DNA of 64,000 nucleotides from Vulcanimicrobiota bacterium (GTDB lineage Bacteria; Vulcanimicrobiota; Xenobia; Xenobiales; JADMJV01), in NCBI GenBank assembly GCA_050250895.1, contig JBFWNU010000006.1, positions 475,720 through 539,719 of the forward strand. Reading direction: 5' to 3'. A model generated the notes under the pieces. That model was given only the letters and a program-made list of their open reading frames with translations, had not been told where the DNA came from and did not search any database. The translations under genes were made by a program, and so were the position numbers. Below, piece by piece: positions 1 to 64,000 of this stretch; the stretch's first letter is position 1; each line of letters starts with the position of its first letter.

Positions 1-2
1 TC

Positions 3-422
3 GCTTCCATCGATACGGCCGCCTGGGCGGTGGTGGGGGCCGATGTCTGGAAGACCACTCCGTTTATGGCCCTGTTGCTGTTGGCCGGCCTGCAGACCAT
101 TCCCGATTCTCTCTATGAGGCGGCCGAGGTCGACGGAGCCGACACCTGGCAGCAGTTCTGGAGCATCACTCTGCCCAACCTGCGCCCGGTCATGCTGGTG
201 GCTCTGCTGTTTCGCACCCTGGACGCCTTTCGTATCTTTGACCTGGTCTATGTGCTTACCGGCGGCGCCTTCTCGACCGAGACCTTATCGGTGCTGACCG
301 CCGATGTCGCTTTCGGGTCGAGCGCCTATGGCCTGGGTTCAGCCTATGCCACCGTCACCTTCCTGTGCGTTCTCTTCATTTCGTGGGTCTTCATTCGTTG
401 GTTGGGAACCGAAGCCACATGA
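3..422 (+). CDS. carbohydrate ABC transporter permease (MalF-like), 5'-truncated by window edge
   Basis: WKTTPFMALLLLAGLQTIP and EAA loop YEAAEVDGADTWQQFWSITLP; stop overlaps next start (ATGA). Confidence 0.9.
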   Translation, partial: ASIDTAAWAVVGADVWKTTPFMALLLLAGLQTIPDSLYEAAEVDGADTWQQFWSITLPNLRPVMLVALLFRTLDAFRIFDLVYVLTGGAFSTETLSVLTADVAFGSSAYGLGSAYATVTFLCVLFISWVFIRWLGTEAT

Positions 423-1285
423 AGAAAACAGCACTCATTACGGGCATCGTGGTCTTTGTGGTTCTGGTCGCCTTCCCGTTCTTCTGGCAGTTTCTCACCT
501 CGCTGAAGTCGCCCGCCGAGGTGTGGGCGGCGCCCCCGGTCTGGCTGCCCACCGAGGGGTTCGAGCCCGCTCCCATCGAGTGGGGGGACGACACCTTCGT
601 GGCTCCCCGTTTCGTCGAGAACTACACGGCCATCTTCGCCCATCATCCTTTCGGTCGCTACCTGCTCAACAGTGCCATCGTCGCGACCGTGACCACCCTG
701 GTGTGCCTGCTGTTTGGCTGCATGGCCGGCTACGCTCTGGCCAAGTTGAACTTTCCGGGCAAGACAGCCATTTTGAGCCTGACCCTGACGGTCTCGATGT
801 TTCCTCAGGTGGCCATCGCTCCGACCCTGTTCCTGGTCCTAAAAAACTTCGACCTGATCGACCGCTACGCCGGATTGGTCCTACCGTATACCACTTTCGC
901 CATGCCGCTGGCGCTCTGGAACCTCACCACTTTCTTTCGCCAGATCCCCGATGAACTCAAGGAATCGGCCATCGTCGACGGAGCCACCCCCTGGAAGACC
1001 TTCTGGCAGATCTTCCTGCCCCTGGCCACCCCGGGCATCTTCACCACCGGCATCCTCACTTTCATCGCCGCCTGGAACGAATTTCTCTTCGCCCTCTACT
1101 TCACCAACTCCGAGGCCATGCGCACCGTGCCTGTCGGCATCGCTCTTTTTCCCGGTCAATACGAGGCTCCGTGGGGCCAGATCGCGGCGGCCAGCGTGGT
1201 CGTCACTCTGCCTCTCATCGTGTTGGTGCTGCTGGCTCAAAAGCGCCTGGTCTCGGGCCTTACCGCTGGCGCCGTGAAGGGGTAA
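419..1285 (+). CDS. carbohydrate ABC transporter permease (MalG-like)
   Basis: EAA motif ELKESAIVDGATPW, FIAAWNEFLFAL, C-terminal GLTAGAVKG; ATG at 419 coupled to upstream stop. Confidence 0.92.
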   Translation: MKKTALITGIVVFVVLVAFPFFWQFLTSLKSPAEVWAAPPVWLPTEGFEPAPIEWGDDTFVAPRFVENYTAIFAHHPFGRYLLNSAIVATVTTLVCLLFGCMAGYALAKLNFPGKTAILSLTLTVSMFPQVAIAPTLFLVLKNFDLIDRYAGLVLPYTTFAMPLALWNLTTFFRQIPDELKESAIVDGATPWKTFWQIFLPLATPGIFTTGILTFIAAWNEFLFALYFTNSEAMRTVPVGIALFPGQYEAPWGQIAAASVVVTLPLIVLVLLAQKRLVSGLTAGAVKG

Positions 1286-1310
1286 CCGGCCACTGCGCGA
1301 ACGGCCCGCG

Positions 1311-2585
1311 ATGCTCTGGCAACAAACATTGCAACGACTGGGCATCGGGGCCCGCTGGGTCGAACTGGCCGAGGAGGGCGAACGGGCCACCGCCGCTCGT
1401 CGTGAAGAGATCCGTCGCCAGGGAACCGTCCGGGGCTGGCGAGTGCTCGAGGCCTTGCAGGCTGCCGGCCTCGGCGAGGGACACTTTGCCAACACCACCG
1501 GTTATGGCTATGGCGACGGCGGCCGCGAGCTGCTCGATGAGGTGACGGCTGCCATCCTGGGCACCGAAGCAGCCTGTCTGCGGCTGCAGATCGTGAGTGG
1601 TACGCACGCCATCGCCGCCGGGTTGTTTGGCAACTTGAACCCGGGTGACGAACTGGTCAGCCTGACGGGCCCCCCCTATGACACCTTGATGCCGGTCATC
1701 GGGCCTGGAGCTTGCTCTCTAGCCGAGATGGGGGTCAGCTATCGCCAGCTCGAGCTGGATGGAAACGGTCGCATCGACTTCGACAAAATCCAGGATTTTC
1801 TCCGCCCGACGACCCGGATGGTTTTTCTGCAACGCTCGCGGGGCTACACCTGGCGCCCTTCTCACAGCGTGGCCGAACTGGAGAAAGCGATGACCCTGGC
1901 GCGCCGCGCGTGTCCCGAGGCTCTGATGATGGTCGACAACTGCTATGGCGAACTGGTCGAGCCCGACGAACCCTCAGCCGATCTGTTGGCCGGTTCTTTG
2001 ATCAAGAACCTGGGTGGGGGAGTGGTGCCCACCGGCGGCTATATCGCGGGGAGGCGCGCGGCGGTCGAGCGAGCCGCCAATCGTGTCACCGCTCCCGGGA
2101 TCGGCGGCGAACAGGGTCCCACTCTGGGCTTTGCTAGAAACCTCGCCCAGGGCCTGTTTCTAGCCCCGGGAGTCGTGGCCGCTGCCCTGGAAGGAGCGGT
2201 GTGGGCGGCCTGGATGTTCGAGCAGGCCGGCCTGGAAGCTTCGCCCGGCTGGAAAGAGCCCCGCACCGACTTGATCCAGGCAGTGCGACTGGGCAGCCCC
2301 GAGGCTCAGAAGGCTTTCTGTCGTGGCGTGCAGCGGGCAGGTCCGGTCGATCACAAAGCCACTCCGCAGCCGGTGGTGAATCCCGGCTATCGCGATCCCA
2401 TCCTCATGGCTGGAGGCACATTTATTCAGGGTTCATCGATCGAACTTTCTGCCGATGGTCCCCTGCGCGAACCCTACGCCTGTTATCTTCAGGGGGGACT
2501 CAACTTTGGCCACGTGCAGTTGGGGGCACTGCGCGCCCTGAGCGAACTCGAGACGGCAGGTTTCCTCCCTCGGGAAGGTCGCTAA
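1311..2585 (+). CDS. PLP-dependent methionine gamma-lyase-like / aluminium-resistance (YnbB) family protein
   Basis: TTGYGYGD, VSGTHAI, FLQRSRGY, VDNCYGE, GSLIKNLGGG, GGTFIQGSSIELSADGP motifs. Confidence 0.9.
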   Translation: MLWQQTLQRLGIGARWVELAEEGERATAARREEIRRQGTVRGWRVLEALQAAGLGEGHFANTTGYGYGDGGRELLDEVTAAILGTEAACLRLQIVSGTHAIAAGLFGNLNPGDELVSLTGPPYDTLMPVIGPGACSLAEMGVSYRQLELDGNGRIDFDKIQDFLRPTTRMVFLQRSRGYTWRPSHSVAELEKAMTLARRACPEALMMVDNCYGELVEPDEPSADLLAGSLIKNLGGGVVPTGGYIAGRRAAVERAANRVTAPGIGGEQGPTLGFARNLAQGLFLAPGVVAAALEGAVWAAWMFEQAGLEASPGWKEPRTDLIQAVRLGSPEAQKAFCRGVQRAGPVDHKATPQPVVNPGYRDPILMAGGTFIQGSSIELSADGPLREPYACYLQGGLNFGHVQLGALRALSELETAGFLPREGR

Positions 2586-2699
2586 CGGTTCTTGAAGAAA
2601 ATTCACAAAGGGTCGGCTGTGGGCTTGACCCAGGGGTAAGGCGGGGGCTAAAGGATTGCGATCGTGCGACCCGAAAGCCCACCATGTGGAGGTTTGGCC

Positions 2700-3521
2700 A
2701 TGCGAGTAGGAGTTTTTGACTCCGGAGTAGGCGGTTTGACGGTAGCGGCGCGGCTCTTTAAAGAGTTGCCCGAGCTGTCCATTCACTACTTCGGCGACAC
2801 GGCTCATGTTCCTTATGGCAGCCGCAGCGCCGAAGACGTGACTTATCTGGTCTGTCAGATTGCCAACTACCTCTACCAATCGGGCTCCGATGCCCTGGTG
2901 CTGGCCTGCAATACCTCGTCGGCGGTGGCCATCGAGGCCATTCGGGCCGAATGTCCGGTCCCGGTAGTGGGCATCATCGAAGCGGCTTGCCGAGCCGCCA
3001 ACGAGGCCACCCAGAATGGCCGCATCGGGGTGCTTTCGAACGTCTTGACCGCCCGCAGCGGAGCCTATGACCGGACCGCTCAATTTCAGGCTCAGCGCCT
3101 GGGATTACCCATCCCCCAGGTGATCAGCGTCGGCTGTCCCAAACTGGTTCCGTTGATCGAAGCCGGTAAAATCAACGGGGCCGAGCCCACCGAAGCACTG
3201 GCCGAGTATCTTGCGCCTCTGCTTGAGGCCGGCGTCGACACCCTGGTGTTTGGCTGTACCCACTATCCTTTTTTGGCCCATCTCGTGCGCGAGATGGTGC
3301 CCGCCGAGGTGCGCTTGATCGACCCGGGAGCGTTCGTGGCTCGCGAGCTCGAGGCGGTGGGGGTGACCCGGCGACTGGGCGAGGGGCCGCCGGAGCACCG
3401 CTTTGAGGTCAGTGGTTCGGCCTCTGATTTCGAGGCCAACGGCTCACGCCTGATGGGCCATCGCCTGGCCGGCGTGCGCACCGTCAAGCTGCTGTCGTCT
3501 CCTCAATCGGCCGCCAGTTAA
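2700..3521 (+). CDS. murI: glutamate racemase
   Basis: GVFDSGVGGLTV, PYG, LACNTS, FGCTHYP catalytic motifs; GGAGG RBS before ATG 2700. Confidence 0.95.
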   Translation: MRVGVFDSGVGGLTVAARLFKELPELSIHYFGDTAHVPYGSRSAEDVTYLVCQIANYLYQSGSDALVLACNTSSAVAIEAIRAECPVPVVGIIEAACRAANEATQNGRIGVLSNVLTARSGAYDRTAQFQAQRLGLPIPQVISVGCPKLVPLIEAGKINGAEPTEALAEYLAPLLEAGVDTLVFGCTHYPFLAHLVREMVPAEVRLIDPGAFVARELEAVGVTRRLGEGPPEHRFEVSGSASDFEANGSRLMGHRLAGVRTVKLLSSPQSAAS

Positions 3522-4705
3522 CGGGTCAACTGGGCGATGAGAGGCTGCAGCTCGCGAGCCCGTCGAGAGCCCTCCAGCACCGTTTCCAATCCCAGATCGA
3601 GGGCATGGAAGTCGTTGGTCTCGAGAGCCGACACGATCTTCTCGAGCCCCGCTTGACAGCTAGAAACCACCTGCTCGGCCTGACCCTGGACCGATTGCAC
3701 CTGACCGGCCACTTCCGGGGGCACCTCGAGTTCTGCCAGGCGGGTCACCACCCGACCGAACCGGTTGACCCGGTCGCGCAAGGTTTCAACCACGCGTCCG
3801 AGTTCCTCGGGCTGACCTCCGGTGCGAAAGGTCTCGACCTCGTCCACCAGCCTTCGCAAAGCCTCGGGCAACTCTCCGTGGCTGGCCTCCAACCCCTGTT
3901 CTCCCAGGCGCACATCCAGGGTGGCGTCGACCACTTCGGGGGCGGCCTGGGGTAACAAAGCGTGGCATTGGCTGCAACTTTTGGCCAGGGGCTGTTCGAG
4001 ACCGCACTGGACGCAGCGCAACCTGGCCTGGGGAGGCGATTCAAGAAAGCGGTAGAGTTCGACCATCAGGTGGCTGCCTTCTTCCAACTCTGCCAAACCC
4101 TGCTGTAGCTCCTCTTCGTTCTGTTGGGCAAGAAAAAGTTCGATTTTGGAGAGGCCGTCGTCCATGACGGCCAGGGCCTCCTGGAATTCGCCCTGCCGGT
4201 CGGCCAGTTCCGGAATTCCCTGGTTCTGTTCCACCCTCAGCCGAAACTCTTCAAAGAGCTCGCGAAACCCGGCTAATCGCTCGGCCAGAGCCTCGGGAGG
4301 AAGATGGCCCTCGAGCACAGCGTAAGCAACTCGGATCAGCTCGTGGATAAAAGGAGAATCCGAGAACTTTTCTTGCTGTTCTTCCCATCTGCGCAGCTGA
4401 CCGAAGGCCTCGAGCAATCGGTGGACCGTCTGTTTGAGGGCCTCGAGTAGCTCACGGTCGGCCTCGGATTCCTCTTGAGGTAGTTGGGAGAACAACAGGG
4501 CGAAGGCATCTTCGGCGGTCTGTCCCAGAGGCTGCAGCTCGCTGATGTAGCTGCGAAACTGAAACTCATAGAAGAAGCGGTCCTGAAGCTGCGTCAACTC
4601 GGCCTGCATCCGTTCGGACTGTTGATACAGGTCACTAAAAAGCAGATGGCCCTCGAGATACTTCTCGAAGGCCTTCTCGAACGGGTCGAAGGGCTCTAAC
4701 GTCAA
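3518..4705 (-). CDS. hypothetical acidic helical protein with central zinc ribbon
   Basis: 395-aa ORF, Glu/Leu-rich helices, CVQCG...SCSQC; overlaps neighbours by 4 bp. Confidence 0.75.
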   Translation of the reverse strand: MTLEPFDPFEKAFEKYLEGHLLFSDLYQQSERMQAELTQLQDRFFYEFQFRSYISELQPLGQTAEDAFALLFSQLPQEESEADRELLEALKQTVHRLLEAFGQLRRWEEQQEKFSDSPFIHELIRVAYAVLEGHLPPEALAERLAGFRELFEEFRLRVEQNQGIPELADRQGEFQEALAVMDDGLSKIELFLAQQNEEELQQGLAELEEGSHLMVELYRFLESPPQARLRCVQCGLEQPLAKSCSQCHALLPQAAPEVVDATLDVRLGEQGLEASHGELPEALRRLVDEVETFRTGGQPEELGRVVETLRDRVNRFGRVVTRLAELEVPPEVAGQVQSVQGQAEQVVSSCQAGLEKIVSALETNDFHALDLGLETVLEGSRRARELQPLIAQLTR

Positions 4706-5442
4706 GCGTAGGCCGTCGCGCCCTGGTAGCGGGCGTAGTTAGCGGTGATATTGCGAACGTAGTTCTGGGTTTCACGGAAGGGGGGGACCCCGCCGTATTT
4801 GTTGACGTTGCCGGGGCCGGCGTTGTAGGCGGCCAGGGCCAACCGAACGTTACCGTTATAGCGGCGCAACATCTGCGAAAGATACTTGGTGCCGGCCATG
4901 ATGTTTTGCTGAGGATCCATGACGTTGTTGCAACCAAGACTGCGAGCGGTAGCCGGCATCAGCTGCATCAGGCCGCCAGCCCCGGCACTCGAGGTCAGAC
5001 CGTTGCGGCCGCCCGATTCTTGCTGGATGACGGCTTTGATCAAAGCGGGATCGACATTGTAACGCTGGGCTGCCTGGTTGATGATGCCATCGTACTGAGT
5101 GGCCGGGCCCTGAGAGAACTGACCGCCGCCGGGAGGGCAGTAAGAGGGGGGAGAACCGCCAGGAGAGGGGTAGGAAGGGTAGGGACAACAACCCTGCGGA
5201 CTAAAGCCAAGACAGTTGCCCATGGAATTCATCGGCGAGAAGGGCATCATCGGGTATCCGCCCTGTCCGCCCCCCATCATCTGGCTCATCATCATCATCA
5301 GCTGCATCATGCTAAACAGCTGTGTCATTTGCATTCCGGGGTTCATACCGCAGCCCTGCATCGGCATGAACGGGCAACATCCAACTCCTGGCATCATATA
5401 GATAGACCGGTCCCTCTCTCTTTGTCTTTCGACCATGTTCAC
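4702..5442 (-). CDS. lytic transglycosylase (SLT domain) with Met/Gly/Pro/Cys-rich N-terminus
   Basis: AVIQQESG, GAGGLMQLMP, ALAAYNAGPG, PPFRETQNYV motifs. Confidence 0.9.
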   Translation of the reverse strand: MNMVERQRERDRSIYMMPGVGCCPFMPMQGCGMNPGMQMTQLFSMMQLMMMMSQMMGGGQGGYPMMPFSPMNSMGNCLGFSPQGCCPYPSYPSPGGSPPSYCPPGGGQFSQGPATQYDGIINQAAQRYNVDPALIKAVIQQESGGRNGLTSSAGAGGLMQLMPATARSLGCNNVMDPQQNIMAGTKYLSQMLRRYNGNVRLALAAYNAGPGNVNKYGGVPPFRETQNYVRNITANYARYQGATAYA

Positions 5443-5547
5443 GCATCTCTCCTGGCCCGTCTAGGGGCTGAGCAAGATTTTTCTGTTCAGAATTCTTTCA
5501 GAACCCTTTGTTAAACTCGAGGCGGTCAAGTTATAGGAGGGCCATCC

Positions 5548-6765
5548 ATGCGAATAACACCCATCGTTCAGCAAGCCTACACCGCACCCGGACGTGGTCC
5601 GGCAGCAACCCGTTCGGCCGAGGGGGCAGCCGACCAGGTCGCCCTGAGCAAGGCGGCCCCGAATCAAGCAGCGGCCACCGCTCTGACCCGCTTGATTGCC
5701 AGCAGCAACACTCAGAGCGCGAACGTCGAAGGTTTCAAAGTCCTGGATTCGATCGTCAAGACTTCTAGCAATCCAACCGAGCAAGCCTTCGCCAGAGCCG
5801 CCCACAGCGCGGTGGGCAAACGAGCCTGGCCCGAGACCATCAACAAGGTCGAACAGTTTGCTCTGGGCAAGATGGCTGACGGAGTGGCCGGAGCCACCGG
5901 TCAGGTCCTGGCCGATCTGGGCACGGCTGTGGCCGATAGCGCCAAGGAGCCGGGCGAAGTGCGCCGCATGGGTCGCGCCGTCATGGAAGAGGTAGCCAGG
6001 TCCAGTCAGAGTCCGACCGAAAAGGCTTACGCCTCGGCGGTGCTCAACGCCGTCTGTGAGCAGGGCTATATCGAAGATTCGAGCGCGGCGAACGTGCTCA
6101 AAGAGGCTTTCAGTGTCTTGTCGGCCGGCGCTCCCGCCGACAGCGACAAAGCCATCGCCGAGCTTGGCAAGAAATTGCCTCAACTGGCGGCCGACGAGGG
6201 CAACGCCTGCAAAATGGGCGCCAAGTTGTTCGACAGCATGAAAGAGTCGGGAGCCAACGTCAACGCCCAGCGGGGTTCCGAAATCTCTTCGAAGTATGCT
6301 CAGACTTCGCCCAAGCTGCTAAAGGACCAGCAGGATCTCTTCGGTCATGTGGTCGCCGGCACCGAGAGCAGCCTGGCTCGCCCGGCCTTCAAGTTCGAAG
6401 CTAGCCCCAACATGAACGCGGCCGCCACCTTCGTGGCTGCGGCCGGACTGCAAGCCGCTCTGGCTGCCGCCCCCATTCCCGGAGGTTTCGCCGGCTGGAT
6501 TGCCTCGGCGGTGGTTGGCGGGGTGGCCTTTGCCGGCATCAAAGGGATCTACAACGGCGTGCTGGCTCACAGCAAACAGATTAACGGAGAGCCCAGCCAG
6601 GGCTTCGGTCATGGCTTCAAGCTCGGCTTCAAGAGCAACCTCTGGCCTTCGATGATTCACGGCTCGATTCAGACGGCTGCCTACAGCTTGATGGGCCCGC
6701 CCTGGTCGTTCGTGGCTGGCCCGGCCGTCAGCGCCGCTCTCAACCGCTTCACCCCCATCGGCTAA
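5548..6765 (+). CDS. hypothetical Ala-rich protein with C-terminal hydrophobic segments
   Basis: 405-aa ORF, strong AGGAGG RBS, C/G third-position codon bias; no recognisable domain. Confidence 0.8.
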   Translation: MRITPIVQQAYTAPGRGPAATRSAEGAADQVALSKAAPNQAAATALTRLIASSNTQSANVEGFKVLDSIVKTSSNPTEQAFARAAHSAVGKRAWPETINKVEQFALGKMADGVAGATGQVLADLGTAVADSAKEPGEVRRMGRAVMEEVARSSQSPTEKAYASAVLNAVCEQGYIEDSSAANVLKEAFSVLSAGAPADSDKAIAELGKKLPQLAADEGNACKMGAKLFDSMKESGANVNAQRGSEISSKYAQTSPKLLKDQQDLFGHVVAGTESSLARPAFKFEASPNMNAAATFVAAAGLQAALAAAPIPGGFAGWIASAVVGGVAFAGIKGIYNGVLAHSKQINGEPSQGFGHGFKLGFKSNLWPSMIHGSIQTAAYSLMGPPWSFVAGPAVSAALNRFTPIG

Positions 6766-6879
6766 GTCGGCCCAGCGCCCCCACGGAGTCGGCCCGGCGG
6801 CGCGGCGCGAAGCGCAGTTCGGGAAAATTTCAGGGCTGAAATCTATACTGAAGGTAAGCTCTGAAAGGAACGGTCATCT

Positions 6880-7836
6880 TTGGGACTCAGAACGGTCGAC
6901 ATCTACCACATCAACGATTTTCACCGTCGTCTGAATCCCTGTAGCGATGGAACGGGTGGAGCCGCTCGTCTGAGCACGGTGCTGCGTTCAGCCAAAGAGC
7001 AAAACCCCGAAGCCATCATCGCCAACGTTGGCGACGTGGCCGGCGATAACACCGTTCCCGGGCCTCACGCTTTCGATCCTTTGGCCGACCTGTTCGACCG
7101 TATGGGCGTCGACTATCTCGGCCTGGGCAATCACGAATTCGAAGACCCCACCGGCGGCTACCAGAGCCTGCGCGAAGGGCTGATTGCGCCCTTCGGTGGC
7201 AAAGTATTGTGCGCCAACGTCACCGAGATCGGCACGAGCAAGCCGCTACCGGGCACCGACGCCTACGCTATCCATCGGGTTGCCGGCCTCAATATCGCTT
7301 TCATCGGGGTGGTGACACGCTCGCTGGCCAGCGCCATGTTTCCCGCCGCCGGAGCCGGGCTGGCCGTGGCCCCGCTGGAAGATACCCTGCGAGAGCTGGT
7401 GCCCCAGGTGCGCGCCGAGGGCGCCGACGCAGTGGTGGTGCTGGGTCACGACGGCTTGAGGAAGATGAAGGATGTGGCCGCGTCGGTCGAGGGGATCGAC
7501 GTCATCCTGGCCGCTCACGATCATCGCACCACGGACCAACCCGAGTTCGTCGAGGCCCCCGATGGCCGCCTGACGGCCGTGGCTGAAGCGGGTGGTTACG
7601 GACGGTCGGTGGGACACATTCAATTACAGTTCAATGCAGACGGCAAACTGACGGGAGTGACCGGCGAAATGTTGCCGGTCACCCCAGACATCACCCCTGA
7701 CCAGCAGGTGATGGACATGTTGGCCGTCTACGAGCATCCAGAACGCGTCACCGAGGTTCCAACCAAGCAGTGGGTCACTCTAGAGGGTGGTTTCGCTGAG
7801 CTTGCGGAGCATTTTAAGGAAAGCCAGAAACCATGA
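6880..7836 (+). CDS. calcineurin-like metallophosphoesterase (5'-nucleotidase N-terminal domain only)
   Basis: HINDFH, VGD, LGNHEF, LGHDG, AAHDH metal motifs; lacks the C-terminal substrate-binding domain. Confidence 0.85.
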   Translation: MGLRTVDIYHINDFHRRLNPCSDGTGGAARLSTVLRSAKEQNPEAIIANVGDVAGDNTVPGPHAFDPLADLFDRMGVDYLGLGNHEFEDPTGGYQSLREGLIAPFGGKVLCANVTEIGTSKPLPGTDAYAIHRVAGLNIAFIGVVTRSLASAMFPAAGAGLAVAPLEDTLRELVPQVRAEGADAVVVLGHDGLRKMKDVAASVEGIDVILAAHDHRTTDQPEFVEAPDGRLTAVAEAGGYGRSVGHIQLQFNADGKLTGVTGEMLPVTPDITPDQQVMDMLAVYEHPERVTEVPTKQWVTLEGGFAELAEHFKESQKP

Positions 7837-9596
7837 TCTCTTCTACTTTTACCAATCCCAGCGCCACCCGTGCCCTTTTCCATCGGGCCCAGCAGCAACA
7901 CCACGCCAAACACGGCGGCGGCGACCAGGTGCAGTTACGCGGCGGCCACGATCGCGAAGACTATCACACCACCCTGGCCCGTTTTCGTGACCAACTCCAG
8001 GCTCGCGAGGACCTGGGCCTGGTGCCCAATGCCGAAATGGGCAAGATTTTTGAAGAGATTCTGGCCGACAAAACCCCCACCGAAGACCTCAAGATCATCG
8101 CCGACCGCAAGATGGCCGATGCGGGTTTGGCTCCCGCCTTCACGCGGGCGGTGCTCGACCAGGCCGCAGCGATCAAAGGGCCGGCCATGCCGGGGCCAAA
8201 CGACTCGCACATTCGCGACCTGCGCCACGTCAAGATGACCTCGATCGACAATGGCACGCTCAATCCCAAGACGCGCGAGCTCGAGCACGCTTCGATGGAT
8301 ATCGATCAGCTCAGCGCCGGCGAAAAGCTGCCTGACGGACGCATCCGCATCTACGTGGCCATCGCCGACGTAGACTCTCTGGTCAAACAGGGCGACGCCC
8401 TCGACCAGGCGGCTGCCCACAACACCAGCACCGTATACACCGACGACAAAATCTATCCGATGATTCCGACCAACATCTCGGAGGGGCATACCTCGCTCAA
8501 CCCGGGCGAAGATCGCCTGGCCATGGTCAAAGAATACGTGGTCGGCCTCAACGGCGAGATTGAAGAAGGCCAGGTCTATCAGGCCATGGTGCACAACCAC
8601 GGCAAGATGGCTTACGAGAGCGTGGCCGACTGGATGGGAGAACAGCAGGGTCCCACCCCGCCTCCCCTCGAGAACCCGGCTATCGCCGAGCAGGTTCGCG
8701 TGCAAGACGAAGCCGCTCAGCGCATCAAAGCGGCTCGCTTTGGCAACGGTTCGATCACCCTCGAGAGCAGCGAAACCCGAGCCACGATGGAGAACGGCGA
8801 GGTCAAAGAACTCGAGAAACATCGCCAGAACCGGGCCCACGAACTGATCGAGAATTTGATGATCGGAGCCAACCAGGTCACCGCCCGTTTCTTGGCCGAC
8901 CGTGGTTATCCCAGTCTGCGCCGTATCGTCAAGACGCCCGAGAAGTGGGACCACATCGTCGACCTGGCCAAAAGCCTGGGCCACGACCTGCCCAAGTCTC
9001 CCGACTCGAAGGCTCTCAATGAGTTTCTTGAGGGTCAGAAGGCCGCCGACCCTAACCACTTCCAAGACTTGTCGCTCAAAGTGGTCAAATACATCGGTCG
9101 CGGCGAGTACGTGGTCGACTCGCCGGAGGAGCCGGCGGTTGGGCACTTCTGCCTGGCCCTGTCGGATTACTCGCACTCGACCGCTCCCAACCGCCGCTAT
9201 GCCGACCTGGTATTGCAGCGCATCGAGAAGGCCGCCGCTTTGGGCCAGCCCTGCCCCTACACCCTCGAAGAACTGACCGAGATCGCCGCCCACCTGAGCA
9301 AGCAAGAAGCCGAGATCAAAAAGGTCGAGCGCCAGGTCAATCACTCGGCCCAGGCCAAGTTGATGAAGGCGCATATCGGAGAGAACTTCGCTGGCGTGGT
9401 CCAGCAGGCGACCGCCCAGGGAACCTTCGTGCGACTACCCGACCCGCCCGTTCAGGGCAAGGTCGTTCAGGGCGCCAACGGCCTGGAAGAGCGTCAGGAT
9501 GTCGAGGTTACTCTCAAATCGGTCAACGTCGAAAAGGGATGGATCGACTTCGTGGTGGACGAGAGTAGCCACGGGGGATTCCTCACTGCCGGCTAG
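7833..9596 (+). CDS. RNB-domain exoribonuclease (RNase II/R family) with N-terminal extension
   Basis: SIDN...DIDQ, VAIADV, LIENLMIGAN, YSHSTAPNRRYADL, C-terminal S1-like domain. Confidence 0.9.
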   Translation: MISSTFTNPSATRALFHRAQQQHHAKHGGGDQVQLRGGHDREDYHTTLARFRDQLQAREDLGLVPNAEMGKIFEEILADKTPTEDLKIIADRKMADAGLAPAFTRAVLDQAAAIKGPAMPGPNDSHIRDLRHVKMTSIDNGTLNPKTRELEHASMDIDQLSAGEKLPDGRIRIYVAIADVDSLVKQGDALDQAAAHNTSTVYTDDKIYPMIPTNISEGHTSLNPGEDRLAMVKEYVVGLNGEIEEGQVYQAMVHNHGKMAYESVADWMGEQQGPTPPPLENPAIAEQVRVQDEAAQRIKAARFGNGSITLESSETRATMENGEVKELEKHRQNRAHELIENLMIGANQVTARFLADRGYPSLRRIVKTPEKWDHIVDLAKSLGHDLPKSPDSKALNEFLEGQKAADPNHFQDLSLKVVKYIGRGEYVVDSPEEPAVGHFCLALSDYSHSTAPNRRYADLVLQRIEKAAALGQPCPYTLEELTEIAAHLSKQEAEIKKVERQVNHSAQAKLMKAHIGENFAGVVQQATAQGTFVRLPDPPVQGKVVQGANGLEERQDVEVTLKSVNVEKGWIDFVVDESSHGGFLTAG

Positions 9597-10197
9597 GACA
9601 TAGGTCAGCCAATTGGCAGCTCTGGCAAGCAGGCTTCTTGGCCTTGCAGACATAGCGACCGTGCAGTAGCAGGCGCGAAGAACCAGGCCACCACTGGTTC
9701 TCAGGCAGGACCTCCTGGAGGTCCTGTTCGATTTTGTCGGCGTCACTACTCGAACTCAAGCCAAGTCGCCCAGCGATGCGCTTGACGTGGGTGTCGACCA
9801 CCACAGCCGGCATTCCGAACGCCTGACCCCGCATCAAATTGGCGGTCTTGCGGCCCACTCCGGGCAGAGCGACCAGTTCGTCCATCGCGCTGGGTACCGT
9901 TCCCTGATGGCGTTCGCACAGGGCCGCGCAGCACTTCTTGAGCGAGTTGGCCTTATTGCGATAGAAGCCGGTAGGCCGGATCAGCTCTTCGAGTTCGGCC
10001 TGGTCGGCGACGGCCAAGGCCTGCGCATCGGGGTAACGTGCAAAAAGCCCCGGCGTCACCTGATTGACCCGCTCGTCGGTGCACTGCGCCGATAAGATCG
10101 TGGCCATCAACAGTTGAAAGGGGCTCTGATGATGCAGTTCGGTTTCGAAGTTGGGGACGGATTGCTCGAGTCGCTCGAGCAGCAGGGTGATGTTCAC
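9583..10197 (-). CDS. nth: endonuclease III
   Basis: LSAQCTDERVN, HhH LPGVGRKTAN, VDTHVKR, CKAKKPACQSCQLADLC 4Fe-4S motif. Confidence 0.95.
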   Translation of the reverse strand: MNITLLLERLEQSVPNFETELHHQSPFQLLMATILSAQCTDERVNQVTPGLFARYPDAQALAVADQAELEELIRPTGFYRNKANSLKKCCAALCERHQGTVPSAMDELVALPGVGRKTANLMRGQAFGMPAVVVDTHVKRIAGRLGLSSSSDADKIEQDLQEVLPENQWWPGSSRLLLHGRYVCKAKKPACQSCQLADLCPSRQ

Positions 10198-10210
10198 CCT
10201 CAGGGTTACT

Positions 10211-11026
10211 CTACTCGGCCTTCGTACCCCTGGCGGCGGGTCTCTCCCCGGCTTTGAGCCAGCCTTTCGGAGGCGAAGAGGGGGTCTCGAAATAGCTGGG
10301 GTCTTTCCAGTTGGCCTGTTTGCCGGTGACCTTCTCCAGGCCGCTCTCGAGTTTTCGCCAGTATCCGGTCTTGCTCAAGATCGGATTGAACATGCCGTTG
10401 ACCACACAAAAATAGTCGTTCCACTTACCGGAGTGGTGCTGGTCGTGATTCTCCGGCGGCATCAAGACGTGGGCCCGCTGCAAGCCTCGAATCAAACGGT
10501 TCGGGTTGTCCTGGTGCGACCAGCGATGGCTGGCCTGGGTCACCACAAAACCGCTCAGCAACCCGAGCCCGGCCGCGGCGACGCCGGCCGGGGCCAGCAT
10601 GGCCAGTCCCACCAGGGCCGGAGCCGCGGGAATGGCGGTGGCGCCCACGTTGGCCGCCAGGCTGTGGCGCTCGAGGCTCTTCTCGTCATGATGGTGATAG
10701 TGAAATTCGTCGGCCTGGTTGCCGAGGACGGGAGTGTCTTCGTTGACGAAGTGGTCAAGACCGAAGTGAATGTGGCCCGTGATCAGGTCCGAAGCCGCGT
10801 AACCGGCTCCGATGGTAGCCAGGACACCGGCGCCGGCCAGCACCTTGGGCAGCACCCCGGGCTGGTGAGCGACATGCAGGGCCAATTTCGACACGGCTAG
10901 ACCGCCGGCGGCGACGAAGGCGGTAACGCCGGCTTTATGGGCCACTTTCGTCTTGCCTTTGGGCGAGGCTATCACGGGCTTGGGAGGCGCGGAAGCGGCT
11001 CTGGATGAACGACTTAGAACTCTCAT
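10211..11026 (-). CDS. CarF/TMEM189 (FAD4/Kua) family lipid desaturase
   Basis: His boxes DLITGHIHFGLDH, FHYHH, SHRWSH, HDQHH and YFCVVNGMFN, with hydrophobic segments. Confidence 0.8.
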   Translation of the reverse strand: MRVLSRSSRAASAPPKPVIASPKGKTKVAHKAGVTAFVAAGGLAVSKLALHVAHQPGVLPKVLAGAGVLATIGAGYAASDLITGHIHFGLDHFVNEDTPVLGNQADEFHYHHHDEKSLERHSLAANVGATAIPAAPALVGLAMLAPAGVAAAGLGLLSGFVVTQASHRWSHQDNPNRLIRGLQRAHVLMPPENHDQHHSGKWNDYFCVVNGMFNPILSKTGYWRKLESGLEKVTGKQANWKDPSYFETPSSPPKGWLKAGERPAARGTKAE

Positions 11027-11142
11027 GTCGCCAGCATACCAGCCGCGCTCTGGCCAGAAGCTGTTCGCGGTTGGGGATTGTAAACAGTTTGCGAACCTGA
11101 GGTTACCAGGGCTCGTTCGGCGGGCGCAGAACTGATCAAGCC

Positions 11143-12852
11143 GTGGAGCAAAATCGCGACCAGTTGATGGAGGGCCTGCGCTCAGAGGGCGTGATCGACT
11201 CGAGCGGCAGTTTCACGCTCAACCCTGCCCGGGCCAGGGCCATGATTCGCGAACGCTTGCTAGAAGAGCCGAACTTCTACGCTCTGTGCCTGTTGGCCGG
11301 GGCCATCGCCAACGGGGCCGAGAATCTTCGTTTGCTACATGATGCCACTCGGTTTGACCTGATCTTCGACGGGCCCGCCATCAGCCGGCAAGAACTCGAA
11401 CAGCTTTCCCTGGGCATCCTCTCGCACACCACGCCAGCGCTGCGAGAGTTGAACTTTGGCCTCATGGCCGCCACGGCCCTGGCTCCCCGCCGAGTGGTGG
11501 TCGAATCCAAAGACGATTCGGCCGGTCATCGCCTCATTCTTGACGCCAACCGGGCCGAGTGCGAGGCGGCCCGCAACCTTGCCGCCGGAAATCGCATCAA
11601 CATCACCTTCGCCAAAGGGATCTTCAGCAACTGGAGCCGCCAGGCCAATCTCGAGCTGGTGCCGGTGCTGCGCCGGCGCCTGATGTATCATCGGGCCGAC
11701 CTGATGGTCAACGGCCGCAGCCTGGGACAACCCGTAGACACCGGGCGCTGCCTGGCCTGGTGGCGCTATTCTTCGAACGGCCGCGAGCCGATCCAGGCCT
11801 ACCCACCCCGAGCCCCGGTGCACGGACATGGTCGCGGCGATTATTGTGGCGTGCTGGCCCTGGGCTGCAGCGCTACCGCCGTGGTGGTGGTCGTCCACGG
11901 TGTTTGCTACCCCTTCCGCGGCGAGCTCGAGTTCGAGGGGGTGCGCGGGGTCATCTATTGCGACGACTTGCGCAAAGACCTGTCCCAAGCCCAACTGGTG
12001 GAAGACGATGCCTGGCATCGGCTGAGCCATTGGCTTCGTCGCGAGCTTCGACGCCTGGCCCGAGAACTCGAGCAGCAGTGGGACAAACTCGATCGCGACC
12101 AATCGCAGAACTCGGTGCCCTACCTCGACAAACTGGCCGAGCTCGAAAGCCGGGCCGGCAACCTTTCCGACGCGCAGGTGCTCTATGAGCGCTTGCTCAG
12201 GGTGCGGGCCGAGACCAGCGAAGCTACCGATCCCGACGTATTGCTCAACCTGTCCAACCTCGGCACACTCTACTTCCTGCAGCGCCGCCACGACGAGGCC
12301 CTGGAGATCTTTCTAGCCATCGCTGAAGACCTGCAGAAGGTCGGCCGCCACCAAGACGCCCGCACCTATTACGAGCGGGTCCTGCGGCTCGAGGCCAAGG
12401 TCTCGGCTCAATTTGCGGCTTCGATCCTGGCCGCCCTGGTGGGCTGCATCGAGTGCGCCGCCTTGGCCGGAGAACGCGCTCAGGCCAGCGCCTTGCTGGC
12501 CCAATTCTGCTTGCGCTTTGATCGGGTGGGCCTGCCCGAGGGTCGGATTCGCGGTGACCTATTGGCTCGCCTGGATGACCTCGAGCGGGCCCACCCGGAC
12601 CTGGCCGGCGGCGATCTGGCCGAATGGCTCGAGGCCGTCCACGCCGATCGCCGCCTGCGCCACTGTGCCCGCTGCGGCAGCCGCCGAGTGCTGGCTGACC
12701 TGCCGGTGCATAAGTGGCGGGTCGGGGGGCATCGCCTGCGGGCCGAAGTGTGCGGGGCTTGCGGCCACGTGGCCCTGAACGCCGAGGACTTCGCCGCCCT
12801 ATGGGAAGAGAATCTTCCCCCGCTGGATTCTAACGACGCCAGCGACGATTAG
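11143..12852 (+). CDS. TPR-containing protein with possible degenerate GHKL-like N-terminus and C-terminal zinc ribbon
   Basis: TPR-like LSNLGTLYFLQRRHDEALEIF and ARTYYERVL; CARCGS...CGACG; N-terminal domain assignment is tentative. Confidence 0.65.
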   Translation: MEQNRDQLMEGLRSEGVIDSSGSFTLNPARARAMIRERLLEEPNFYALCLLAGAIANGAENLRLLHDATRFDLIFDGPAISRQELEQLSLGILSHTTPALRELNFGLMAATALAPRRVVVESKDDSAGHRLILDANRAECEAARNLAAGNRINITFAKGIFSNWSRQANLELVPVLRRRLMYHRADLMVNGRSLGQPVDTGRCLAWWRYSSNGREPIQAYPPRAPVHGHGRGDYCGVLALGCSATAVVVVVHGVCYPFRGELEFEGVRGVIYCDDLRKDLSQAQLVEDDAWHRLSHWLRRELRRLARELEQQWDKLDRDQSQNSVPYLDKLAELESRAGNLSDAQVLYERLLRVRAETSEATDPDVLLNLSNLGTLYFLQRRHDEALEIFLAIAEDLQKVGRHQDARTYYERVLRLEAKVSAQFAASILAALVGCIECAALAGERAQASALLAQFCLRFDRVGLPEGRIRGDLLARLDDLERAHPDLAGGDLAEWLEAVHADRRLRHCARCGSRRVLADLPVHKWRVGGHRLRAEVCGACGHVALNAEDFAALWEENLPPLDSNDASDD

Positions 12853-13216
12853 GGCTCGAGCCCGGTCCACCCCGCCAGCCGGGAGGGTTTTCCCAGTTGG
12901 TGCCGCGTCCACCGACGCGTCCCGGCGGGTTACCGTCGCGGTCGAAGCGATTGGGGCCCACCCCGGGGCCGCCCCGGCGTCCCGGAGGATTCTCCCAATT
13001 GGTACCGGGCCCACCAATCTGTCCGGGCGGGTTGTTGTCACGGTCGACGTTCAATCGGTCGGGGCTGGCTCCCGGCCCACCTCGCCAGCCGGGCGGATTC
13101 TCCCAGTTCGTCCCCCGTCCACCCAGACGCCCGGGCGGGTTGTTGTCACGGTCGCGCGCCAGGCTCGGCGCAAACAGGCATACAATCAAAGCGAGTGTTA
13201 GTGTTACGTGTTTCAT
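12830..13216 (-). CDS. small secreted protein made of three DNNPPG-GG-GTNWENPPG-RGGPG repeats
   Basis: Sec-like signal MKHVTLTLALIVCLFAPSLA, then three ~33-35 aa repeats whose amino-acid core is conserved while codons differ. Confidence 0.85.
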   Translation of the reverse strand: MKHVTLTLALIVCLFAPSLARDRDNNPPGRLGGRGTNWENPPGWRGGPGASPDRLNVDRDNNPPGQIGGPGTNWENPPGRRGGPGVGPNRFDRDGNPPGRVGGRGTNWENPPGWRGGPGSSPNRRWRR

Positions 13217-13485
13217 ACCGCTTCCGACCGCTGGCCTGGCCCGATGTTACATGGCTGCGGGATGGGAAACCGCCAGGCGCCCAGGCACAGAGAGGGTAGG
13301 GGAGAACCGTTGTGGGGACCGGTTGATTTTCAAGACGGATCGGCATCGACGTGGCCGCTATCACTCTGCTGAGAGCATTCGCTTCGAGTCCGGCGACTTG
13401 CAACGCTCTCGCCGCGGATGTCGAGCCGCCGGTTAGGAGCGCGAGCAAGATACATTGGCTGGTCCCGCCCGAAAAACGAGTAGCC

Positions 13486-14664
13486 TCAGCCCGAGCGAGA
13501 CCTGATGCGCCGGCGCTGCACGGCGGCCTCTCGCGCGGCCTTCCACTCAGGCCGGGCCGCAAAGTCCTTCTCGTGCTCGTTGGCGTGGCAACTCGGACAC
13601 AACAGCTCTAAGTCCTCCAGCCGATGGCACCGGGTCTCGGACCAGGCGCGAACGTGGTGGATCACCAGGTTCCCACCGGCGCACGAACATCGCTCACAGC
13701 GGCCAAAGGCCCGAGCATACACGGCCCGCACCAGTCCCACCGAAAGCCCCGGCCGACCCTTGGACCGACTCGGCGGTAGCGGCAACTGCTCGGGTTGGGT
13801 ACTTCCAGCTGGAAGTTCCTGGGAGCAAGCCACCACGATACCGGTTTGCTTCATCGCCTCGTCAACGGCCGCCCGTTCGGCCGGCAACAGTCCTCGATCG
13901 GTATCATAAAAACCCTCGCCCGTGACACCGTTCACGTGCACGATGACCTGATGGCGCACCTTGCTGCGGTTGTCTGCCGAGGCGAGCAGCGCCCGGCTCA
14001 TCTCGGCTACGGCGGTCTCTTTGCTGACGCGCTTGCCCTGGCGTGCCTCGACCATTCTTTTGGCCTGCTCGTAGATGGCATACTGCTCGGGGGTCAGCAG
14101 CAGAACGACCTGTCTCAACTTCGGAACCTCCGGAACGGGGGTCGGCGCTGGCTTCTCCCCTGTGGGTTGCTCAGCAAACGCCAATTCGGGTTGACTCTGA
14201 CGAGCTTCGAGCGAGGCTTTCAGCGCCTGGCCACGCTTATGCTGGGTGGGAGTGAGAGCCACGGCCCGTTCGACCGCCTGGGCTTTGTTCTTGAGGGCGA
14301 ATTCCAGCATCTCGCGTTCGTTTTCGGGAGTGGTGATCCGCTTGAGAGCGCGGGCTTTGCTCCAGCAGAGTTTGCCCTCGCGAAAGGCCTCTGAGATCAG
14401 TGGCAGTTGCTCGAAGACTTTGGCCAAACTGAGGAGTTCGCCGGCCTTCTGGGGATGCAGATGGAGGTGGCGAATAGCGTAGCCGACCACACTTCCGCTG
14501 CCCATGTGGCGATAGAGACCGCTACGTTCAGTGGCCAGCAGATGGGCGGCCAGCTCCCATTCGCAGCCGAAGGCTCGCTTGCTGGCCTGACGATTTCTCT
14601 GATGAAGTTCATGGTGTGAGAGTTGTTCCAGGGAGTGGGAAAGTTCCGCTAGAGATGATGACAT
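13486..14664 (-). CDS. DUF222-like protein with C-terminal HNH endonuclease domain
   Basis: RCERC...IHHVRAWS..H.LEDLELLCPSCHANEH; N-terminal LYRHMGSGSVVGYA...AFREGKLCWSKARAL; GGAGG RBS before ATG 14664. Confidence 0.85.
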   Translation of the reverse strand: MSSSLAELSHSLEQLSHHELHQRNRQASKRAFGCEWELAAHLLATERSGLYRHMGSGSVVGYAIRHLHLHPQKAGELLSLAKVFEQLPLISEAFREGKLCWSKARALKRITTPENEREMLEFALKNKAQAVERAVALTPTQHKRGQALKASLEARQSQPELAFAEQPTGEKPAPTPVPEVPKLRQVVLLLTPEQYAIYEQAKRMVEARQGKRVSKETAVAEMSRALLASADNRSKVRHQVIVHVNGVTGEGFYDTDRGLLPAERAAVDEAMKQTGIVVACSQELPAGSTQPEQLPLPPSRSKGRPGLSVGLVRAVYARAFGRCERCSCAGGNLVIHHVRAWSETRCHRLEDLELLCPSCHANEHEKDFAARPEWKAAREAAVQRRRIRSRSG

Positions 14665-14704
14665 AGCCGACCTCCGGGTAGAAGAAGAATCAAGGAATGA
14701 TCCT

Positions 14705-14733
14705 ATTTTACTTAAGAATCCGGCCCGGATCAA
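14705..14733 (-). promoter_or_regulatory. sigma70-like promoter of the HNH gene
   Basis: TTGATC-N17-TAAAAT about 40 bp upstream of the start. Confidence 0.6.
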
Positions 14734-15144
14734 AGTGACGGAACGGCTTGGTTGTCGGGTTTCCTGCTCGCCTCACAGGAGACTGCGAGCAGGGTCTCTG
14801 GCTGAAAAACGACTTCGCCAGCCATGGACGGTACGCGGAGGGCTGAGAGCGCCCATCATGGACGTTGTGGCGTGATTGAAGTGGGGGGAATCTTCGGGGA
14901 CAATGCTCTCTTTGCAAATATTAGGAAATCACAACATTCCCAGGACGACTTCCAGCTGGAAGACGACAGGTGGCCTTGTGGTCCAAATCCGGTTTGAAGG
15001 ATTGACCGCAGAGGAATTGCTGGCTCTGCCGGGTGCAGGGGCCGCGGTGTCAGGCGCCTCCACAGTATATCAGTCCCGGCCACAGCTTCGACGCCCATGT
15101 TTGGCTTCGCGCGGCGGTAGGCTCACGCCTACCATGGATACTAA

Positions 15145-15408
15145 CGCTCCGGCGGTCGCCACTCGCGCCTTACCCCGACAAAGAATTCGTGTCCGTTCCA
15201 GGATTCCTCAACCAACACCCACTCCTCCGCGGCCCACTGCGGATCTCCGCGGTTTCCGAAACTCGAGCGCCCCCCTTCGATTGGCACCGCCCCCTCCGCG
15301 CCTTTGCGCCTTTGCGGTTTCCCCCTCGGGCGCTCACCGCGGCCGCGGGCCAAAGCCTACTTGAGCAAGAACAAAATGGCGAAGGTCGTGATCATGGCCG
15401 TCACCACG
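15145..15408. repeat. diverged direct copy of 18138-18691, including the last 16 codons and stop of the TSUP gene
   Basis: shared AAGAATTCGTGTCCGTTCCAGGA, CCGCGGCCCACTGCGGATCTCCGCGGTTT, CCCCTCGGGCGCTCACCGCGGCCGCGGGCCAA, CTACTTGAGCAAGA. Confidence 0.9.
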
Positions 15409-15690
15409 GTGGTGGTTACTGTGAACTTGGAGTTCGCTAGCCAGCCTAGACGCCCACAACCAATGAATTCGGTCGGACCCCAGCCCTCCAGTGGTGCCAA
15501 CCTCTCCGCGACCATCGCGCCCTCCTTTTGATCTCCGCGGTTACCCCAACTCGAGCGCCCCCCTCCTCAAGCTCCTCGGCCGTCCATTGGCGAATCTCTG
15601 GGTTAAGTCACACTTCCTTCGCACCTCGGACCCGGCGAGTCGCCACACGGGCCGACAGGCCGCCCGTCCGTTCGTCTTGAATTAAGCCGG

Positions 15691-16509
15691 ATGAAGCGTT
15701 CGCTTGTCTGGCTCGTCGTGGTCACGGTGGCGACTGCTTGCCTGGTCAGGTGTCTCCGTGCTCCAAGCTTGCCCGAACCGACTCCATCCATCGTTGGCTG
15801 CACCGCCGAAGATATCTATGGCCCCGATACAGTGATGGCTGGCTGTTGGCATCAGCTGGCAAATCTGGCCGCCACCGCTCAGGCCTATCGAAAAGAACGG
15901 GGTCGCTGGCCGGACGACCTGGGCCCGAGGTTGGCGTGCCAGGCCGACGCCGGTCAGCCACCTGCGCTGCGAGTGGAGCAAGACCACATCGTCATCTTTT
16001 GTCCCGGTGCGGCCCACGCAAAGGTTGGCCTGCCGCCAGACTATCCGCGTTATGACTCAAGATGGGGGATGCTTCTCCATCCTCCCGTCGACCGCATCGA
16101 CGAGGGTGGATTGAACATGACCGATCTGCGCCCGGGTATGTCCTTCGAGCAGGCCAGCCGAATCGCCGGTCCTGGACTCAGGCTCAACCGCTTGAACCAC
16201 ATCTATTCTCATCCTCTACCTCTCTCGACCGTGATCCTCGACTCGCAGCGCAAACTGGCCTTTCTCGAAAGTTCGGCCCTTTCCAGCAAGGCTCAGTTGG
16301 CCCTCTGCGTCGGCGACCCCCAAAGCGAGGCGCATCGCCTGCTCGGTCAACCGCTGCGCTCTGGGCCGACCGGCCAGTTCCCACCGCAGGGCGACCTCTT
16401 CCGGGTGGATGGCCTGGATGTGCACATCGACTTCAGGAACGAGCATGTTGATCGAATCTACCTGACGGTGCCCGACTACAAGCCGGAGTGGAGTCTCTGG
16501 CGTGAATGA
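15691..16509 (+). CDS. hypothetical exported or membrane-anchored protein
   Basis: 272-aa ORF with N-terminal hydrophobic signal or anchor MKRSLVWLVVVTVATACLV. Confidence 0.7.
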   Translation: MKRSLVWLVVVTVATACLVRCLRAPSLPEPTPSIVGCTAEDIYGPDTVMAGCWHQLANLAATAQAYRKERGRWPDDLGPRLACQADAGQPPALRVEQDHIVIFCPGAAHAKVGLPPDYPRYDSRWGMLLHPPVDRIDEGGLNMTDLRPGMSFEQASRIAGPGLRLNRLNHIYSHPLPLSTVILDSQRKLAFLESSALSSKAQLALCVGDPQSEAHRLLGQPLRSGPTGQFPPQGDLFRVDGLDVHIDFRNEHVDRIYLTVPDYKPEWSLWRE

Positions 16510-16729
16510 CGGGCCGAGTTGGCCACCGCCGCCGCCGCCCCACATCCCAGGGTCACTTCCGCGCGGAAGTCTAGCTTCCGCCTCGGCGCCGAGCCGCTGC
16601 ACTGGCCCGAAAGACCCGGCCCGAACGCTTGTCTCCCGCAAGTTGTGCGCCGTACAGTCAGGTGGGGTGGTCCCCTTGTACCGGACACTCACATAAGCGT
16701 ACAATGCAAGAAAGCGAAGGTGAGTGTAC

Positions 16730-17044
16730 ATGGCAAGAAAGCATACGACTTACACAAAGGAATACAAGCAGAGCGTTCTGGCTCTGTTGATGGAGGGGAA
16801 TCGCACCCCGAGAGAAGTGGCCAATAGCCTCGGCATACCGCCTCGAACCGTTCAGGGTTGGGCACAGGCTGCGGGCATTTCCGAGAAGCTGGCGGCCGGC
16901 GCGCCGATTGAGCGCGACCAGGTCATTGAAATGATGGAATTGCGCGAGAAGTTGCGCCAGCAAGAAAAGCAGATTCGCACGTTAGAGATGGAGCGTGAGA
17001 TCCTAAAAAAGGCGGCAGCCTTCTTCGCGAAAGAACAGCTGTAA
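16730..17044 (+). CDS. IS3 transposase OrfA (HTH)
   Basis: YTKEYK...EVANSLGI..RTVQGW, LEMEREILKKAAAFFAKE; AAAAAAG slippery site at 17005-17011. Confidence 0.92.
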   Translation: MARKHTTYTKEYKQSVLALLMEGNRTPREVANSLGIPPRTVQGWAQAAGISEKLAAGAPIERDQVIEMMELREKLRQQEKQIRTLEMEREILKKAAAFFAKEQL

Positions 17045-17088
17045 GACTCAGCTTCATCTTTGAGGAGAAGGCAAACTTCAGGATTAGC

Positions 17089-17940
17089 GTGATGTGCAGA
17101 CTATTGAAGGTCTCTCGAAGCCGATACTACGAGTGGGTTGAAGCCCGAGAGAAGAACGCGGCTTCTGCTGCTGAGCGTGATGTATTCGACGCACGAGTTG
17201 AGCAGCTCTTCAAGCAACACAACGGCTGGTACGGCACCCGGCGGCTCGTCGCCGCGTTGCGCATAGATGGGCTGACCGTCGGCAGGAAGAGGGTTCGACG
17301 GGCGATGAGGAAGCGAGGACTGCAGCCAAGACGCCCCCGAAGCTTCAGGGCTACAACCGACTCCAGTCACGCCAGGCCCGTAGCCGCGAACGTTCTCAAC
17401 CGAGAGTTCTCCGTCGAGAAGCCCAACTTGGCGTGGGTCGGTGATATCACCTACATCAAGACCACCAAGGGTTGGCTATATTTGGCAGTGCTGCTGGACC
17501 TCTGTAGCCGCCGTGTCGTCGGTTGGTCACTGAGTCGGACTCTGCAGCGACAACTGTGTCTGGATGCCCTCCAAATGGCTCTTGGGCGCCGAGCTGGCCG
17601 GCCAGCGATTCATCACTCCGACCGAGGCTGCCAATACGCCTCAGAGGACTACCAGGACCTTCTAAGGGAGTTGGACATTGCGTGCTCGATGAGTCGCAAA
17701 GGCAATTGTTGGGACAACGCCGTTGCGGAGTCCTTCTTCGCGACTCTAAAAACCGAGCTGCTCTGGCACACGACTCTCTCGAGCGAGGTCGAGGCCAGGA
17801 AAGCACTTTTCTCCTACATCGAAATCTACTACAATCGTAACCGACTGCACTCTTCTCTGGGCTACCAGACCCCAGCCCAGTTTGAGGAACGACACACGTC
17901 AACTCCGGCGCAACCCGCCGAACTTGGTGTCCGGAAATAG
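17089..17940 (+). CDS. IS3 transposase OrfB (DDE integrase core), probably fused to OrfA by -1 frameshift
   Basis: WVGDITYI, HHSDRGCQY, SRKGNCWDNAVAESFF, YYNRNRLHSSLGY. Confidence 0.95.
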   Translation: MMCRLLKVSRSRYYEWVEAREKNAASAAERDVFDARVEQLFKQHNGWYGTRRLVAALRIDGLTVGRKRVRRAMRKRGLQPRRPRSFRATTDSSHARPVAANVLNREFSVEKPNLAWVGDITYIKTTKGWLYLAVLLDLCSRRVVGWSLSRTLQRQLCLDALQMALGRRAGRPAIHHSDRGCQYASEDYQDLLRELDIACSMSRKGNCWDNAVAESFFATLKTELLWHTTLSSEVEARKALFSYIEIYYNRNRLHSSLGYQTPAQFEERHTSTPAQPAELGVRK

Positions 17941-18228
17941 GGGACCACTCCACAGGCTTAGTGAGTGTACGGCGCAAGTGTGCGCCGCACAGCGCGATTT
18001 GCCCGGTGTACGGCGCACACAACCTGGCCACCGCCGCCGCTGAGGCCGCCCCGCGGGCGGCCCGATTCGAACCGAGAAAATCTCGGGGAGAAACCCCTGG
18101 CCCCGCTCCCGCCGTCACGGGACCCCAGCCGTCGAGCCGCTCCGGCACTCGCCGCTCGCGCCTTAACCCAATCAAGAATTCGTGTCCGTTCCAGGACCAC
18201 ACCCGATCCTCGGCCAAACGCACACTCT

Positions 18229-18606
18229 CCGCGGCCCACTGCGGAGTTCCGCGCGGTTTCCTAAACTCGAGCGCTCCCTCCGAGTGGCACCGCCCCCTCG
18301 GCGCCTTTGGGCCTTTGCGGTTTTCCCCACAGCCCCTCAAGCCCTCAAGCCCCTCAGCCAACACCGCTTCTCCGCGGCCCACTGCGGATCTCCGCGGTTT
18401 CCTAAACTCGAGCGCTCCCTCCGAGTGGCACCGCCCCCTCGGCGCCTTTGGGCCTTTGCGGTTTTCCCCACAGCCCCTCAAGCCCTCAAGCCCCTCAGCC
18501 AACACCGCTTCTCCGCGGCCCACTGCGGATCTCCGCGGTTTCCCCAACTCGAGCGCCCTCCGAGTGGCACCGCCCCCTCCGCGCCTTTGCGCCTTTGCGG
18601 TTTCCC
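18229..18606. repeat. tandem array of ~141-143 bp units (about 2.7 copies)
   Basis: units start at 18229, 18372 and 18513 with CCGCGGCCCACTGCGG; the first two are nearly identical; related partial copies at 15227 and ~15531. Confidence 0.9.
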
Positions 18607-18639
18607 CCTCGGGCGCTCACCGCGGCCGCGGGCCAAGGC

Positions 18640-19386
18640 CTACTTGAGCAAGAGCAAGACGGCGAAAATCACGATCATCGCCGTCACCACGCGCTTGGTC
18701 CAGCGATTGCCTTTGAGGATCGTGAGCCTGGCACCCACCAAACCACCCCCGAGCGAGCCCACCCCGTGAGCCAGGCCCAATCCCCAGTTGATCAGACCCC
18801 CCTGGATGAAGACCGCCAGGGCGGCCACCGTCAAGCAGAGGTTCATCGAGACCTTGACGGCGTTGCCGCGCACCAGGTTGAGGCCGGCGCGAGTGGTTAC
18901 GGCCAGGGCGAAAAAGCCCGTGCCGGCCTGGACGAAGCCGGCGTAGATGCCGACCAGAAAGAAGGCTGCGCCGGCCAGGCCCAGGGGAATTGCCGCCTCT
19001 TCCGAGAGTTGTTTCTTACCTCGCTCCGAGTCCCAGAGGGTATAGAGGCTGACCCCGATCATGAGCCCGACCAGCACTTGCCGAAAGACGTCGTTGGGGA
19101 TCCGGGCGGCCAGGTAGGCTCCCAACAGGGCCCCCAGACTGGCCGGAAGAGCCGACCAGGTCAAGTCGGCCCGGCGCAACAGCCCTTTGCGATAGAATTC
19201 CAGGCAAGAAGAGAAACTACCCAACAAGATGCCGATGCGATTCGAACCGTTGGCCACGTTCTCGGGCAGCCCCACCCAGACCAGGGCTGGCAAACTCATA
19301 AAGGAACCGCCCCCGGCTACGGCGTTGATGGCGCCGGCCAGAAAGCCCACCAGCGCCAGCACCGCCAGTTGCAGTTCGAAGCTCAT
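18640..19386 (-). CDS. sulfite exporter TauE/SafE (TSUP) family protein
   Basis: GFLAGAINAVAGGGSFMSLP, ANGSNRIGIL, GIYAGFVQAGTG; multiple transmembrane segments. Confidence 0.9.
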   Translation of the reverse strand: MSFELQLAVLALVGFLAGAINAVAGGGSFMSLPALVWVGLPENVANGSNRIGILLGSFSSCLEFYRKGLLRRADLTWSALPASLGALLGAYLAARIPNDVFRQVLVGLMIGVSLYTLWDSERGKKQLSEEAAIPLGLAGAAFFLVGIYAGFVQAGTGFFALAVTTRAGLNLVRGNAVKVSMNLCLTVAALAVFIQGGLINWGLGLAHGVGSLGGGLVGARLTILKGNRWTKRVVTAMIVIFAVLLLLK

Positions 19387-19405
19387 AGCGACCCTATTCG
19401 CGGGC

Positions 19406-19440
19406 AAAAAAAATAGGCCTCGGGATGGCGGTCCCTTAGC
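19406..19440 (-). terminator. intrinsic-terminator-like hairpin in the 5' leader of the TSUP gene
   Basis: minus strand AGGC-TAA-GGGA-CCGCCA-TCCC-GAG-GCCT-ATTTTTTTT about 20 nt before the ATG. Confidence 0.5.
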
Positions 19441-19538
19441 CTCGGAGTAGTGTGCTTGGTGATCTTTCACGACGGGTCGACAGGTTGTCTAGGGCTTTGA
19501 AAAAGTTTTTTTGGAAATTTGTAGAAGGGGCGGTTCCC

Positions 19539-21536
19539 ATGCTGATGAGAAGACTGACAAGCCTTTTACTACTGCTATTTCTGGCCGTTCCGGCGGTCGC
19601 TCAGCTAAGTCCGAAGGACCTGGCCCGACTTAAGAGTGTAGGCGATGTAGCCGTTTCGCCCGACGGCCAGAAGATCGCCTACATTTTGCGCGTTCAGCGC
19701 GATATCGATGACCCCGATGTGGAAGACGGGGCCGCCTATGCCGAGCTTTATCTTTATGAGGGCGGGGCTAGCCGGCCTTTCATCACCGGCGCGGTCACGG
19801 TCAGCGACGTGCAATGGACTCCCGACGGCAAAGAGATTGCCTTTCGGGCCAAACGGGCGGGGGACAAAGAGACCTGTCTGTACGCCATTCCCTTTGACGG
19901 GGGTGAAGCCCGCAAGATTCTCGAGTTCTCGGAAGGCGTGGGAGGCTACACCTTCAGTCCCGATGGGCGCAGGATCGCGTTTCTGGCCAGCGAGCCCAAA
20001 GCCAAGTCGGTAGAGAAGCGCGAGAAGCGCGGCTACAACCAGCAAGTGGTGGAAGAAGACTGGGCTTACACCCGGGTCTATATCGCCAATCGCGAACAGA
20101 AGACCAAGGATCTCAAGCCGCTGCAACTCGACGGCAACGCCGCCGAGCTGCACTGGAGCCCGGTCCAGGGGGACAATCGGTTGGCTCTGACCCTGGCTCC
20201 CAATCCCGGAGTCGACGCCAGCTATATGTACCGCCGCATTCGGGTCATCGACACCCAGGGGCAGGTACTGACCAAGATCGACAACCCCGGCAAACTCGGT
20301 CAGGTGAGTTGGAGCCCGGACGGCCGCTGGCTGGGCATGGTCTCGGGCGTGGATATCAACGACCCCGCCGAAGGCCACCTGATGGTGGCCGACTCCAAGA
20401 CGGGCGCCATCAAAGACCTGACTCCCAATCTGCCCGGGCATGTGGTCCACTTCGCCTGGCTTGACGCCAACAAGATGCAAGCCGTGGCCCACTTTGGCTG
20501 CGCCAGCGATCGGTTGGTCATCGACACCGGCGGCAAGATCGAGAATCTGCCCCATAACGACCTGATTTATCACGACCTTTCGGCCGGGGGCGGCAAGGTA
20601 GCCTATGTGGCTGACCATCCCACCCATCCCGGCGAGCTTTTCACCGAGCGGCGCCTGACCAACTCCAATCCCTGGCTCGACAAAATCAAGCTGGCCAAGC
20701 AAGAGGTCATGACCTACAAGGCTCGTGATGGCCTGCAACTCGAAGGCATGTTGTTGCGACCGATGGACGGTAGTGGGCCGGCCCCGCTGGTCTTGATCGT
20801 GCACGGCGGACCCGAATCGCACTATAGCAACGGTTGGAACAACTGGTACTCGACCCCCGGTCAGGTGCTGGCCGGGCGCGGCTATGCGGTGTTCTATCCT
20901 AACTACCGCGGCAGCACCGGCAGGGGAGTCGACTTCTCCAAGTCCAGCCAGGGCGACCCGGCCGGCAAGGAGTTCGACGATCTGGTTGACGCGGTGGACC
21001 ACCTCGTCAACCTCGGCCTGGTCGACAAGAGCAAGGTGGGCATCACGGGCGGTTCTTACGGTGGCTACGCTTCGGCCTGGGGAGCCACCTATTACTCCGA
21101 ACGCTTCGCTGCCTCGGTCATGTTCGTGGGCATCAGCGACAAGATCTCCAAAGTGGGCACCACCGACATTCCCGACGAAGAATTTCTGGTGCACGCCCGT
21201 CACCGGCCCTGGGACGCCTACGAGTTCTTCCGCGAACGCAGCCCCATTTTCCACGTCAAGAAAGCTCACACCCCGATCCTGATCATGCACGGCCGTGACG
21301 ACCCGCGGGTGCATCCCTCCCAGTCGATGGAACTGTTCCGGTTTCTCAAATCGTTGGGTCAGGCTCCGGTTCGGCTGGTCTTCTATCAGGGCGAGGGTCA
21401 CGGCAATCGCAAGGCGGCCGCCCGCTATGATTATAGCTTGCGTCTGCTGAGATGGATGGATCACTACCTGAAGGGTCCGGGCGGCGATCCGCCGCCACTC
21501 GAACTCGAGTATGACCTGCCGAGCCTCAAGAGTTGA
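19539..21536 (+). CDS. secreted S9 family peptidase (dipeptidyl/acylaminoacyl peptidase)
   Basis: signal peptide, beta-propeller SPDG repeats, VHGGP, NYRGSTG, GGSYGG nucleophile, D-PRV, EGHG. Confidence 0.92.
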   Translation: MLMRRLTSLLLLLFLAVPAVAQLSPKDLARLKSVGDVAVSPDGQKIAYILRVQRDIDDPDVEDGAAYAELYLYEGGASRPFITGAVTVSDVQWTPDGKEIAFRAKRAGDKETCLYAIPFDGGEARKILEFSEGVGGYTFSPDGRRIAFLASEPKAKSVEKREKRGYNQQVVEEDWAYTRVYIANREQKTKDLKPLQLDGNAAELHWSPVQGDNRLALTLAPNPGVDASYMYRRIRVIDTQGQVLTKIDNPGKLGQVSWSPDGRWLGMVSGVDINDPAEGHLMVADSKTGAIKDLTPNLPGHVVHFAWLDANKMQAVAHFGCASDRLVIDTGGKIENLPHNDLIYHDLSAGGGKVAYVADHPTHPGELFTERRLTNSNPWLDKIKLAKQEVMTYKARDGLQLEGMLLRPMDGSGPAPLVLIVHGGPESHYSNGWNNWYSTPGQVLAGRGYAVFYPNYRGSTGRGVDFSKSSQGDPAGKEFDDLVDAVDHLVNLGLVDKSKVGITGGSYGGYASAWGATYYSERFAASVMFVGISDKISKVGTTDIPDEEFLVHARHRPWDAYEFFRERSPIFHVKKAHTPILIMHGRDDPRVHPSQSMELFRFLKSLGQAPVRLVFYQGEGHGNRKAAARYDYSLRLLRWMDHYLKGPGGDPPPLELEYDLPSLKS

Positions 21537-24160
21537 GCAAGGAGGAGGAGAGGCTTCGCGAGTCCCACCGGCGGGAGGGCAACTGGAAGCGCTGGGGGCC
21601 CTATCTGGCCGAGCGGCAGTGGGCCACGGTGCGCGAGGACTACTCGGCCAACGGCGACTCGTGGGGGAGCTTTCCCCACGCCCACGCTCGCTCGCGGGTC
21701 TATCGCTGGGGTGAAGACGGCCTGTTGGGTCTGTGCGACCGCCAATGTCGCCTGGCTCTGGCTCCGGCTTTGTGGAATGGCCGCGATCCGTTTCTCAAAG
21801 AGCGGCTCTTTGGGCTGACCGGGCCCCAGGGCAACCACGGCGAGGATGTCAAGGAGTGCTACTACTACCTCGACGCTACTCCCACTCACAGCTATGGCAA
21901 GGCGCTCTACAAGTATCCGCAGGCGGAGTTCCCCTACGCCTGGCTGGTGGAAGAGAACGGCAACCGAGGTCGAGAGCAGCCCGAATTCGAACTGACCGAC
22001 ACCGGGATCTTCGACGAGGAACGCTATTTCGACGTTTTCGTCGAGTATGCCAAGGCCGGCCCCAACGACCTGCTGGTGGCCTACGAGGTCTACAACCGTG
22101 GACCCGAGGCGGCCGAGGTCTGGGTCTTGCCCACTCTCTGGTTTCGCAATACCTGGTCGTGGGGCCGCCAGGGAGAGGACTATGGGCCTGAGCCCCGGTT
22201 GTGGTGGGACAACGGCGTCGTCGAGTGCGACCACCATCAACTCGGCCGGTTCACTCTGGCCTTCGAGAGCCCGCCGGATCAGGCTCTATTCACCCATAAC
22301 GAGACCAATCGCGAGCGCCTCTACGGGGCGTCCAATCCCCAGCCCTACGTTAAAGATGCCTTCCATCGCTATCTGGTGGAAAGACAGCAGCGCGCCGTCA
22401 ATCCGGCTCAGGCCGGCACCAAGATGGCCGCGGTCTATCATCTCAGCCTCGAGTCGGGCCAATCGCGCCGCATCTGTCTGCGCCTGTCGAGCCAGGACGA
22501 ACGCCCCACGAAGCCCTTTGGCCAGGCCTACCACAGGGTCTTCGCCCAGTCTCGAAAAGAGGCCGACGAGTTCTATGCAGCTCGTGACCCTGGACTTAGC
22601 GACGAGGATCGTCTGATCTGGCGCCAGGCCTACGCCGGGCTGTTGTGGTCCAAGCAATTCTACTTCTACTCGGTAGAGCACTGGCTCGAGGGAGATCCCA
22701 GCCAGCCCCCGCCGCCACGTCAACGCTGGACGGGACGTAACGAGTCGTGGCGAGAGACTCTCTATAACCGGGATGTTATTCTCATGCCCGACAGCTGGGA
22801 GTATCCGTGGTACGCGGCCTGGGACCTGGCTTTCCACGTCTTTCCGCTGGCTCGCCTCGATCCTGATTTCGCCAAGCAACAACTGGTGCTCATGTTGCGC
22901 GAGTGGTATATGCACCCCAGCGGAGCCATTCCGGCCTACGAGTTCAATTTCAGTGACGTCAATCCACCGGTGCACGCCTGGGCGGTCCTGCGCGTTTACC
23001 GAACCACCGGGAGCCGCGACCGGGCCTTTCTCGAGCGCTGCTTCCACAAGCTGCTGCTCAATTTTACCTGGTGGGTCAATCGCACCGACCAGGACGGCAA
23101 TAACGTCTTTTCGGGTGGCTTTTTGGGGCTCGACAATATCGGGGTTTTCGACCGCTCGCGCTTTCCCCGGCACCTGGGTGAACTCGAGCAAGCCGACGCT
23201 ACTGCCTGGATGGCATTTTTCAGTCTGCGGATGCTGGCCATCGCCCTGGAGTTGGCCCGCCAGAATCCGGTTTACGAAGACATCGCCTCGAAGTTCTTCG
23301 AGCATTTCGTGGCCATCACCGACTCGGTCAACCACCTGGGAGAATTGGGACTTTGGGACCCTCAGGACGGCTTCTACTATGACGTCATCCGCAGTCCCCA
23401 GGGTTCGATTCCGCTCAAAGTGAGATCCATGGTGGGGCTGTTGCCGCTGATCGCGGTCGAGATCCTGGATGGCTCGCAACTGGCCGAACTCGAAGGCTTT
23501 CGCAAACGAATGGAGTGGTTACTCGACAACCGTCCCGGGTTGGCTCGCCATATCGTTCGCTGTCCCGAGACGGGCAACATCTTGTTGGCCGTGGCCCCGC
23601 AAGAGCAGTTGGTGCGCGTGCTCGACAAGATGCTCGACACCGAGGAGTTTCTCTCGAAGTTCGGCATTCGCTCGCTTTCCCGATTTCATGCCAGGCATCC
23701 CTATCGCTTCATCACCTCGGGACAGGAATATCGGGTGGACTATGAACCAGCCGAATCGGTCTCGGGGATGTTCGGTGGCAACAGCAATTGGCGTGGTCCG
23801 GTGTGGTTTCCGGTCAACTATCTTCTCATTGACGCCCTCAAGCGTCATTACCAATTTTACCGGGACCAGCTGAAGGTGGCCTTTCCTAGCCGCTCGCGCC
23901 ACCGGCTCACCTTGCTCGAGGTGGCCCACAATTTGGAGAACCGCCTGGCCAGTCTGTTCCGGCGTGGGCCTCACGGGCGACCGGCCCATGCCGGAGAGAA
24001 GATTTATTCACGCCCCGAATGGCAAGATCTGGTGCTATTCTATGAGTATTTCGATGCGGAAACGGGCAAAGGATTGGGGGCTTCCCATCAAACGGGCTGG
24101 ACGGCCCTGGTGGCGCGCAGTTTGGAGGACATCGACCCCGATCATTGCCTTCGGGGATAA
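21533..24160 (+). CDS. GH63/MGH1-like glycoside hydrolase (glucosidase)
   Basis: [61 protein letters not shown]. Confidence 0.88.
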
Positions 24161-24211
24161 ACCCCTGGAAGAGAGGAACCCGAACGGGTCCGACCAACTT
24201 GAGATCCTCTG

Positions 24212-25132
24212 ATGAGTGTTTTCGATTCGAAAATCTCCAGCCTCTGGAAACGGCTCTCCGACTGGCTTCAAGTGAACTCGCCGCCAACCTTCGAGACCTT
24301 GCGTCCGGGAGCGGGCGAGGAGCGCATTCGCTATCTCGAAGAAGGCTTCGGTTTTCACTTTCCGCCTCCCATACGGACCTTCTTCGGATTGGTCGAGGGT
24401 CAGGGCACCGACGCCCCCTGCGGCCTGTTCGAAGGGTGGAGCTTGCTCAACTTCGAGGAGTTGCTGCAGGAGTGGGAGGCCCTGGGCGACGCGCTCACCT
24501 CGGCTCCTACTGCCGAGGCTATTGCCTTTCACGGCCCCCTCAAACGGGTCTACGCGACCCGCGGGTGGATTCCGTTCGCCACCGATTTCGGCGGTGGCTT
24601 ACTCTGTTTTGACCTCGAGCCCGGACTGGGTGGACAGGTGGGCCAGATTCTCGAGTTGGATCACGAGGGGAGCCATCGGCGCGTGCTCGCTCCCAGTCTT
24701 GAACTCTTCCTGGAAAAGATGATCACCGACCTCGAATCGGGCCGGACCTTGCTCGACGACGCCGTGTATCGGCCTGAGAGCGTGCGCATTGATGGCGCGG
24801 CTCAACTGCGCCCGGGCAACGTCTGCAGCCATCCGCGCCTGGCCGAGATCGGTCTTTCGATTTCGGTGGTAGAACCCGAAGAGGACGGCTTCGGCGGTTC
24901 TGAGTTGGCGTTGGCCCTGGAAGAGGACCAAACGGTGGAATTGGGCGAGGTTCGCCTCGAGACCCCCGACGGCAAGGTCCTTTCGACCAGAAGTGCCAGT
25001 CTGGCTCGTTTTGATCGCCATCTGCGTAGTTTTACCTCGGTCCGCATTCTGGGCTGGGATCGAAACTTGCCCCCCGACGCTCAGCTGGTGGTCGGCTTCT
25101 TTCATCTCGAGCGACCGTGGCTGGCGCGCTAA
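24212..25132 (+). CDS. SMI1/KNR4 family protein with extra C-terminal domain
   Basis: LRPGAGEERIRYLEEGFG..FP, WIPFATDFGG...DLEPG..GQVGQI, VLAPSLELFL. Confidence 0.8.
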   Translation: MSVFDSKISSLWKRLSDWLQVNSPPTFETLRPGAGEERIRYLEEGFGFHFPPPIRTFFGLVEGQGTDAPCGLFEGWSLLNFEELLQEWEALGDALTSAPTAEAIAFHGPLKRVYATRGWIPFATDFGGGLLCFDLEPGLGGQVGQILELDHEGSHRRVLAPSLELFLEKMITDLESGRTLLDDAVYRPESVRIDGAAQLRPGNVCSHPRLAEIGLSISVVEPEEDGFGGSELALALEEDQTVELGEVRLETPDGKVLSTRSASLARFDRHLRSFTSVRILGWDRNLPPDAQLVVGFFHLERPWLAR

Positions 25133-25178
25133 CTTTCCTCTAACGCGCCAGAAGCGCTGCTCTAACCGCCGCTTTCCT

Positions 25179-27572
25179 ATGATGGGCCAAGTGGTGGAAC
25201 AGAAAGAAGCGGAAATGTCGCAAAGACAACCCCTTGTCGCCGTACGAAACACAGTGATGTTTCCCCACGGCGTCCTTCCGATTACGGTCGCCCGACCCCG
25301 ATCCCGCGCCGCCATCGAGGCGGCTTTCGACAAACAAGACGGCACCCTGGTGGTGTTCGCGCAAAAGGATCCCCAACAGGATAGTCCCGAGGCGGACGAC
25401 CTGTTTACTATTGGCACGCGAGTGCGCATTCAACGTGTGGTCAAGAGCCACAGCCATTTCGAGGTGCTGCTTCAAGGCATCGAACGGGTCCGTCTGCTCG
25501 ACGTGACTGCGCGTGATGGCTATCTGGAGGGCGAGGTCGAGACCTTGCCAACCTTTCAGGATGAAGGCCTCGAGATCGAGGCCCTGGGCCGGGAAGTGAT
25601 CGAGGTGTCCACGCAGGTCTTGGAACTTTCGGGCCAAAGTCGTGGTCCGCTGGCTCATCTTGCGGCTCAACTCGACGATCCGGTTCAACTGGCCTATTTT
25701 CTAGCCCCTGCTCTGGGACTGCCGGTGGATAAGTGTCAGGCCGTGCTGGAAGCGTCGAGCCGTCAACAGACGCTCGAGCGGCTGCTCGAGTTCTTGCGGT
25801 TCGAACTCGAGGTCTTGGGACTGCAAAAGCAGATCAACAGCCAGACCCGTGAGCAACTTGGCAAAGAGCAAAAGCAAGCCATCTTGCGGCGTCAACTGGA
25901 GGCCATTCGCAAAGAGATGGGCGACGGCGAAGATGAACAGGCCGAAGCCGAGCTTTTGCGCGAGCGGCTCGAACAACTCGACCTTTCTGAAGAGGTTCAC
26001 AAAGAGATCGAGCGCGAACTCAAGAGACTGGAACGCACGCCGAGCAACTCGCCCGACTACCAGGTGGCCCGCACCTATCTCGAGTTGGTGTTGGACCTGC
26101 CCTGGAAAGAGAGCACCGAAGACAATCTCGATCTGGCACGGGCTCGTCAGGTGCTCGACGAGGACCATCACGGTCTCGAAGAGATCAAAGAACGAATTCT
26201 CGAACATCTGGCGGTGATGAAGCTCAATGCCGAGGCCAAAGCTCCCATCCTCTTGTTCGTCGGCCCGCCCGGAGTCGGTAAGACCTCGCTGGGACAGTCC
26301 ATTGCCAGGTCTTTAGGCCGCAAGTTCGAACGGCTGAGCCTGGGCGGGTTGCACGACGAAGCCGAGCTTCGAGGCCATCGGCGAACCTACATCGGAGCCA
26401 TGCCGGGTCGCTTGATTCAGGCTTTGCGCCGGGCCGGTTCGAAAAACCCTGTGTTGATGCTCGACGAGATCGACAAGCTGGGCCGAGGCTTTCGTGGCGA
26501 CCCGGCGGCCGCTTTGCTGGAAGTGATCGACCCGGCCCAGAACGACAAGTTCCGGGACAACTACCTCGACCTGCCCTTTGACCTGTCCAAGGTGATGTTC
26601 ATCTTGACGGCCAACTCCCTGGATACCATCCCTGAGCCTTTGCTAGACCGCATGGAGGTCATCCACCTGAGCGGCTATTCTCAGGAAGAGAAGCTCGGGA
26701 TCGCTCGCCGCTACCTGGTGCCCCGGCGTCTTCGCGAAGCAGGTCTGGCCCAGGAACAGGTGACCGTGCTCAAGGAGGCGCTCAACCACCTGATTGCTCG
26801 CTATACCCGCGAGGCGGGCGTGCGCAATCTCGAGCGGGCGCTGGGCAAAGTGGCGCGCAAACTGGCCCTGCGGTATAGCGAACAGGCCCAGTCGTTCACG
26901 CTGGACGTGGCTCTGGTCCAAGAACTGCTCGGGCCCGAGACCTTCAGCGAAGAACGGGTGCGTCAACGCAGCGACAACGGAGTAGCCACCGGGCTGGCCT
27001 GGACTCGAGCGGGCGGCGACATTCTCTACATCGAATCGCTTCTGATTGCAGGGGGTAAGGGATTGACCCTGACCGGCCAACTCGGTGAGGTCATGAGCGA
27101 ATCGGCCCAGGCCGCCCAAAGCTACATTCTGTCGAAGGCCCGCGAGTTTCGTATCCCCGAGCGAAGCCTGCGCGAGAGTGGCGTGCACATCCACGTTCCG
27201 GCCGGGGCCATCCCCAAGGACGGCCCCTCGGCGGGGGTTACGATGGCGGTTTCGCTGGCTTCGGCCTATACCGGCATCGCGGTTCGCCCGGACGTGGCTA
27301 TGACCGGCGAGATCACTCTCACCGGATTGGTCTTGCCGGTGGGCGGAATCAAAGAAAAGGTCCTGGCCGCCCGTCGGAGCGGGATCACTACCGTGATCCT
27401 GCCCCGCGACAACGAGAGGGACCTGGCCAAACTGCCTGACCACATCCGCGCCGAGATGGAGTTCGTGCTGGCTGACCGCATCGAAGAGGTGCTGGAGGTC
27501 GCCGCTCCCGAGATCGCAAGACGACTGGCCCGCGAACGAGAGGCGCTGCTGGCCGGCGGGGTCTTGAACTAA
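25179..27572 (+). CDS. lon: Lon protease (endopeptidase La)
   Basis: Walker A GPPGVGKTS, RGHRRTYIGAMPG, DEIDK, PKDGPSAG, PVGGIKEK; start 25179 or 25215. Confidence 0.96.
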   Translation: MMGQVVEQKEAEMSQRQPLVAVRNTVMFPHGVLPITVARPRSRAAIEAAFDKQDGTLVVFAQKDPQQDSPEADDLFTIGTRVRIQRVVKSHSHFEVLLQGIERVRLLDVTARDGYLEGEVETLPTFQDEGLEIEALGREVIEVSTQVLELSGQSRGPLAHLAAQLDDPVQLAYFLAPALGLPVDKCQAVLEASSRQQTLERLLEFLRFELEVLGLQKQINSQTREQLGKEQKQAILRRQLEAIRKEMGDGEDEQAEAELLRERLEQLDLSEEVHKEIERELKRLERTPSNSPDYQVARTYLELVLDLPWKESTEDNLDLARARQVLDEDHHGLEEIKERILEHLAVMKLNAEAKAPILLFVGPPGVGKTSLGQSIARSLGRKFERLSLGGLHDEAELRGHRRTYIGAMPGRLIQALRRAGSKNPVLMLDEIDKLGRGFRGDPAAALLEVIDPAQNDKFRDNYLDLPFDLSKVMFILTANSLDTIPEPLLDRMEVIHLSGYSQEEKLGIARRYLVPRRLREAGLAQEQVTVLKEALNHLIARYTREAGVRNLERALGKVARKLALRYSEQAQSFTLDVALVQELLGPETFSEERVRQRSDNGVATGLAWTRAGGDILYIESLLIAGGKGLTLTGQLGEVMSESAQAAQSYILSKAREFRIPERSLRESGVHIHVPAGAIPKDGPSAGVTMAVSLASAYTGIAVRPDVAMTGEITLTGLVLPVGGIKEKVLAARRSGITTVILPRDNERDLAKLPDHIRAEMEFVLADRIEEVLEVAAPEIARRLAREREALLAGGVLN

Positions 27573-27890
27573 TCACTTCTGGGGCGAGCCGGCCACGGCT
27601 CGCCCCAGCCATAGGCGGCGCATCATTTTCTTTTCGAACTCCCAGAAGAAGCGGAACTGGCCAAAGATGGCGCCCCACAGCAACAGCAACACCTGATAGG
27701 CGGGTAGCATGAAGACAAGGTAGAGGGTGGTGGTCAACCACCCGGGCAGATGGGGGCCCACCCCGACCAGGTCGAAAACGGGTTCTTTCAGGCGGGCTAC
27801 CGAGGTGCCGGTGACGGCGAATACGGTGAAGATCAGCCAGAACTGGCCGGTGCTTTGAATACCCCACCGTTGCTTGAGTCGCTCGATCAT
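27573..27890 (-). CDS. small membrane protein (DUF6787-like)
   Basis: LKQRWGI, FTVFAVTG, YQVLLLLWGAIFGQFRFFWEFEKKM pattern. Confidence 0.7.
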   Translation of the reverse strand: MIERLKQRWGIQSTGQFWLIFTVFAVTGTSVARLKEPVFDLVGVGPHLPGWLTTTLYLVFMLPAYQVLLLLWGAIFGQFRFFWEFEKKMMRRLWLGRAVAGSPQK

Positions 27891-27929
27891 CCCTCTTATG
27901 ATGGATTCTCCATCGACGCCGATTCCCTT

Positions 27930-28997
27930 CTAGACGGGGCGTTCCGGAGCCCGATGCAGCCCGGCCGGTAGAGTCTTGGCTTCACGAATCAGGTAGTTCA
28001 GGGTGTCTGCCATGATGGCCAGGGTGATATCGAAGCTATTGAGGCTGTCACCAAAGCCCGCCGTCAGGTTTACCATCGACCCTTTGGCCAGGAGATAAAT
28101 GGTCTTCGCCCCCAGCTGGTAGGCCTGGATGTGGGGTAGGACCTGGCGGTGCGCGAAGCGGTCCATCGCGGCCACATCGATCTCGTCACTCGAATGCCCG
28201 ACATTGAGCAGAAAACAGCCGTCTTTGAGTCCAAGCAAGTCCTGCTCGCCCAACACACCAGGTGTGCCGGTGGCCGTCACCACCACGTCGGCCTCGGCCA
28301 GGGTCGCTCGTGGCTCACCAACCTTCCACCCGGCGAAGCTTGCCTCGAGAGCGCGTTTGGCCTCGGGCTCGAGAATCTCGATGATGCCCCCATAAGCCCG
28401 AGCCGCCTCGGCCACGCCCCGACCCACCGGCCCAAATCCCAGCACCGCCACCCGTAACCCGTGAAGGGTCAGGCCGGTGCGAGAGAAGAAGGTGTGCCAG
28501 GCCGTGAGTCCCACCATGTAGCGATTGTGCAGCCCGCGCTTGAGTTCCACCTGGTCCCAGTCGATGACGGGGTAGGGGAGGTTGAACTGACCGAGCAGGG
28601 CGATGCCCGAACCTGTCCCCTCCATGGAGCCCAGCACGCCGGACAGACCCGGACGCTGCATCAGGGCCGCGGTCAAAGCGCCGCCAAGCTCGCAAAGGTG
28701 GGTCGGCTGCCAGGCCAGAGCACGCTCCTGAGCCCCCTCATCCACGTCAACCGTGACGCAAGCGCCGCTGAGATGGATGAGCGACTCGGGGTCGCTGGTG
28801 ACGGGGTTGCAACTGGTCAGGTAAAGTTCGGCCCCTTGGACGGCCAGGGCCTCGAAAAAGGGCACCATCTTGAGGTCCAGGTGGACCGAAAACGCCAAGC
28901 GCACACCGTCGAGGTCCGGCAGGCGCTCGAGGGCTCGACGGGCACGTTGGAAGTGCTGGCGGCACCATTGCAGACGCTGCTCAAATGGGGCTTCCAT
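27930..28997 (-). CDS. adenosylhomocysteinase-like protein (short, divergent)
   Basis: HLDLK, SCNP, EGTGSGI, HNRY.VG, GFGPVGRGVA, VTATG, NVGH, MVNL; GGAG RBS. Confidence 0.8.
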   Translation of the reverse strand: MEAPFEQRLQWCRQHFQRARRALERLPDLDGVRLAFSVHLDLKMVPFFEALAVQGAELYLTSCNPVTSDPESLIHLSGACVTVDVDEGAQERALAWQPTHLCELGGALTAALMQRPGLSGVLGSMEGTGSGIALLGQFNLPYPVIDWDQVELKRGLHNRYMVGLTAWHTFFSRTGLTLHGLRVAVLGFGPVGRGVAEAARAYGGIIEILEPEAKRALEASFAGWKVGEPRATLAEADVVVTATGTPGVLGEQDLLGLKDGCFLLNVGHSSDEIDVAAMDRFAHRQVLPHIQAYQLGAKTIYLLAKGSMVNLTAGFGDSLNSFDITLAIMADTLNYLIREAKTLPAGLHRAPERPV

Positions 28998-29102
28998 CGA
29001 CTCTCCTTCCACGGCCTGGAAGCGGAATCATCTTTCCCCTGAAGGCCACTGACTTTTCGGAACCGGCAGGTAGTTTTTCGAAAACTCAAGAAAGCCGATG
29101 GG

Positions 29103-32100
29103 ATGGTCATGAAACGCTCAGGCGGTAAAGAACCGATCATGCCCGAAGCTAGCCAGGAAGAGCTGGCTTCCTTAGTTCAACGTGCTGTTGGTACCTTTGC
29201 GGTCGTGGGAGAAGACGGCGTGACGCGATACATCAACCCTCCCGCTGCGCGTTTGCTCAAGAAAAAGCCTGACAAGCTCGTCGGCGAGCCTTTTCCCTAT
29301 CCCCTCGAAGAAGGTTCGTTGCGGGATGTCGACGCCGAACTCAAAATCGAACCCACCAGTTGGAACGGTGAAGACTGCCGGCTCGTCACCATCAAGTCGC
29401 TCAAGGCCAGCCAGGCCGCCTTCCACATCGAATGGCGTATCGAAAGCGCCGAGGAGCGCGCCCGGGATGCCGAAGAGAAGATCAAGCAGCTCGAAGCCCG
29501 TCTGGCCGAGCTTGCGGGCGGTTCGGAGCCTTCTGCCCAGGCCCAGGCCCCGGCCGTCGATCCCGAGCTGGCTTCGCAACTCGAAGACGCTCGCCAGCAG
29601 ATCAGCCAACTGGAAGAGGCTCTCGAGGCTGCTCGACTGGCCGCTCCTGACGACGATCTCAGAGCTCAGCTCGAAAAGGCGAAGGCCAAAGCGGTCGCTG
29701 CCGACCAAAGGGTTGAAGAACTCGAGAATTTGCTCGACGAAGCCGAGCACCGGGTTCAAGAAGCCGAGGGCCGGGCCACCCTCGAGTCCCACGAGTTTTC
29801 CACCGAACTTCAAGACGCGCTGAGCCAGTGTCGCGACCTCGAGCAGCAGGTCCAGGACGCTGAAGAGCGAGCCCGCGACGCGCTGGAGCGGGTGCACATG
29901 GCCGAATCTCTGGCTGAAGAGGCCGAGGAACGGGCCTATGAAGCCGAAGGGCTGCTCGAAGTCGCCGAGAATCGAGCCGAAGAGGCCGAGGCTCGTCTCG
30001 AAGAACTCGAACAGGCTTTGGAAGAGGCCGCTTCGCTGAGCACCGACCCCGCCGCGGTCGAAGAACTCGAGGGTCTCAACAGCCGCGTCAAAGAACTCGA
30101 GAAAGAACTCAAGCAGGTGCGAGAGGCCACCGCTGACGAGAGTTCTCTCCTTCAAGAACTAGAAGAGCTTCGCGCCGGGGCGTCGAGATTGACCGAGCTA
30201 GAAGCCGAACTCGAGGGACTGCGGCCGGCTGCCGAAAGGGTCAAGGCACTCGAGGCAGAACTCGAGGCGGCCAAGAATGAGGCCGGTCACAGCGAAGTGG
30301 TCGAGGCCGAGATGGCCGAGTTGCGCGAGGCGGCTGCCCGGGCCGCTGAACTCGAGGTCGAACTCGAGCAATTTCGCGATCTTTCGGCTGACTTCGAGGC
30401 TTTGCGCGAAGCGGCCGAGCAAGCCGAATTGCTCGAGGCCGAGGTGCAAGAGTTGCGCGAAGTGGCCGACCAGGTGGTGTTACTGCAGGGCGAACTCGAG
30501 AGCGCCCGAGAACAGGCCGGCCGGGCCGACGCCCTGGAGGCCGAAGTCGAAGAGCTGAAGCTGCGTCTTGAATCGGCCCAGGAAGAAGTTCAAGCTTCCC
30601 AAGAGCAGTTGGCGGCCGTGCCGGCGGTCGACCCCGAAATGGCTCAGAAAGTGGTCGACCTCGAGGCCGAACTCAATCGTGCCCGGGCGCAACTTGACCG
30701 CGCCAACGAACTGCTGGGCGATCCCGAGCAGATGGTCAAACTCGAGCGCCAGCTCGAGGGGGCCATCAAGCGGGCGGCCGATGCCGAAGAGCGGGCCGTC
30801 GAAGCCCAATCTATCCTCGAAGAGGTCAAGCGAGCCTCGGTGGCGCGGGTTGAAGAGTTGACCGAGCAGCTCGAGCGAGTCCTGGCGGGAGCGGCAGCTG
30901 CCCCGGCCGGAGGCGAAGGTGGAACGGTCGACCCCGAGACCGAACGGCTGGCCTTCCAAGACTCGCTGACAGGTCTGCCCAACGTCAACATCATCAAGCG
31001 CTACCTCGACTTCATGCTCAAACAGGCCGAGCGCTACAATCGAGCCACGGCTCTGCTCTCGATTGACCTCGACCGATTCAAGATGGTCAACGACGCTCTG
31101 GGCAACAAAGTGGGCGACGAGTTGCTGTGCCTGGTGGCCGAGCGTCTCAGCGCCGTGGTTCGGGGCTCGGACGTGCTGGGGCGACGAGGCGAAGATGAAT
31201 TCATCATCCTCTTGTCCGAACTCTCCGGTCAAGAGGAGGCTACCTCGATGGCCGCGGCCGTGGCCCGCCGGGTCTACGAAGTGCTCGAGCCGCCCTTCTC
31301 GGTCCAGGATCAAAAGGTATTCATCGGCTGCTCCATCGCGATCAGTCTTTATCCCAGCGACGCTCGCACGGCCGAGCAGATGTTTATTCATGCCGACACG
31401 GCCATGGAACGAGCCAAACAGCTCGGTCGAGGACGGTATCAGTTCTTCACTCCTGATCTGCAAGAGATCTCCGATATTCGCTCTCGCCTCGATGTCGAAA
31501 TCCGTCGCGGCCTGGAAGAGAATCAGTTCCAGCTGGTCTATCAACCGATTTTCAATCTGATGACCGGGCGTATGGCCGGGGTCGAGTCGCTGGTCCGCTG
31601 GAATCATCCGGCCTCCGGGGTGGTCGGACCCGACGAGTTCCTCGAAGCCGCCGAGAACACCGGATTGATCGTGCCTATCGGCCGCTGGGCGATTCTGCAG
31701 GCCATCGAACAGGCCAGCCGCTGGCAGAAAGAGGGGCTGGGGCTGTTCACCAGCATCAACGTCTCTCGGCGCCAGTTGCTTCAAGCCGACCTGGCGGCCA
31801 CCATCCTGCGCAGCATCGAGGTCACTGGAGCCAGTCCGGGAAGCATCGTGCTCGAGTTTGACGAGGCCCTCAACCAGATGGACTCGCCCCGCATTCGAGA
31901 AAACCTCGAAGAGTTGCGCAAAGCGGGCCTCAAGTTCGCGGTCGACCGCTTCGGCAGCGGATACTCGTCGCTCGAGGTGCTCAACACCGATCATCACACC
32001 ATGATCAAGATCGACCGCAAGTTCACCAAGGGGGTACCCGACGACCATCGCAGCACCAGCATCGTGCTGGCCGCGATGTCGTTGGCCCGCAACCTGAATA

Positions 32101-32246
32101 TGACCTCGGTGGTGGTGGGTATCGAGAACAAGCAGCAAAAACAACTGCTGATGCGGCTCGAGTGCCAGCTGGGTCAGGGCAACTTCTTGTCAGAACCGAT
32201 CGAGGCCGCGATGGTCAGCCAGATCGCCGACCGCGTCTTTACTTAG
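29103..32246 (+). CDS. PAS + long acidic coiled coil + GGDEF-EAL protein (degenerate motifs)
   Basis: DSLTGLPN, DLDRFKMVND, RRGEDEF, YQPI, VESLVRW, VDRFGSGYSS; alternative start 29139. Confidence 0.88.
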   Translation: MVMKRSGGKEPIMPEASQEELASLVQRAVGTFAVVGEDGVTRYINPPAARLLKKKPDKLVGEPFPYPLEEGSLRDVDAELKIEPTSWNGEDCRLVTIKSLKASQAAFHIEWRIESAEERARDAEEKIKQLEARLAELAGGSEPSAQAQAPAVDPELASQLEDARQQISQLEEALEAARLAAPDDDLRAQLEKAKAKAVAADQRVEELENLLDEAEHRVQEAEGRATLESHEFSTELQDALSQCRDLEQQVQDAEERARDALERVHMAESLAEEAEERAYEAEGLLEVAENRAEEAEARLEELEQALEEAASLSTDPAAVEELEGLNSRVKELEKELKQVREATADESSLLQELEELRAGASRLTELEAELEGLRPAAERVKALEAELEAAKNEAGHSEVVEAEMAELREAAARAAELEVELEQFRDLSADFEALREAAEQAELLEAEVQELREVADQVVLLQGELESAREQAGRADALEAEVEELKLRLESAQEEVQASQEQLAAVPAVDPEMAQKVVDLEAELNRARAQLDRANELLGDPEQMVKLERQLEGAIKRAADAEERAVEAQSILEEVKRASVARVEELTEQLERVLAGAAAAPAGGEGGTVDPETERLAFQDSLTGLPNVNIIKRYLDFMLKQAERYNRATALLSIDLDRFKMVNDALGNKVGDELLCLVAERLSAVVRGSDVLGRRGEDEFIILLSELSGQEEATSMAAAVARRVYEVLEPPFSVQDQKVFIGCSIAISLYPSDARTAEQMFIHADTAMERAKQLGRGRYQFFTPDLQEISDIRSRLDVEIRRGLEENQFQLVYQPIFNLMTGRMAGVESLVRWNHPASGVVGPDEFLEAAENTGLIVPIGRWAILQAIEQASRWQKEGLGLFTSINVSRRQLLQADLAATILRSIEVTGASPGSIVLEFDEALNQMDSPRIRENLEELRKAGLKFAVDRFGSGYSSLEVLNTDHHTMIKIDRKFTKGVPDDHRSTSIVLAAMSLARNLNMTSVVVGIENKQQKQLLMRLECQLGQGNFLSEPIEAAMVSQIADRVFT

Positions 32247-33885
32247 CCGCTTTATCCAGATATTTCTCGAGCTTCTTGGGCGGCAACGGCGGCGAAAACA
32301 GGTGACCCTGCCCAAACTGGCAACCGTTTGCCTGGCACAGGGCCTTTTGGGCCTCGGTCTCGATGCCCTCGGCCAGCGTCTTGAGGTTGAGGCTGCGCGC
32401 TAGCGACAGGATAGCCGCCACCACCGTTCGACTCTCGCCATCGTCGGTGATGTCGCAAATCAAGCTTCGGTCGACTTTGAGCAGGTCAGCCCGCGAGCGG
32501 CGAATCTGGCGCAACGACGAAAGCCCCGTGCCGAAGTCGTCAATGGCGATGCGCACGCCCTTCTCGGCCAGCGCTGCGAACACGTCACCACTACGCTCTT
32601 GATCGACATCAGCGGCCTCTTCTCTGATGTCGAGCGAAATCGAGTTGGGCTCTAGCGAGTGCTGGGCCAGGGTTTCGGCCAGGTGGGCAACCAATCTCGG
32701 GTTAAGGAGTTGGCGCGCTGAGAGGTTGACGCTGATAAACAGTTTTCGCCCCTGGGCCTGCCAGGCGGCGGCCTGAGCGCAGGCTTGCTCGAGCACCCAT
32801 TCGCCGATCGAGACGATCAGGCCAGACTCTTCGGCTATCCGGATGAACTCGGCCGCCGGCAAGACCTCCTTGCCACGCTTCCAACGCAGCAAAGCTTCGA
32901 CACCGACCACCTCTTCGGTCTGCAGGTCCACCACGGGCTGATAGTAGAGCTGGAACTCTTTGCGTTTGACGGCCTGATGGAGACCGCTCTCGATGGTCAG
33001 GCGGCGCTGATGGCGCTCTTGCAGGTCGGGAGTATAGAATTGGTAGCGGCCCCGGCCCAGCTCTTTGGCGTGATACATGGCGCTATCGGCATGCCCCAAC
33101 ATCTGATGCGAGTTAGTCGCGTCGTGAGGGCAAAGGCTGACCCCGATGCTGGTGCCGACGTGATACTCCTGCCCACCGATCTGAAACGGTTCGTTGAACC
33201 CGTCGATGATGCGACAGGCCACGGTGGCGGCGCGGTCCATCACGGAGATGGGCGGGGCATCGGCGGTGGAGCGCTCGTCGCTGAGTTCGGTCAGGAGAAT
33301 GAGAAACTCGTCTTCACCCCGACGACCGATGATATCCGAGCTTCGAATCATACTCTGCAACCGCAGCGCCACCTGGCAGAGTAGCTCGTCGCCAGCGGCC
33401 ATGCCCAGCGCTTCGTTGACCACCTTGAAGCGGTCGAGGTCAAGCACGAGCAGGGCCGCGGCCCTTTCGTAGCGGCGGGCCTGGGTCAGGGTAAACTCCA
33501 TGAACTGGCTGATGATATTGAGGTTGGGCAGACCGGTGAGCGAGTCTTCAAAGGCTAATCGCTCGGTTTCTTCAGCCGCCCAGGCGCCGCCCACCTCTTG
33601 CAGCTGCACCAATTGGCACTGCTCACCGGACCAGTCGATGCGGCTTACCCGCACCATCAAGTTGATCGGGACCTCGTCCAGGCCGTCGACACACACTGTG
33701 CCGCTCTTGATGGGGAAGGGCAGGGCTGTGCCCTCGACTCGTTCGGTGCCCAATAGCTCTCGCGTTTGGCGGTTGCAGTAGCGCACACGCCCATCGGGCC
33801 CCACGATGGCTAACGGATCCAGGTGTTCTTCCACCAGGCTGGAGAATTCGGATTTGCCCACGCTAACGGCTTTGGAAGCCTTCAT
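32239..33885 (-). CDS. PAS-GGDEF-EAL protein
   Basis: DSLTGLPN, RRGEDEF, VEALLRW, IDDFGTGLSS, AEGIET; likely start at MKASKAV (33885). Confidence 0.9.
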   Translation of the reverse strand: MKASKAVSVGKSEFSSLVEEHLDPLAIVGPDGRVRYCNRQTRELLGTERVEGTALPFPIKSGTVCVDGLDEVPINLMVRVSRIDWSGEQCQLVQLQEVGGAWAAEETERLAFEDSLTGLPNLNIISQFMEFTLTQARRYERAAALLVLDLDRFKVVNEALGMAAGDELLCQVALRLQSMIRSSDIIGRRGEDEFLILLTELSDERSTADAPPISVMDRAATVACRIIDGFNEPFQIGGQEYHVGTSIGVSLCPHDATNSHQMLGHADSAMYHAKELGRGRYQFYTPDLQERHQRRLTIESGLHQAVKRKEFQLYYQPVVDLQTEEVVGVEALLRWKRGKEVLPAAEFIRIAEESGLIVSIGEWVLEQACAQAAAWQAQGRKLFISVNLSARQLLNPRLVAHLAETLAQHSLEPNSISLDIREEAADVDQERSGDVFAALAEKGVRIAIDDFGTGLSSLRQIRRSRADLLKVDRSLICDITDDGESRTVVAAILSLARSLNLKTLAEGIETEAQKALCQANGCQFGQGHLFSPPLPPKKLEKYLDKAAK

Positions 33886-33911
33886 AAGGAAAACTTCGGC
33901 AGGGCCTTTCG

Positions 33912-35228
33912 TTAGCCTCCAAGATTTGACTCGCCGTTCACCCACCGCACCGACTTCGAGCACGGGCAGGTGCCGCCGACGTGAGCCAGGCTGGGAGTGC
34001 GATGAGCCGCTTCCTCTGGTGTGAGCGTGCCCTGGGCCACCTGCTCGAGGTTCTCCAGGTAGGCGCGAAAGTCGCGCCCGGCCAGATAGCTTTCCGGCAA
34101 CTGCTGGCGCAGATGCTCCTGATAGGCTTCGAAGGTGGGGTATTTTTCTCCGTCGACACCCACCAGTTTGTAAGCGTGCATGCCGCGACGGCGGAAGAAC
34201 TCGACGTTGGGGCAGCGCAGCAGATCCTCTGGCTTGACCCCCTGATAGCTCGACCCTTCTTCGGTCAACTGCTGCAGGGCGCGGTCCATCTCCTCTGGGG
34301 TCGCCTCGGGAAAGCGCGCGCGAAGATAGCGCAGATTGAGCCCGGCGATCAGCTTCTCGACCTCGCGAACGTATTCGTCGAGGGCTTCTTGATTGGTCTT
34401 GTCTTTGAAGCCCAGCTTGATGTTGGTCCCGCCTCCGCGCTCGTCGCCGAACATCTCTAAGCCGCGCGGCAACCACTTGTTGATGGCTTTTTGAATCGCC
34501 TCGACCGAGACATAGATTTTGCCCTGGGCGGCCTCCTCCATCCAACGGCGCATGGGAACCACGCCGGCGGCCAGATGAAAGGCTTCTTCGCGCAGCATGG
34601 GGGGCATGCTTTCGGCCATCGGCTTATAGGCGCTGACCTTTTGCATGGCCAGTTGGTATTTTCCGACCCGATCGATCAGGGCGCAGAAAACCACGTTGTC
34701 TACGAACGAGTCGAAGTCGATGTTGAAGGCGCCCAACACGTGCGAACCGGGACGCATCGACAGGATCTCTTCCACCATGTCCTCGCCGCTCTGGCCGACT
34801 AGAGACTTCCAGTCATCCTCCAATAGGAGATGCAACATCTGGTAGCCGTGACGCAATTCCTCGGCCATCATCCGCAGGACCCAGAACTGATCGCGCTCGT
34901 CCTGGGCGCGGGCCAGGGTCAATCGATGTTGCTGGATCGAACCGAACTCGGTGCTGGCCTGGGCCCGCACCGCGCCGAGCAATTGATGGGCCTGCTTTTC
35001 ATTCATCTCGCTTGCCTGACAGAATTTCTTGCAGCCCACCATTTCGCCGACCTCGATGGTATCGGACATGCCGCACTGGCGATAGGCGCAGAGCTTGAAG
35101 CAAGGATCCTTCGGAAAATGCTTGTCCCAATTCTCGGTCAGAAAGCCCAGGTCAGGCAGGAAAGTCTTCTGCCATTTGACCACGGCGTCATGGTATTTTC
35201 CGGGTAGTGTCTCTTCGCGGACCGTCAT
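33912..35228 (-). CDS. BoxB/PaaA-like ferritin-type di-iron ring epoxidase subunit
   Basis: QASTEFGSIQQ, MAEELRHGYQM, DRVGKYQL, MLREEAFH (two ExxH), MFGDE. Confidence 0.75.
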   Translation of the reverse strand: MTVREETLPGKYHDAVVKWQKTFLPDLGFLTENWDKHFPKDPCFKLCAYRQCGMSDTIEVGEMVGCKKFCQASEMNEKQAHQLLGAVRAQASTEFGSIQQHRLTLARAQDERDQFWVLRMMAEELRHGYQMLHLLLEDDWKSLVGQSGEDMVEEILSMRPGSHVLGAFNIDFDSFVDNVVFCALIDRVGKYQLAMQKVSAYKPMAESMPPMLREEAFHLAAGVVPMRRWMEEAAQGKIYVSVEAIQKAINKWLPRGLEMFGDERGGGTNIKLGFKDKTNQEALDEYVREVEKLIAGLNLRYLRARFPEATPEEMDRALQQLTEEGSSYQGVKPEDLLRCPNVEFFRRRGMHAYKLVGVDGEKYPTFEAYQEHLRQQLPESYLAGRDFRAYLENLEQVAQGTLTPEEAAHRTPSLAHVGGTCPCSKSVRWVNGESNLGG

Positions 35229-35231
35229 TTG

Positions 35232-35669
35232 TTACTCCTTGATCCTTTTCTCCAGCGGCTGGATGGTCGAACGTTTGAACCCGATCTTGCGGAAAAAGTC
35301 GCCGATCGACTCCATCCCTTCAGGCACCAGTGTTTTGACCAGGGTAGCCCCCTGGGCCGTGAAGTGGGCCAACATCCTCTCGGCCATCTGACGACCGAGC
35401 GACTGACCCTGGTAGGCAGGGTCGATACCGAGCACCTCGATCCATCCCACCGGCTTCTCGAGACCGAACTCTCCCGAGCGAATCTCGCCCAGCATGAAGC
35501 CTACGACTTTGCCGTCGACCTCGGCCACCTGCGAGGCGTCGGGGTCGCGGCGAATGTAATAGAGGATTTTGGTCTCCCACGCCTGGGGGCGATATTCACC
35601 CTGAATCTTCTCGTCGATTTCGGTGATTTCTTGGATATCGAGTTCCGTCAACGGACGAATGCTGGCCAT
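35232..35669 (-). CDS. GNAT family N-acetyltransferase
   Basis: VAEVDGKVVGF, LGIDPAYQGQSLGRQM, FFRKIGF; 3 bp from the BoxB-like start. Confidence 0.88.
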   Translation of the reverse strand: MASIRPLTELDIQEITEIDEKIQGEYRPQAWETKILYYIRRDPDASQVAEVDGKVVGFMLGEIRSGEFGLEKPVGWIEVLGIDPAYQGQSLGRQMAERMLAHFTAQGATLVKTLVPEGMESIGDFFRKIGFKRSTIQPLEKRIKE

Positions 35670-35682
35670 CGGACGCCCTCTC

Positions 35683-35714
35683 ATTTTATACAAAAGTTAT
35701 ACAGAAGTAAACAG
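35683..35714 (-). promoter_or_regulatory. sigma70-like promoter overlapped by 11-bp direct repeats
   Basis: TTTACT-N17-TAAAAT; TTATACAAAAG and TTATACAGAAG in tandem at 35686-35707. Confidence 0.55.
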
Positions 35715-35784
35715 CTCAGGTCAGAAGCACCGCAAGGCCGTTTCTCGGTGCTGTTCGGGCTTCCTCCCGAACCAAACGCTGCCG

Positions 35785-37299
35785 CTAGAGTGCCGAGAAA
35801 CCGTTGAGCATCGTGCCGGCCTGGTTGAGAAAGCTTTCATGGTCCAGGCCTTCGGCTTTGACCTCGACCACCAGATAGCGATACTGATAATAGGGCAGGC
35901 GGCGCACATAGACCGCTTCCAGGGTCTGACTGCTGGAACTCTCTTTGATGAAGGTCAGATCCGCACCGGCAAAGCCTTCCAACGATGTCCAGCGTAGCTG
36001 ATCCTTCTTGAGTGAAAAACTGTTCTTCCAAAGGCTGGGAGCCGTGTCCTCAACGTCGTGGGTGACGGTCAGCTCGGTAAGCCCCTCCGGGCCGTCGACG
36101 TTTTCCAACTCCAACACTTTGCCTCGCTTGGCCTTGGAATTCTTGGTAACGCTCCAACCTTCGGGCACGGTCATCGCAAAGCCGTGGCTCTGCTTGTCGA
36201 GCCTGTAGGACTGGCGTGCTCCCTCGGCTCCCGGGCCGGGCGAGCCGGGGTCCCGGGGTTCCGCCCGGGGATAGGCGGGAGGGCGGGTGGGGTAACGCGG
36301 AGAGGGTAGGGGAGCTGGCGTGGGAGAAGCCTCGGGGGTCCGTTCGGGACGAACCTCTGGTAGGGGAGGCTGCTCGGTTGGCTCGGGGGTGATGTCTGTC
36401 GGAGTGACGGTGGCCTCGGGCTCCGGTTCCAGCGACTCGGTGGGCGTAGGAGAGACAAGGGCGCCAGGGGTCGGCGAGGGAGTGGCGTCGGCGATTACCG
36501 GACCCTGGCTGCGATTGGCCATCCAGACCATGCCCAGCAGCAAGAGCACCACCAGCACGCCGACTCCGGCCAGCGCTTCCATTGGCAAGAAAACTCCAGG
36601 GCGAACCTCGGGGTCTGGTTCGGGCGCCTCGATCAGGGCGGGCGGTGGCAACTCCTCCGGGGTATCTTCCGATTTGCCCTCGACCATGCGGTTGAAGGTG
36701 GCCAACATCTCGCGAGCCGATGAAAATCCCGTTTCATGACTGGCTTTGTCCACCACCGCCGCCAACTTCAGGTCGAAGTCGGGTCGCAACTTGAGCAGGC
36801 CAGCGTCGCCCCGAGGCTTGCCCGAGGCGAGCTGAAACATCAGCCGCCCCAGACCCAGAAGGTCATCCCGGGGGGTGGCGCCCGGCGGCGGTTTGCGCCA
36901 GTGCTCCACCAGCACGCTTTGTTCTTCGCCTACCAGACAGCCGAAGTCGATCCGTCCGTGAACCATGCCGTGGTCGTGAAGAGCTACCAGAGCATGCAAG
37001 ATGGCTCGAAAGCGGTCCAACACCCAGTCCGGGGAGGGGAGCTTCTCGGACGGCATCAAGAGCGCGCCTTCGTAGGGCGGGGTCAGGATGTAGAGCGAGT
37101 CCTGTTGATGCACGACCTCGAGCACCGGGGCCAGGCCCGGATCGAGTTCCTGGCTGAGCACGGCCAGGGCCGAGGCAGGCCGAGGATCGCTGCATTTCCA
37201 CAGGGTGAAGCGCTGACCCTCGGGCGACTGAACGGTGTAGCGACTGCCGTCATAGCAGCCTAAAACGAGATATCCCCCAATGTGATCTCCGCTATCCAC
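35785..37299 (-). CDS. degenerate Ser/Thr kinase-like domain + TM + Pro-rich linker + extracytoplasmic domain
   Basis: LAPVLEVV, ALVALHDHGMVHGRI (HRD lost), DDLLGLGRLMFQLASGK; TM GVGVLVVLLLLGMVWM; PSPTP tract. Confidence 0.65.
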   Translation of the reverse strand: MDSGDHIGGYLVLGCYDGSRYTVQSPEGQRFTLWKCSDPRPASALAVLSQELDPGLAPVLEVVHQQDSLYILTPPYEGALLMPSEKLPSPDWVLDRFRAILHALVALHDHGMVHGRIDFGCLVGEEQSVLVEHWRKPPPGATPRDDLLGLGRLMFQLASGKPRGDAGLLKLRPDFDLKLAAVVDKASHETGFSSAREMLATFNRMVEGKSEDTPEELPPPALIEAPEPDPEVRPGVFLPMEALAGVGVLVVLLLLGMVWMANRSQGPVIADATPSPTPGALVSPTPTESLEPEPEATVTPTDITPEPTEQPPLPEVRPERTPEASPTPAPLPSPRYPTRPPAYPRAEPRDPGSPGPGAEGARQSYRLDKQSHGFAMTVPEGWSVTKNSKAKRGKVLELENVDGPEGLTELTVTHDVEDTAPSLWKNSFSLKKDQLRWTSLEGFAGADLTFIKESSSSQTLEAVYVRRLPYYQYRYLVVEVKAEGLDHESFLNQAGTMLNGFSAL

Positions 37300-37346
37300 A
37301 TGGTTAGGTTCGACCAGGAAGGGAGTCGGGTCCTACCCGCGAACAG

Positions 37347-38975
37347 ATGCGCGCCATGCGACCCATCCAAACGATTGCCGACGATCTCCACCTCGACCCC
37401 GACCATCTGGTTGCCTACGGCAACGACAAGGCCAAGCTTCGGCTCGATGCCCTGACTGGCAAGAGAGACGGAAAGCTGATTCTGGTGACGGCCATGTCAC
37501 CCTCGCCGGCAGGTGAAGGTAAGACCACCACCTCGATCGGTCTCTGCGATGCCCTCAACGTGCTGGGCAAGAAGGCCGCCGTGGCCCTGCGCGAGCCCTC
37601 GATGGGTCCCGTTTTCGGCATGAAGGGGGGCGGGTCGGGAGGGGGCCGGGCCCAGGTTTGCCCCGCCGATCAGATCAATCTTCACTTCACCGGCGACTTT
37701 CACGCCATCACGGCGGCCCACAACCTTTTGGCCGCGGCTGTAGACAACCACTTGCACTTCGGCAACGCTCTGGGGCTGGACGTGCGTCGCATTCACTGGA
37801 ATCGCGTGCTCGACGTCAACGATCGGGCTCTACGGCAGGTGGCGCTGGGGCTGGGCGGCACCATGGGCGGGATTCCTCGAGAAGGTCGCTTCGATATCAC
37901 GGCCGCCAGCGAAATCATGGCCATCCTGGCTCTGGCCACCGGCCTTGACGACTTGCGGAGCCGACTGGCTTCGATAGTCGTTGGTTTCGACGACCAGGGC
38001 AATACCGTCAAAGCCAGCCAGCTCAAGGTCGAAGATAGCCTCACGGTGTTGCTCAAGGACGCGCTGTTGCCGAATCTGGTCCAGACTGGTGAAGGCAACC
38101 CGGCCTTCATCCACGCCGGACCGTTCGCCAACATCGCCCATGGAACGAACTCGGTGCTGGCCACCTGGATGGCTCTCGACCACGCCGAACTGGTGGTGCA
38201 AGAGGCGGGCTTTGGCTCGGACCTGGGTGGCGAGAAGTTTCTCGACATCTTCTGCCGCGTGGCTGGCGTGGTTCCTGCTTGCGCGGTGCTGGTGGTCACC
38301 CTGAGGGCCATCCGCTATCACGCCGGCATCGCCGCCAGCGAGATCAACCAGCCGAATGCAGAGGCGGTTCGGAAGGGGCTGAGCAATCCGCTGGCCCACG
38401 CTCGCCTGATGAGCGCGTTCGGCCTGCCCGTGGTGGTGGCCATCAACCAGATGGCCAACGATACCCCGGAAGAACTCGAGATGGCTCTTTCGGCCTTTCG
38501 CGAAGCCGGGTTTGCCGCTCATACCAACCGGGTCTACGCCGAAGGCGGAGCGGGGGGCACAGACCTGGCCGCGGCCGTGCTCGAGGCAAGTCAGCGGCCC
38601 GCCAGCCTCCATCCGGTCTATTCGCTGGACGAGCCGCTGGCCGAGAAGATCGACGCCATCGTGAAGCGGGTCTATGGCGGCAAAGGGGTCACTTTTTCGA
38701 AGAAGGCCTCGAACCAGCTCAAACAATACGAGCAAGCGGGCTATCGCAACTCCTACGTCTGCATGGCCAAGACGCAGTATTCCTTCAGCGACGACCCGGC
38801 TTTGGTCGGCCGTCCTGAGGCCTTCGAGGTCAATATTCGCGAAGTGAACCTGCTGGCCGGGGCCGGCTTTGTGGTGCCGGTGTCCGGAGACATGATGACC
38901 ATGCCGGGCCTGGCCCAGGAGCCCAACCTGGAGCGCATCAAACTGCTCGAAGACGGCAGCGTAAGACTTTTCTGA
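37347..38975 (+). CDS. fhs: formate--tetrahydrofolate ligase
   Basis: GEGKTTT, LREPSMGPVFGMKGG, INLHFTGD, GPFANIAHG, CMAKTQYS, MTMPGL. Confidence 0.97.
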   Translation: MRAMRPIQTIADDLHLDPDHLVAYGNDKAKLRLDALTGKRDGKLILVTAMSPSPAGEGKTTTSIGLCDALNVLGKKAAVALREPSMGPVFGMKGGGSGGGRAQVCPADQINLHFTGDFHAITAAHNLLAAAVDNHLHFGNALGLDVRRIHWNRVLDVNDRALRQVALGLGGTMGGIPREGRFDITAASEIMAILALATGLDDLRSRLASIVVGFDDQGNTVKASQLKVEDSLTVLLKDALLPNLVQTGEGNPAFIHAGPFANIAHGTNSVLATWMALDHAELVVQEAGFGSDLGGEKFLDIFCRVAGVVPACAVLVVTLRAIRYHAGIAASEINQPNAEAVRKGLSNPLAHARLMSAFGLPVVVAINQMANDTPEELEMALSAFREAGFAAHTNRVYAEGGAGGTDLAAAVLEASQRPASLHPVYSLDEPLAEKIDAIVKRVYGGKGVTFSKKASNQLKQYEQAGYRNSYVCMAKTQYSFSDDPALVGRPEAFEVNIREVNLLAGAGFVVPVSGDMMTMPGLAQEPNLERIKLLEDGSVRLF

Positions 38976-39022
38976 TTGCTTTAAGGGCGGCCTATTAGAC
39001 TCTCGCCAGGGAGACATAATAG

Positions 39023-42000
39023 GTGTTCTATTCCGTTAGCACTAACGCCGCCGCCCATAAGTCGGCTCGGCCCCGCCGAGACCAGCCGAATCCAACCGTC
39101 ACCAGCGGCGCTACCGAGCTGCTCGATTCTCGCACCGCTCCCCCCAGCAAGGCCGGTCACGGCGCTGGGGCGACTTGGGACTTGCCCTCAGGCTTTGACC
39201 CGCAACCCGAGGTCAAAGCCCCGGAAGCCAATTCGGGCTTTCACAAACTGGCCTCGGGAGCCGCACTGGCCTTATCGGTGCTGGGCGTCGGGGTGGGTAT
39301 GGTGGGTGCGGCTGCTCCCGCCTATGCCGCTACCAGCCAGAGCCTGACCGCCACGCGCAGCCAGTCTCCGGTGACTTTCAGCGACACCAACGACGTGGTC
39401 AGCAAGTTCGACGGTGTGCATCAGCTGTATGTCAAAGGCAATAGCCTCTCGGCGGCCGAGATGGCCAAGCTGCAAAAAATTCTCAAGGACTACCCCAACA
39501 TTTATGTCGTCTTGATGGACTACACGGCTGACGTGCAGTCGGCCGACTACACCGTCAGCCGCGGCATCGGCAACAGCCAGGCCTTCCAGGACGTGCGCAA
39601 CGAGGTCACCGGTGAAAAAGAAGCGGCCGTGTTCATGGTCTACTTCGACAGCAACCAGGGCCGCAAGATCTTCATGCGCTCCGAAGAGTTGCCCGACAAA
39701 GCCGGAGTCGGCGACCCCGATTTCGCGGTCAACGGCCAACCGGCCAAGCTGCTGCGGACCTTCCTGCGAGCCCGCGACGCGGGCAAAGATTTTCCGGGAA
39801 TGCTCGAGGATGTCTTTAAAGAGGTCGACTCGGGCGTCAATAACTATGTGAATAATCTGGTCAACGGAGCCCGCGATGGCATCTCGTCGGCCCAGACCCA
39901 GCTGACCTCGGCCCGCCAGAAGGTGGCCGAGTTTCAGAAGGAGCACGGCAAGAACCAGTCCGTCGGACACCCTGACCTCGAAGCCTGGTCGGGTCGCCTG
40001 GAACGGGCCAGGGCTGCTCTGGCCGCCAAAGACTTCGCGGGAGCGCGTAGCCTGGCTCAGAGCCTGCAGCGCGACATCCAGAATGAACTCTCCGCCATCG
40101 GCAGTTTCGAGCAAAGCCTGTCCTCGGCCCAACAGGTGGTCGATCAAGCCGAGCGCAAACTCGAAGAGGGCAAAGACGCCGTTAAAGCCTTTCAGCGCAG
40201 CGAAGGCAAAGGTGGCAGCCTGGGCAGCCCGGATGTGGCCGGTTGGGAAGGCCAGCTCAAGCAAGCGCGAGAAGCGCTCAGCCGCGGGAGCTTCGCCGAC
40301 GCTCGCAGCCTGGCCAATAACCTGGTCACCACCATCAGTATCTATCGCCAGAATGTGGCCGAGTTCCAGGCCGCCCAGACCACCGCGACCGCGGTGGAAG
40401 CCGATCTGGCCAAGCTGCAGGCCGAACTCGATACGCTCCCCGACAACAGCAAAGGCCAACAGGCCCGCCAACTTTACGCCCAGGCAAAAGAACACTTCGC
40501 GGACTATCAACGCCTTCACGACGGCAAAGAGAACGGCTATGCCTCGCCCCTGGCCGTGGCCCGCCAAGAGGTCGCTGAAGGATTAGAGCAGGCCTCGGCC
40601 TCGCGGGCCGAAGCCGAGGCCACCAAGAAGGCCATCATCATCGGCTCGACGGCGGTGACGGTCGGCATCGTCGCCCTCGGGGTCTTCGCCAACTATCGAG
40701 CCCGCCAGAAGCGCAAAGAGGCCAACCAGGCCCTCGAGAACGCTACCGCCGACATCAGCGCTCGCACCCAGGCCCTGGTCGCCTTGATGGACGAGGCCGA
40801 CTATCAGTCGATCGCCCGCTACAGTGGCAAGACCGAGAAGATGGCCAAGGACCTGATCGAGAACGTGACCGACGCCCTGACCCTGGTGGGTGGCGCCGAG
40901 AAGTTTCTCTCTGAGGCCGAAGCCCTGATCCAGCCCAAGAGCTTGAAGAACCTTTTCTTGACCGGCAACTATGAAAAGGGCATCGCCCTGTTGACCGACC
41001 CCGAGACCCGCCTGGATTTCAACTTCGAAGACAGCTCGCGAGCCGTCATGGACAAGGGCAGCAAAGCCGAATCGTGGCGCGACGAACTGCTGCGCAAGGG
41101 GGCCTCGCGCGAGTTCAAAAAGTCGCTCTATGAGGTGTTGCTGGCCATGGCCGAAAAGCGCGACACCGCCCGCGGTCTGCTCGACGAGATCACTTCCAAG
41201 AACGCCGAGATCACGAAGTTCCTCGACAGCGTCGAGGCGGCGGCCAGAGCGGCCGAAGAGCACTCGCGCGCTTTGCAAGAGTCGGGCCAGAAGGACCAGC
41301 TCTTTACCGCCCCGTCGGTCACCGAGAACTTGCTGCCGATGGTCAGCGGCCCAGCCCAAGAAGGCGGCTTGATCGCCCGTGGACGCGATATCAAAGAGTC
41401 GGACCCGGTCCGGGCCTGGGACGAGTTCGCCACCCCGGCCAGGCGGATGACCGGCGAGGCCGAGGGCGTGGTCGATCTAGGCAACTACAGTCGCGGCACT
41501 TTGCTGCCGACGCTGGTTCAGGCCGACGCGGCTCTCCATCCCCATCAGGTGGACACCAAATGGGCCCACCAGGCCACCGGCAAGCTTTCGGACCGGCTCG
41601 ACGACACGGCCGACACCGCCCTGCGCGTCTCGATCCAACAGCCGCTGGCGACTATCCGCCAGGAGGTGGATTCCCTGGTCGGCCAGGTCAAGACGGTGGT
41701 TCGTCAGGATCGTGAGCGTCGCGAGGTTGCCCCCGGCTTGATCAGCGGTGCCGAAGATGACGTGTCCACCGCCCGCAGCCAGATTGACGAAAAGCTCAAG
41801 GCGATGGGCCATTTTGCCAAAGGAAACCCGCAAGAAGTTTTGCGCGAGCCGGGTCTTGACCCCACCGACCGCACCCAGAAGGCCCATCAACATCTCGATT
41901 CCATCAAGCCGTTGCTCGACCGGGGCGATACCGCCACCGCCCAGAGACACCTGGACGGAGTTCGCTCTCAATCCGCCGAGGCCCACCAGATCGTGGCCGA

Positions 42001-43198
42001 CACGCGCAGCGCCCTGTCTGCCTATCCGGCCACTCTTAACGAGCGTCAGACCCGCACGCAAAGCATCGACGACAGCGTCGAGAGCGTCTATGCTCCCAGT
42101 CTTGATCGCATCAAACAGACCTATGTCCCCGAGGTGTTGCAGTTGATCGCTGGCGAGGTCAACTCGGGCGAGACCATCACCGACGACATTCCTAATGCCG
42201 ACAAGCTGTTGGCCAGGGCTCGCAAAGAGACCCAGGTGGCCGTGGGCCACTTCGATCAAGCTTATCTGCTCACTGCCCGTGACGACCTCAACGTGGTCGA
42301 TGGCACCCTCAAGGTCGCCCAGAATGAGCTGGATTCGGTGACCGGAGCCGAACAGTTGCTGGGCCAGAAGCAGCAGGCTGTCGAGAGTGAATTGAGATCG
42401 CTCGACAGTCGCCTGGGCCAGACCCGCCAACACGCTGGCGAGCACTACGTGCGCCGGCGCGCCAAGGAGCTGCTCGGCCAGGCCGAGCGGGCTGTCGGCT
42501 CGGCCCGCGTCGAGGTCGAACAGACCCCTCGCAACCCTTTTGCTGCCAAAACTTCGCTGGCTAGCGCCGAAGGCAGCCGCCAAGCCTGTGAGAGCGCCAT
42601 TGCGGCCGACCACCAGGCTTACACCTCGGCCGACTCGCGCATCGACAGCGCCGCCTCGGAGATCTCTAGCGCGGAATCAACCATCAGTTGGGCCCTGCGG
42701 CAGAACTGGAGCTATTCCTCGTCACAGGGTAGTGCCCACGAGTCGGTCGATCGTTCTGACCTTTCCTCGGCCTACAGCGCCCTCTCCTCGGCCGAATCGG
42801 CTCTGTCTTCGGCCCGCGGCCAAATGAACGGCCAGGGTTATGAAGAGGCCGAAAGTGAAGCTTCCCGCGCCATTAGCCACGCCAAGAACGCCGATAGCGA
42901 GGCTCGTTCGGCCGTCAATCGAGCTGAAAGCCGGTTCGAGGCCGAGAAAGCCCGCATCAAACACCTGGAATACCTTGAGGAGCAGCGTCGGCTCGAAGAA
43001 GAGCGACGCCGCCGTGAACAGCAAGAAGCCGAAGAACGCCGGCGTCGTGAAGAGCAGGAAGCCGAAGATCGACGACGCCGGGAAGAAGAGCAACGCCGCC
43101 GTGACGAGGAAAATCGCAACAGTGGCGGCGGCTCGGGTTCGTCGGGAGGCGGCTGGTCCGGTGGCGGAGGCAGCGGCTCAAGTGGAGGAAGCTGGTAA
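39023..43198 (+). CDS. 1391-aa membrane-anchored coiled-coil protein with Gly/Ser-Trp tail
   Basis: hydrophobic segments near aa 80-100 and ~540-560, long heptad-rich regions, EEERRRR tract, terminal GGGWSGGGGSGSSGGSW. Confidence 0.8.
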   Translation: MFYSVSTNAAAHKSARPRRDQPNPTVTSGATELLDSRTAPPSKAGHGAGATWDLPSGFDPQPEVKAPEANSGFHKLASGAALALSVLGVGVGMVGAAAPAYAATSQSLTATRSQSPVTFSDTNDVVSKFDGVHQLYVKGNSLSAAEMAKLQKILKDYPNIYVVLMDYTADVQSADYTVSRGIGNSQAFQDVRNEVTGEKEAAVFMVYFDSNQGRKIFMRSEELPDKAGVGDPDFAVNGQPAKLLRTFLRARDAGKDFPGMLEDVFKEVDSGVNNYVNNLVNGARDGISSAQTQLTSARQKVAEFQKEHGKNQSVGHPDLEAWSGRLERARAALAAKDFAGARSLAQSLQRDIQNELSAIGSFEQSLSSAQQVVDQAERKLEEGKDAVKAFQRSEGKGGSLGSPDVAGWEGQLKQAREALSRGSFADARSLANNLVTTISIYRQNVAEFQAAQTTATAVEADLAKLQAELDTLPDNSKGQQARQLYAQAKEHFADYQRLHDGKENGYASPLAVARQEVAEGLEQASASRAEAEATKKAIIIGSTAVTVGIVALGVFANYRARQKRKEANQALENATADISARTQALVALMDEADYQSIARYSGKTEKMAKDLIENVTDALTLVGGAEKFLSEAEALIQPKSLKNLFLTGNYEKGIALLTDPETRLDFNFEDSSRAVMDKGSKAESWRDELLRKGASREFKKSLYEVLLAMAEKRDTARGLLDEITSKNAEITKFLDSVEAAARAAEEHSRALQESGQKDQLFTAPSVTENLLPMVSGPAQEGGLIARGRDIKESDPVRAWDEFATPARRMTGEAEGVVDLGNYSRGTLLPTLVQADAALHPHQVDTKWAHQATGKLSDRLDDTADTALRVSIQQPLATIRQEVDSLVGQVKTVVRQDRERREVAPGLISGAEDDVSTARSQIDEKLKAMGHFAKGNPQEVLREPGLDPTDRTQKAHQHLDSIKPLLDRGDTATAQRHLDGVRSQSAEAHQIVADTRSALSAYPATLNERQTRTQSIDDSVESVYAPSLDRIKQTYVPEVLQLIAGEVNSGETITDDIPNADKLLARARKETQVAVGHFDQAYLLTARDDLNVVDGTLKVAQNELDSVTGAEQLLGQKQQAVESELRSLDSRLGQTRQHAGEHYVRRRAKELLGQAERAVGSARVEVEQTPRNPFAAKTSLASAEGSRQACESAIAADHQAYTSADSRIDSAASEISSAESTISWALRQNWSYSSSQGSAHESVDRSDLSSAYSALSSAESALSSARGQMNGQGYEEAESEASRAISHAKNADSEARSAVNRAESRFEAEKARIKHLEYLEEQRRLEEERRRREQQEAEERRRREEQEAEDRRRREEEQRRRDEENRNSGGGSGSSGGGWSGGGGSGSSGGSW

Positions 43199-43199
43199 A

Positions 43200-44648
43200 A
43201 TGAAAATCACCCCCTACGCAAATACGGCCATCCGTCCTAATCTGGCCAGCCAGGCGGCTCCCCAGCCGCCCAACGAGCCGGTGGACCAGGTGGACACCCC
43301 CAAAGACAACCAGAGTGAGGCGGCCGACTTCGCCCGTTTCGCCACGGGCGGTCTGGTGGGACTCGGTCTGGGCATCGCGGCCCTGTACGCGGGCACCCTG
43401 GGCGGGGCCGCCCTGGGCGCGGCCGTGGGCGGAGGCTTCGGGCCGGTGGTGGCCTCGGTGGCCAGTCACGGCACGCTGGGCTTTATCGGCACTACCTTTG
43501 CCACGGCCGGCGTAATGACCAAGGTCGGCATCGTGGCTGGCGGTATCACCGGCCTGGTGGGGGCTTTCGATATCGGCCGGCGCATCGGCCACGGCATCTC
43601 GGACACCATCAAGATGGCCTCGGGTAAAGCCGACCCTCACGATTTGCGACGGCAAGCCAAACCACTCTCGGGCAAGACCCAGGTGCTGGCCTCGGGCATC
43701 ACCGGGGTTGGGGCTGTGGCTGGCGGTCTGGGGGGCTTCTTTGGCGGAGCCGCCATCGGCGGTATCTCGGGCCTGGCCACCGGTTCAGGAATGGGGGCCG
43801 CGGCCGGCATCGGAGGATTGGCCGGCGGTCTGGCCTTCGCGGTGATGGGTGGCTGGGGTGGCTATCAGGTCGCCAAAGGCATTACTCACGCTGGTGGCGC
43901 GGCCGCGAAGGTGGCCGGCAAAGCGGTGGGTCCGCTGCTGGGGACCCGCTACAAGCGGGTCGAAACCCTCGAGCAGGAAGAGACCAAGCAGGCCCAACGC
44001 ACCAAGCAAATCGAGCGCGAAGCCTGGACGCTCGAGCGCCGCGAGATCGACGCCAAGAACGCCTTTGACTCGGCGATGGGCGGGATCAACGGCGAGTTGG
44101 ACGAGGCCCGCGGCAAACTCGACAAGTTGGCCGACGAGGTGGAAGGCAAAGCCCAGGTCAAGTTCCAGGCGGCGCATCCTGATCTGGCTACTCAGCGTCA
44201 GGACCTGACCGCCAGAGAAGAGCGGCTGACCACCCAGACGGCCCAGCTCGACACCGAGCAGGCCGCCCTCGATGCGACCCTCAATAGTCGAGCCGAGATT
44301 CGCACCCGTGAGCAGAAGAAGGCCATCGAGGCCGACTTCGCCGCCAAGAACGCCGCGCTTGACCCGCGCGAAGCCACCATCGCCGAGCAAGAGGCGGCCA
44401 TGAAGAAAGAGGCCCGTCAGCAAGCAGCTCCAGAGCTGGCTCGCAAGAGCGCCGACCTGCGCCGTGAACTGGTCACCGCCCGAGAGGATGAGACCCGCGC
44501 CGTGGGCTTCCGCGATGCCGTCGAAAAGGTCGGTCAATCGACCGCCCAACGAAGGGCTGATGCCGAAGCCGAATTCAAGAAAGCCGAAGCTGACCACGAC
44601 TACTGGCAGCGCGTGCTCGAACAGGTCAAGAAGGGCGAGGAAGCGTAA
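43200..44648 (+). CDS. glycine-zipper membrane protein with C-terminal coiled coil
   Basis: ATG 1 bp after upstream stop; two GxxxG-rich hydrophobic blocks, then charged coiled coil. Confidence 0.8.
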   Translation: MKITPYANTAIRPNLASQAAPQPPNEPVDQVDTPKDNQSEAADFARFATGGLVGLGLGIAALYAGTLGGAALGAAVGGGFGPVVASVASHGTLGFIGTTFATAGVMTKVGIVAGGITGLVGAFDIGRRIGHGISDTIKMASGKADPHDLRRQAKPLSGKTQVLASGITGVGAVAGGLGGFFGGAAIGGISGLATGSGMGAAAGIGGLAGGLAFAVMGGWGGYQVAKGITHAGGAAAKVAGKAVGPLLGTRYKRVETLEQEETKQAQRTKQIEREAWTLERREIDAKNAFDSAMGGINGELDEARGKLDKLADEVEGKAQVKFQAAHPDLATQRQDLTAREERLTTQTAQLDTEQAALDATLNSRAEIRTREQKKAIEADFAAKNAALDPREATIAEQEAAMKKEARQQAAPELARKSADLRRELVTAREDETRAVGFRDAVEKVGQSTAQRRADAEAEFKKAEADHDYWQRVLEQVKKGEEA

Positions 44649-44652
44649 AATC

Positions 44653-46158
44653 ATGAAAGTTGTAGCATTCAGAGCCAGCACCCCTACCCCCGCGCCTGCC
44701 CGGCCCGAAACAGTCAAACAACCGCTGGGCTCGCAGGTTAAGGAAGAGGCCGATCAGACTTCCATCGCCTTCGGTGATGTCACCGGGACCATCGTGGGTG
44801 GCGTTGCCGGCACGGCCCTGGCCGTCGGCTCGCTCTATGCGGGCGTGCTCGGTGGCGCGGCTGTCGGAGCCGCCTTCGGTGGCGGCATCGGGCCGATGGT
44901 AGCCGCCGTCAGCTCCCACGGCGCGCTCGATTTCATCGGCACCTCGTTTGCCACCGCCAGCCCGTTCATTCGAGTGGGCATGGTGTTGGGAGGCCTGGCT
45001 ACCGCCGCTGGTGCCTGGACCCTGGGCGAGAAGGTCGGCCGGGCCGTGGGCCGTCTGCCGGGCCGGGGCGTTGGCTATGCAGTGGGCGCGGGCAAAGGCG
45101 CTCTCAACAACGCTCTGGGCATACCGGCTCCCATCCCGGCTCCCGCCGAAGAAATCAAAGCCAAGCGCAATGTCGTGTTGTCAAAACCGTTACAGGGTGT
45201 CGCCTATGCCCTTTCGGGCGTGGGTGCTCTGTCGGGCATCGCTGGTGGTGCGCTGCTAGGCGCCGGCCTGATGGCCGCCGGGGGAGCCGTTACCGGTCTT
45301 TCGGCGGGCAATCTCACCTGGGGCGCCATCACCGGGGCCGCCAAACTGGGCGCTATTGTTGGTGGCCTGGGTGTGGGAGCCGCCGGAGCCGTGGGCGGAT
45401 ACCAGTTCGTGCGTGGGATGAAGGCCGCTGTCGAGGGTAGTGAGGTGGCCCAACGCTGGCTCTTGCTCGACAAGCGCGAAGAGGAATTGGTCGAAAACGC
45501 TATCAAGCTCGACAAACTGGCCGAGAAGAACGAGAAGAAGGCCGCTCAGGCCCAGACCGTGGATGCGGAGCGGGCAAGCCTTCTCGACCAGGCCCGCCAG
45601 AATCTGGACAAGATTCAAGACGAGCTGCGCTTTAACGCCGAGCACAAAAACTCCATGGTCGACCTGCGCGCCGACGAGTTGTTCAAGCACGAGTCCAGCG
45701 CGCTGGTCAGTGACCGCGCCGCGCTCGAAGAACGCGAGGCTGCCTACACCGAACGCCGAGCCAAAGTTGACCACGACACGGCCAACCTCGACGCCGCCGT
45801 CGAAGAGCGCAGCCGCCAGATGGTGGGCAACCTGGAGGGCGAACTGCAGGGTCGTTTGACCGAACGCACCGAGGCTCTCGATGCTCGCCAGGCCAAGCTT
45901 GACGGATTTCGTCAGGATCCCAGTCAGGTGGTGGCCGAGGTGGTCGACGAGATTCTGGCGCCCCAACGCCAGGAGATCGCCGACGTGCGGGCCAACATCG
46001 AGAAGGTCAACGCCGAAAAGGATGGGCTGAAGGCCAGGACCACGGCCGACGCGGCGGCCATAGAAGATCTCAAGCGCAACACCAACCGGGTGCGGCGCGA
46101 GACCGACATCACCAAGCTCGAAGTCCGCAAGTACCGGCAACGTCACGGCGAAGAATAG
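44653..46158 (+). CDS. glycine-zipper membrane protein with C-terminal coiled coil (paralog of upstream gene)
   Basis: shares LYAGxLGGAAxGAAxGGGxGPxVAxVxSHGxLxFIGTxFATA with 43200-44648. Confidence 0.8.
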   Translation: MKVVAFRASTPTPAPARPETVKQPLGSQVKEEADQTSIAFGDVTGTIVGGVAGTALAVGSLYAGVLGGAAVGAAFGGGIGPMVAAVSSHGALDFIGTSFATASPFIRVGMVLGGLATAAGAWTLGEKVGRAVGRLPGRGVGYAVGAGKGALNNALGIPAPIPAPAEEIKAKRNVVLSKPLQGVAYALSGVGALSGIAGGALLGAGLMAAGGAVTGLSAGNLTWGAITGAAKLGAIVGGLGVGAAGAVGGYQFVRGMKAAVEGSEVAQRWLLLDKREEELVENAIKLDKLAEKNEKKAAQAQTVDAERASLLDQARQNLDKIQDELRFNAEHKNSMVDLRADELFKHESSALVSDRAALEEREAAYTERRAKVDHDTANLDAAVEERSRQMVGNLEGELQGRLTERTEALDARQAKLDGFRQDPSQVVAEVVDEILAPQRQEIADVRANIEKVNAEKDGLKARTTADAAAIEDLKRNTNRVRRETDITKLEVRKYRQRHGEE

Positions 46159-46234
46159 CACCCTGCCGCGCCGAGGCAGATGTTTACAACCTGATAGCCT
46201 GTTAGGCCTGGCTTCGCGTTAGGTTCAACAGGCT

Positions 46235-47002
46235 ATGCTCATGAATGCCTTGATCGCCCCGGCCCTGCGGGCCGCCCAACTCCAGATTGGTCGAGAGAAA
46301 CCAGCCCCCGAGAAGGAATCGCTCATCCGCGATATGGTGCGCTCGGCCCCTGATCAGGACTGCGTCGAAGACGTGGTAGAGGCGCTCAGCGCCTACCCTG
46401 TCGAGGCCTTGCGTCGGGTTCACGACTACGGCACCAAAGTCGAGGTCTATGATTTCGACCAGGGGGATGCCGTGCCCGAATACCTTCCCACCCTGGCTAA
46501 CCCCAACACGTTGGGGGCCTACAACACCCAGGCGAACGTGCTCGGACTCGACCGCGACAACCTGGCGCCATTTGTCCTGCTCCACGAGTTCGCCCACGCC
46601 CTGGATGCCTCCCTGGGCGACCTCAGCGAAACCCCGGACTGGAAGGGCGCCCATCGCTTTGCCGAGGCTACCAATCGGGTGGTGCGGCCTTATGCCAAGC
46701 ACGACTCGGCCGAGTATCTGGCCGAGAACACGGCCGCCTATCTGATCGCCGACGACTCGCTGTTGCCACTGATCGAACGCGGACTAGAAGAGCAGCTTGG
46801 CACCGAGGGTTTGACCGAGCACGAGTATCTGCAGATGAATCAGAACTTCTGCAACGGTCGCCTCCAGCGTATCGATCCCGACGGACACCGTCTGGTCGAG
46901 CACATGTTGGAGGCGGCCGACGAGATGCCGCCGGTACCGGCCCGCCCGGCCATGACCGGCGAACAGTGGCACATCTGGCAGCAACAACATCGGGCCGCCT
47001 AG
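46235..47002 (+). CDS. zinc metallopeptidase, anthrax lethal factor catalytic-domain (ATLF)-like
   Basis: LGAYN, VLLHEFAHALD, LSETPDW, YAKHDSAEYLAE (HExxH...Y...E pattern). Confidence 0.7.
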   Translation: MLMNALIAPALRAAQLQIGREKPAPEKESLIRDMVRSAPDQDCVEDVVEALSAYPVEALRRVHDYGTKVEVYDFDQGDAVPEYLPTLANPNTLGAYNTQANVLGLDRDNLAPFVLLHEFAHALDASLGDLSETPDWKGAHRFAEATNRVVRPYAKHDSAEYLAENTAAYLIADDSLLPLIERGLEEQLGTEGLTEHEYLQMNQNFCNGRLQRIDPDGHRLVEHMLEAADEMPPVPARPAMTGEQWHIWQQQHRAA

Positions 47003-47005
47003 CGG

Positions 47006-47602
47006 CTACTCGAGATGGATGGCCGCGGTGCGGGCCAGCACGCAGCCCAGCGCCACCAGATGCAGGGTCGGGGCGATTCCCGGCAGGCAGGCCGAGGCGA
47101 TGACGGCGGCGCCCTTGCCAATCTGCATGGCACCGGCAAAGGCTCGAATAGCTTTGTTCTGTTCGTGAGCGTGGCGAATGTCGTTGGCGCCAACGGCCAA
47201 CTCGGTGAGGCCGTGCACGCCCTCAAAGGCCGCGATGGCCAGTCCACCCGGGTGGTGGCCGTGACCCAGCGCCAGACTGACGGCGGCCATGCCGGCGGTA
47301 GCTGCCATGGCCAGGTGACCCACGCCCTCAATCTTGTCGAGGCGCGATTCGGAGCGAACTTTAGCCACTCCCCAGGCCAGCCCACCCAAACCGACCACGG
47401 CGGCGACGCCAAGGCCTACACCGGCCGGGAGATGATGGTCGAAGGCGACTTCGCTGCCCACATGCAGCAACTCGAGACCTTGCAGAGCCAGGGGGTTCTC
47501 TCCGCCGAGAGTATGTTCGGGGGCCAGGCTCTTGAAGAGGGGGGGAAGCCGAGGCTCGACCCACTGACGGTGTTGATACTGAAAGGCCGAAGCGATTTTC
47601 AC
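47006..47602 (-). CDS. hypothetical Gly/Ala/His-rich membrane protein
   Basis: 198-aa ORF with 3-4 hydrophobic segments. Confidence 0.65.
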   Translation of the reverse strand: MKIASAFQYQHRQWVEPRLPPLFKSLAPEHTLGGENPLALQGLELLHVGSEVAFDHHLPAGVGLGVAAVVGLGGLAWGVAKVRSESRLDKIEGVGHLAMAATAGMAAVSLALGHGHHPGGLAIAAFEGVHGLTELAVGANDIRHAHEQNKAIRAFAGAMQIGKGAAVIASACLPGIAPTLHLVALGCVLARTAAIHLE

Positions 47603-47663
47603 GGGTCGATCAAATCACCGACCGACCCGGCGATCCTTTCCGACGTGTAAACCAAAGGCCAGG

Positions 47664-47708
47664 CAAAAAAAAAGCGCCCATCCTGTTGCGGCTACAGGAA
47701 CGGGACGC
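47664..47708 (-). terminator. intrinsic terminator (orphan)
   Basis: minus strand GCGTCCCGTTCCTGT-AGCCGCA-ACAGGATGGGCGC followed by T10. Confidence 0.65.
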
Positions 47709-48364
47709 GGGCTACGGGCGTGGCGTGTTGGAAATTCTCGTTTTTTTGGTGCCGCTTAGAGCTTTATCAACCTCTGTTCTAAATGTATCGAAAATGTTTA
47801 GACGATTCTGTGTGCTAGTTCACATCCTGGCGATCTCGACCAGCGTGCAACCTCGAGTTAACATCCCGGCCTGCCCCCTCGTTCCGGGAGAAACATCCCC
47901 AGAAGTCCACAGCGAAATTGGCTTCAAATCACAGTTTTACCACAAGGAATTCACACCGGAACGACGGAACGAAGGTCCAAGATTTGGGAGGATTGTTTCG
48001 TCATGTTTCGCAGATTGCCACTTTTACAGAAGACCACCTTTACCGGCCGGGAGGGCAACGTTGCGCCGCCGGCCGCGGGTGGCCGGGTCCACATGGTCGT
48101 CGGGGTGGGACCCGTCGCCCGTCACGCGGATTGCGTCTCTGAGAGCCTGGCCCGGCTCAAGCGTTCGGCCGGCATCTACTACCGCCTGGCTTCGATGTCG
48201 GTCAAGCTCGACGATTAGGTTGGTGTGCGACTCGCCAGGGGGGCGCTCGTTTGAAAACCGCCGAGGTCGCCGAGACGCAGAGGAGTCGGAGGGGCGCTCT
48301 GTCTGCGCCCACCTCCATGTTCAACCTCGAAAGGGCACCGACCTGATCGCCAACGTCTCGAGCT

Positions 48365-48868
48365 TCAGTCTACCTCGGACAGGATGGCTTCGCCTTCAAT
48401 GACCACGTCGTCGTCGCCGAGGAGTTCTCCGTCATGGATCACGGTTTCGGCGTTGAGTTTGTACAGGCCGTTACCAGCGGGCGTGAGCGTGGCTCTGAGA
48501 AAATTGATGGCGCTGCCCGCGATCGAGAGCACGGCGTGGCGTTGCTCGGGGGGCAAGGACTTGAGCTTGTCGATGAAGGCCATCACCTTAGGATCTTGCA
48601 GACAGCGGGCCTGGGAGAGGCGCAAGGGGTAGAGCAGCTTGCCGCCCCGCTGGTCGTGGAAGAAGTCAGACAAGGGCATGCCCAGGGCCCGGGCAAGCTT
48701 GGTGATTACCTCGACCGATGGGTTGGCGGAATCGTTCTCGATGCGAGAAATAAAGGATGCAGAGACGCCGGATTTTTTCTCCAGCTGTTTGATAGTCAGG
48801 TTGCGAGCTTTGCGGTTAAAGTGCAGAATTTTCCCGAAGCTCTTTTTGGGCTCTCCGATGACGGCCAC
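48365..48868 (-). CDS. XRE-family HTH transcriptional regulator
   Basis: RKARNLTIKQLEKKSGVSASFISRIEND.ANPSVEVITKLARALG. Confidence 0.9.
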   Translation of the reverse strand: MAVIGEPKKSFGKILHFNRKARNLTIKQLEKKSGVSASFISRIENDSANPSVEVITKLARALGMPLSDFFHDQRGGKLLYPLRLSQARCLQDPKVMAFIDKLKSLPPEQRHAVLSIAGSAINFLRATLTPAGNGLYKLNAETVIHDGELLGDDDVVIEGEAILSEVD

Positions 48869-48897
48869 CTCCGTTGCTTAGCGGTTCCCCCTGCCAC

Positions 48898-50376
48898 CTA
48901 TATATATGTGAGGTTAGGCCCCGAAGTTCCTTCTCTATATGAAACAAAGCGTCCAGTTTTAACCAGGCAATTTGTTTCCCAAATGCCATGCCGGGAGGGC
49001 AGTGAGGCCTCGGGGGCCGGCGTCGCTTCGACGGGGGTGGGTGACTCTGCTGGAGTCGGCTGGCCTGCCTCAGGGGTGGATTCTGGAGTGGGGGAGGCGG
49101 TAGGGGCCGGCCGCACCAGTTGGATCTCGCTCTCGTCGATGAGCGCGCCCGCGATGGTCGCAGTTTGAAAGCAGGCCAGCGTGCCCCCGATGACGGCGAT
49201 CACGCCGAGCCGAGCCAGGTCGCCTTTGCGACTGGGGGCGATACCGCCGATGCCGCCGATCTGGATGCCGATGGACGAGAAATTGGCAAATCCGCACAGG
49301 GCATAGGTGAGGATCACCGTGCTTCGGCCCGTGAGGGGATGGTCTCCCTTGAGAATGTTGGCCAGGTCGAGGTAGGCCACGAACTCGTTGATGATGAGTT
49401 TCTTACCGAGCAACTCGCCGACCACCAGGGCGTCTTGCGACGGCACGCCCATCACCAGCGCGATGGGAGCGAACAGATAGGAAAAGATCATGCTGAAGCT
49501 GATGTCGGGGATCCAATGCCCCAGGAGTAAGTTCAAGCCGGCATCGAACATGTTGATGAGAGCGATGAAGGCCAGCAACATGGCGCCGACGTTGAGGGCC
49601 AGTTGAAGGCCGGTGCTGGCTCCGTTGGCGGCGGCCTCGATGGCGTTCGCGTCGGTCTGGGGCACATCGATCTTGACGTCACCCTTGGTCATGGGTTCTT
49701 CGGTCTCGGGGATGAGGATTTTGGCCATGACCAGGGCGGCCGGGGCCGACATCAGCGAGGCTGCCATCAGATGTCCGGCGATCCCCGGAAACTGGTCGCG
49801 CAGCAGGGCCACATAGGCGGCCATCACGCCGCCGGCCACCGTGGCGAAACCGCCGGTCATCACCACCATCAACTCCGAGCGGGTCATCTTCTCGACATAG
49901 GGTTTAATCAAGAGCGGGGCTTCGGTTTGCCCGATGAAGATGTTGGCCGAGGCCGACAGTGTCTCGGCGCCCGAGGTGCCGAGTAGTCGGACCATCACCT
50001 TGGCGATGATCTCGACCACGAACTGCATCACCCCCACGTAGTAGAGAAGACTCATCAGAGCCGAGAAAAAGATGATGGTGGGCAACACCTTGACAGCGAA
50101 GACGAACTCGCCGTATTTGGCCGGATCCATCACGATAAAGCCGAAGATGAACTCGCTGCCGCGATCGGTGAATCCCAGTAGAGCCACGATCACGTCGTTC
50201 ATGTAGGCGAAAAAGGCCTGGCCGACTCGGGTCTTGAGCACCAACCCGGCGAACACGAACTGGAGACCTACGCCGGCGCCAACCAGTTTCCAGTCGATGG
50301 CCTTGCGATTGTTCGAGAGTAGATAGGCGATGCCCATCAACACGAAGATTCCGACCAGACTGATCAATCTATCCAT
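48898..50376 (-). CDS. nupC: NupC-family Na+/nucleoside (CNT) transporter with Pro-rich tail
   Basis: LPTIIFFSAL, ANIFIGQTEAPL, GGFATVAGGV, INEFVAY, YALCGFAN. Confidence 0.92.
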   Translation of the reverse strand: MDRLISLVGIFVLMGIAYLLSNNRKAIDWKLVGAGVGLQFVFAGLVLKTRVGQAFFAYMNDVIVALLGFTDRGSEFIFGFIVMDPAKYGEFVFAVKVLPTIIFFSALMSLLYYVGVMQFVVEIIAKVMVRLLGTSGAETLSASANIFIGQTEAPLLIKPYVEKMTRSELMVVMTGGFATVAGGVMAAYVALLRDQFPGIAGHLMAASLMSAPAALVMAKILIPETEEPMTKGDVKIDVPQTDANAIEAAANGASTGLQLALNVGAMLLAFIALINMFDAGLNLLLGHWIPDISFSMIFSYLFAPIALVMGVPSQDALVVGELLGKKLIINEFVAYLDLANILKGDHPLTGRSTVILTYALCGFANFSSIGIQIGGIGGIAPSRKGDLARLGVIAVIGGTLACFQTATIAGALIDESEIQLVRPAPTASPTPESTPEAGQPTPAESPTPVEATPAPEASLPSRHGIWETNCLVKTGRFVSYREGTSGPNLTYI

Positions 50377-50448
50377 TTTGGCCTCCGAACATAAGTCCGT
50401 TCGAGGCTATCAAGACCGCCCGGTGGGGTTATGAACGTTTCGTATCTT

Positions 50449-51705
50449 TTAGGTGCGCAGTAGCGACAGCGGTCGCCCACCCCAACCGGGGAAGAGTCCA
50501 CCCGTCGAGGCCAGTTCCAGGTGTTTGCCCGCCACTTCCGAGAAGACGGCCCGAAAGTCCGTGGTCACGGGCAGGTCGCGACCATCTTCGAGGTTCTCCA
50601 TGGCCAATTCGGGAACGGTCCCATAGACCCGTCCGCCCACCACGTCGTTGCCCAGGATAAAAAGGCACGACCCTCTCCCGTGGTCGGTACCGCCGGACCC
50701 GTTCTGAGCCACGGTGCGGCCGAATTCGGTCATGGTCATTACGGTGACTTTGTCCTGGAACTCTTCCAGGTCGCTCCAAAAGGCCGCGATCGATTGAGCC
50801 AGTTCATTGCTGCGCTGGAAGAACGTGCCGTTCTCGGTGCCCTGCCCGACGTGGGTGTCCCAGCCCCCCGATTCGGCGAAGCCAACCTCGAGGCCGACCC
50901 CGGCCTTGATTAACTGGGCGATTTGGCGCAGGCTCTGGCCCAGTCCTGAGCCCGGATAGTTGACTCCGGGACGAGGTCGATAGTTGCGAAACTCGTCACT
51001 CGAGAGCAGCTTCATGGCGTCAAAGGTCTCGCTGCCCGTGCCGCGGAGCAGATCTTGCGACGTCTCGCGGTACATCTCTTCCAGGCTTTTGCCCCCCCCC
51101 GTGTCAACGCTCTTGCGCTTGCCCCGACCCACCTGAACCTGAAACTGGTCCAGGTTGGCGATGGCCAGCGAGGGATTGGGCCCATAAAGCGATCGCGGCA
51201 GCGCCCGCGTGATGGCTACGCTTTGGAAGGGAGTAGCCTCATGCCCGAGCAACCCGGTGGCCCGATTGAGCCAGCCCGAAGCCGTACCTTTTCGGCCCGG
51301 AGTGCCCGTTTCCATATAGTCCTGGGCGTCGAAGTGGGAGCGAGTGCTATCGGGTGAGCCAACTCCATGGACGATCGCCAGCTGGCCGGCGCGAAAGGCC
51401 GGATGCAGCCCCCCCAGCCCGGGATGAAGGCCGAAGCGGCCATCGAGTTCGAGCAGGCCCCTGCCCCCCTGAGCCATGTGGAGCTGCGGCCTGAGGGTTT
51501 GCAGGCTGCTATCGCCCAGTGGCTGCACGGCCATGAGGCCATCCATAGCCCCCCGCTGGAAGATGCAAACGAGGGTGCGGCGGCGGTCGCCAAGTTTTCC
51601 GGGAGCGGCCTGCGCCGCTCGGGTCAAAAAAAGCGGTGTGCCGCCGAGCGTGGCCGAAAAGAGCGCCAGGCTACCGGTCTTTAAAAAGGCACGTCGGGTC
51701 CACAT
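50449..51705 (-). CDS. DUF1501 family protein with Tat signal
   Basis: TRRAFLK twin-Arg, FQRGAMDGL, RSHFDAQ, GGWDTH, TEFGRT, GTDHG. Confidence 0.88.
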   Translation of the reverse strand: MWTRRAFLKTGSLALFSATLGGTPLFLTRAAQAAPGKLGDRRRTLVCIFQRGAMDGLMAVQPLGDSSLQTLRPQLHMAQGGRGLLELDGRFGLHPGLGGLHPAFRAGQLAIVHGVGSPDSTRSHFDAQDYMETGTPGRKGTASGWLNRATGLLGHEATPFQSVAITRALPRSLYGPNPSLAIANLDQFQVQVGRGKRKSVDTGGGKSLEEMYRETSQDLLRGTGSETFDAMKLLSSDEFRNYRPRPGVNYPGSGLGQSLRQIAQLIKAGVGLEVGFAESGGWDTHVGQGTENGTFFQRSNELAQSIAAFWSDLEEFQDKVTVMTMTEFGRTVAQNGSGGTDHGRGSCLFILGNDVVGGRVYGTVPELAMENLEDGRDLPVTTDFRAVFSEVAGKHLELASTGGLFPGWGGRPLSLLRT

Positions 51706-51708
51706 TTT

Positions 51709-53505
51709 CTACCTCCTTTGAAACTCGGGCGAGCCCAGAATCAGGCCCACCAGCTTGGCACTGGCCCGCTGGCGACTGTCCAGGCGAAAACCGCCACCAT
51801 CACCGCGACCACTCGAGCCCTTCTTCTGCAAATTGCCCACGAATTCCGGGTCCTGGGCGGCGGGCAAAAGTTCGCTGACGGTCTCGGCCACCGGGCGGCC
51901 GGGCAAAAGACGTCGAGCGTAGGCGGTGAGGGCCTTCTCAGGCGAGCCCTTCGGCTTGAGCAAGCGTTTGTCATAGCGAATGCCGGGGATCTCGCCCAGA
52001 GCAAAGTTCAGCCCGAAATTCATGCGGGTCAGTAGAGTTCCACTGTTGATCCAGGTATCGGCCTGATCGGGAAACCCGGTGGGAGCCTGATAGGCATAGA
52101 GCGGTTGACCCATCTCGGCCAACCAATCGTAGAACGGCCGGCTGGGAGTGATGCTGGCCCCGGTGGCTCGGGCCGCGCTGACGGCCAACTCGAGCGGTGA
52201 CTTGATCTTGGCCCGTCGGGCCTCGGGCGACCAGAACTCGGGAGAGTGAACCAGCGTGCGCAAAACGACGGGGATCTGCCCCTGGCTGTCGAGATAGCTG
52301 CGAGCCAGCCGCTCTTCCAGGCTGGCCGGGGGCTGATCCGAGACAAAACGCACGGCCAGTTTGTGGGCCAGATGGCGGGCGGTCGAAGGATGGACCGAGA
52401 GAATGTCGAGCACCTGCTCACCCTCGTCCTGCCCGCGGCCGGCGGGGAAGTTACGACCCAGAATCGATTTGGGCTGAGCATCGTGGAAAGGAGCGACAAA
52501 AAGGAAGTCTCCCTGCTCAACCACGCCGACCTCACCGCCTCTCTCGAGCAACCGGGACAGGCCCGGCCGCAGATCCGGGTTCGGCGGCATCATGGTCCAA
52601 CCGGTGAAGGCTCGGGCCACCTCGGTGACATCCTGCTGGCTATAGCCACCGTCGACGCCCAGGGTGTGCAGTTCCATCAGTTCGCGGGCATAGTTCTCGT
52701 TGATTCCCTTCTTGCGGCGCGCCATTCTTTTGAGGGCGGCCCGGGCCGCCTCGCGTCGAGGGGCCTCCATCTCGTCAGCCATCATGTCGCTGGTGGTGGC
52801 TGCCTCGGGATTGGCCGAAGACTGCGCGTTGTCGAGATAGAGCAGCATGGCCGGGTGTTTGGCGGTGGCCTCGAGCAGGTCGCGAAAGCGGCCCAGAGCA
52901 TTGGGGCGAATGGCGTCGCGCTCGTAGGCAAGCAAATACGGTCGAGCCTGATTGTCGGTCAGCGACACGTTGAAGTGGTTGAACCAGAAGTCGGTCATTA
53001 CTTCGCGCAACTGGTTGGGGCTTTCGTTGGCGCGCAGAATCTTCTGGGCGAAAAGGGTTCCCAACAACTCGCGCAGCGGGCGGTAGCCGCGTTTCTCCAT
53101 AAACGCCCTCAGGGCCGGGTCGTCGAAGCGGGCTCGCTTTTTCTCCTCGTCCCGCGGGGGCACGATCCCCTCCTTCTCGGCCTGGCGCAAAATCAGTCCA
53201 GGCTGAGGATAGGTGGCGGAAATCTGGCGGCTGGTCATGGTGATGGCCGGCAGTTTCTCGAGCCGGGCTTGCAGCTCGTTCTCAGGTAGGTCAGCCTTCA
53301 ATTGCTGCTCGAACCAGTTTTCCAGGCCCTGCTGGGCGACCTGTTCCACCTGACCGGGCGTGGGCCCAAAACTGAAACGGCTGAGCAGGTGGGCGGCCGC
53401 TTCTTCCTTGCCAAGGTCCTGCTGCGCGTAGGGCAGTTCGGCCCGGGCCACGCCAGCCAGCCGGAGCATCAGGCCGAGGATTATCAGGGTTCTAAGAAAA
53501 CTCAC
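51709..53505 (-). CDS. DUF1800 family protein
   Basis: HLLSRFSFG, FWFNHFN, PAMLLYLDN, NENYARELMELHTLG, SPEFQRR. Confidence 0.9.
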   Translation of the reverse strand: MSFLRTLIILGLMLRLAGVARAELPYAQQDLGKEEAAAHLLSRFSFGPTPGQVEQVAQQGLENWFEQQLKADLPENELQARLEKLPAITMTSRQISATYPQPGLILRQAEKEGIVPPRDEEKKRARFDDPALRAFMEKRGYRPLRELLGTLFAQKILRANESPNQLREVMTDFWFNHFNVSLTDNQARPYLLAYERDAIRPNALGRFRDLLEATAKHPAMLLYLDNAQSSANPEAATTSDMMADEMEAPRREAARAALKRMARRKKGINENYARELMELHTLGVDGGYSQQDVTEVARAFTGWTMMPPNPDLRPGLSRLLERGGEVGVVEQGDFLFVAPFHDAQPKSILGRNFPAGRGQDEGEQVLDILSVHPSTARHLAHKLAVRFVSDQPPASLEERLARSYLDSQGQIPVVLRTLVHSPEFWSPEARRAKIKSPLELAVSAARATGASITPSRPFYDWLAEMGQPLYAYQAPTGFPDQADTWINSGTLLTRMNFGLNFALGEIPGIRYDKRLLKPKGSPEKALTAYARRLLPGRPVAETVSELLPAAQDPEFVGNLQKKGSSGRGDGGGFRLDSRQRASAKLVGLILGSPEFQRR

Positions 53506-53561
53506 GTAACATCCTCCCAGGGTCTACTCCTTGAGAACAGATCACCTGGAGATATGTTACA

Positions 53562-54947
53562 TCATCGATTCAAAAAACCGAAGACTCCTTCTTTTTTCTG
53601 GCCTTCGGGTTTCTCTGGCTCGCTCGATGACCGGTCGGGCGAAGCCCCTTCCAGTTCGACCTGTCCCGCCACCTCGACCTTGATTCCGGAGGCGATCTCG
53701 GTGGTCGCCAGCACACCCAGGCCAGGAACGGACCTGGCCAGAATCTTGCGCACGAAGAGCCGAGTCGGTGGGTCGGTAAACAGCACCGGCGGCGAGCCGT
53801 GCTCTTCTAGCTGTTTGCGCACCGCCACCACCAGGTCCTCGGCCGTGTCCTTGGTCAAGCTGAGAACCGGCCCGCGGTCGGTTGACTGGATACTATCGGT
53901 CAACAGCTTCTCGGTGTTGGGACCGAGCGCCAGCCCACGCAACACGCCATCTTGATTGAGGTAAGTATTGCAAATCTGGCGAGATAGCGCTCCGCGACAG
54001 AACTCGGTCACCAGGTCGACCCGCTCGAGCCGGTCGAGCATATCGCCGGCCGTTTCGAGAATGGTCACCAGATCGCGCACCGGAACCCGCTCCGATAGCA
54101 GGTTGCGCAGCACCTGGCGAATCAAGCGCAGGTTGCGACGGTCGACCAGAAAGTCTTCTACCACCACCGGGTGGGTGGGGGCCAGTCGGGTGATGAGTTC
54201 ATGGGTTTCTTGCAGACCCAGGAGTTCGGGACAGGCCGTGGCCACAATCGCTTTGAGGTGGGTCATCAGCACGGCCAGCGGGCCCAGCACCAGGCAGCCC
54301 GATTGTTCAGCCTGGTCGCGCAACTCGGGCTCGATCCACTTGGCCCGCATGCGATGGACCGGGTCGGTGGTGGCCCAACCCTCGAGGCGGTCGAGCTGCT
54401 CGTGGCCACCCAGTGCCATCAGTCGATCGAGGAACACTTCACCCGCGGCGGCGGCAGCGTCTTTGATGCGAACCACATACTGGTTGGGGTCGAGCTGAAG
54501 GTTATCTAGCACCCGAATGGGAGGGGTAACGATGCCCAACTCGCGAGCTACGTCTTCGCGCACACTCTCGAGCTTGCCCATCAAAGGACAACCGTGCTGG
54601 GGATCGGCCACCGGCAGCAGCGAGCGGCCCAATTCGAGCGCCAGAGGATCCTGATAAACATAGGGGTCGGTACCCGGCTCGGCTCGGCCGTCGAAGCTCA
54701 GTTGCAGCTCGCCCTCGACGTTCCAGCCCTCGTTGACCAGGCGCATCAGGCCCTGCTGGACCTCGGCTTTGAGACCGTAGTGGGTGCCCACGAAGAGATA
54801 GCAGACATCCTCGTCGCCGCGGGTGAGCTTGATATAGATCTGGCGACCCTTCTCGTTTCGCTTCCACGGGGCGAACGGTTCGTAGAGATCGCCGATGCGC
54901 AGCACCTGCAGGCTCTCCTGCATCTCCTCCGGCTTGTTTCTGGCCAT
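53562..54947 (-). CDS. FHIPEP-family protein: FlhA/SctV cytoplasmic domain without transmembrane region
   Basis: DPLALELGRSLLP, RELGIVTPPIRVLDNLQL, ELLGLQET, VLRNLLSERVPVRDLVTILE, TEFCRGALSRQI, VLATTEI. Confidence 0.85.
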   Translation of the reverse strand: MARNKPEEMQESLQVLRIGDLYEPFAPWKRNEKGRQIYIKLTRGDEDVCYLFVGTHYGLKAEVQQGLMRLVNEGWNVEGELQLSFDGRAEPGTDPYVYQDPLALELGRSLLPVADPQHGCPLMGKLESVREDVARELGIVTPPIRVLDNLQLDPNQYVVRIKDAAAAAGEVFLDRLMALGGHEQLDRLEGWATTDPVHRMRAKWIEPELRDQAEQSGCLVLGPLAVLMTHLKAIVATACPELLGLQETHELITRLAPTHPVVVEDFLVDRRNLRLIRQVLRNLLSERVPVRDLVTILETAGDMLDRLERVDLVTEFCRGALSRQICNTYLNQDGVLRGLALGPNTEKLLTDSIQSTDRGPVLSLTKDTAEDLVVAVRKQLEEHGSPPVLFTDPPTRLFVRKILARSVPGLGVLATTEIASGIKVEVAGQVELEGASPDRSSSEPEKPEGQKKEGVFGFLNR

Positions 54948-54949
54948 CG

Positions 54950-55471
54950 CTACCCTTTCTGTTCCTCGGCCGGCTGCTCGGTGGGCTCCTCGGCCGGCTC
55001 GAACTCCAGGGGCTTCTGATTATCGACCCACTGCACCTTACCATCCATCTGGCTCAATTCGAGTCCGAACTCTTTGGTGAACCAGGCGGCCAGTTCAGGG
55101 TTGTCGAGGGTCTTGACCGGGCCGCTGACCCACACGATGGAACTCTTCTTGCTCATCAGCTCTTCAGGAGTCACGCCGTTACCGGCGCGCACCAACACAC
55201 CCTTGTCAGGAGTCGAAGTCGAGATGAGCACGAAAAAGCCCGAACTGTTAAGCTCGGGAGAGTTGATATGGGCGGCCAGTTCTCCCGAACAAGAGAGTAA
55301 AGCCGTGCCACTCATCTCTTCGACCTGCTCGGGAAGTTGGCGATGATCGTAGCCCTGGTCCTTGACCACGGCAGCCGGCGTGGGCGTGGCCGCCGGGGGC
55401 GTGGGGTTGGTGCAGCCCACCATCGTGAGACCGGCCAGAAGTAACGTGAATAATGGAGTCCATCTCGACAT
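54950..55471 (-). CDS. lipoprotein of unknown function
   Basis: MSRWTPLFTLLLAGLTMVGC lipobox-like; stop 2 bp before the FHIPEP start. Confidence 0.75.
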   Translation of the reverse strand: MSRWTPLFTLLLAGLTMVGCTNPTPPAATPTPAAVVKDQGYDHRQLPEQVEEMSGTALLSCSGELAAHINSPELNSSGFFVLISTSTPDKGVLVRAGNGVTPEELMSKKSSIVWVSGPVKTLDNPELAAWFTKEFGLELSQMDGKVQWVDNQKPLEFEPAEEPTEQPAEEQKG

Positions 55472-55556
55472 AGAGGCCCAGTTAAACCCACCCCCGGACG
55501 AATCCTTTCGAGCCCCGGTGAGAGGTCGGTTTACCGCTGTGCCGAAGGTGGATGTC

Positions 55557-56951
55557 GTGGCCGATTTCTTGACTCTCGAGGAAGCCGCCGAGCAACTCGG
55601 CATCGACGACACCACCCTGCGGCGCTGGATCAAAAGGGGCAAGGCGCTGGCCTCGCGCCGAGCGGGCACCTATTTGCTGCGCGCCACCGAAGTGGATCGT
55701 TTGCGCACGGTTGCCCCCGAAGACGAGAGCGAACCGATGTTGTCGATTCCGCGAGCCGTCAAGCCCAGTCGACCCAAAGCCGGGGCCGACGAGTTGCTGG
55801 CCCAGATGCAAGAGCGCTTGCAACGCCTCGAAGAGATGCAGACCCAGGCCCCCGCGCCCGACCGCAGCGCGGCCCTGGAAGAACGAATCACCGATCTCAC
55901 CGAAGAGTTGCGAGCCCGCGATCAGGCTATCGATGAACTCGAGGCCAGGCTCGACTCCAAAGATGACGAGAAGGCGGTGGCCGCAGCGGTCGAGGCCGCC
56001 ACCGCCCCCCTTCAAGAGCGGCTTGCCGGCCTCGAGAACGAACTGAAAACCAGTCGCCTGGAGCTGGCTGAGTACCGCTCCAAACTCGATCGCCTGGAAA
56101 GCGAGAAGGCCGAGTTGGCGGGGCAGAGCCGGGCTCTCAAGAGCGAGCTCGCGAAGACTTCCACCGAGAACCTGGAACTCGACCGGGTCCGTTCGCGGGC
56201 CGAGGCGTTATTGCTCGAGAAGGAAGAGCTACTCGAGCGAGTGCGGGCGCTCGAGGCCAGCCCCCCGGTAGACCACGAGAGGACTCACGAACTCGAACGG
56301 CAATTGGCCGATCAGGTGCTGCTGGCCGGACGGCTCGAGCGTGAACGCGACGAACTGCGCGACCGAGCCGGACGACTGGTCCGCGATTTGGCCGCCCGCA
56401 CCCGCGACAGCCAGGACCTGGATCACCTGGCCGACCGTTATGACGAACTGGTGGTTCACACTAATAAGGTCGAGCATCAGTTAGAACAGGCCCTGGACCG
56501 ATTGTCGGCCATCGAGCGAGAGTTTGCCTCGAGCAGCGACGCGTTCGAGACCCGCGAAGCTCAGCTCGAACTCGAGAATCGCCGCTTGAAAGAGAAGCTC
56601 AACGACCTGCAATACAAGCTCGAACTGGGGGGCGGGTCGCGCCAGTCCGAGGATGCCCGCGAGCTCCTTGGACAGATGGCCGCCCTCGAAGAACAAATGG
56701 CGGAAAAAGATGCCTTGATTCAAGGCGAGTATCGCGAGAAGGCCGCTCTCATCGACCGCTGCGAACACCTCGAGCGAGAGTTTTATGACCTGCAACAACG
56801 GTATGACAAAGAGAAATCCGAGTGGTCCGAGATCCTGGCCCGCGAGATCCAGAACCGAGATCGGCTGATCCAGCAGTCTTATGACCCGACTCCCAAGGGG
56901 CAACAACGCGGAGGCTGGGGGCTGTTTCGCCCCAAGAATGACACCCGATGA
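55557..56951 (+). CDS. excisionase/MerR-like HTH + long coiled-coil protein
   Basis: FLTLEEAAEQLGIDDTTLRRWIKRGK followed by ~380 aa of heptad-rich helix; start approximate (GTG). Confidence 0.75.
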   Translation: MADFLTLEEAAEQLGIDDTTLRRWIKRGKALASRRAGTYLLRATEVDRLRTVAPEDESEPMLSIPRAVKPSRPKAGADELLAQMQERLQRLEEMQTQAPAPDRSAALEERITDLTEELRARDQAIDELEARLDSKDDEKAVAAAVEAATAPLQERLAGLENELKTSRLELAEYRSKLDRLESEKAELAGQSRALKSELAKTSTENLELDRVRSRAEALLLEKEELLERVRALEASPPVDHERTHELERQLADQVLLAGRLERERDELRDRAGRLVRDLAARTRDSQDLDHLADRYDELVVHTNKVEHQLEQALDRLSAIEREFASSSDAFETREAQLELENRRLKEKLNDLQYKLELGGGSRQSEDARELLGQMAALEEQMAEKDALIQGEYREKAALIDRCEHLEREFYDLQQRYDKEKSEWSEILAREIQNRDRLIQQSYDPTPKGQQRGGWGLFRPKNDTR

Positions 56952-57304
56952 AGCACTGGTTGACGGTAGGAGCCATTCTGGGGGGTCTATCGGTCCTGCT
57001 GGGCGCCTTCGGCGCGCATGCCCTCAAAGAGGTCCTCTCGCCTGAGAGGCTGGTCACCTTCGAGACGGCGGTCCGCTATCAGTTCTATCATGCCCTGGCT
57101 CTGCTGGCGGTGGGCCAGTTCGCCGCCGACAATCTCTGGGCTGCAAGGGCAGGCGGGCTGTTTGCCGTGGGCGTAGCCCTGTTCTCCGGCTCGCTCTATC
57201 TGCTCTGCGCCACCGGAATCACCATCCTGGGCGCCATTACCCCCTTCGGGGGGTTATCATTTATGGCAGGCTGGGTCTGCCTGGCTGTGGCCAGTCGTCG
57301 ATGA
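56948..57304 (+). CDS. DUF423 family membrane protein
   Basis: LGAFGAHAL, FETAVRYQFYHALAL, FSGSLY, GAITPFGG. Confidence 0.92.
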   Translation: MKHWLTVGAILGGLSVLLGAFGAHALKEVLSPERLVTFETAVRYQFYHALALLAVGQFAADNLWAARAGGLFAVGVALFSGSLYLLCATGITILGAITPFGGLSFMAGWVCLAVASRR

Positions 57305-58071
57305 GAGAGTGGATCTATGCCAACCATCGTCTGGCTTTCTGGCTGGGCACGACAGCGGTGGCGCTGGGATTGTGCCTATTTCGAGGGCCGACCGAGGGGT
57401 TGGGGGTGCTGCTGGCGGGCCTCTTGATCGAGCCGATGCTCATTCCCCAGGGACGGCTCTGGGGGCCGGTGCAGACCCACTTGCCCGACGACTCTACGGT
57501 GGCCCTGACCTTTGACGATGGCCCCTCGGAACACACCGAAGAATTGCTAGATATCCTGGCCGCGCTCGAGGTCAAAGCCACCTTCTTCGTAATTGGAAGC
57601 CAGGTTCAGAAGTTTCCGGACACCGCCCGCCGCATCGCCGCCGAGGGCCACGGGCTGGGCAATCATACCCAGAACCATCCCAACTTGTTGCTGACGTCGT
57701 CGGCAAGAACGATGGCCGAGATCGAGACGGCCAACCGGGTCATCCAACAAGTCACCGGGATCACTCCCCGGCTCTTTCGACCGCCTTATGGATACCGCAC
57801 GCCGCTGGTCCATCGCGCCGTGCGCAGGCTCGGTCAGCGAATGATCACGTGGTCCGTCAACCCGCGCGACTTTCTCGACCCCGGGCTGACCACCCTGATC
57901 ACCAGGGTGCTGCAAGAGGTGGGTCCCGGCGACATCGTCTTGCTGCATGACGGCAGGGCCAACCGGGCTGACACGGTGGCCGCCGTGCCGATTCTGGTCC
58001 GGGCCCTTCGCCAACGAGGGCTAGAACCGGTGCCGCTCGAGGGCGCGAACGTGGGTTTGGAAGGAAGCTGA
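57301..58071 (+). CDS. polysaccharide deacetylase (NodB/CE4)
   Basis: ALTFDDGP, GNHTQNHP, FRPPYG, DIVLLHD. Confidence 0.92.
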   Translation: MREWIYANHRLAFWLGTTAVALGLCLFRGPTEGLGVLLAGLLIEPMLIPQGRLWGPVQTHLPDDSTVALTFDDGPSEHTEELLDILAALEVKATFFVIGSQVQKFPDTARRIAAEGHGLGNHTQNHPNLLLTSSARTMAEIETANRVIQQVTGITPRLFRPPYGYRTPLVHRAVRRLGQRMITWSVNPRDFLDPGLTTLITRVLQEVGPGDIVLLHDGRANRADTVAAVPILVRALRQRGLEPVPLEGANVGLEGS

Positions 58072-58094
58072 CCTCGGCTCCCTAACCTGTCTCG

Positions 58095-59915
58095 ATGCCA
58101 AGAGTCAGGGTTCTCGATAAAAGCGTGGCCGAACGGATCGCCGCTGGCGAGGTGGTCGAGCGACCCGCCTCGGTGGTCAAAGAACTGGTCGAGAATTCGC
58201 TCGACGCCGGTGCTTCGAAGGTGACCGTCGAACTCCACGCGGGCGGCATTCATCGCCTGCGGGTGATCGACGACGGGTTCGGCATGAGCCGCGATGACGC
58301 CAACCTGGCCCTGCAACGGTTTGCCACCAGCAAGATTCGCGAGTGGGAAGACCTGGATTCACTCGATTCGCTCGGTTTTCGCGGCGAGGCGCTGCCCAGC
58401 ATCGCAGCCGTGTCTCGCCTCGAGATCGTCACTAGCGAACCGCAAGCGGAGTTCGGCTGTCGTCTCGAGGTCGATGGGGGAGAGGTGGTGGCCGACACCG
58501 ATGTGGCCCCGGTCGGGGGCACCCGCATTACCGTGAGCGACCTCTATTACAACACCCCCGCTCGGCGCAAATTCTTGCGCAGTCCAGCGGCCGAGACCTC
58601 GCAAACGGTCGATCTGATTTCTCGTCTGGGGGTGACCCGGCCCGAAGTGCAGTTCTCGGTCTTATCCAACGGCCGTGAACTCTTGATGTTCGCCCAGGGA
58701 ATGGCCTTGCGTGATCGGCTGGCCACCATCTGGAAGATCCCCCGCGAAGCGCTGGTCGATGTGGCCGGCATGGTCGAAGGGGTGACAGTGGTGGGTCTGG
58801 CGGCTCTACCCGAACACACGCGGGGGAACCGCACCGGTCAGATTTTCACTGTCAATGGACGTCTCATCAAGTCGGCCATGTTGAGCCAGGCCGTGCTCGA
58901 GGGCTATAGCCCGATGGTCCCTCGGGGGCGGTTTCCGCTGGTGCTGCTCAACCTGGTGCTCGATCCCGGAGCCATCGACGTCAACGTTCATCCCACCAAA
59001 GCCGAAGTGCGTTTCGCCAATCAGCGCAGCCCCTTTCGGGCGGTGCACCGCACTCTGGCCGCGGCCCTGGAAGAGGCCGAGGCCGAGACCGTGTTGCCCC
59101 GCCATCTCGAAGCCGTGCTCGAGCTGCCTCCCGAACCGGCGCGCGCCCCCTGGAATGAAGAGGCGCGGCCCGCTCCCGAGCCGGTGGCTGCGGCCGTCTC
59201 GTGGTCGCGACCCAGCCCCCCACCGCGCTCGCCGGGAACCGACCGGGTGCTCGAGCTCTATCGGCCCTTGCCCGAGCCCGACCTGGCCCAGGCGAACGCT
59301 CCCGAGCCGCAGACCAGGCTTGAATTCGAGTTCCAGGACGAGATCGAGGTGTTGGCCCAGATCCATAACAGCTACATCGTGGCTCTGGTCGACGGCGAAC
59401 TGTGGGTGATCGATCAGCACGCCGCTCACGAGCGCATTCATTATGAGCGATTGGCCCATCTGGCCGTGGTAGGCGGCGGGGCCCAGGGCTTCGTGGTCCC
59501 CGAAGTGGTCGAGTTTTCCCCGGCCGTGAGCGCGTTTCTGCAGGGCCATCTCGACGACTTTGCCAGTCTCGGCTTTGAAGCCGAGCCATTCGGCGGCACC
59601 GCCTTCCAGTTGCGGACCGTGCCGCCGGGCCTCAAGCCCAAGCTCGGGGTCGAGGTCTTTTCGTCGGTGGTGGAAGAGGCGGCCGAAGGCTCGGTGGCCG
59701 TACGCAGCGCCACCCAGGAGGTGTTGCGCGAAAAGCTGCGGGCCATGGTTGCCTGTAAAAGCTCGATCCGAGCCCGCGAGCGCCTGACCCGCCCCGAGAT
59801 GCACCAGTTGATCGTCGACCTGCTCAAAGCCGAGCGGTCCCCCTATTGCCCCCACGGACGGCCCACCCGCGTGCGCCTGGACCTGCGGGCGCTCGAGCGG
59901 CTATTCCACCGGTGA
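58095..59915 (+). CDS. mutL: DNA mismatch repair endonuclease MutL
   Basis: IAAGEVVERPASVVKELVENSLDAG, GFRGEAL, DVNVHPTK, DQHAAHER, CPHGRP. Confidence 0.97.
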   Translation: MPRVRVLDKSVAERIAAGEVVERPASVVKELVENSLDAGASKVTVELHAGGIHRLRVIDDGFGMSRDDANLALQRFATSKIREWEDLDSLDSLGFRGEALPSIAAVSRLEIVTSEPQAEFGCRLEVDGGEVVADTDVAPVGGTRITVSDLYYNTPARRKFLRSPAAETSQTVDLISRLGVTRPEVQFSVLSNGRELLMFAQGMALRDRLATIWKIPREALVDVAGMVEGVTVVGLAALPEHTRGNRTGQIFTVNGRLIKSAMLSQAVLEGYSPMVPRGRFPLVLLNLVLDPGAIDVNVHPTKAEVRFANQRSPFRAVHRTLAAALEEAEAETVLPRHLEAVLELPPEPARAPWNEEARPAPEPVAAAVSWSRPSPPPRSPGTDRVLELYRPLPEPDLAQANAPEPQTRLEFEFQDEIEVLAQIHNSYIVALVDGELWVIDQHAAHERIHYERLAHLAVVGGGAQGFVVPEVVEFSPAVSAFLQGHLDDFASLGFEAEPFGGTAFQLRTVPPGLKPKLGVEVFSSVVEEAAEGSVAVRSATQEVLREKLRAMVACKSSIRARERLTRPEMHQLIVDLLKAERSPYCPHGRPTRVRLDLRALERLFHR

Positions 59916-60814
59916 AAAGGGTAGTGGCCGTAACCGGTCCTACCGCCTCGGGCAAGACGGCCCTCTCCCTGGCCCTGGCCGAACATTTTCAGGCCGAAAT
60001 CATCAGTGTCGATTCGGCCCTGGTCTATCGTGGTTTAGACATCGCCACGGCTAAGCCAACCCCGGCAGAGCTGGCCAGGGTGCGCCATCACCTGGTCGAC
60101 CTGGTCGAGGTCGACCACCAGTTCAGTTTGGCCGACTTCCAGGCACGGGCCCGTCAGGCCATCGACGACATCCATGGGCGGGGACGCCTGCCTCTGCTGG
60201 TGGGCGGTACCGGCCTCTACCTGCGGGCCCTGACCGAAGGCTACACCCTGCCCGACGCACCACCCGACGAGCGGCTGCGGGCTAGACTGTCTGAGCGGAG
60301 CCTGGCCGAGAACCTGGCCGAACTCGAGCGGCTCGACCCTCAGGCGTTCGGCTTCATCGACCAGCGAAACCCCCGCCGCGTGGTGCGCGCGCTGGAAGTC
60401 TGCAGATTGACGGGCCGCCCCTTCTCGAGCTTCTATCGCCGCCACGACCCCGGTTTCGTGTCGCTCAAGCTGGGGCTGGCCTGGCCGTTCGAGCAATTGC
60501 GCCCCAGAATTCGCCAAAGAGTCGAAGAAATGGTGTCCGCCGGCCTGGTAGAGGAGGTGCGAACACTGTTCGAGAATGGATACGCCCCGCATCTGCGAAG
60601 GCTCCGTATCATCGGATACACCGAGGTTCTAGATGCACTTGAGGGCAACTGCTCGCTGGCCGAGGCGATCGAGCAGATCGTAAGCAACACGGGGCGTCTG
60701 GCTAAGCGTCAGATGACCTGGTTGCGCAAAGAAGAGGGAGTGTGCTGGCTGGAGCCTAACCAACGTCTGCGGGACGAGGCTGTCCGTCTGGTCCAGAATT
60801 TTCTGGCCGCCTAG
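59912..60814 (+). CDS. miaA: tRNA dimethylallyltransferase
   Basis: GPTASGKT, SVDSALVYRGLDIATAKP, VGGTGLY, AKRQMTW. Confidence 0.96.
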   Translation: MKRVVAVTGPTASGKTALSLALAEHFQAEIISVDSALVYRGLDIATAKPTPAELARVRHHLVDLVEVDHQFSLADFQARARQAIDDIHGRGRLPLLVGGTGLYLRALTEGYTLPDAPPDERLRARLSERSLAENLAELERLDPQAFGFIDQRNPRRVVRALEVCRLTGRPFSSFYRRHDPGFVSLKLGLAWPFEQLRPRIRQRVEEMVSAGLVEEVRTLFENGYAPHLRRLRIIGYTEVLDALEGNCSLAEAIEQIVSNTGRLAKRQMTWLRKEEGVCWLEPNQRLRDEAVRLVQNFLAA

Positions 60815-60844
60815 CGGGCCTCAGCGAGAGAGGGAGAAAAAAAG

Positions 60845-61114
60845 ATGAATCTGAATTTGCAAGACGCCTTTCTTGCCCAACTAAAGAAAGAGGGCAATGT
60901 CGTAGCAGTCTTTTTGTCCAAGGGGGTCCAACTCAAAGGGGTCATCCGCGGCTTTGACAACTTCACCATTTTTCTAGAGGACCACGAAGGTCGGCTCCAG
61001 ATGGTGTACAAACACTCTGTGACCACCGTCAGCCCGACCCGTGACACCAGTGACGGCTTCCTGCGCGAAGCCTTTAAAGATTCGGCGGACAAGAAGAACT
61101 CTGTAGCCCGTTGA
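60845..61114 (+). CDS. hfq: RNA chaperone Hfq
   Basis: LQDAFL, GVQLKG, FDNF, QMVYKHSVTT; miaA-hfq gene order. Confidence 0.93.
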   Translation: MNLNLQDAFLAQLKKEGNVVAVFLSKGVQLKGVIRGFDNFTIFLEDHEGRLQMVYKHSVTTVSPTRDTSDGFLREAFKDSADKKNSVAR

Positions 61115-61947
61115 GCCCTCTCTCCTTTTCCAAGTGGGAGGGGCTGGGCAACGACTTCATCGTCCTGGATGCCCGCGATGACCGCCCCGAGGAGCCGGGC
61201 GAACTGGCCGAAACCATCTGCGACCGCCATTTTGGGGCTGGAGCAGATGGATTGATCCTGCTGACCCGGGGGCAAGACGCCGACCTGGGCATGGAGATCT
61301 ACAACTCCGACGGCTCGCCTGCTTCGATGTGCGGCAACGCGATCCGCTGCCTGGCCGCCATGGCTCATCGTCACGGCCTGGTGACTGCCAAGAGCGGCGA
61401 GATCGTCTTCTCGACCCCCAGCGGACTTCGCTCAACTCGTCTGTTGGGCGCTTCACCCTGGTGGGTCGAAGTCGACATGGGTAGACCCAGCGCCTGGGGC
61501 GAAGGAGCCGGTGAACTCTCTCCGGTCAACGAAATCGAGCTCGAACTGGGTGACCAGAGGGTGCCTGCCTTCCTGGTCTCGATGGGCAATCCCCACTGTG
61601 TGGTTCTGGCCCCGAATCTCGGCGAGAGCTGGCTGTCCTGGGGCAAGCACCTCGAGAAGACCATGAATGGCGACGAAGGCACCAACGTCGAATTTGTCGA
61701 GGTATACGACACCGACAACCTGGGAGTCAAGGTGTGGGAGCGAGGGGCCGGCGCCACCCTGGCCTGCGGCACCGGGGCCTGCGCCGCGCTGGTGGCTATG
61801 GCCAGTATCGGAAAGTGCCATCGGGCCGCCCAGGTGAGCTTACCCGGGGGGGCGCTTCAGGTCGAGTGGACGCGTGAGGGCCGGGTGCTCATGCGGGGAC
61901 CGGCCCGCGAGCTGTATCGTGGAGAATGGAGTCCCGACCCCAATTGA
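61111..61947 (+). CDS. dapF: diaminopimelate epimerase
   Basis: GLGNDF, GADG, MCGNAIRC, MGNPH, NVEF, WERGAGATLACGTGACA. Confidence 0.96.
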   Translation: MSPLSFSKWEGLGNDFIVLDARDDRPEEPGELAETICDRHFGAGADGLILLTRGQDADLGMEIYNSDGSPASMCGNAIRCLAAMAHRHGLVTAKSGEIVFSTPSGLRSTRLLGASPWWVEVDMGRPSAWGEGAGELSPVNEIELELGDQRVPAFLVSMGNPHCVVLAPNLGESWLSWGKHLEKTMNGDEGTNVEFVEVYDTDNLGVKVWERGAGATLACGTGACAALVAMASIGKCHRAAQVSLPGGALQVEWTREGRVLMRGPARELYRGEWSPDPN

Positions 61948-63047
61948 ATCGTTGTCCTAACTTGATAAGGCGTCTGGCCGAACAGGGGCTGGGCGCCATG
62001 CTGATCACCAGTGAGCACAATCGACGTTATCTGTCCGGGTTTTCCGGCTCTAACGGTTGGCTGGTGGTGAGCCCCGACCACCGCTTGCTGATCACCGACG
62101 GACGCTACTGGACCCAGGTGGGCGACCAGGCTCCCGAGTGGGAGCTCTTTCGCTTCACCAGCGAGGCCCACCAACGCTTGAGCCTGGCCCTGGCCCAGTG
62201 GCTCAAGGAGCATCCCCTCGAGGGGCCGATCGGTTATGAGGCCGATCATCTCACCTGTCTCGAGTTCAGTAGACTCGAGACCGATCTGGCCGGTTGTGAA
62301 CTCAAGGCCGTCTCGGGAGTGGTCGAGGGGTTGCGAGCCGTCAAAGATCAGCTCGAACTCGAAGCCATGAGAGCCACGGCGGCGGCCGCCGACCGCGCTT
62401 TCGCCACCGCCCTGCAGACGTTTCAAGTTGGGGTGCGCGAACGCGATTTTTGTGCCGAGCTGGAATACCAGATGCAACGCGAGGGGGCCCGCAAGCCATC
62501 CTTCGACAGTATCGTGGCCTCCGGCCCCAACGGGGCGTATCCCCACGCCGGGGTGACCGACCGGGTGATCGGTCCGGGAGAACTGGTGACCGTCGACTTC
62601 GGAGCTTATCTCGACGGCTACGCTTCCGATATCACTCGCACTATCTGGGTGGGCGAGCCCGACGACTTGTCGCGTCGGGTTTATGCGGTGGTGCGCCAGG
62701 CCCAGCGGCTAGCGCTCGAGGGGGTGCGGGCCGGTCGAACGGCCGCCGAACTCGACCAATTGGCCCGCGGCTACATCGAAAAGGAAGGCTTCGGCGAGGC
62801 TTTCATGCACAGTCTCGGCCACGGTATCGGGCTGGCCGTCCACGAGAGCCCCACCTTGCGCTCCACCGTCGACACTGTGCTCGAAGAGGGAATGGTGGTC
62901 ACCATCGAACCCGGTGTCTATCTGGCCGGAAAGACAGGCTGTCGGGTCGAAGACACGGTCGAGATCACGGCCGATGGGTGCCGTTTCGTGACCGGTTCAC
63001 CCTATCAAGAATTAGGTCAGCTTCACCCGCTCGAGGCATTTACCTAG
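61926..63047 (+). CDS. Xaa-Pro aminopeptidase (M24 family)
   Basis: TDGRY, PHA, VDFGA, SDITRT, HSLGHGIG, HESP, TIEPG, RVED; start may be TTG 61944. Confidence 0.92.
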   Translation: MESRPQLNRCPNLIRRLAEQGLGAMLITSEHNRRYLSGFSGSNGWLVVSPDHRLLITDGRYWTQVGDQAPEWELFRFTSEAHQRLSLALAQWLKEHPLEGPIGYEADHLTCLEFSRLETDLAGCELKAVSGVVEGLRAVKDQLELEAMRATAAAADRAFATALQTFQVGVRERDFCAELEYQMQREGARKPSFDSIVASGPNGAYPHAGVTDRVIGPGELVTVDFGAYLDGYASDITRTIWVGEPDDLSRRVYAVVRQAQRLALEGVRAGRTAAELDQLARGYIEKEGFGEAFMHSLGHGIGLAVHESPTLRSTVDTVLEEGMVVTIEPGVYLAGKTGCRVEDTVEITADGCRFVTGSPYQELGQLHPLEAFT

Positions 63048-63061
63048 AGCCTCAGAACGCG

Positions 63062-63379
63062 TCAGTGATCCCTGGGCTGGATTTCGACCCGTCCTTCGAG
63101 CAACCGACTGGGGTAGGTGCTGAGGCACTCGCCGGGCATGTCGAGGCATTCTCCGGTGGTGAGGTCGAACTCCCAACCGTGCCAGGGACACCCCAGGGTC
63201 GTGCCCATAAGATAGCCGTCTCCTAGAGGGCCGCCTTGATGCAGGCATTCATTCTCACAGACGTAGGTCTGTCCGTCGACCAAACACACCGCATAAGCCT
63301 TGCCAGCGGGGTCGTGGGCTACACAGGGCCGACCTTCTGTGAGGGGATCGACCAGCTTGAGTTCGATCCAGTCGTTCAA
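63062..63379 (-). CDS. Rieske [2Fe-2S] ferredoxin
   Basis: CLHQGGPL and CPWHGWEFD. Confidence 0.9.
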   Translation of the reverse strand: MNDWIELKLVDPLTEGRPCVAHDPAGKAYAVCLVDGQTYVCENECLHQGGPLGDGYLMGTTLGCPWHGWEFDLTTGECLDMPGECLSTYPSRLLEGRVEIQPRDH

Positions 63380-63999
63380 AGCAGCCTGAGCCTTTCCAGG
63401 TCTTTGCGTAACGCCTCGTAGCTTACGAACAGGTGGGTCTTCCAGCCGGCTCGGCGCGCGGCCTCGATGTTCTGCTCCAGGTCGTCAATCAGCAAGCACC
63501 GTTTGCCTTGCATACCCACCTTCTGCATGGCCAGTTCGAAAAAGGCCGGGTCCGGCTTGCGCAGCCCGTGCTCAAATGACAGGATGAGCGGATGGAAAGG
63601 CTCGTAGGCTCCCACCTCTTTCAGTTCGGCGGCGTGGTCGGCAATGGTGTTGCTCAGAGCCCCCACCACCAGATGCTTGCGGGCCAGCGTCCAGGACAGG
63701 TGCAGGACGTGAAGGTCCAGCCGCAGCGAAGCTTTCAGAATATCTCGCCACAGCCAGCGATACTTCTCTTTCTCGACGGGCGTACCCAGCCCCCGGGCCC
63801 AAAGGCGTTCGCCCACCACCCGCCAAAAGCCCAGGGAATCGATATTTCCGGTTTCGAGTTCGGGAATCAACGGTCCGGCCACCTCGACTACCGCCTCGGG
63901 TCCGCAGCCGAAAAGGGAGCCGGCCACTTCGGTATAGCGGTGAAGATCGGCGTGGACCAGGACGCCCCCGATATCAAAGAAGACCGCATCGATACTCAC
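63376..63999 (-). CDS. HAD-family phosphatase
   Basis: FFDIGGVL, LSNT, RKPDP, IDD motifs; start lies at the window edge. Confidence 0.9.
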   Translation of the reverse strand: MSIDAVFFDIGGVLVHADLHRYTEVAGSLFGCGPEAVVEVAGPLIPELETGNIDSLGFWRVVGERLWARGLGTPVEKEKYRWLWRDILKASLRLDLHVLHLSWTLARKHLVVGALSNTIADHAAELKEVGAYEPFHPLILSFEHGLRKPDPAFFELAMQKVGMQGKRCLLIDDLEQNIEAARRAGWKTHLFVSYEALRKDLERLRLL

Positions 64000-64000
64000 T

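Follow-up and report, generated by a model that had tools for sequence, protein, structure and literature searches.

A conserved soluble paralogue of the FlhA cytoplasmic domain, joined to a lineage-specific N-terminal domain, in the Vulcanimicrobiota

We analysed a window of 64,000 nucleotides from a Vulcanimicrobiota bacterium (GenBank assembly GCA_050250895.1, contig JBFWNU010000006.1, positions 475,720 to 539,719 of the forward strand), and all coordinates given here are those of the window. The interval 53562-55471 holds two open reading frames (ORFs) on the minus strand, one for a soluble paralogue of FlhA_C, the cytoplasmic docking domain of the flagellar protein FlhA, and one for a predicted lipoprotein. 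A third gene diverges from them. The features are as follows.

53562..54947, minus strand: soluble FlhA_C paralogue, whole gene, 461 aa by ORF translation, ATG start, stop codon at 53562-53564
54684..54947, minus strand: N-domain, residues 1-88, a small alpha/beta domain in the AF2 models
54645..54683, minus strand: acidic/aromatic linker, residues 89-101 (EPGTDPYVYQDP), from the alignment with E. coli FlhA and the orthologue columns
53652..54644, minus strand: complete FlhA_C (subdomains D1-D4), residues 102-432, from Pfam, Foldseek and comparison of functional sites
53565..53651, minus strand: disordered P/E-rich spacer followed by the basic-hydrophobic peptide KKEGVFGFLNR, residues 433-461
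54950..55471, minus strand: lipoprotein gene, 173 aa counted from the Met before the signal peptide
55362..56951, plus strand: divergent gene for an HTH_17 (Pfam) / long coiled-coil protein, HTH at 55566-55703

The preliminary description had read the C-terminal part of the paralogue as FlhA_C-like and its N-terminus as free of the multi-pass membrane region, and both points held. The Pfam family FHIPEP matched with 259.7 bits (E 7.6e-77), well past the domain cut-off of 29.1 bits, and aligned only its positions 327-656 of 657 with residues 96-422 of the paralogue; FHIPEP positions 1 to about 320, the N-terminal multi-pass membrane domain, found no counterpart in the Pfam comparison. The NCBIfam FlhA model (TIGR01398) covered its positions 338-678 only and scored 271.4 bits against an equivalog cut-off of 772.1, and the SctV model (TIGR01399) scored 137.4 bits against a cut-off of 692, the SctV models scoring below those of FlhA. 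The AF2 model of the paralogue had a pLDDT of 89.2 and matched Salmonella FlhA_C (6ch1) in Foldseek over 337 columns with an E of 2.3e-31 and a target TM of 0.91. No transmembrane segment was found in 19-residue Kyte-Doolittle windows above 1.6: the sole window over this value begins at residue 218 and shares residues with a confidently modelled helix of FlhA_C (223-242), and the two full-length FlhA proteins of the genome have 6 and 8 such windows. The paralogue is thus an intact gene for a soluble copy of the FlhA cytoplasmic docking domain, in which a small domain replaces the membrane part.

This small domain folded confidently in the AF2 models (pLDDT 84-89), with strands at residues 33-43, 47-54 and 76-86, a helix at 61-72 and the motif LMRLVNEGWxVEGE. 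Residues 1-88 had no Pfam match. Searched alone, the N-domain gave no Foldseek match in the PDB at E<=0.001, and in the VIA wide fold search the best Z was 4.5 (4e0q_B), with none of 48,161 chains at Z>=5; the missing fold match does not establish the fold as new. An N-domain profile run against 1.84 billion representatives returned 16 matches, each of which was N-terminal in a protein of this architecture or lay in a short fragment. The N-domain is specific to the lineage and previously undescribed.

The gene upstream of the paralogue is predicted to encode a lipoprotein, with a signal peptide at residues 1-19 and the lipobox MSRWTPLFTLLLAGLTMVG directly followed by Cys20 (55412-55414). This Cys is invariant in 19/19 aligned orthologues and is preceded by G, A or S. 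The family had no Pfam or NCBIfam match, and the ESM Atlas gave only weak leads (feature scores <=0.87, TM <=0.49), some rows of which were OB-fold-like. The gene junction reads TAG-CG-ATG, so the 2 bp gap given in the preliminary description is correct, and AAAGGG stands 6-8 nt upstream of the ATG of the paralogue. The two genes are probably translationally coupled, and they appear to form an operon within the order, where the lipoprotein gene lay directly upstream of the paralogue at all 20 loci compared. The pairing holds to that extent and is not obligate, as BLASTP did not find this lipoprotein at any of 10 orthologue-bearing loci from other classes.

The HTH-coiled-coil gene stands beside the operon in 19/20 genomes of the order, and among the candidate start codons its true start is probably a GTG at 55539-55557. 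The divergent intergenic region upstream of the operon measures 70-85 bp. The HTH-coiled-coil protein ends in ...GGWGLFRPKNDTR, a motif present in 13/13 complete C-termini, the window copy included; this C-terminal peptide and that of the paralogue are similar in their aromatic-basic character. Besides these two genes, the neighbours of the paralogue are DUF1800/DUF1501 genes and, in other classes, RNase PH, none of them flagellar. A Pfam scan of the 48 other ORFs of the window likewise returned no flagellar or injectisome family, as had been noted before.

We then examined the spread of the paralogue. Full-length orthologues, at 44-78% identity, were found in 31/31 genomes of the order sample. 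In a phylum sample of 201 genomes (labelled Eremiobacterota, Xenobia or UBP9), N-domain orthologues occurred in 59, one copy per genome, including 40/40 in the order, and the carriers span classes of the phylum. Genomes of 2.2-2.6 Mb retain the paralogue as the sole soluble copy together with one full-length FlhA.

A tree of 52 FlhA_C rows placed the 21 soluble rows in one clade (SH-aLRT 98), nested within a clade supported at 99 that also holds FlhA of the phylum itself; FlhA of Firmicutes and the second FlhA of the genome fell outside this larger clade. Branches of the soluble paralogue were several-fold longer than those of the phylum's FlhA_C, indicating faster evolution, and the paralogue shares 40% identity with FlhA_C of the genome's own flagellar FlhA. 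Judged from these sequences, the soluble family is monophyletic and derived from the phylum's own flagellar FlhA.

The preliminary description had suggested a type III machine encoded elsewhere, and we located two full flagellar clusters in the genome, both away from the paralogue, along with FliS, FliW and flagellin. Both full-length FlhA genes adjoin FlhB and FliR. The genome gave no match to the Pfam families FlgN and FliT, but proteins of this kind are small and divergent, and their absence is not implied. The FlhA membrane domain was present in 56 of the 59 genomes with an N-domain. The remaining three genomes are 69-85% complete, and two of them hold FlhA C-terminal fragments, one of which is cut at a contig start. 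No complete genome with the paralogue and without FlhA was found among the 59 carriers in the 201 sampled. This co-occurrence is weak evidence of a link because FlhA is present in nearly every genome (184/201). Most flagellated members of the phylum sample lack the paralogue (0/114 in family f15, and 0/15, 0/5, 0/3 and 0/3 in four other families), and it is therefore dispensable for flagella as such.

Functional sites were compared over 67 orthologues, with the roles of positions taken from PMC5916509. There, D456, F459 and T490 of FlhA form the chaperone-binding dimple, R391-K392-K393 form a basic patch that contacts the neighbour's linker and FliJ, and the D3 residues E508, L512 and R515 contact the neighbour's linker. 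In the dimple region, position 456 was D/E in 67/67 orthologues, 457 was P in 65/67 and 491 was H in 67/67. Position 459 was H in 33, F in 15, Y in 12, L in 6 and R in 1, and position 490 was T in 44, A in 10 and H in 9. By this comparison the chaperone-docking D1-D2 dimple appears largely retained, with its key residue F459 replaced by His in half of the orthologues and with variation at T490. The D3 positions were also kept (E/D in 66/67 at E508, L in 61/67 at L512, R/K in 67/67 at R515). In the basic patch, R391 was R in 65/67 orthologues, and the charge was reversed at the two positions after it, K392 being E/D in 55/67 and K393 being E/D in 62/67; the genome's full-length FlhA proteins read RRS and RRH at 391-393.

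At the C-terminus, residues 438-461 were disordered in the AF2 model (pLDDT <50). The motif (K/R)(K/R)EG[VLM][FL]G[FL]LK was found by strict pattern in 31/67 orthologues, and about half of the orthologues lack the tail. The last 11 residues of the paralogue have a hydrophobic moment of 1.1 on the Kyte-Doolittle scale. In MinD/FtsA-type amphipathic membrane-targeting peptides, a short terminal basic-hydrophobic helix follows a flexible spacer. From its composition and the analogy with MinD-type tails, the C-terminal peptide may tether the paralogue to the membrane.

Taken together, these data lead us to a reading that we hold with middling confidence as the best explanation, namely that the soluble paralogue is an accessory of flagellar type III export, a docking or regulatory module independent of the gate. 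The flhA of the phylum would have been duplicated long ago and the copy would have lost the membrane domain, and the duplicated FlhA_C (D1-D4) would have gained the lineage-specific alpha/beta domain of about 90 aa via the short conserved linker. The product would work in the cytoplasm, where its retained D1-D2 dimple may dock chaperone-substrate complexes, FliS-flagellin being the one recognisable in the genome, while the reversed Arg-Lys-Lys patch would accept neither the neighbour's linker nor FliJ. With the dimple kept and the patch reversed, we infer that cargo would be bound without gate activation driven by FliJ or the linker, and the paralogue would thus not be a subunit of the gate but a platform for holding, sorting or buffering, or a regulator. 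In roughly half of the orthologues, the disordered spacer and the basic-hydrophobic peptide may hold it at the membrane. The preliminary description had proposed a substrate-sorting adaptor or regulator of a machine encoded elsewhere; the machine is indeed encoded elsewhere, and the adaptor or regulator role fits the apparent FlhA-derived origin, the co-occurrence with full-length FlhA and the retained dimple.

An alternative is that the paralogue has no flagellar role and is a repurposed scaffold, its FlhA_C fold serving as a general protein-binding or sensor module that acts with the lipoprotein and HTH-coiled-coil neighbours in envelope, cell-pole or transcriptional functions. The genome holds eight non-canonical FlhA_C genes including the paralogue. 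The seven others are membrane-less or rewired and lie outside flagellar operons, and some of them join FlhA_C to an XRE HTH, to FlhB_C or to a TM+FliG_N region. Proteins that combine HTH_3 with FHIPEP make up about 9 database clusters, and one such protein is encoded in the genome itself; an FlhB_C-only ORF lies just downstream of a FliK-like gene. The paralogue itself carries no DNA-binding domain. By hhalign, the N-domain profile was unrelated to the N-termini of two other paralogues (probability 0.1-0.2). Eight such genes in one genome suggest that the domain is reusable as a general module, and the non-flagellar neighbourhood conserved in the order and the similar terminal peptides of paralogue and neighbour also speak for a scaffold. 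However, the small genomes keep the paralogue as their sole soluble copy beside a single flagellar FlhA, most dimple residues are retained, conservation of the lipoprotein and HTH neighbours stops at the limits of the order, and none of the complete genomes sampled has the paralogue without FlhA. We regard the scaffold explanation as possible, though on the unlikely side.

Alternatively, the paralogue could act on the gate itself as a poison or cap, inserting into or stacking on the nonameric FlhA_C ring and modulating its remodelling, for example when export changes from hook-type to filament-type substrates. The R391-K392-K393 patch of an FlhA subunit would be occupied by the acidic linker of the paralogue, and the paralogue's own reversed patch would accept no linker in return. 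In the alignment, the linker EPGTDPYVYQDP corresponds to the C-terminal portion of that of FlhA (E. coli E351-S362), the match at E351/W354/D356 being uncertain. Within the protein, constraint is strongest on this linker, with dN = 0 in 10/15 pairs, including all 6 with an N-domain dS <1, and it is acidic, E90 being E/D in 61/67 orthologues and D94 being D in 65/67. The kept D3 residues and the reversal at 392/393, set against RRS/RRH in the genome's FlhA, would suit such a ring partner. Against this, W354 of FlhA has no clear counterpart in the linkers of the 67 orthologues and a constitutive poison would be costly, and from the sequence comparison we consider action on the ring decidedly improbable.

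Lastly, we asked whether the gene is maintained by selection. The reading frame was intact in 29/31 genomes of the order, and each of the two other matches has a single in-frame TAG. Nei-Gojobori dN/dS was 0.014-0.054 for the N-domain and 0.021-0.070 for FlhA_C, ranges that come from the 6 of 15 pairs with an N-domain dS <1, and 0.2-0.7 for the C-terminal spacer and peptide (residues 433-461). The paralogue is under strong purifying selection. There is practically no chance that it is what remains of a duplicated or split flhA in decay, a reading that the presence of only the C-terminal half of FHIPEP could prompt, since it is ruled out by the intact frame, the low dN/dS and an N-domain that is confidently folded and conserved across classes, and no N-terminal half of FHIPEP adjoins the gene. 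This also excludes the split or frameshifted remnant with an unconstrained N-terminus that the preliminary description had named as its own refutation.

FlhA_C is regarded as integral to the type III export gate, where it forms a nonameric ring that governs the order in which substrates are exported. The paralogue shares the four-subdomain fold of FlhA_C (Salmonella 6ch1/3a5i, Vibrio nonamer 7amy) and keeps the dimple residues D456, P457 and H491 and the D3 residues E508, L512 and R515. Unlike FlhA, it has a novel N-domain in place of the membrane domain, stands apart from flhB and any flagellar gene, is charge-reversed at K392/K393 and often has His at F459, and carries an extra disordered tail with a terminal peptide. 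Its C-terminal domain is also homologous to that of SctV, the injectisome gate protein (structural matches at E about 1e-24 in Foldseek); SctV is the more distant of the two (137 against 271 bits), and the family falls among flagellar FlhA in the tree. A parallel in organisation is FlhX of H. pylori, which, according to 10.1101/2021.08.29.457346, partly replaces FlhB function. FlhX too is a membrane-less copy of a cytoplasmic domain, that of a type III gate protein, and is encoded apart from the gate genes; unlike the paralogue it derives from FlhB and has no added domain, so that the likeness is one of analogy, not homology. In listings and abstracts of the openly accessible literature we found no description of a membrane-less FlhA_C paralogue.

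Speculatively, and with doubt prevailing, FlhA_C may have escaped the export gate in Xenobia and related Eremiobacterota and become a modular domain that senses cargo or state. The phylum-wide soluble copy would then be a second docking ring independent of the gate, in which flagellar substrates are staged or buffered and which the C-terminal peptide possibly anchors to the membrane, and up to about ten further copies per genome, wired to HTH, FlhB_C, FliG_N/TM and unknown domains, would form with it an unrecognised regulatory network for sensing the state of type III export. This expansion of FlhA_C is found in a phylum with almost no experimental biology. A membrane-less FlhA_C that is conserved, under selection and equipped with an N-domain of its own would offer a natural separation-of-function variant, with most of the dimple kept and the FliJ/linker patch lost, and would stand to FlhA as the poorly understood FlhX, a paralogue of FlhB_C, stands to FlhB. 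It would give the flagellar and injectisome field a handle on which activities of FlhA_C need coupling to the membrane engine.

The window encodes a 461-residue soluble FlhA_C paralogue next to a lipoprotein gene and a divergent coiled-coil gene:

53562-54947, minus strand: paralogue ORF, 461 aa
54950-55471, minus strand: lipoprotein ORF, 173 aa, directly upstream of and co-directional with the paralogue
55362-56951, plus strand: divergent neighbour, HTH_17 and long coiled-coil protein

The minus-strand ORFs are separated by 2 nt (TAG-CG-ATG), and an AAAGGG Shine-Dalgarno-like stretch lies 5' of the paralogue start codon. Translation of the upstream ORF revealed a signal peptide and a lipobox; the ORF matched no Pfam or NCBIfam family. 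Pfam FHIPEP matched the paralogue with an E-value of 7.6e-77, residues 96-422 aligning with only profile positions 327-656 of 657. The NCBIfam FlhA equivalog, again matching through its C-terminal half, scored 271 bits, below its cut-off of 772, and the models for SctV, the injectisome counterpart, scored lower. An AlphaFold2 model built from 67 orthologues (mean pLDDT 89.2) showed a beta-beta-alpha-beta unit at residues 1-88 (the N-domain) and disorder at residues 438-461. Foldseek placed Salmonella FlhA_C (6ch1) first (E 2.3e-31, target TM 0.91), with other FlhA_C and SctV_C structures, some of them nonameric, ranking after it. The one hydrophobic 19-residue window of the paralogue, beginning at residue 218, falls partly on an FlhA_C helix modelled with confidence (223-242), indicating that the protein has no membrane segment; the two full-length FlhA proteins of the same genome have 6 and 8 such windows. 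No flagellar or injectisome family was found among the 48 other window ORFs scanned against Pfam. The preliminary description, of an FlhA_C/SctV_C-type C-terminal part lacking the multi-pass membrane region, 2 bp from a lipoprotein gene and with no type III genes nearby, was therefore borne out in all its points.

A six-frame search of 31 genomes, comprising the own genome and members of its genus, family and order, gave a match to the paralogue in every one (44-78% identity). The matches ran from query residues 1-11 to 430-460, taking in both the N-domain and FlhA_C, with a single in-frame TAG in each of two. One family has small genomes (2.2-3.5 Mb), and in most of these FHIPEP matched only the paralogue and one full-length FlhA; one had a third, fragmentary match. 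We estimated dN/dS by the Nei-Gojobori method in 15 orthologue pairs. In the six pairs with N-domain dS <1, dN/dS was 0.014-0.054 for the N-domain, 0.021-0.070 for FlhA_C and mostly 0.2-0.7 for the tail (zero in one pair), and the linker (residues 89-101) had no non-synonymous change in any of the six, or in 10 of the 15 overall. In each of the remaining nine pairs at least one region was saturated or undefined; N-domain values, where defined, were 0.008-0.115. The tightest constraint falls on the linker. The preliminary description had named, as grounds for abandoning its view, a frameshifted or split flhA remnant not conserved in relatives, or an N-domain without purifying selection; conservation in all 31 genomes and the low N-domain dN/dS point the other way, and make a remnant of flhA exceedingly improbable.

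The N-terminal 100 residues alone were detected in 59 of 201 sampled phylum genomes, one copy each, and every time within an open frame of about 425-700 aa. They occurred in 40/40 genomes of the own order (Xenobiales), 4/4 from other families of the class and every sampled member of nine further families, and were not found in sample families f15 (0/114), f20 (0/15), f13 (0/5), f12 (0/3), f21 (0/3), f8 (0/1) and f16 (0/1). One genome in these counts is flagged unpublished (G177, f15); no result depends on it. Among the invariant or nearly invariant N-domain residues in the 67 orthologues are P27, G34, G54, L70, N72, G74, W75, G79 and G87. The isolated domain, modelled from 25 sequences (pLDDT 84.4), had no clear structural relative (best VIA Z 4.5, 0 of 48,161 chains at Z 5) and no Foldseek match at E≤0.001, a weak outcome that is no proof of a new fold. 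An N-domain profile run against 1.84 billion cluster representatives retrieved 16 proteins at E≤0.001; eleven, of 427-496 aa, carry the domain at their extreme N-terminus, and the five shorter entries (62-263 aa) are probably fragments. The N-domain is known solely in the N-domain plus FlhA_C architecture.

A maximum-likelihood tree was inferred for 52 FlhA_C regions by a quick IQ-TREE search, with SH-aLRT as the sole support measure, E. coli as outgroup and the partial paralogues par6 and par9 omitted. In it the 21 soluble orthologues group in one clade (SH-aLRT 98). This clade was nested in a larger one (support 99) that also holds the flagellar FlhA of the phylum; Firmicutes FlhA and the own genome's second FlhA lay outside. 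Four of the five other paralogues of this genome in the tree also fell in the 99-supported clade, on very long branches and with unsure placement. The nesting shows that the family, which evolves several-fold faster than the parent FlhA_C domain, descends from a duplicated flhA of the phylum itself. Close relatives are labelled Candidatus Eremiobacterota/Eremiobacteraeota, Candidatus Xenobia, Vulcanimicrobiota or UBP9; the labels Burkholderiales, Armatimonadetes or Firmicutes on a few relative MAGs are probably mislabels.

The own genome (G000) has 10 FHIPEP matches, among them two full-length FlhA genes, each adjoining a full-length flhB, in two flagellar clusters of its contig C1:

C1:555000-594000, first set: FliW, FlgL, FlgK, FlgM, rod proteins, FlgA, FlgH, FlgI, flagellin, FliD, FliS, FliA-like sigma factor, MotA/B, FlhA, FlhB, FliR, FliF, FliG, FliH
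C1:1458900-1476200, second set: FlgB/C, FliE, FliF, FliG, FliI, FliJ, FliK, FliM, FliN, FliO, FliP, FliQ, FliR, FlhB, FlhA

The fliPQR/flhB/fliI-type genes sought by the preliminary description thus lie in these clusters. FlhA, FlhB, FliR, FliF and FliG are present in both sets; flagellin, FliD, FliS, FlgK/L, FlgM, the L/P-ring genes and MotAB are exclusive to the first, and FliI, FliJ, FliK, FliM/N and FliOPQ to the second. The FlgN and FliT families had no match in the genome. Of the 59 N-domain-bearing genomes, 56 also encode an FlhA membrane domain. Completeness of the remaining three is 69-85%; C-terminal FHIPEP fragments occur in two of these, and in one case a contig start truncates the fragment. 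Because FlhA occurs in 184 of the 201 phylum genomes, this co-occurrence is weak evidence.

Besides the paralogue, seven FHIPEP C-terminal-domain genes with varied N- or C-terminal additions lie outside the flagellar operons, against two full-length FlhA genes (L-numbers denote extracted loci):

C1:2013805-2014944 (L039:10809-11936), minus strand: XRE-type HTH_3 and FHIPEP 321-578 fusion, 376 aa
C1:2473535-2476609 (L040:5605-8607), plus strand: 1001-aa protein with FHIPEP 259-587
C1:1126937-1128250 (L042:5941-7200), minus strand: soluble FlhB C-terminal (Bac_export_2 247-333) and FlhA_C D3-D4 (FHIPEP 457-654) fusion
C7:121829-123112, C7:117220-118779, C1:2008317-2009819 and C8:31608-33212: further FHIPEP C-terminal genes

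The HTH and FHIPEP architecture recurs in about 9 database clusters, the sole labelled one being Eremiobacteraeota. In the 1001-aa protein several segments are hydrophobic but bear no relation to the FlhA membrane domain, and an internal stretch is FliG_N-like; the L042 fusion unites parts of both gate cytoplasmic domains in a single protein. Matches to the query P0001 number 5-13 in large-genome relatives and 2-3 in small genomes. A FliK-like gene and, next to it, a short downstream FlhB_C-only ORF (open frame 186 aa; L044:3952-5520 and C1:1291554-1291772) precede FlgF/G-like rod genes, a rod-binding protein and a FliA-like sigma factor; the pair recalls fliK2-flhX of Pseudomonas putida as outlined in the accessible text of 10.1101/2021.08.29.457346.

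Functional sites were carried to the paralogue by alignment with E. coli K-12 FlhA, whose numbering we take to equal that of Salmonella; the alignment puts G368, V404, D456, F459 and T490 on the expected residues, consistent with shared numbering. According to the accessible text of PMC5916509, D456, F459 and T490 form the FlhA chaperone dimple; ring formation, substrate switching and FliJ binding depend on linker residues E351, W354 and D356 and on D1 residues R391, K392, K393 and L401; and D3 residues E508, Q511, L512 and R515 touch the neighbour's linker. Among the 67 orthologues, position 456 is D/E in all and P457 is P in 65; position 459 is H in 33, F in 15, Y in 12, L in 6 and R in 1; position 490 is T in 44, A in 10 and H in 9; and H491 is H in all. 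At other sites the counts are 66 for E/D at E508, 61 for L at L512, 67 for R/K at R515, 65 for R at R391 and 63 for V/I/L at L401. The basic-patch positions are acidic, E/D replacing K392 in 55 and K393 in 62; the genome's full-length FlhA proteins read RRS and RRH at 391-393. By these counts the predicted chaperone-docking dimple appears largely kept, and the surface matching the linker-acceptance/FliJ site is charge-reversed. The segment aligned to the FlhA linker, EPGTDPYVYQDP, is strongly conserved. We consider it improbable that the paralogue uses this linker to bind or cap the real FlhA ring.

FlhA_C is followed by a disordered spacer rich in P/E/K and a terminal peptide, (K/R)(K/R)EG[VLM][FL]G[FL]LK, found in 31 of 67 orthologues by the strict pattern and in several more by eye. 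We presume a resemblance to MinD- or FtsA-type amphipathic membrane-targeting peptides, as a lead only.

In 20/20 loci of the order, across all six sampled genera, the lipoprotein gene immediately precedes the paralogue in the same orientation. The two genes overlap or lie within a few nt of each other in two families, and the gap is about 55-120 nt in the third; the lipobox Cys was invariant in 19/19 orthologues. BLASTP did not find it in 10 loci from other classes that carry the paralogue orthologue (36-46% identity), one of which has an unrelated lipoprotein-like ORF upstream. The pairing is therefore an order-level trait, not defining for the family. An RNase PH gene directly follows the orthologue in 9 of the 10 other-class loci (L045-L054) and in one order locus (L021); in the own genome it is on a different contig from the paralogue. 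DUF1800/DUF1501 genes lie downstream in the own family only.

The divergent HTH_17 coiled-coil gene stands beside the operon in 19/20 order genomes, the lone miss having a flank of ~800 bp. Its orthologues (L021-L032) range from about 290 to 1215 aa, with a conserved ...EWSEILA... block near the end. All 13 complete C-termini, the window copy included, have a G-[WFR]-x-[LPS]-[FL]-[RKF]-type ending (e.g. GGWGLFRPK, GFKLFRNR), and this aromatic-basic end resembles the paralogue's C-terminal peptide; common targeting or a common partner is possible. Repurposing of the paralogue away from flagella, together with its neighbours, is in our view unlikely, less so than the capping of the FlhA ring.

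Elsewhere in the window are a convergent GGDEF-EAL pair (29103-32243, plus strand, 1047 aa; 32242-34545, minus strand, 768 aa), an IS-type transposase with rve integrase core and HTH_21 (17089-17937, plus strand), and six consecutive plus-strand ORFs (39023-48399; 1391, 602, 564, 255, 211 and 238 aa) without a Pfam match at E≤1e-6, the run ending at a small opposite-strand HTH_3 gene (48368-48868).

Some sources name relatives of the paralogue 'flagellar biosynthesis protein FlhA'. The paralogue shares the FlhA_C fold with FlhA but has no membrane domain, no flagellar operon context and no basic patch, all of them defining for an export-gate FlhA, and falls below the NCBIfam equivalog cut-off, so that this annotation is unwarranted. 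A literature search at abstract level, covering few subscription journals, turned up no account of a paralogue of FlhA_C without the membrane part; in function, the closest analogy is with FlhX, a stand-alone FlhB_C paralogue, as presented in the accessible text of 10.1101/2021.08.29.457346. The protein is a soluble FlhA_C under selection, with a novel head and flagellar FlhA ancestry, found in flagellated genomes. We give an even chance to its acting, as a cytoplasmic protein, on flagellar export: the retained dimple would dock chaperone-substrate complexes while the protein stayed uncoupled from FliJ- and linker-driven activation, and with cargo docking of this kind it would serve as a platform for staging, buffering or regulation.
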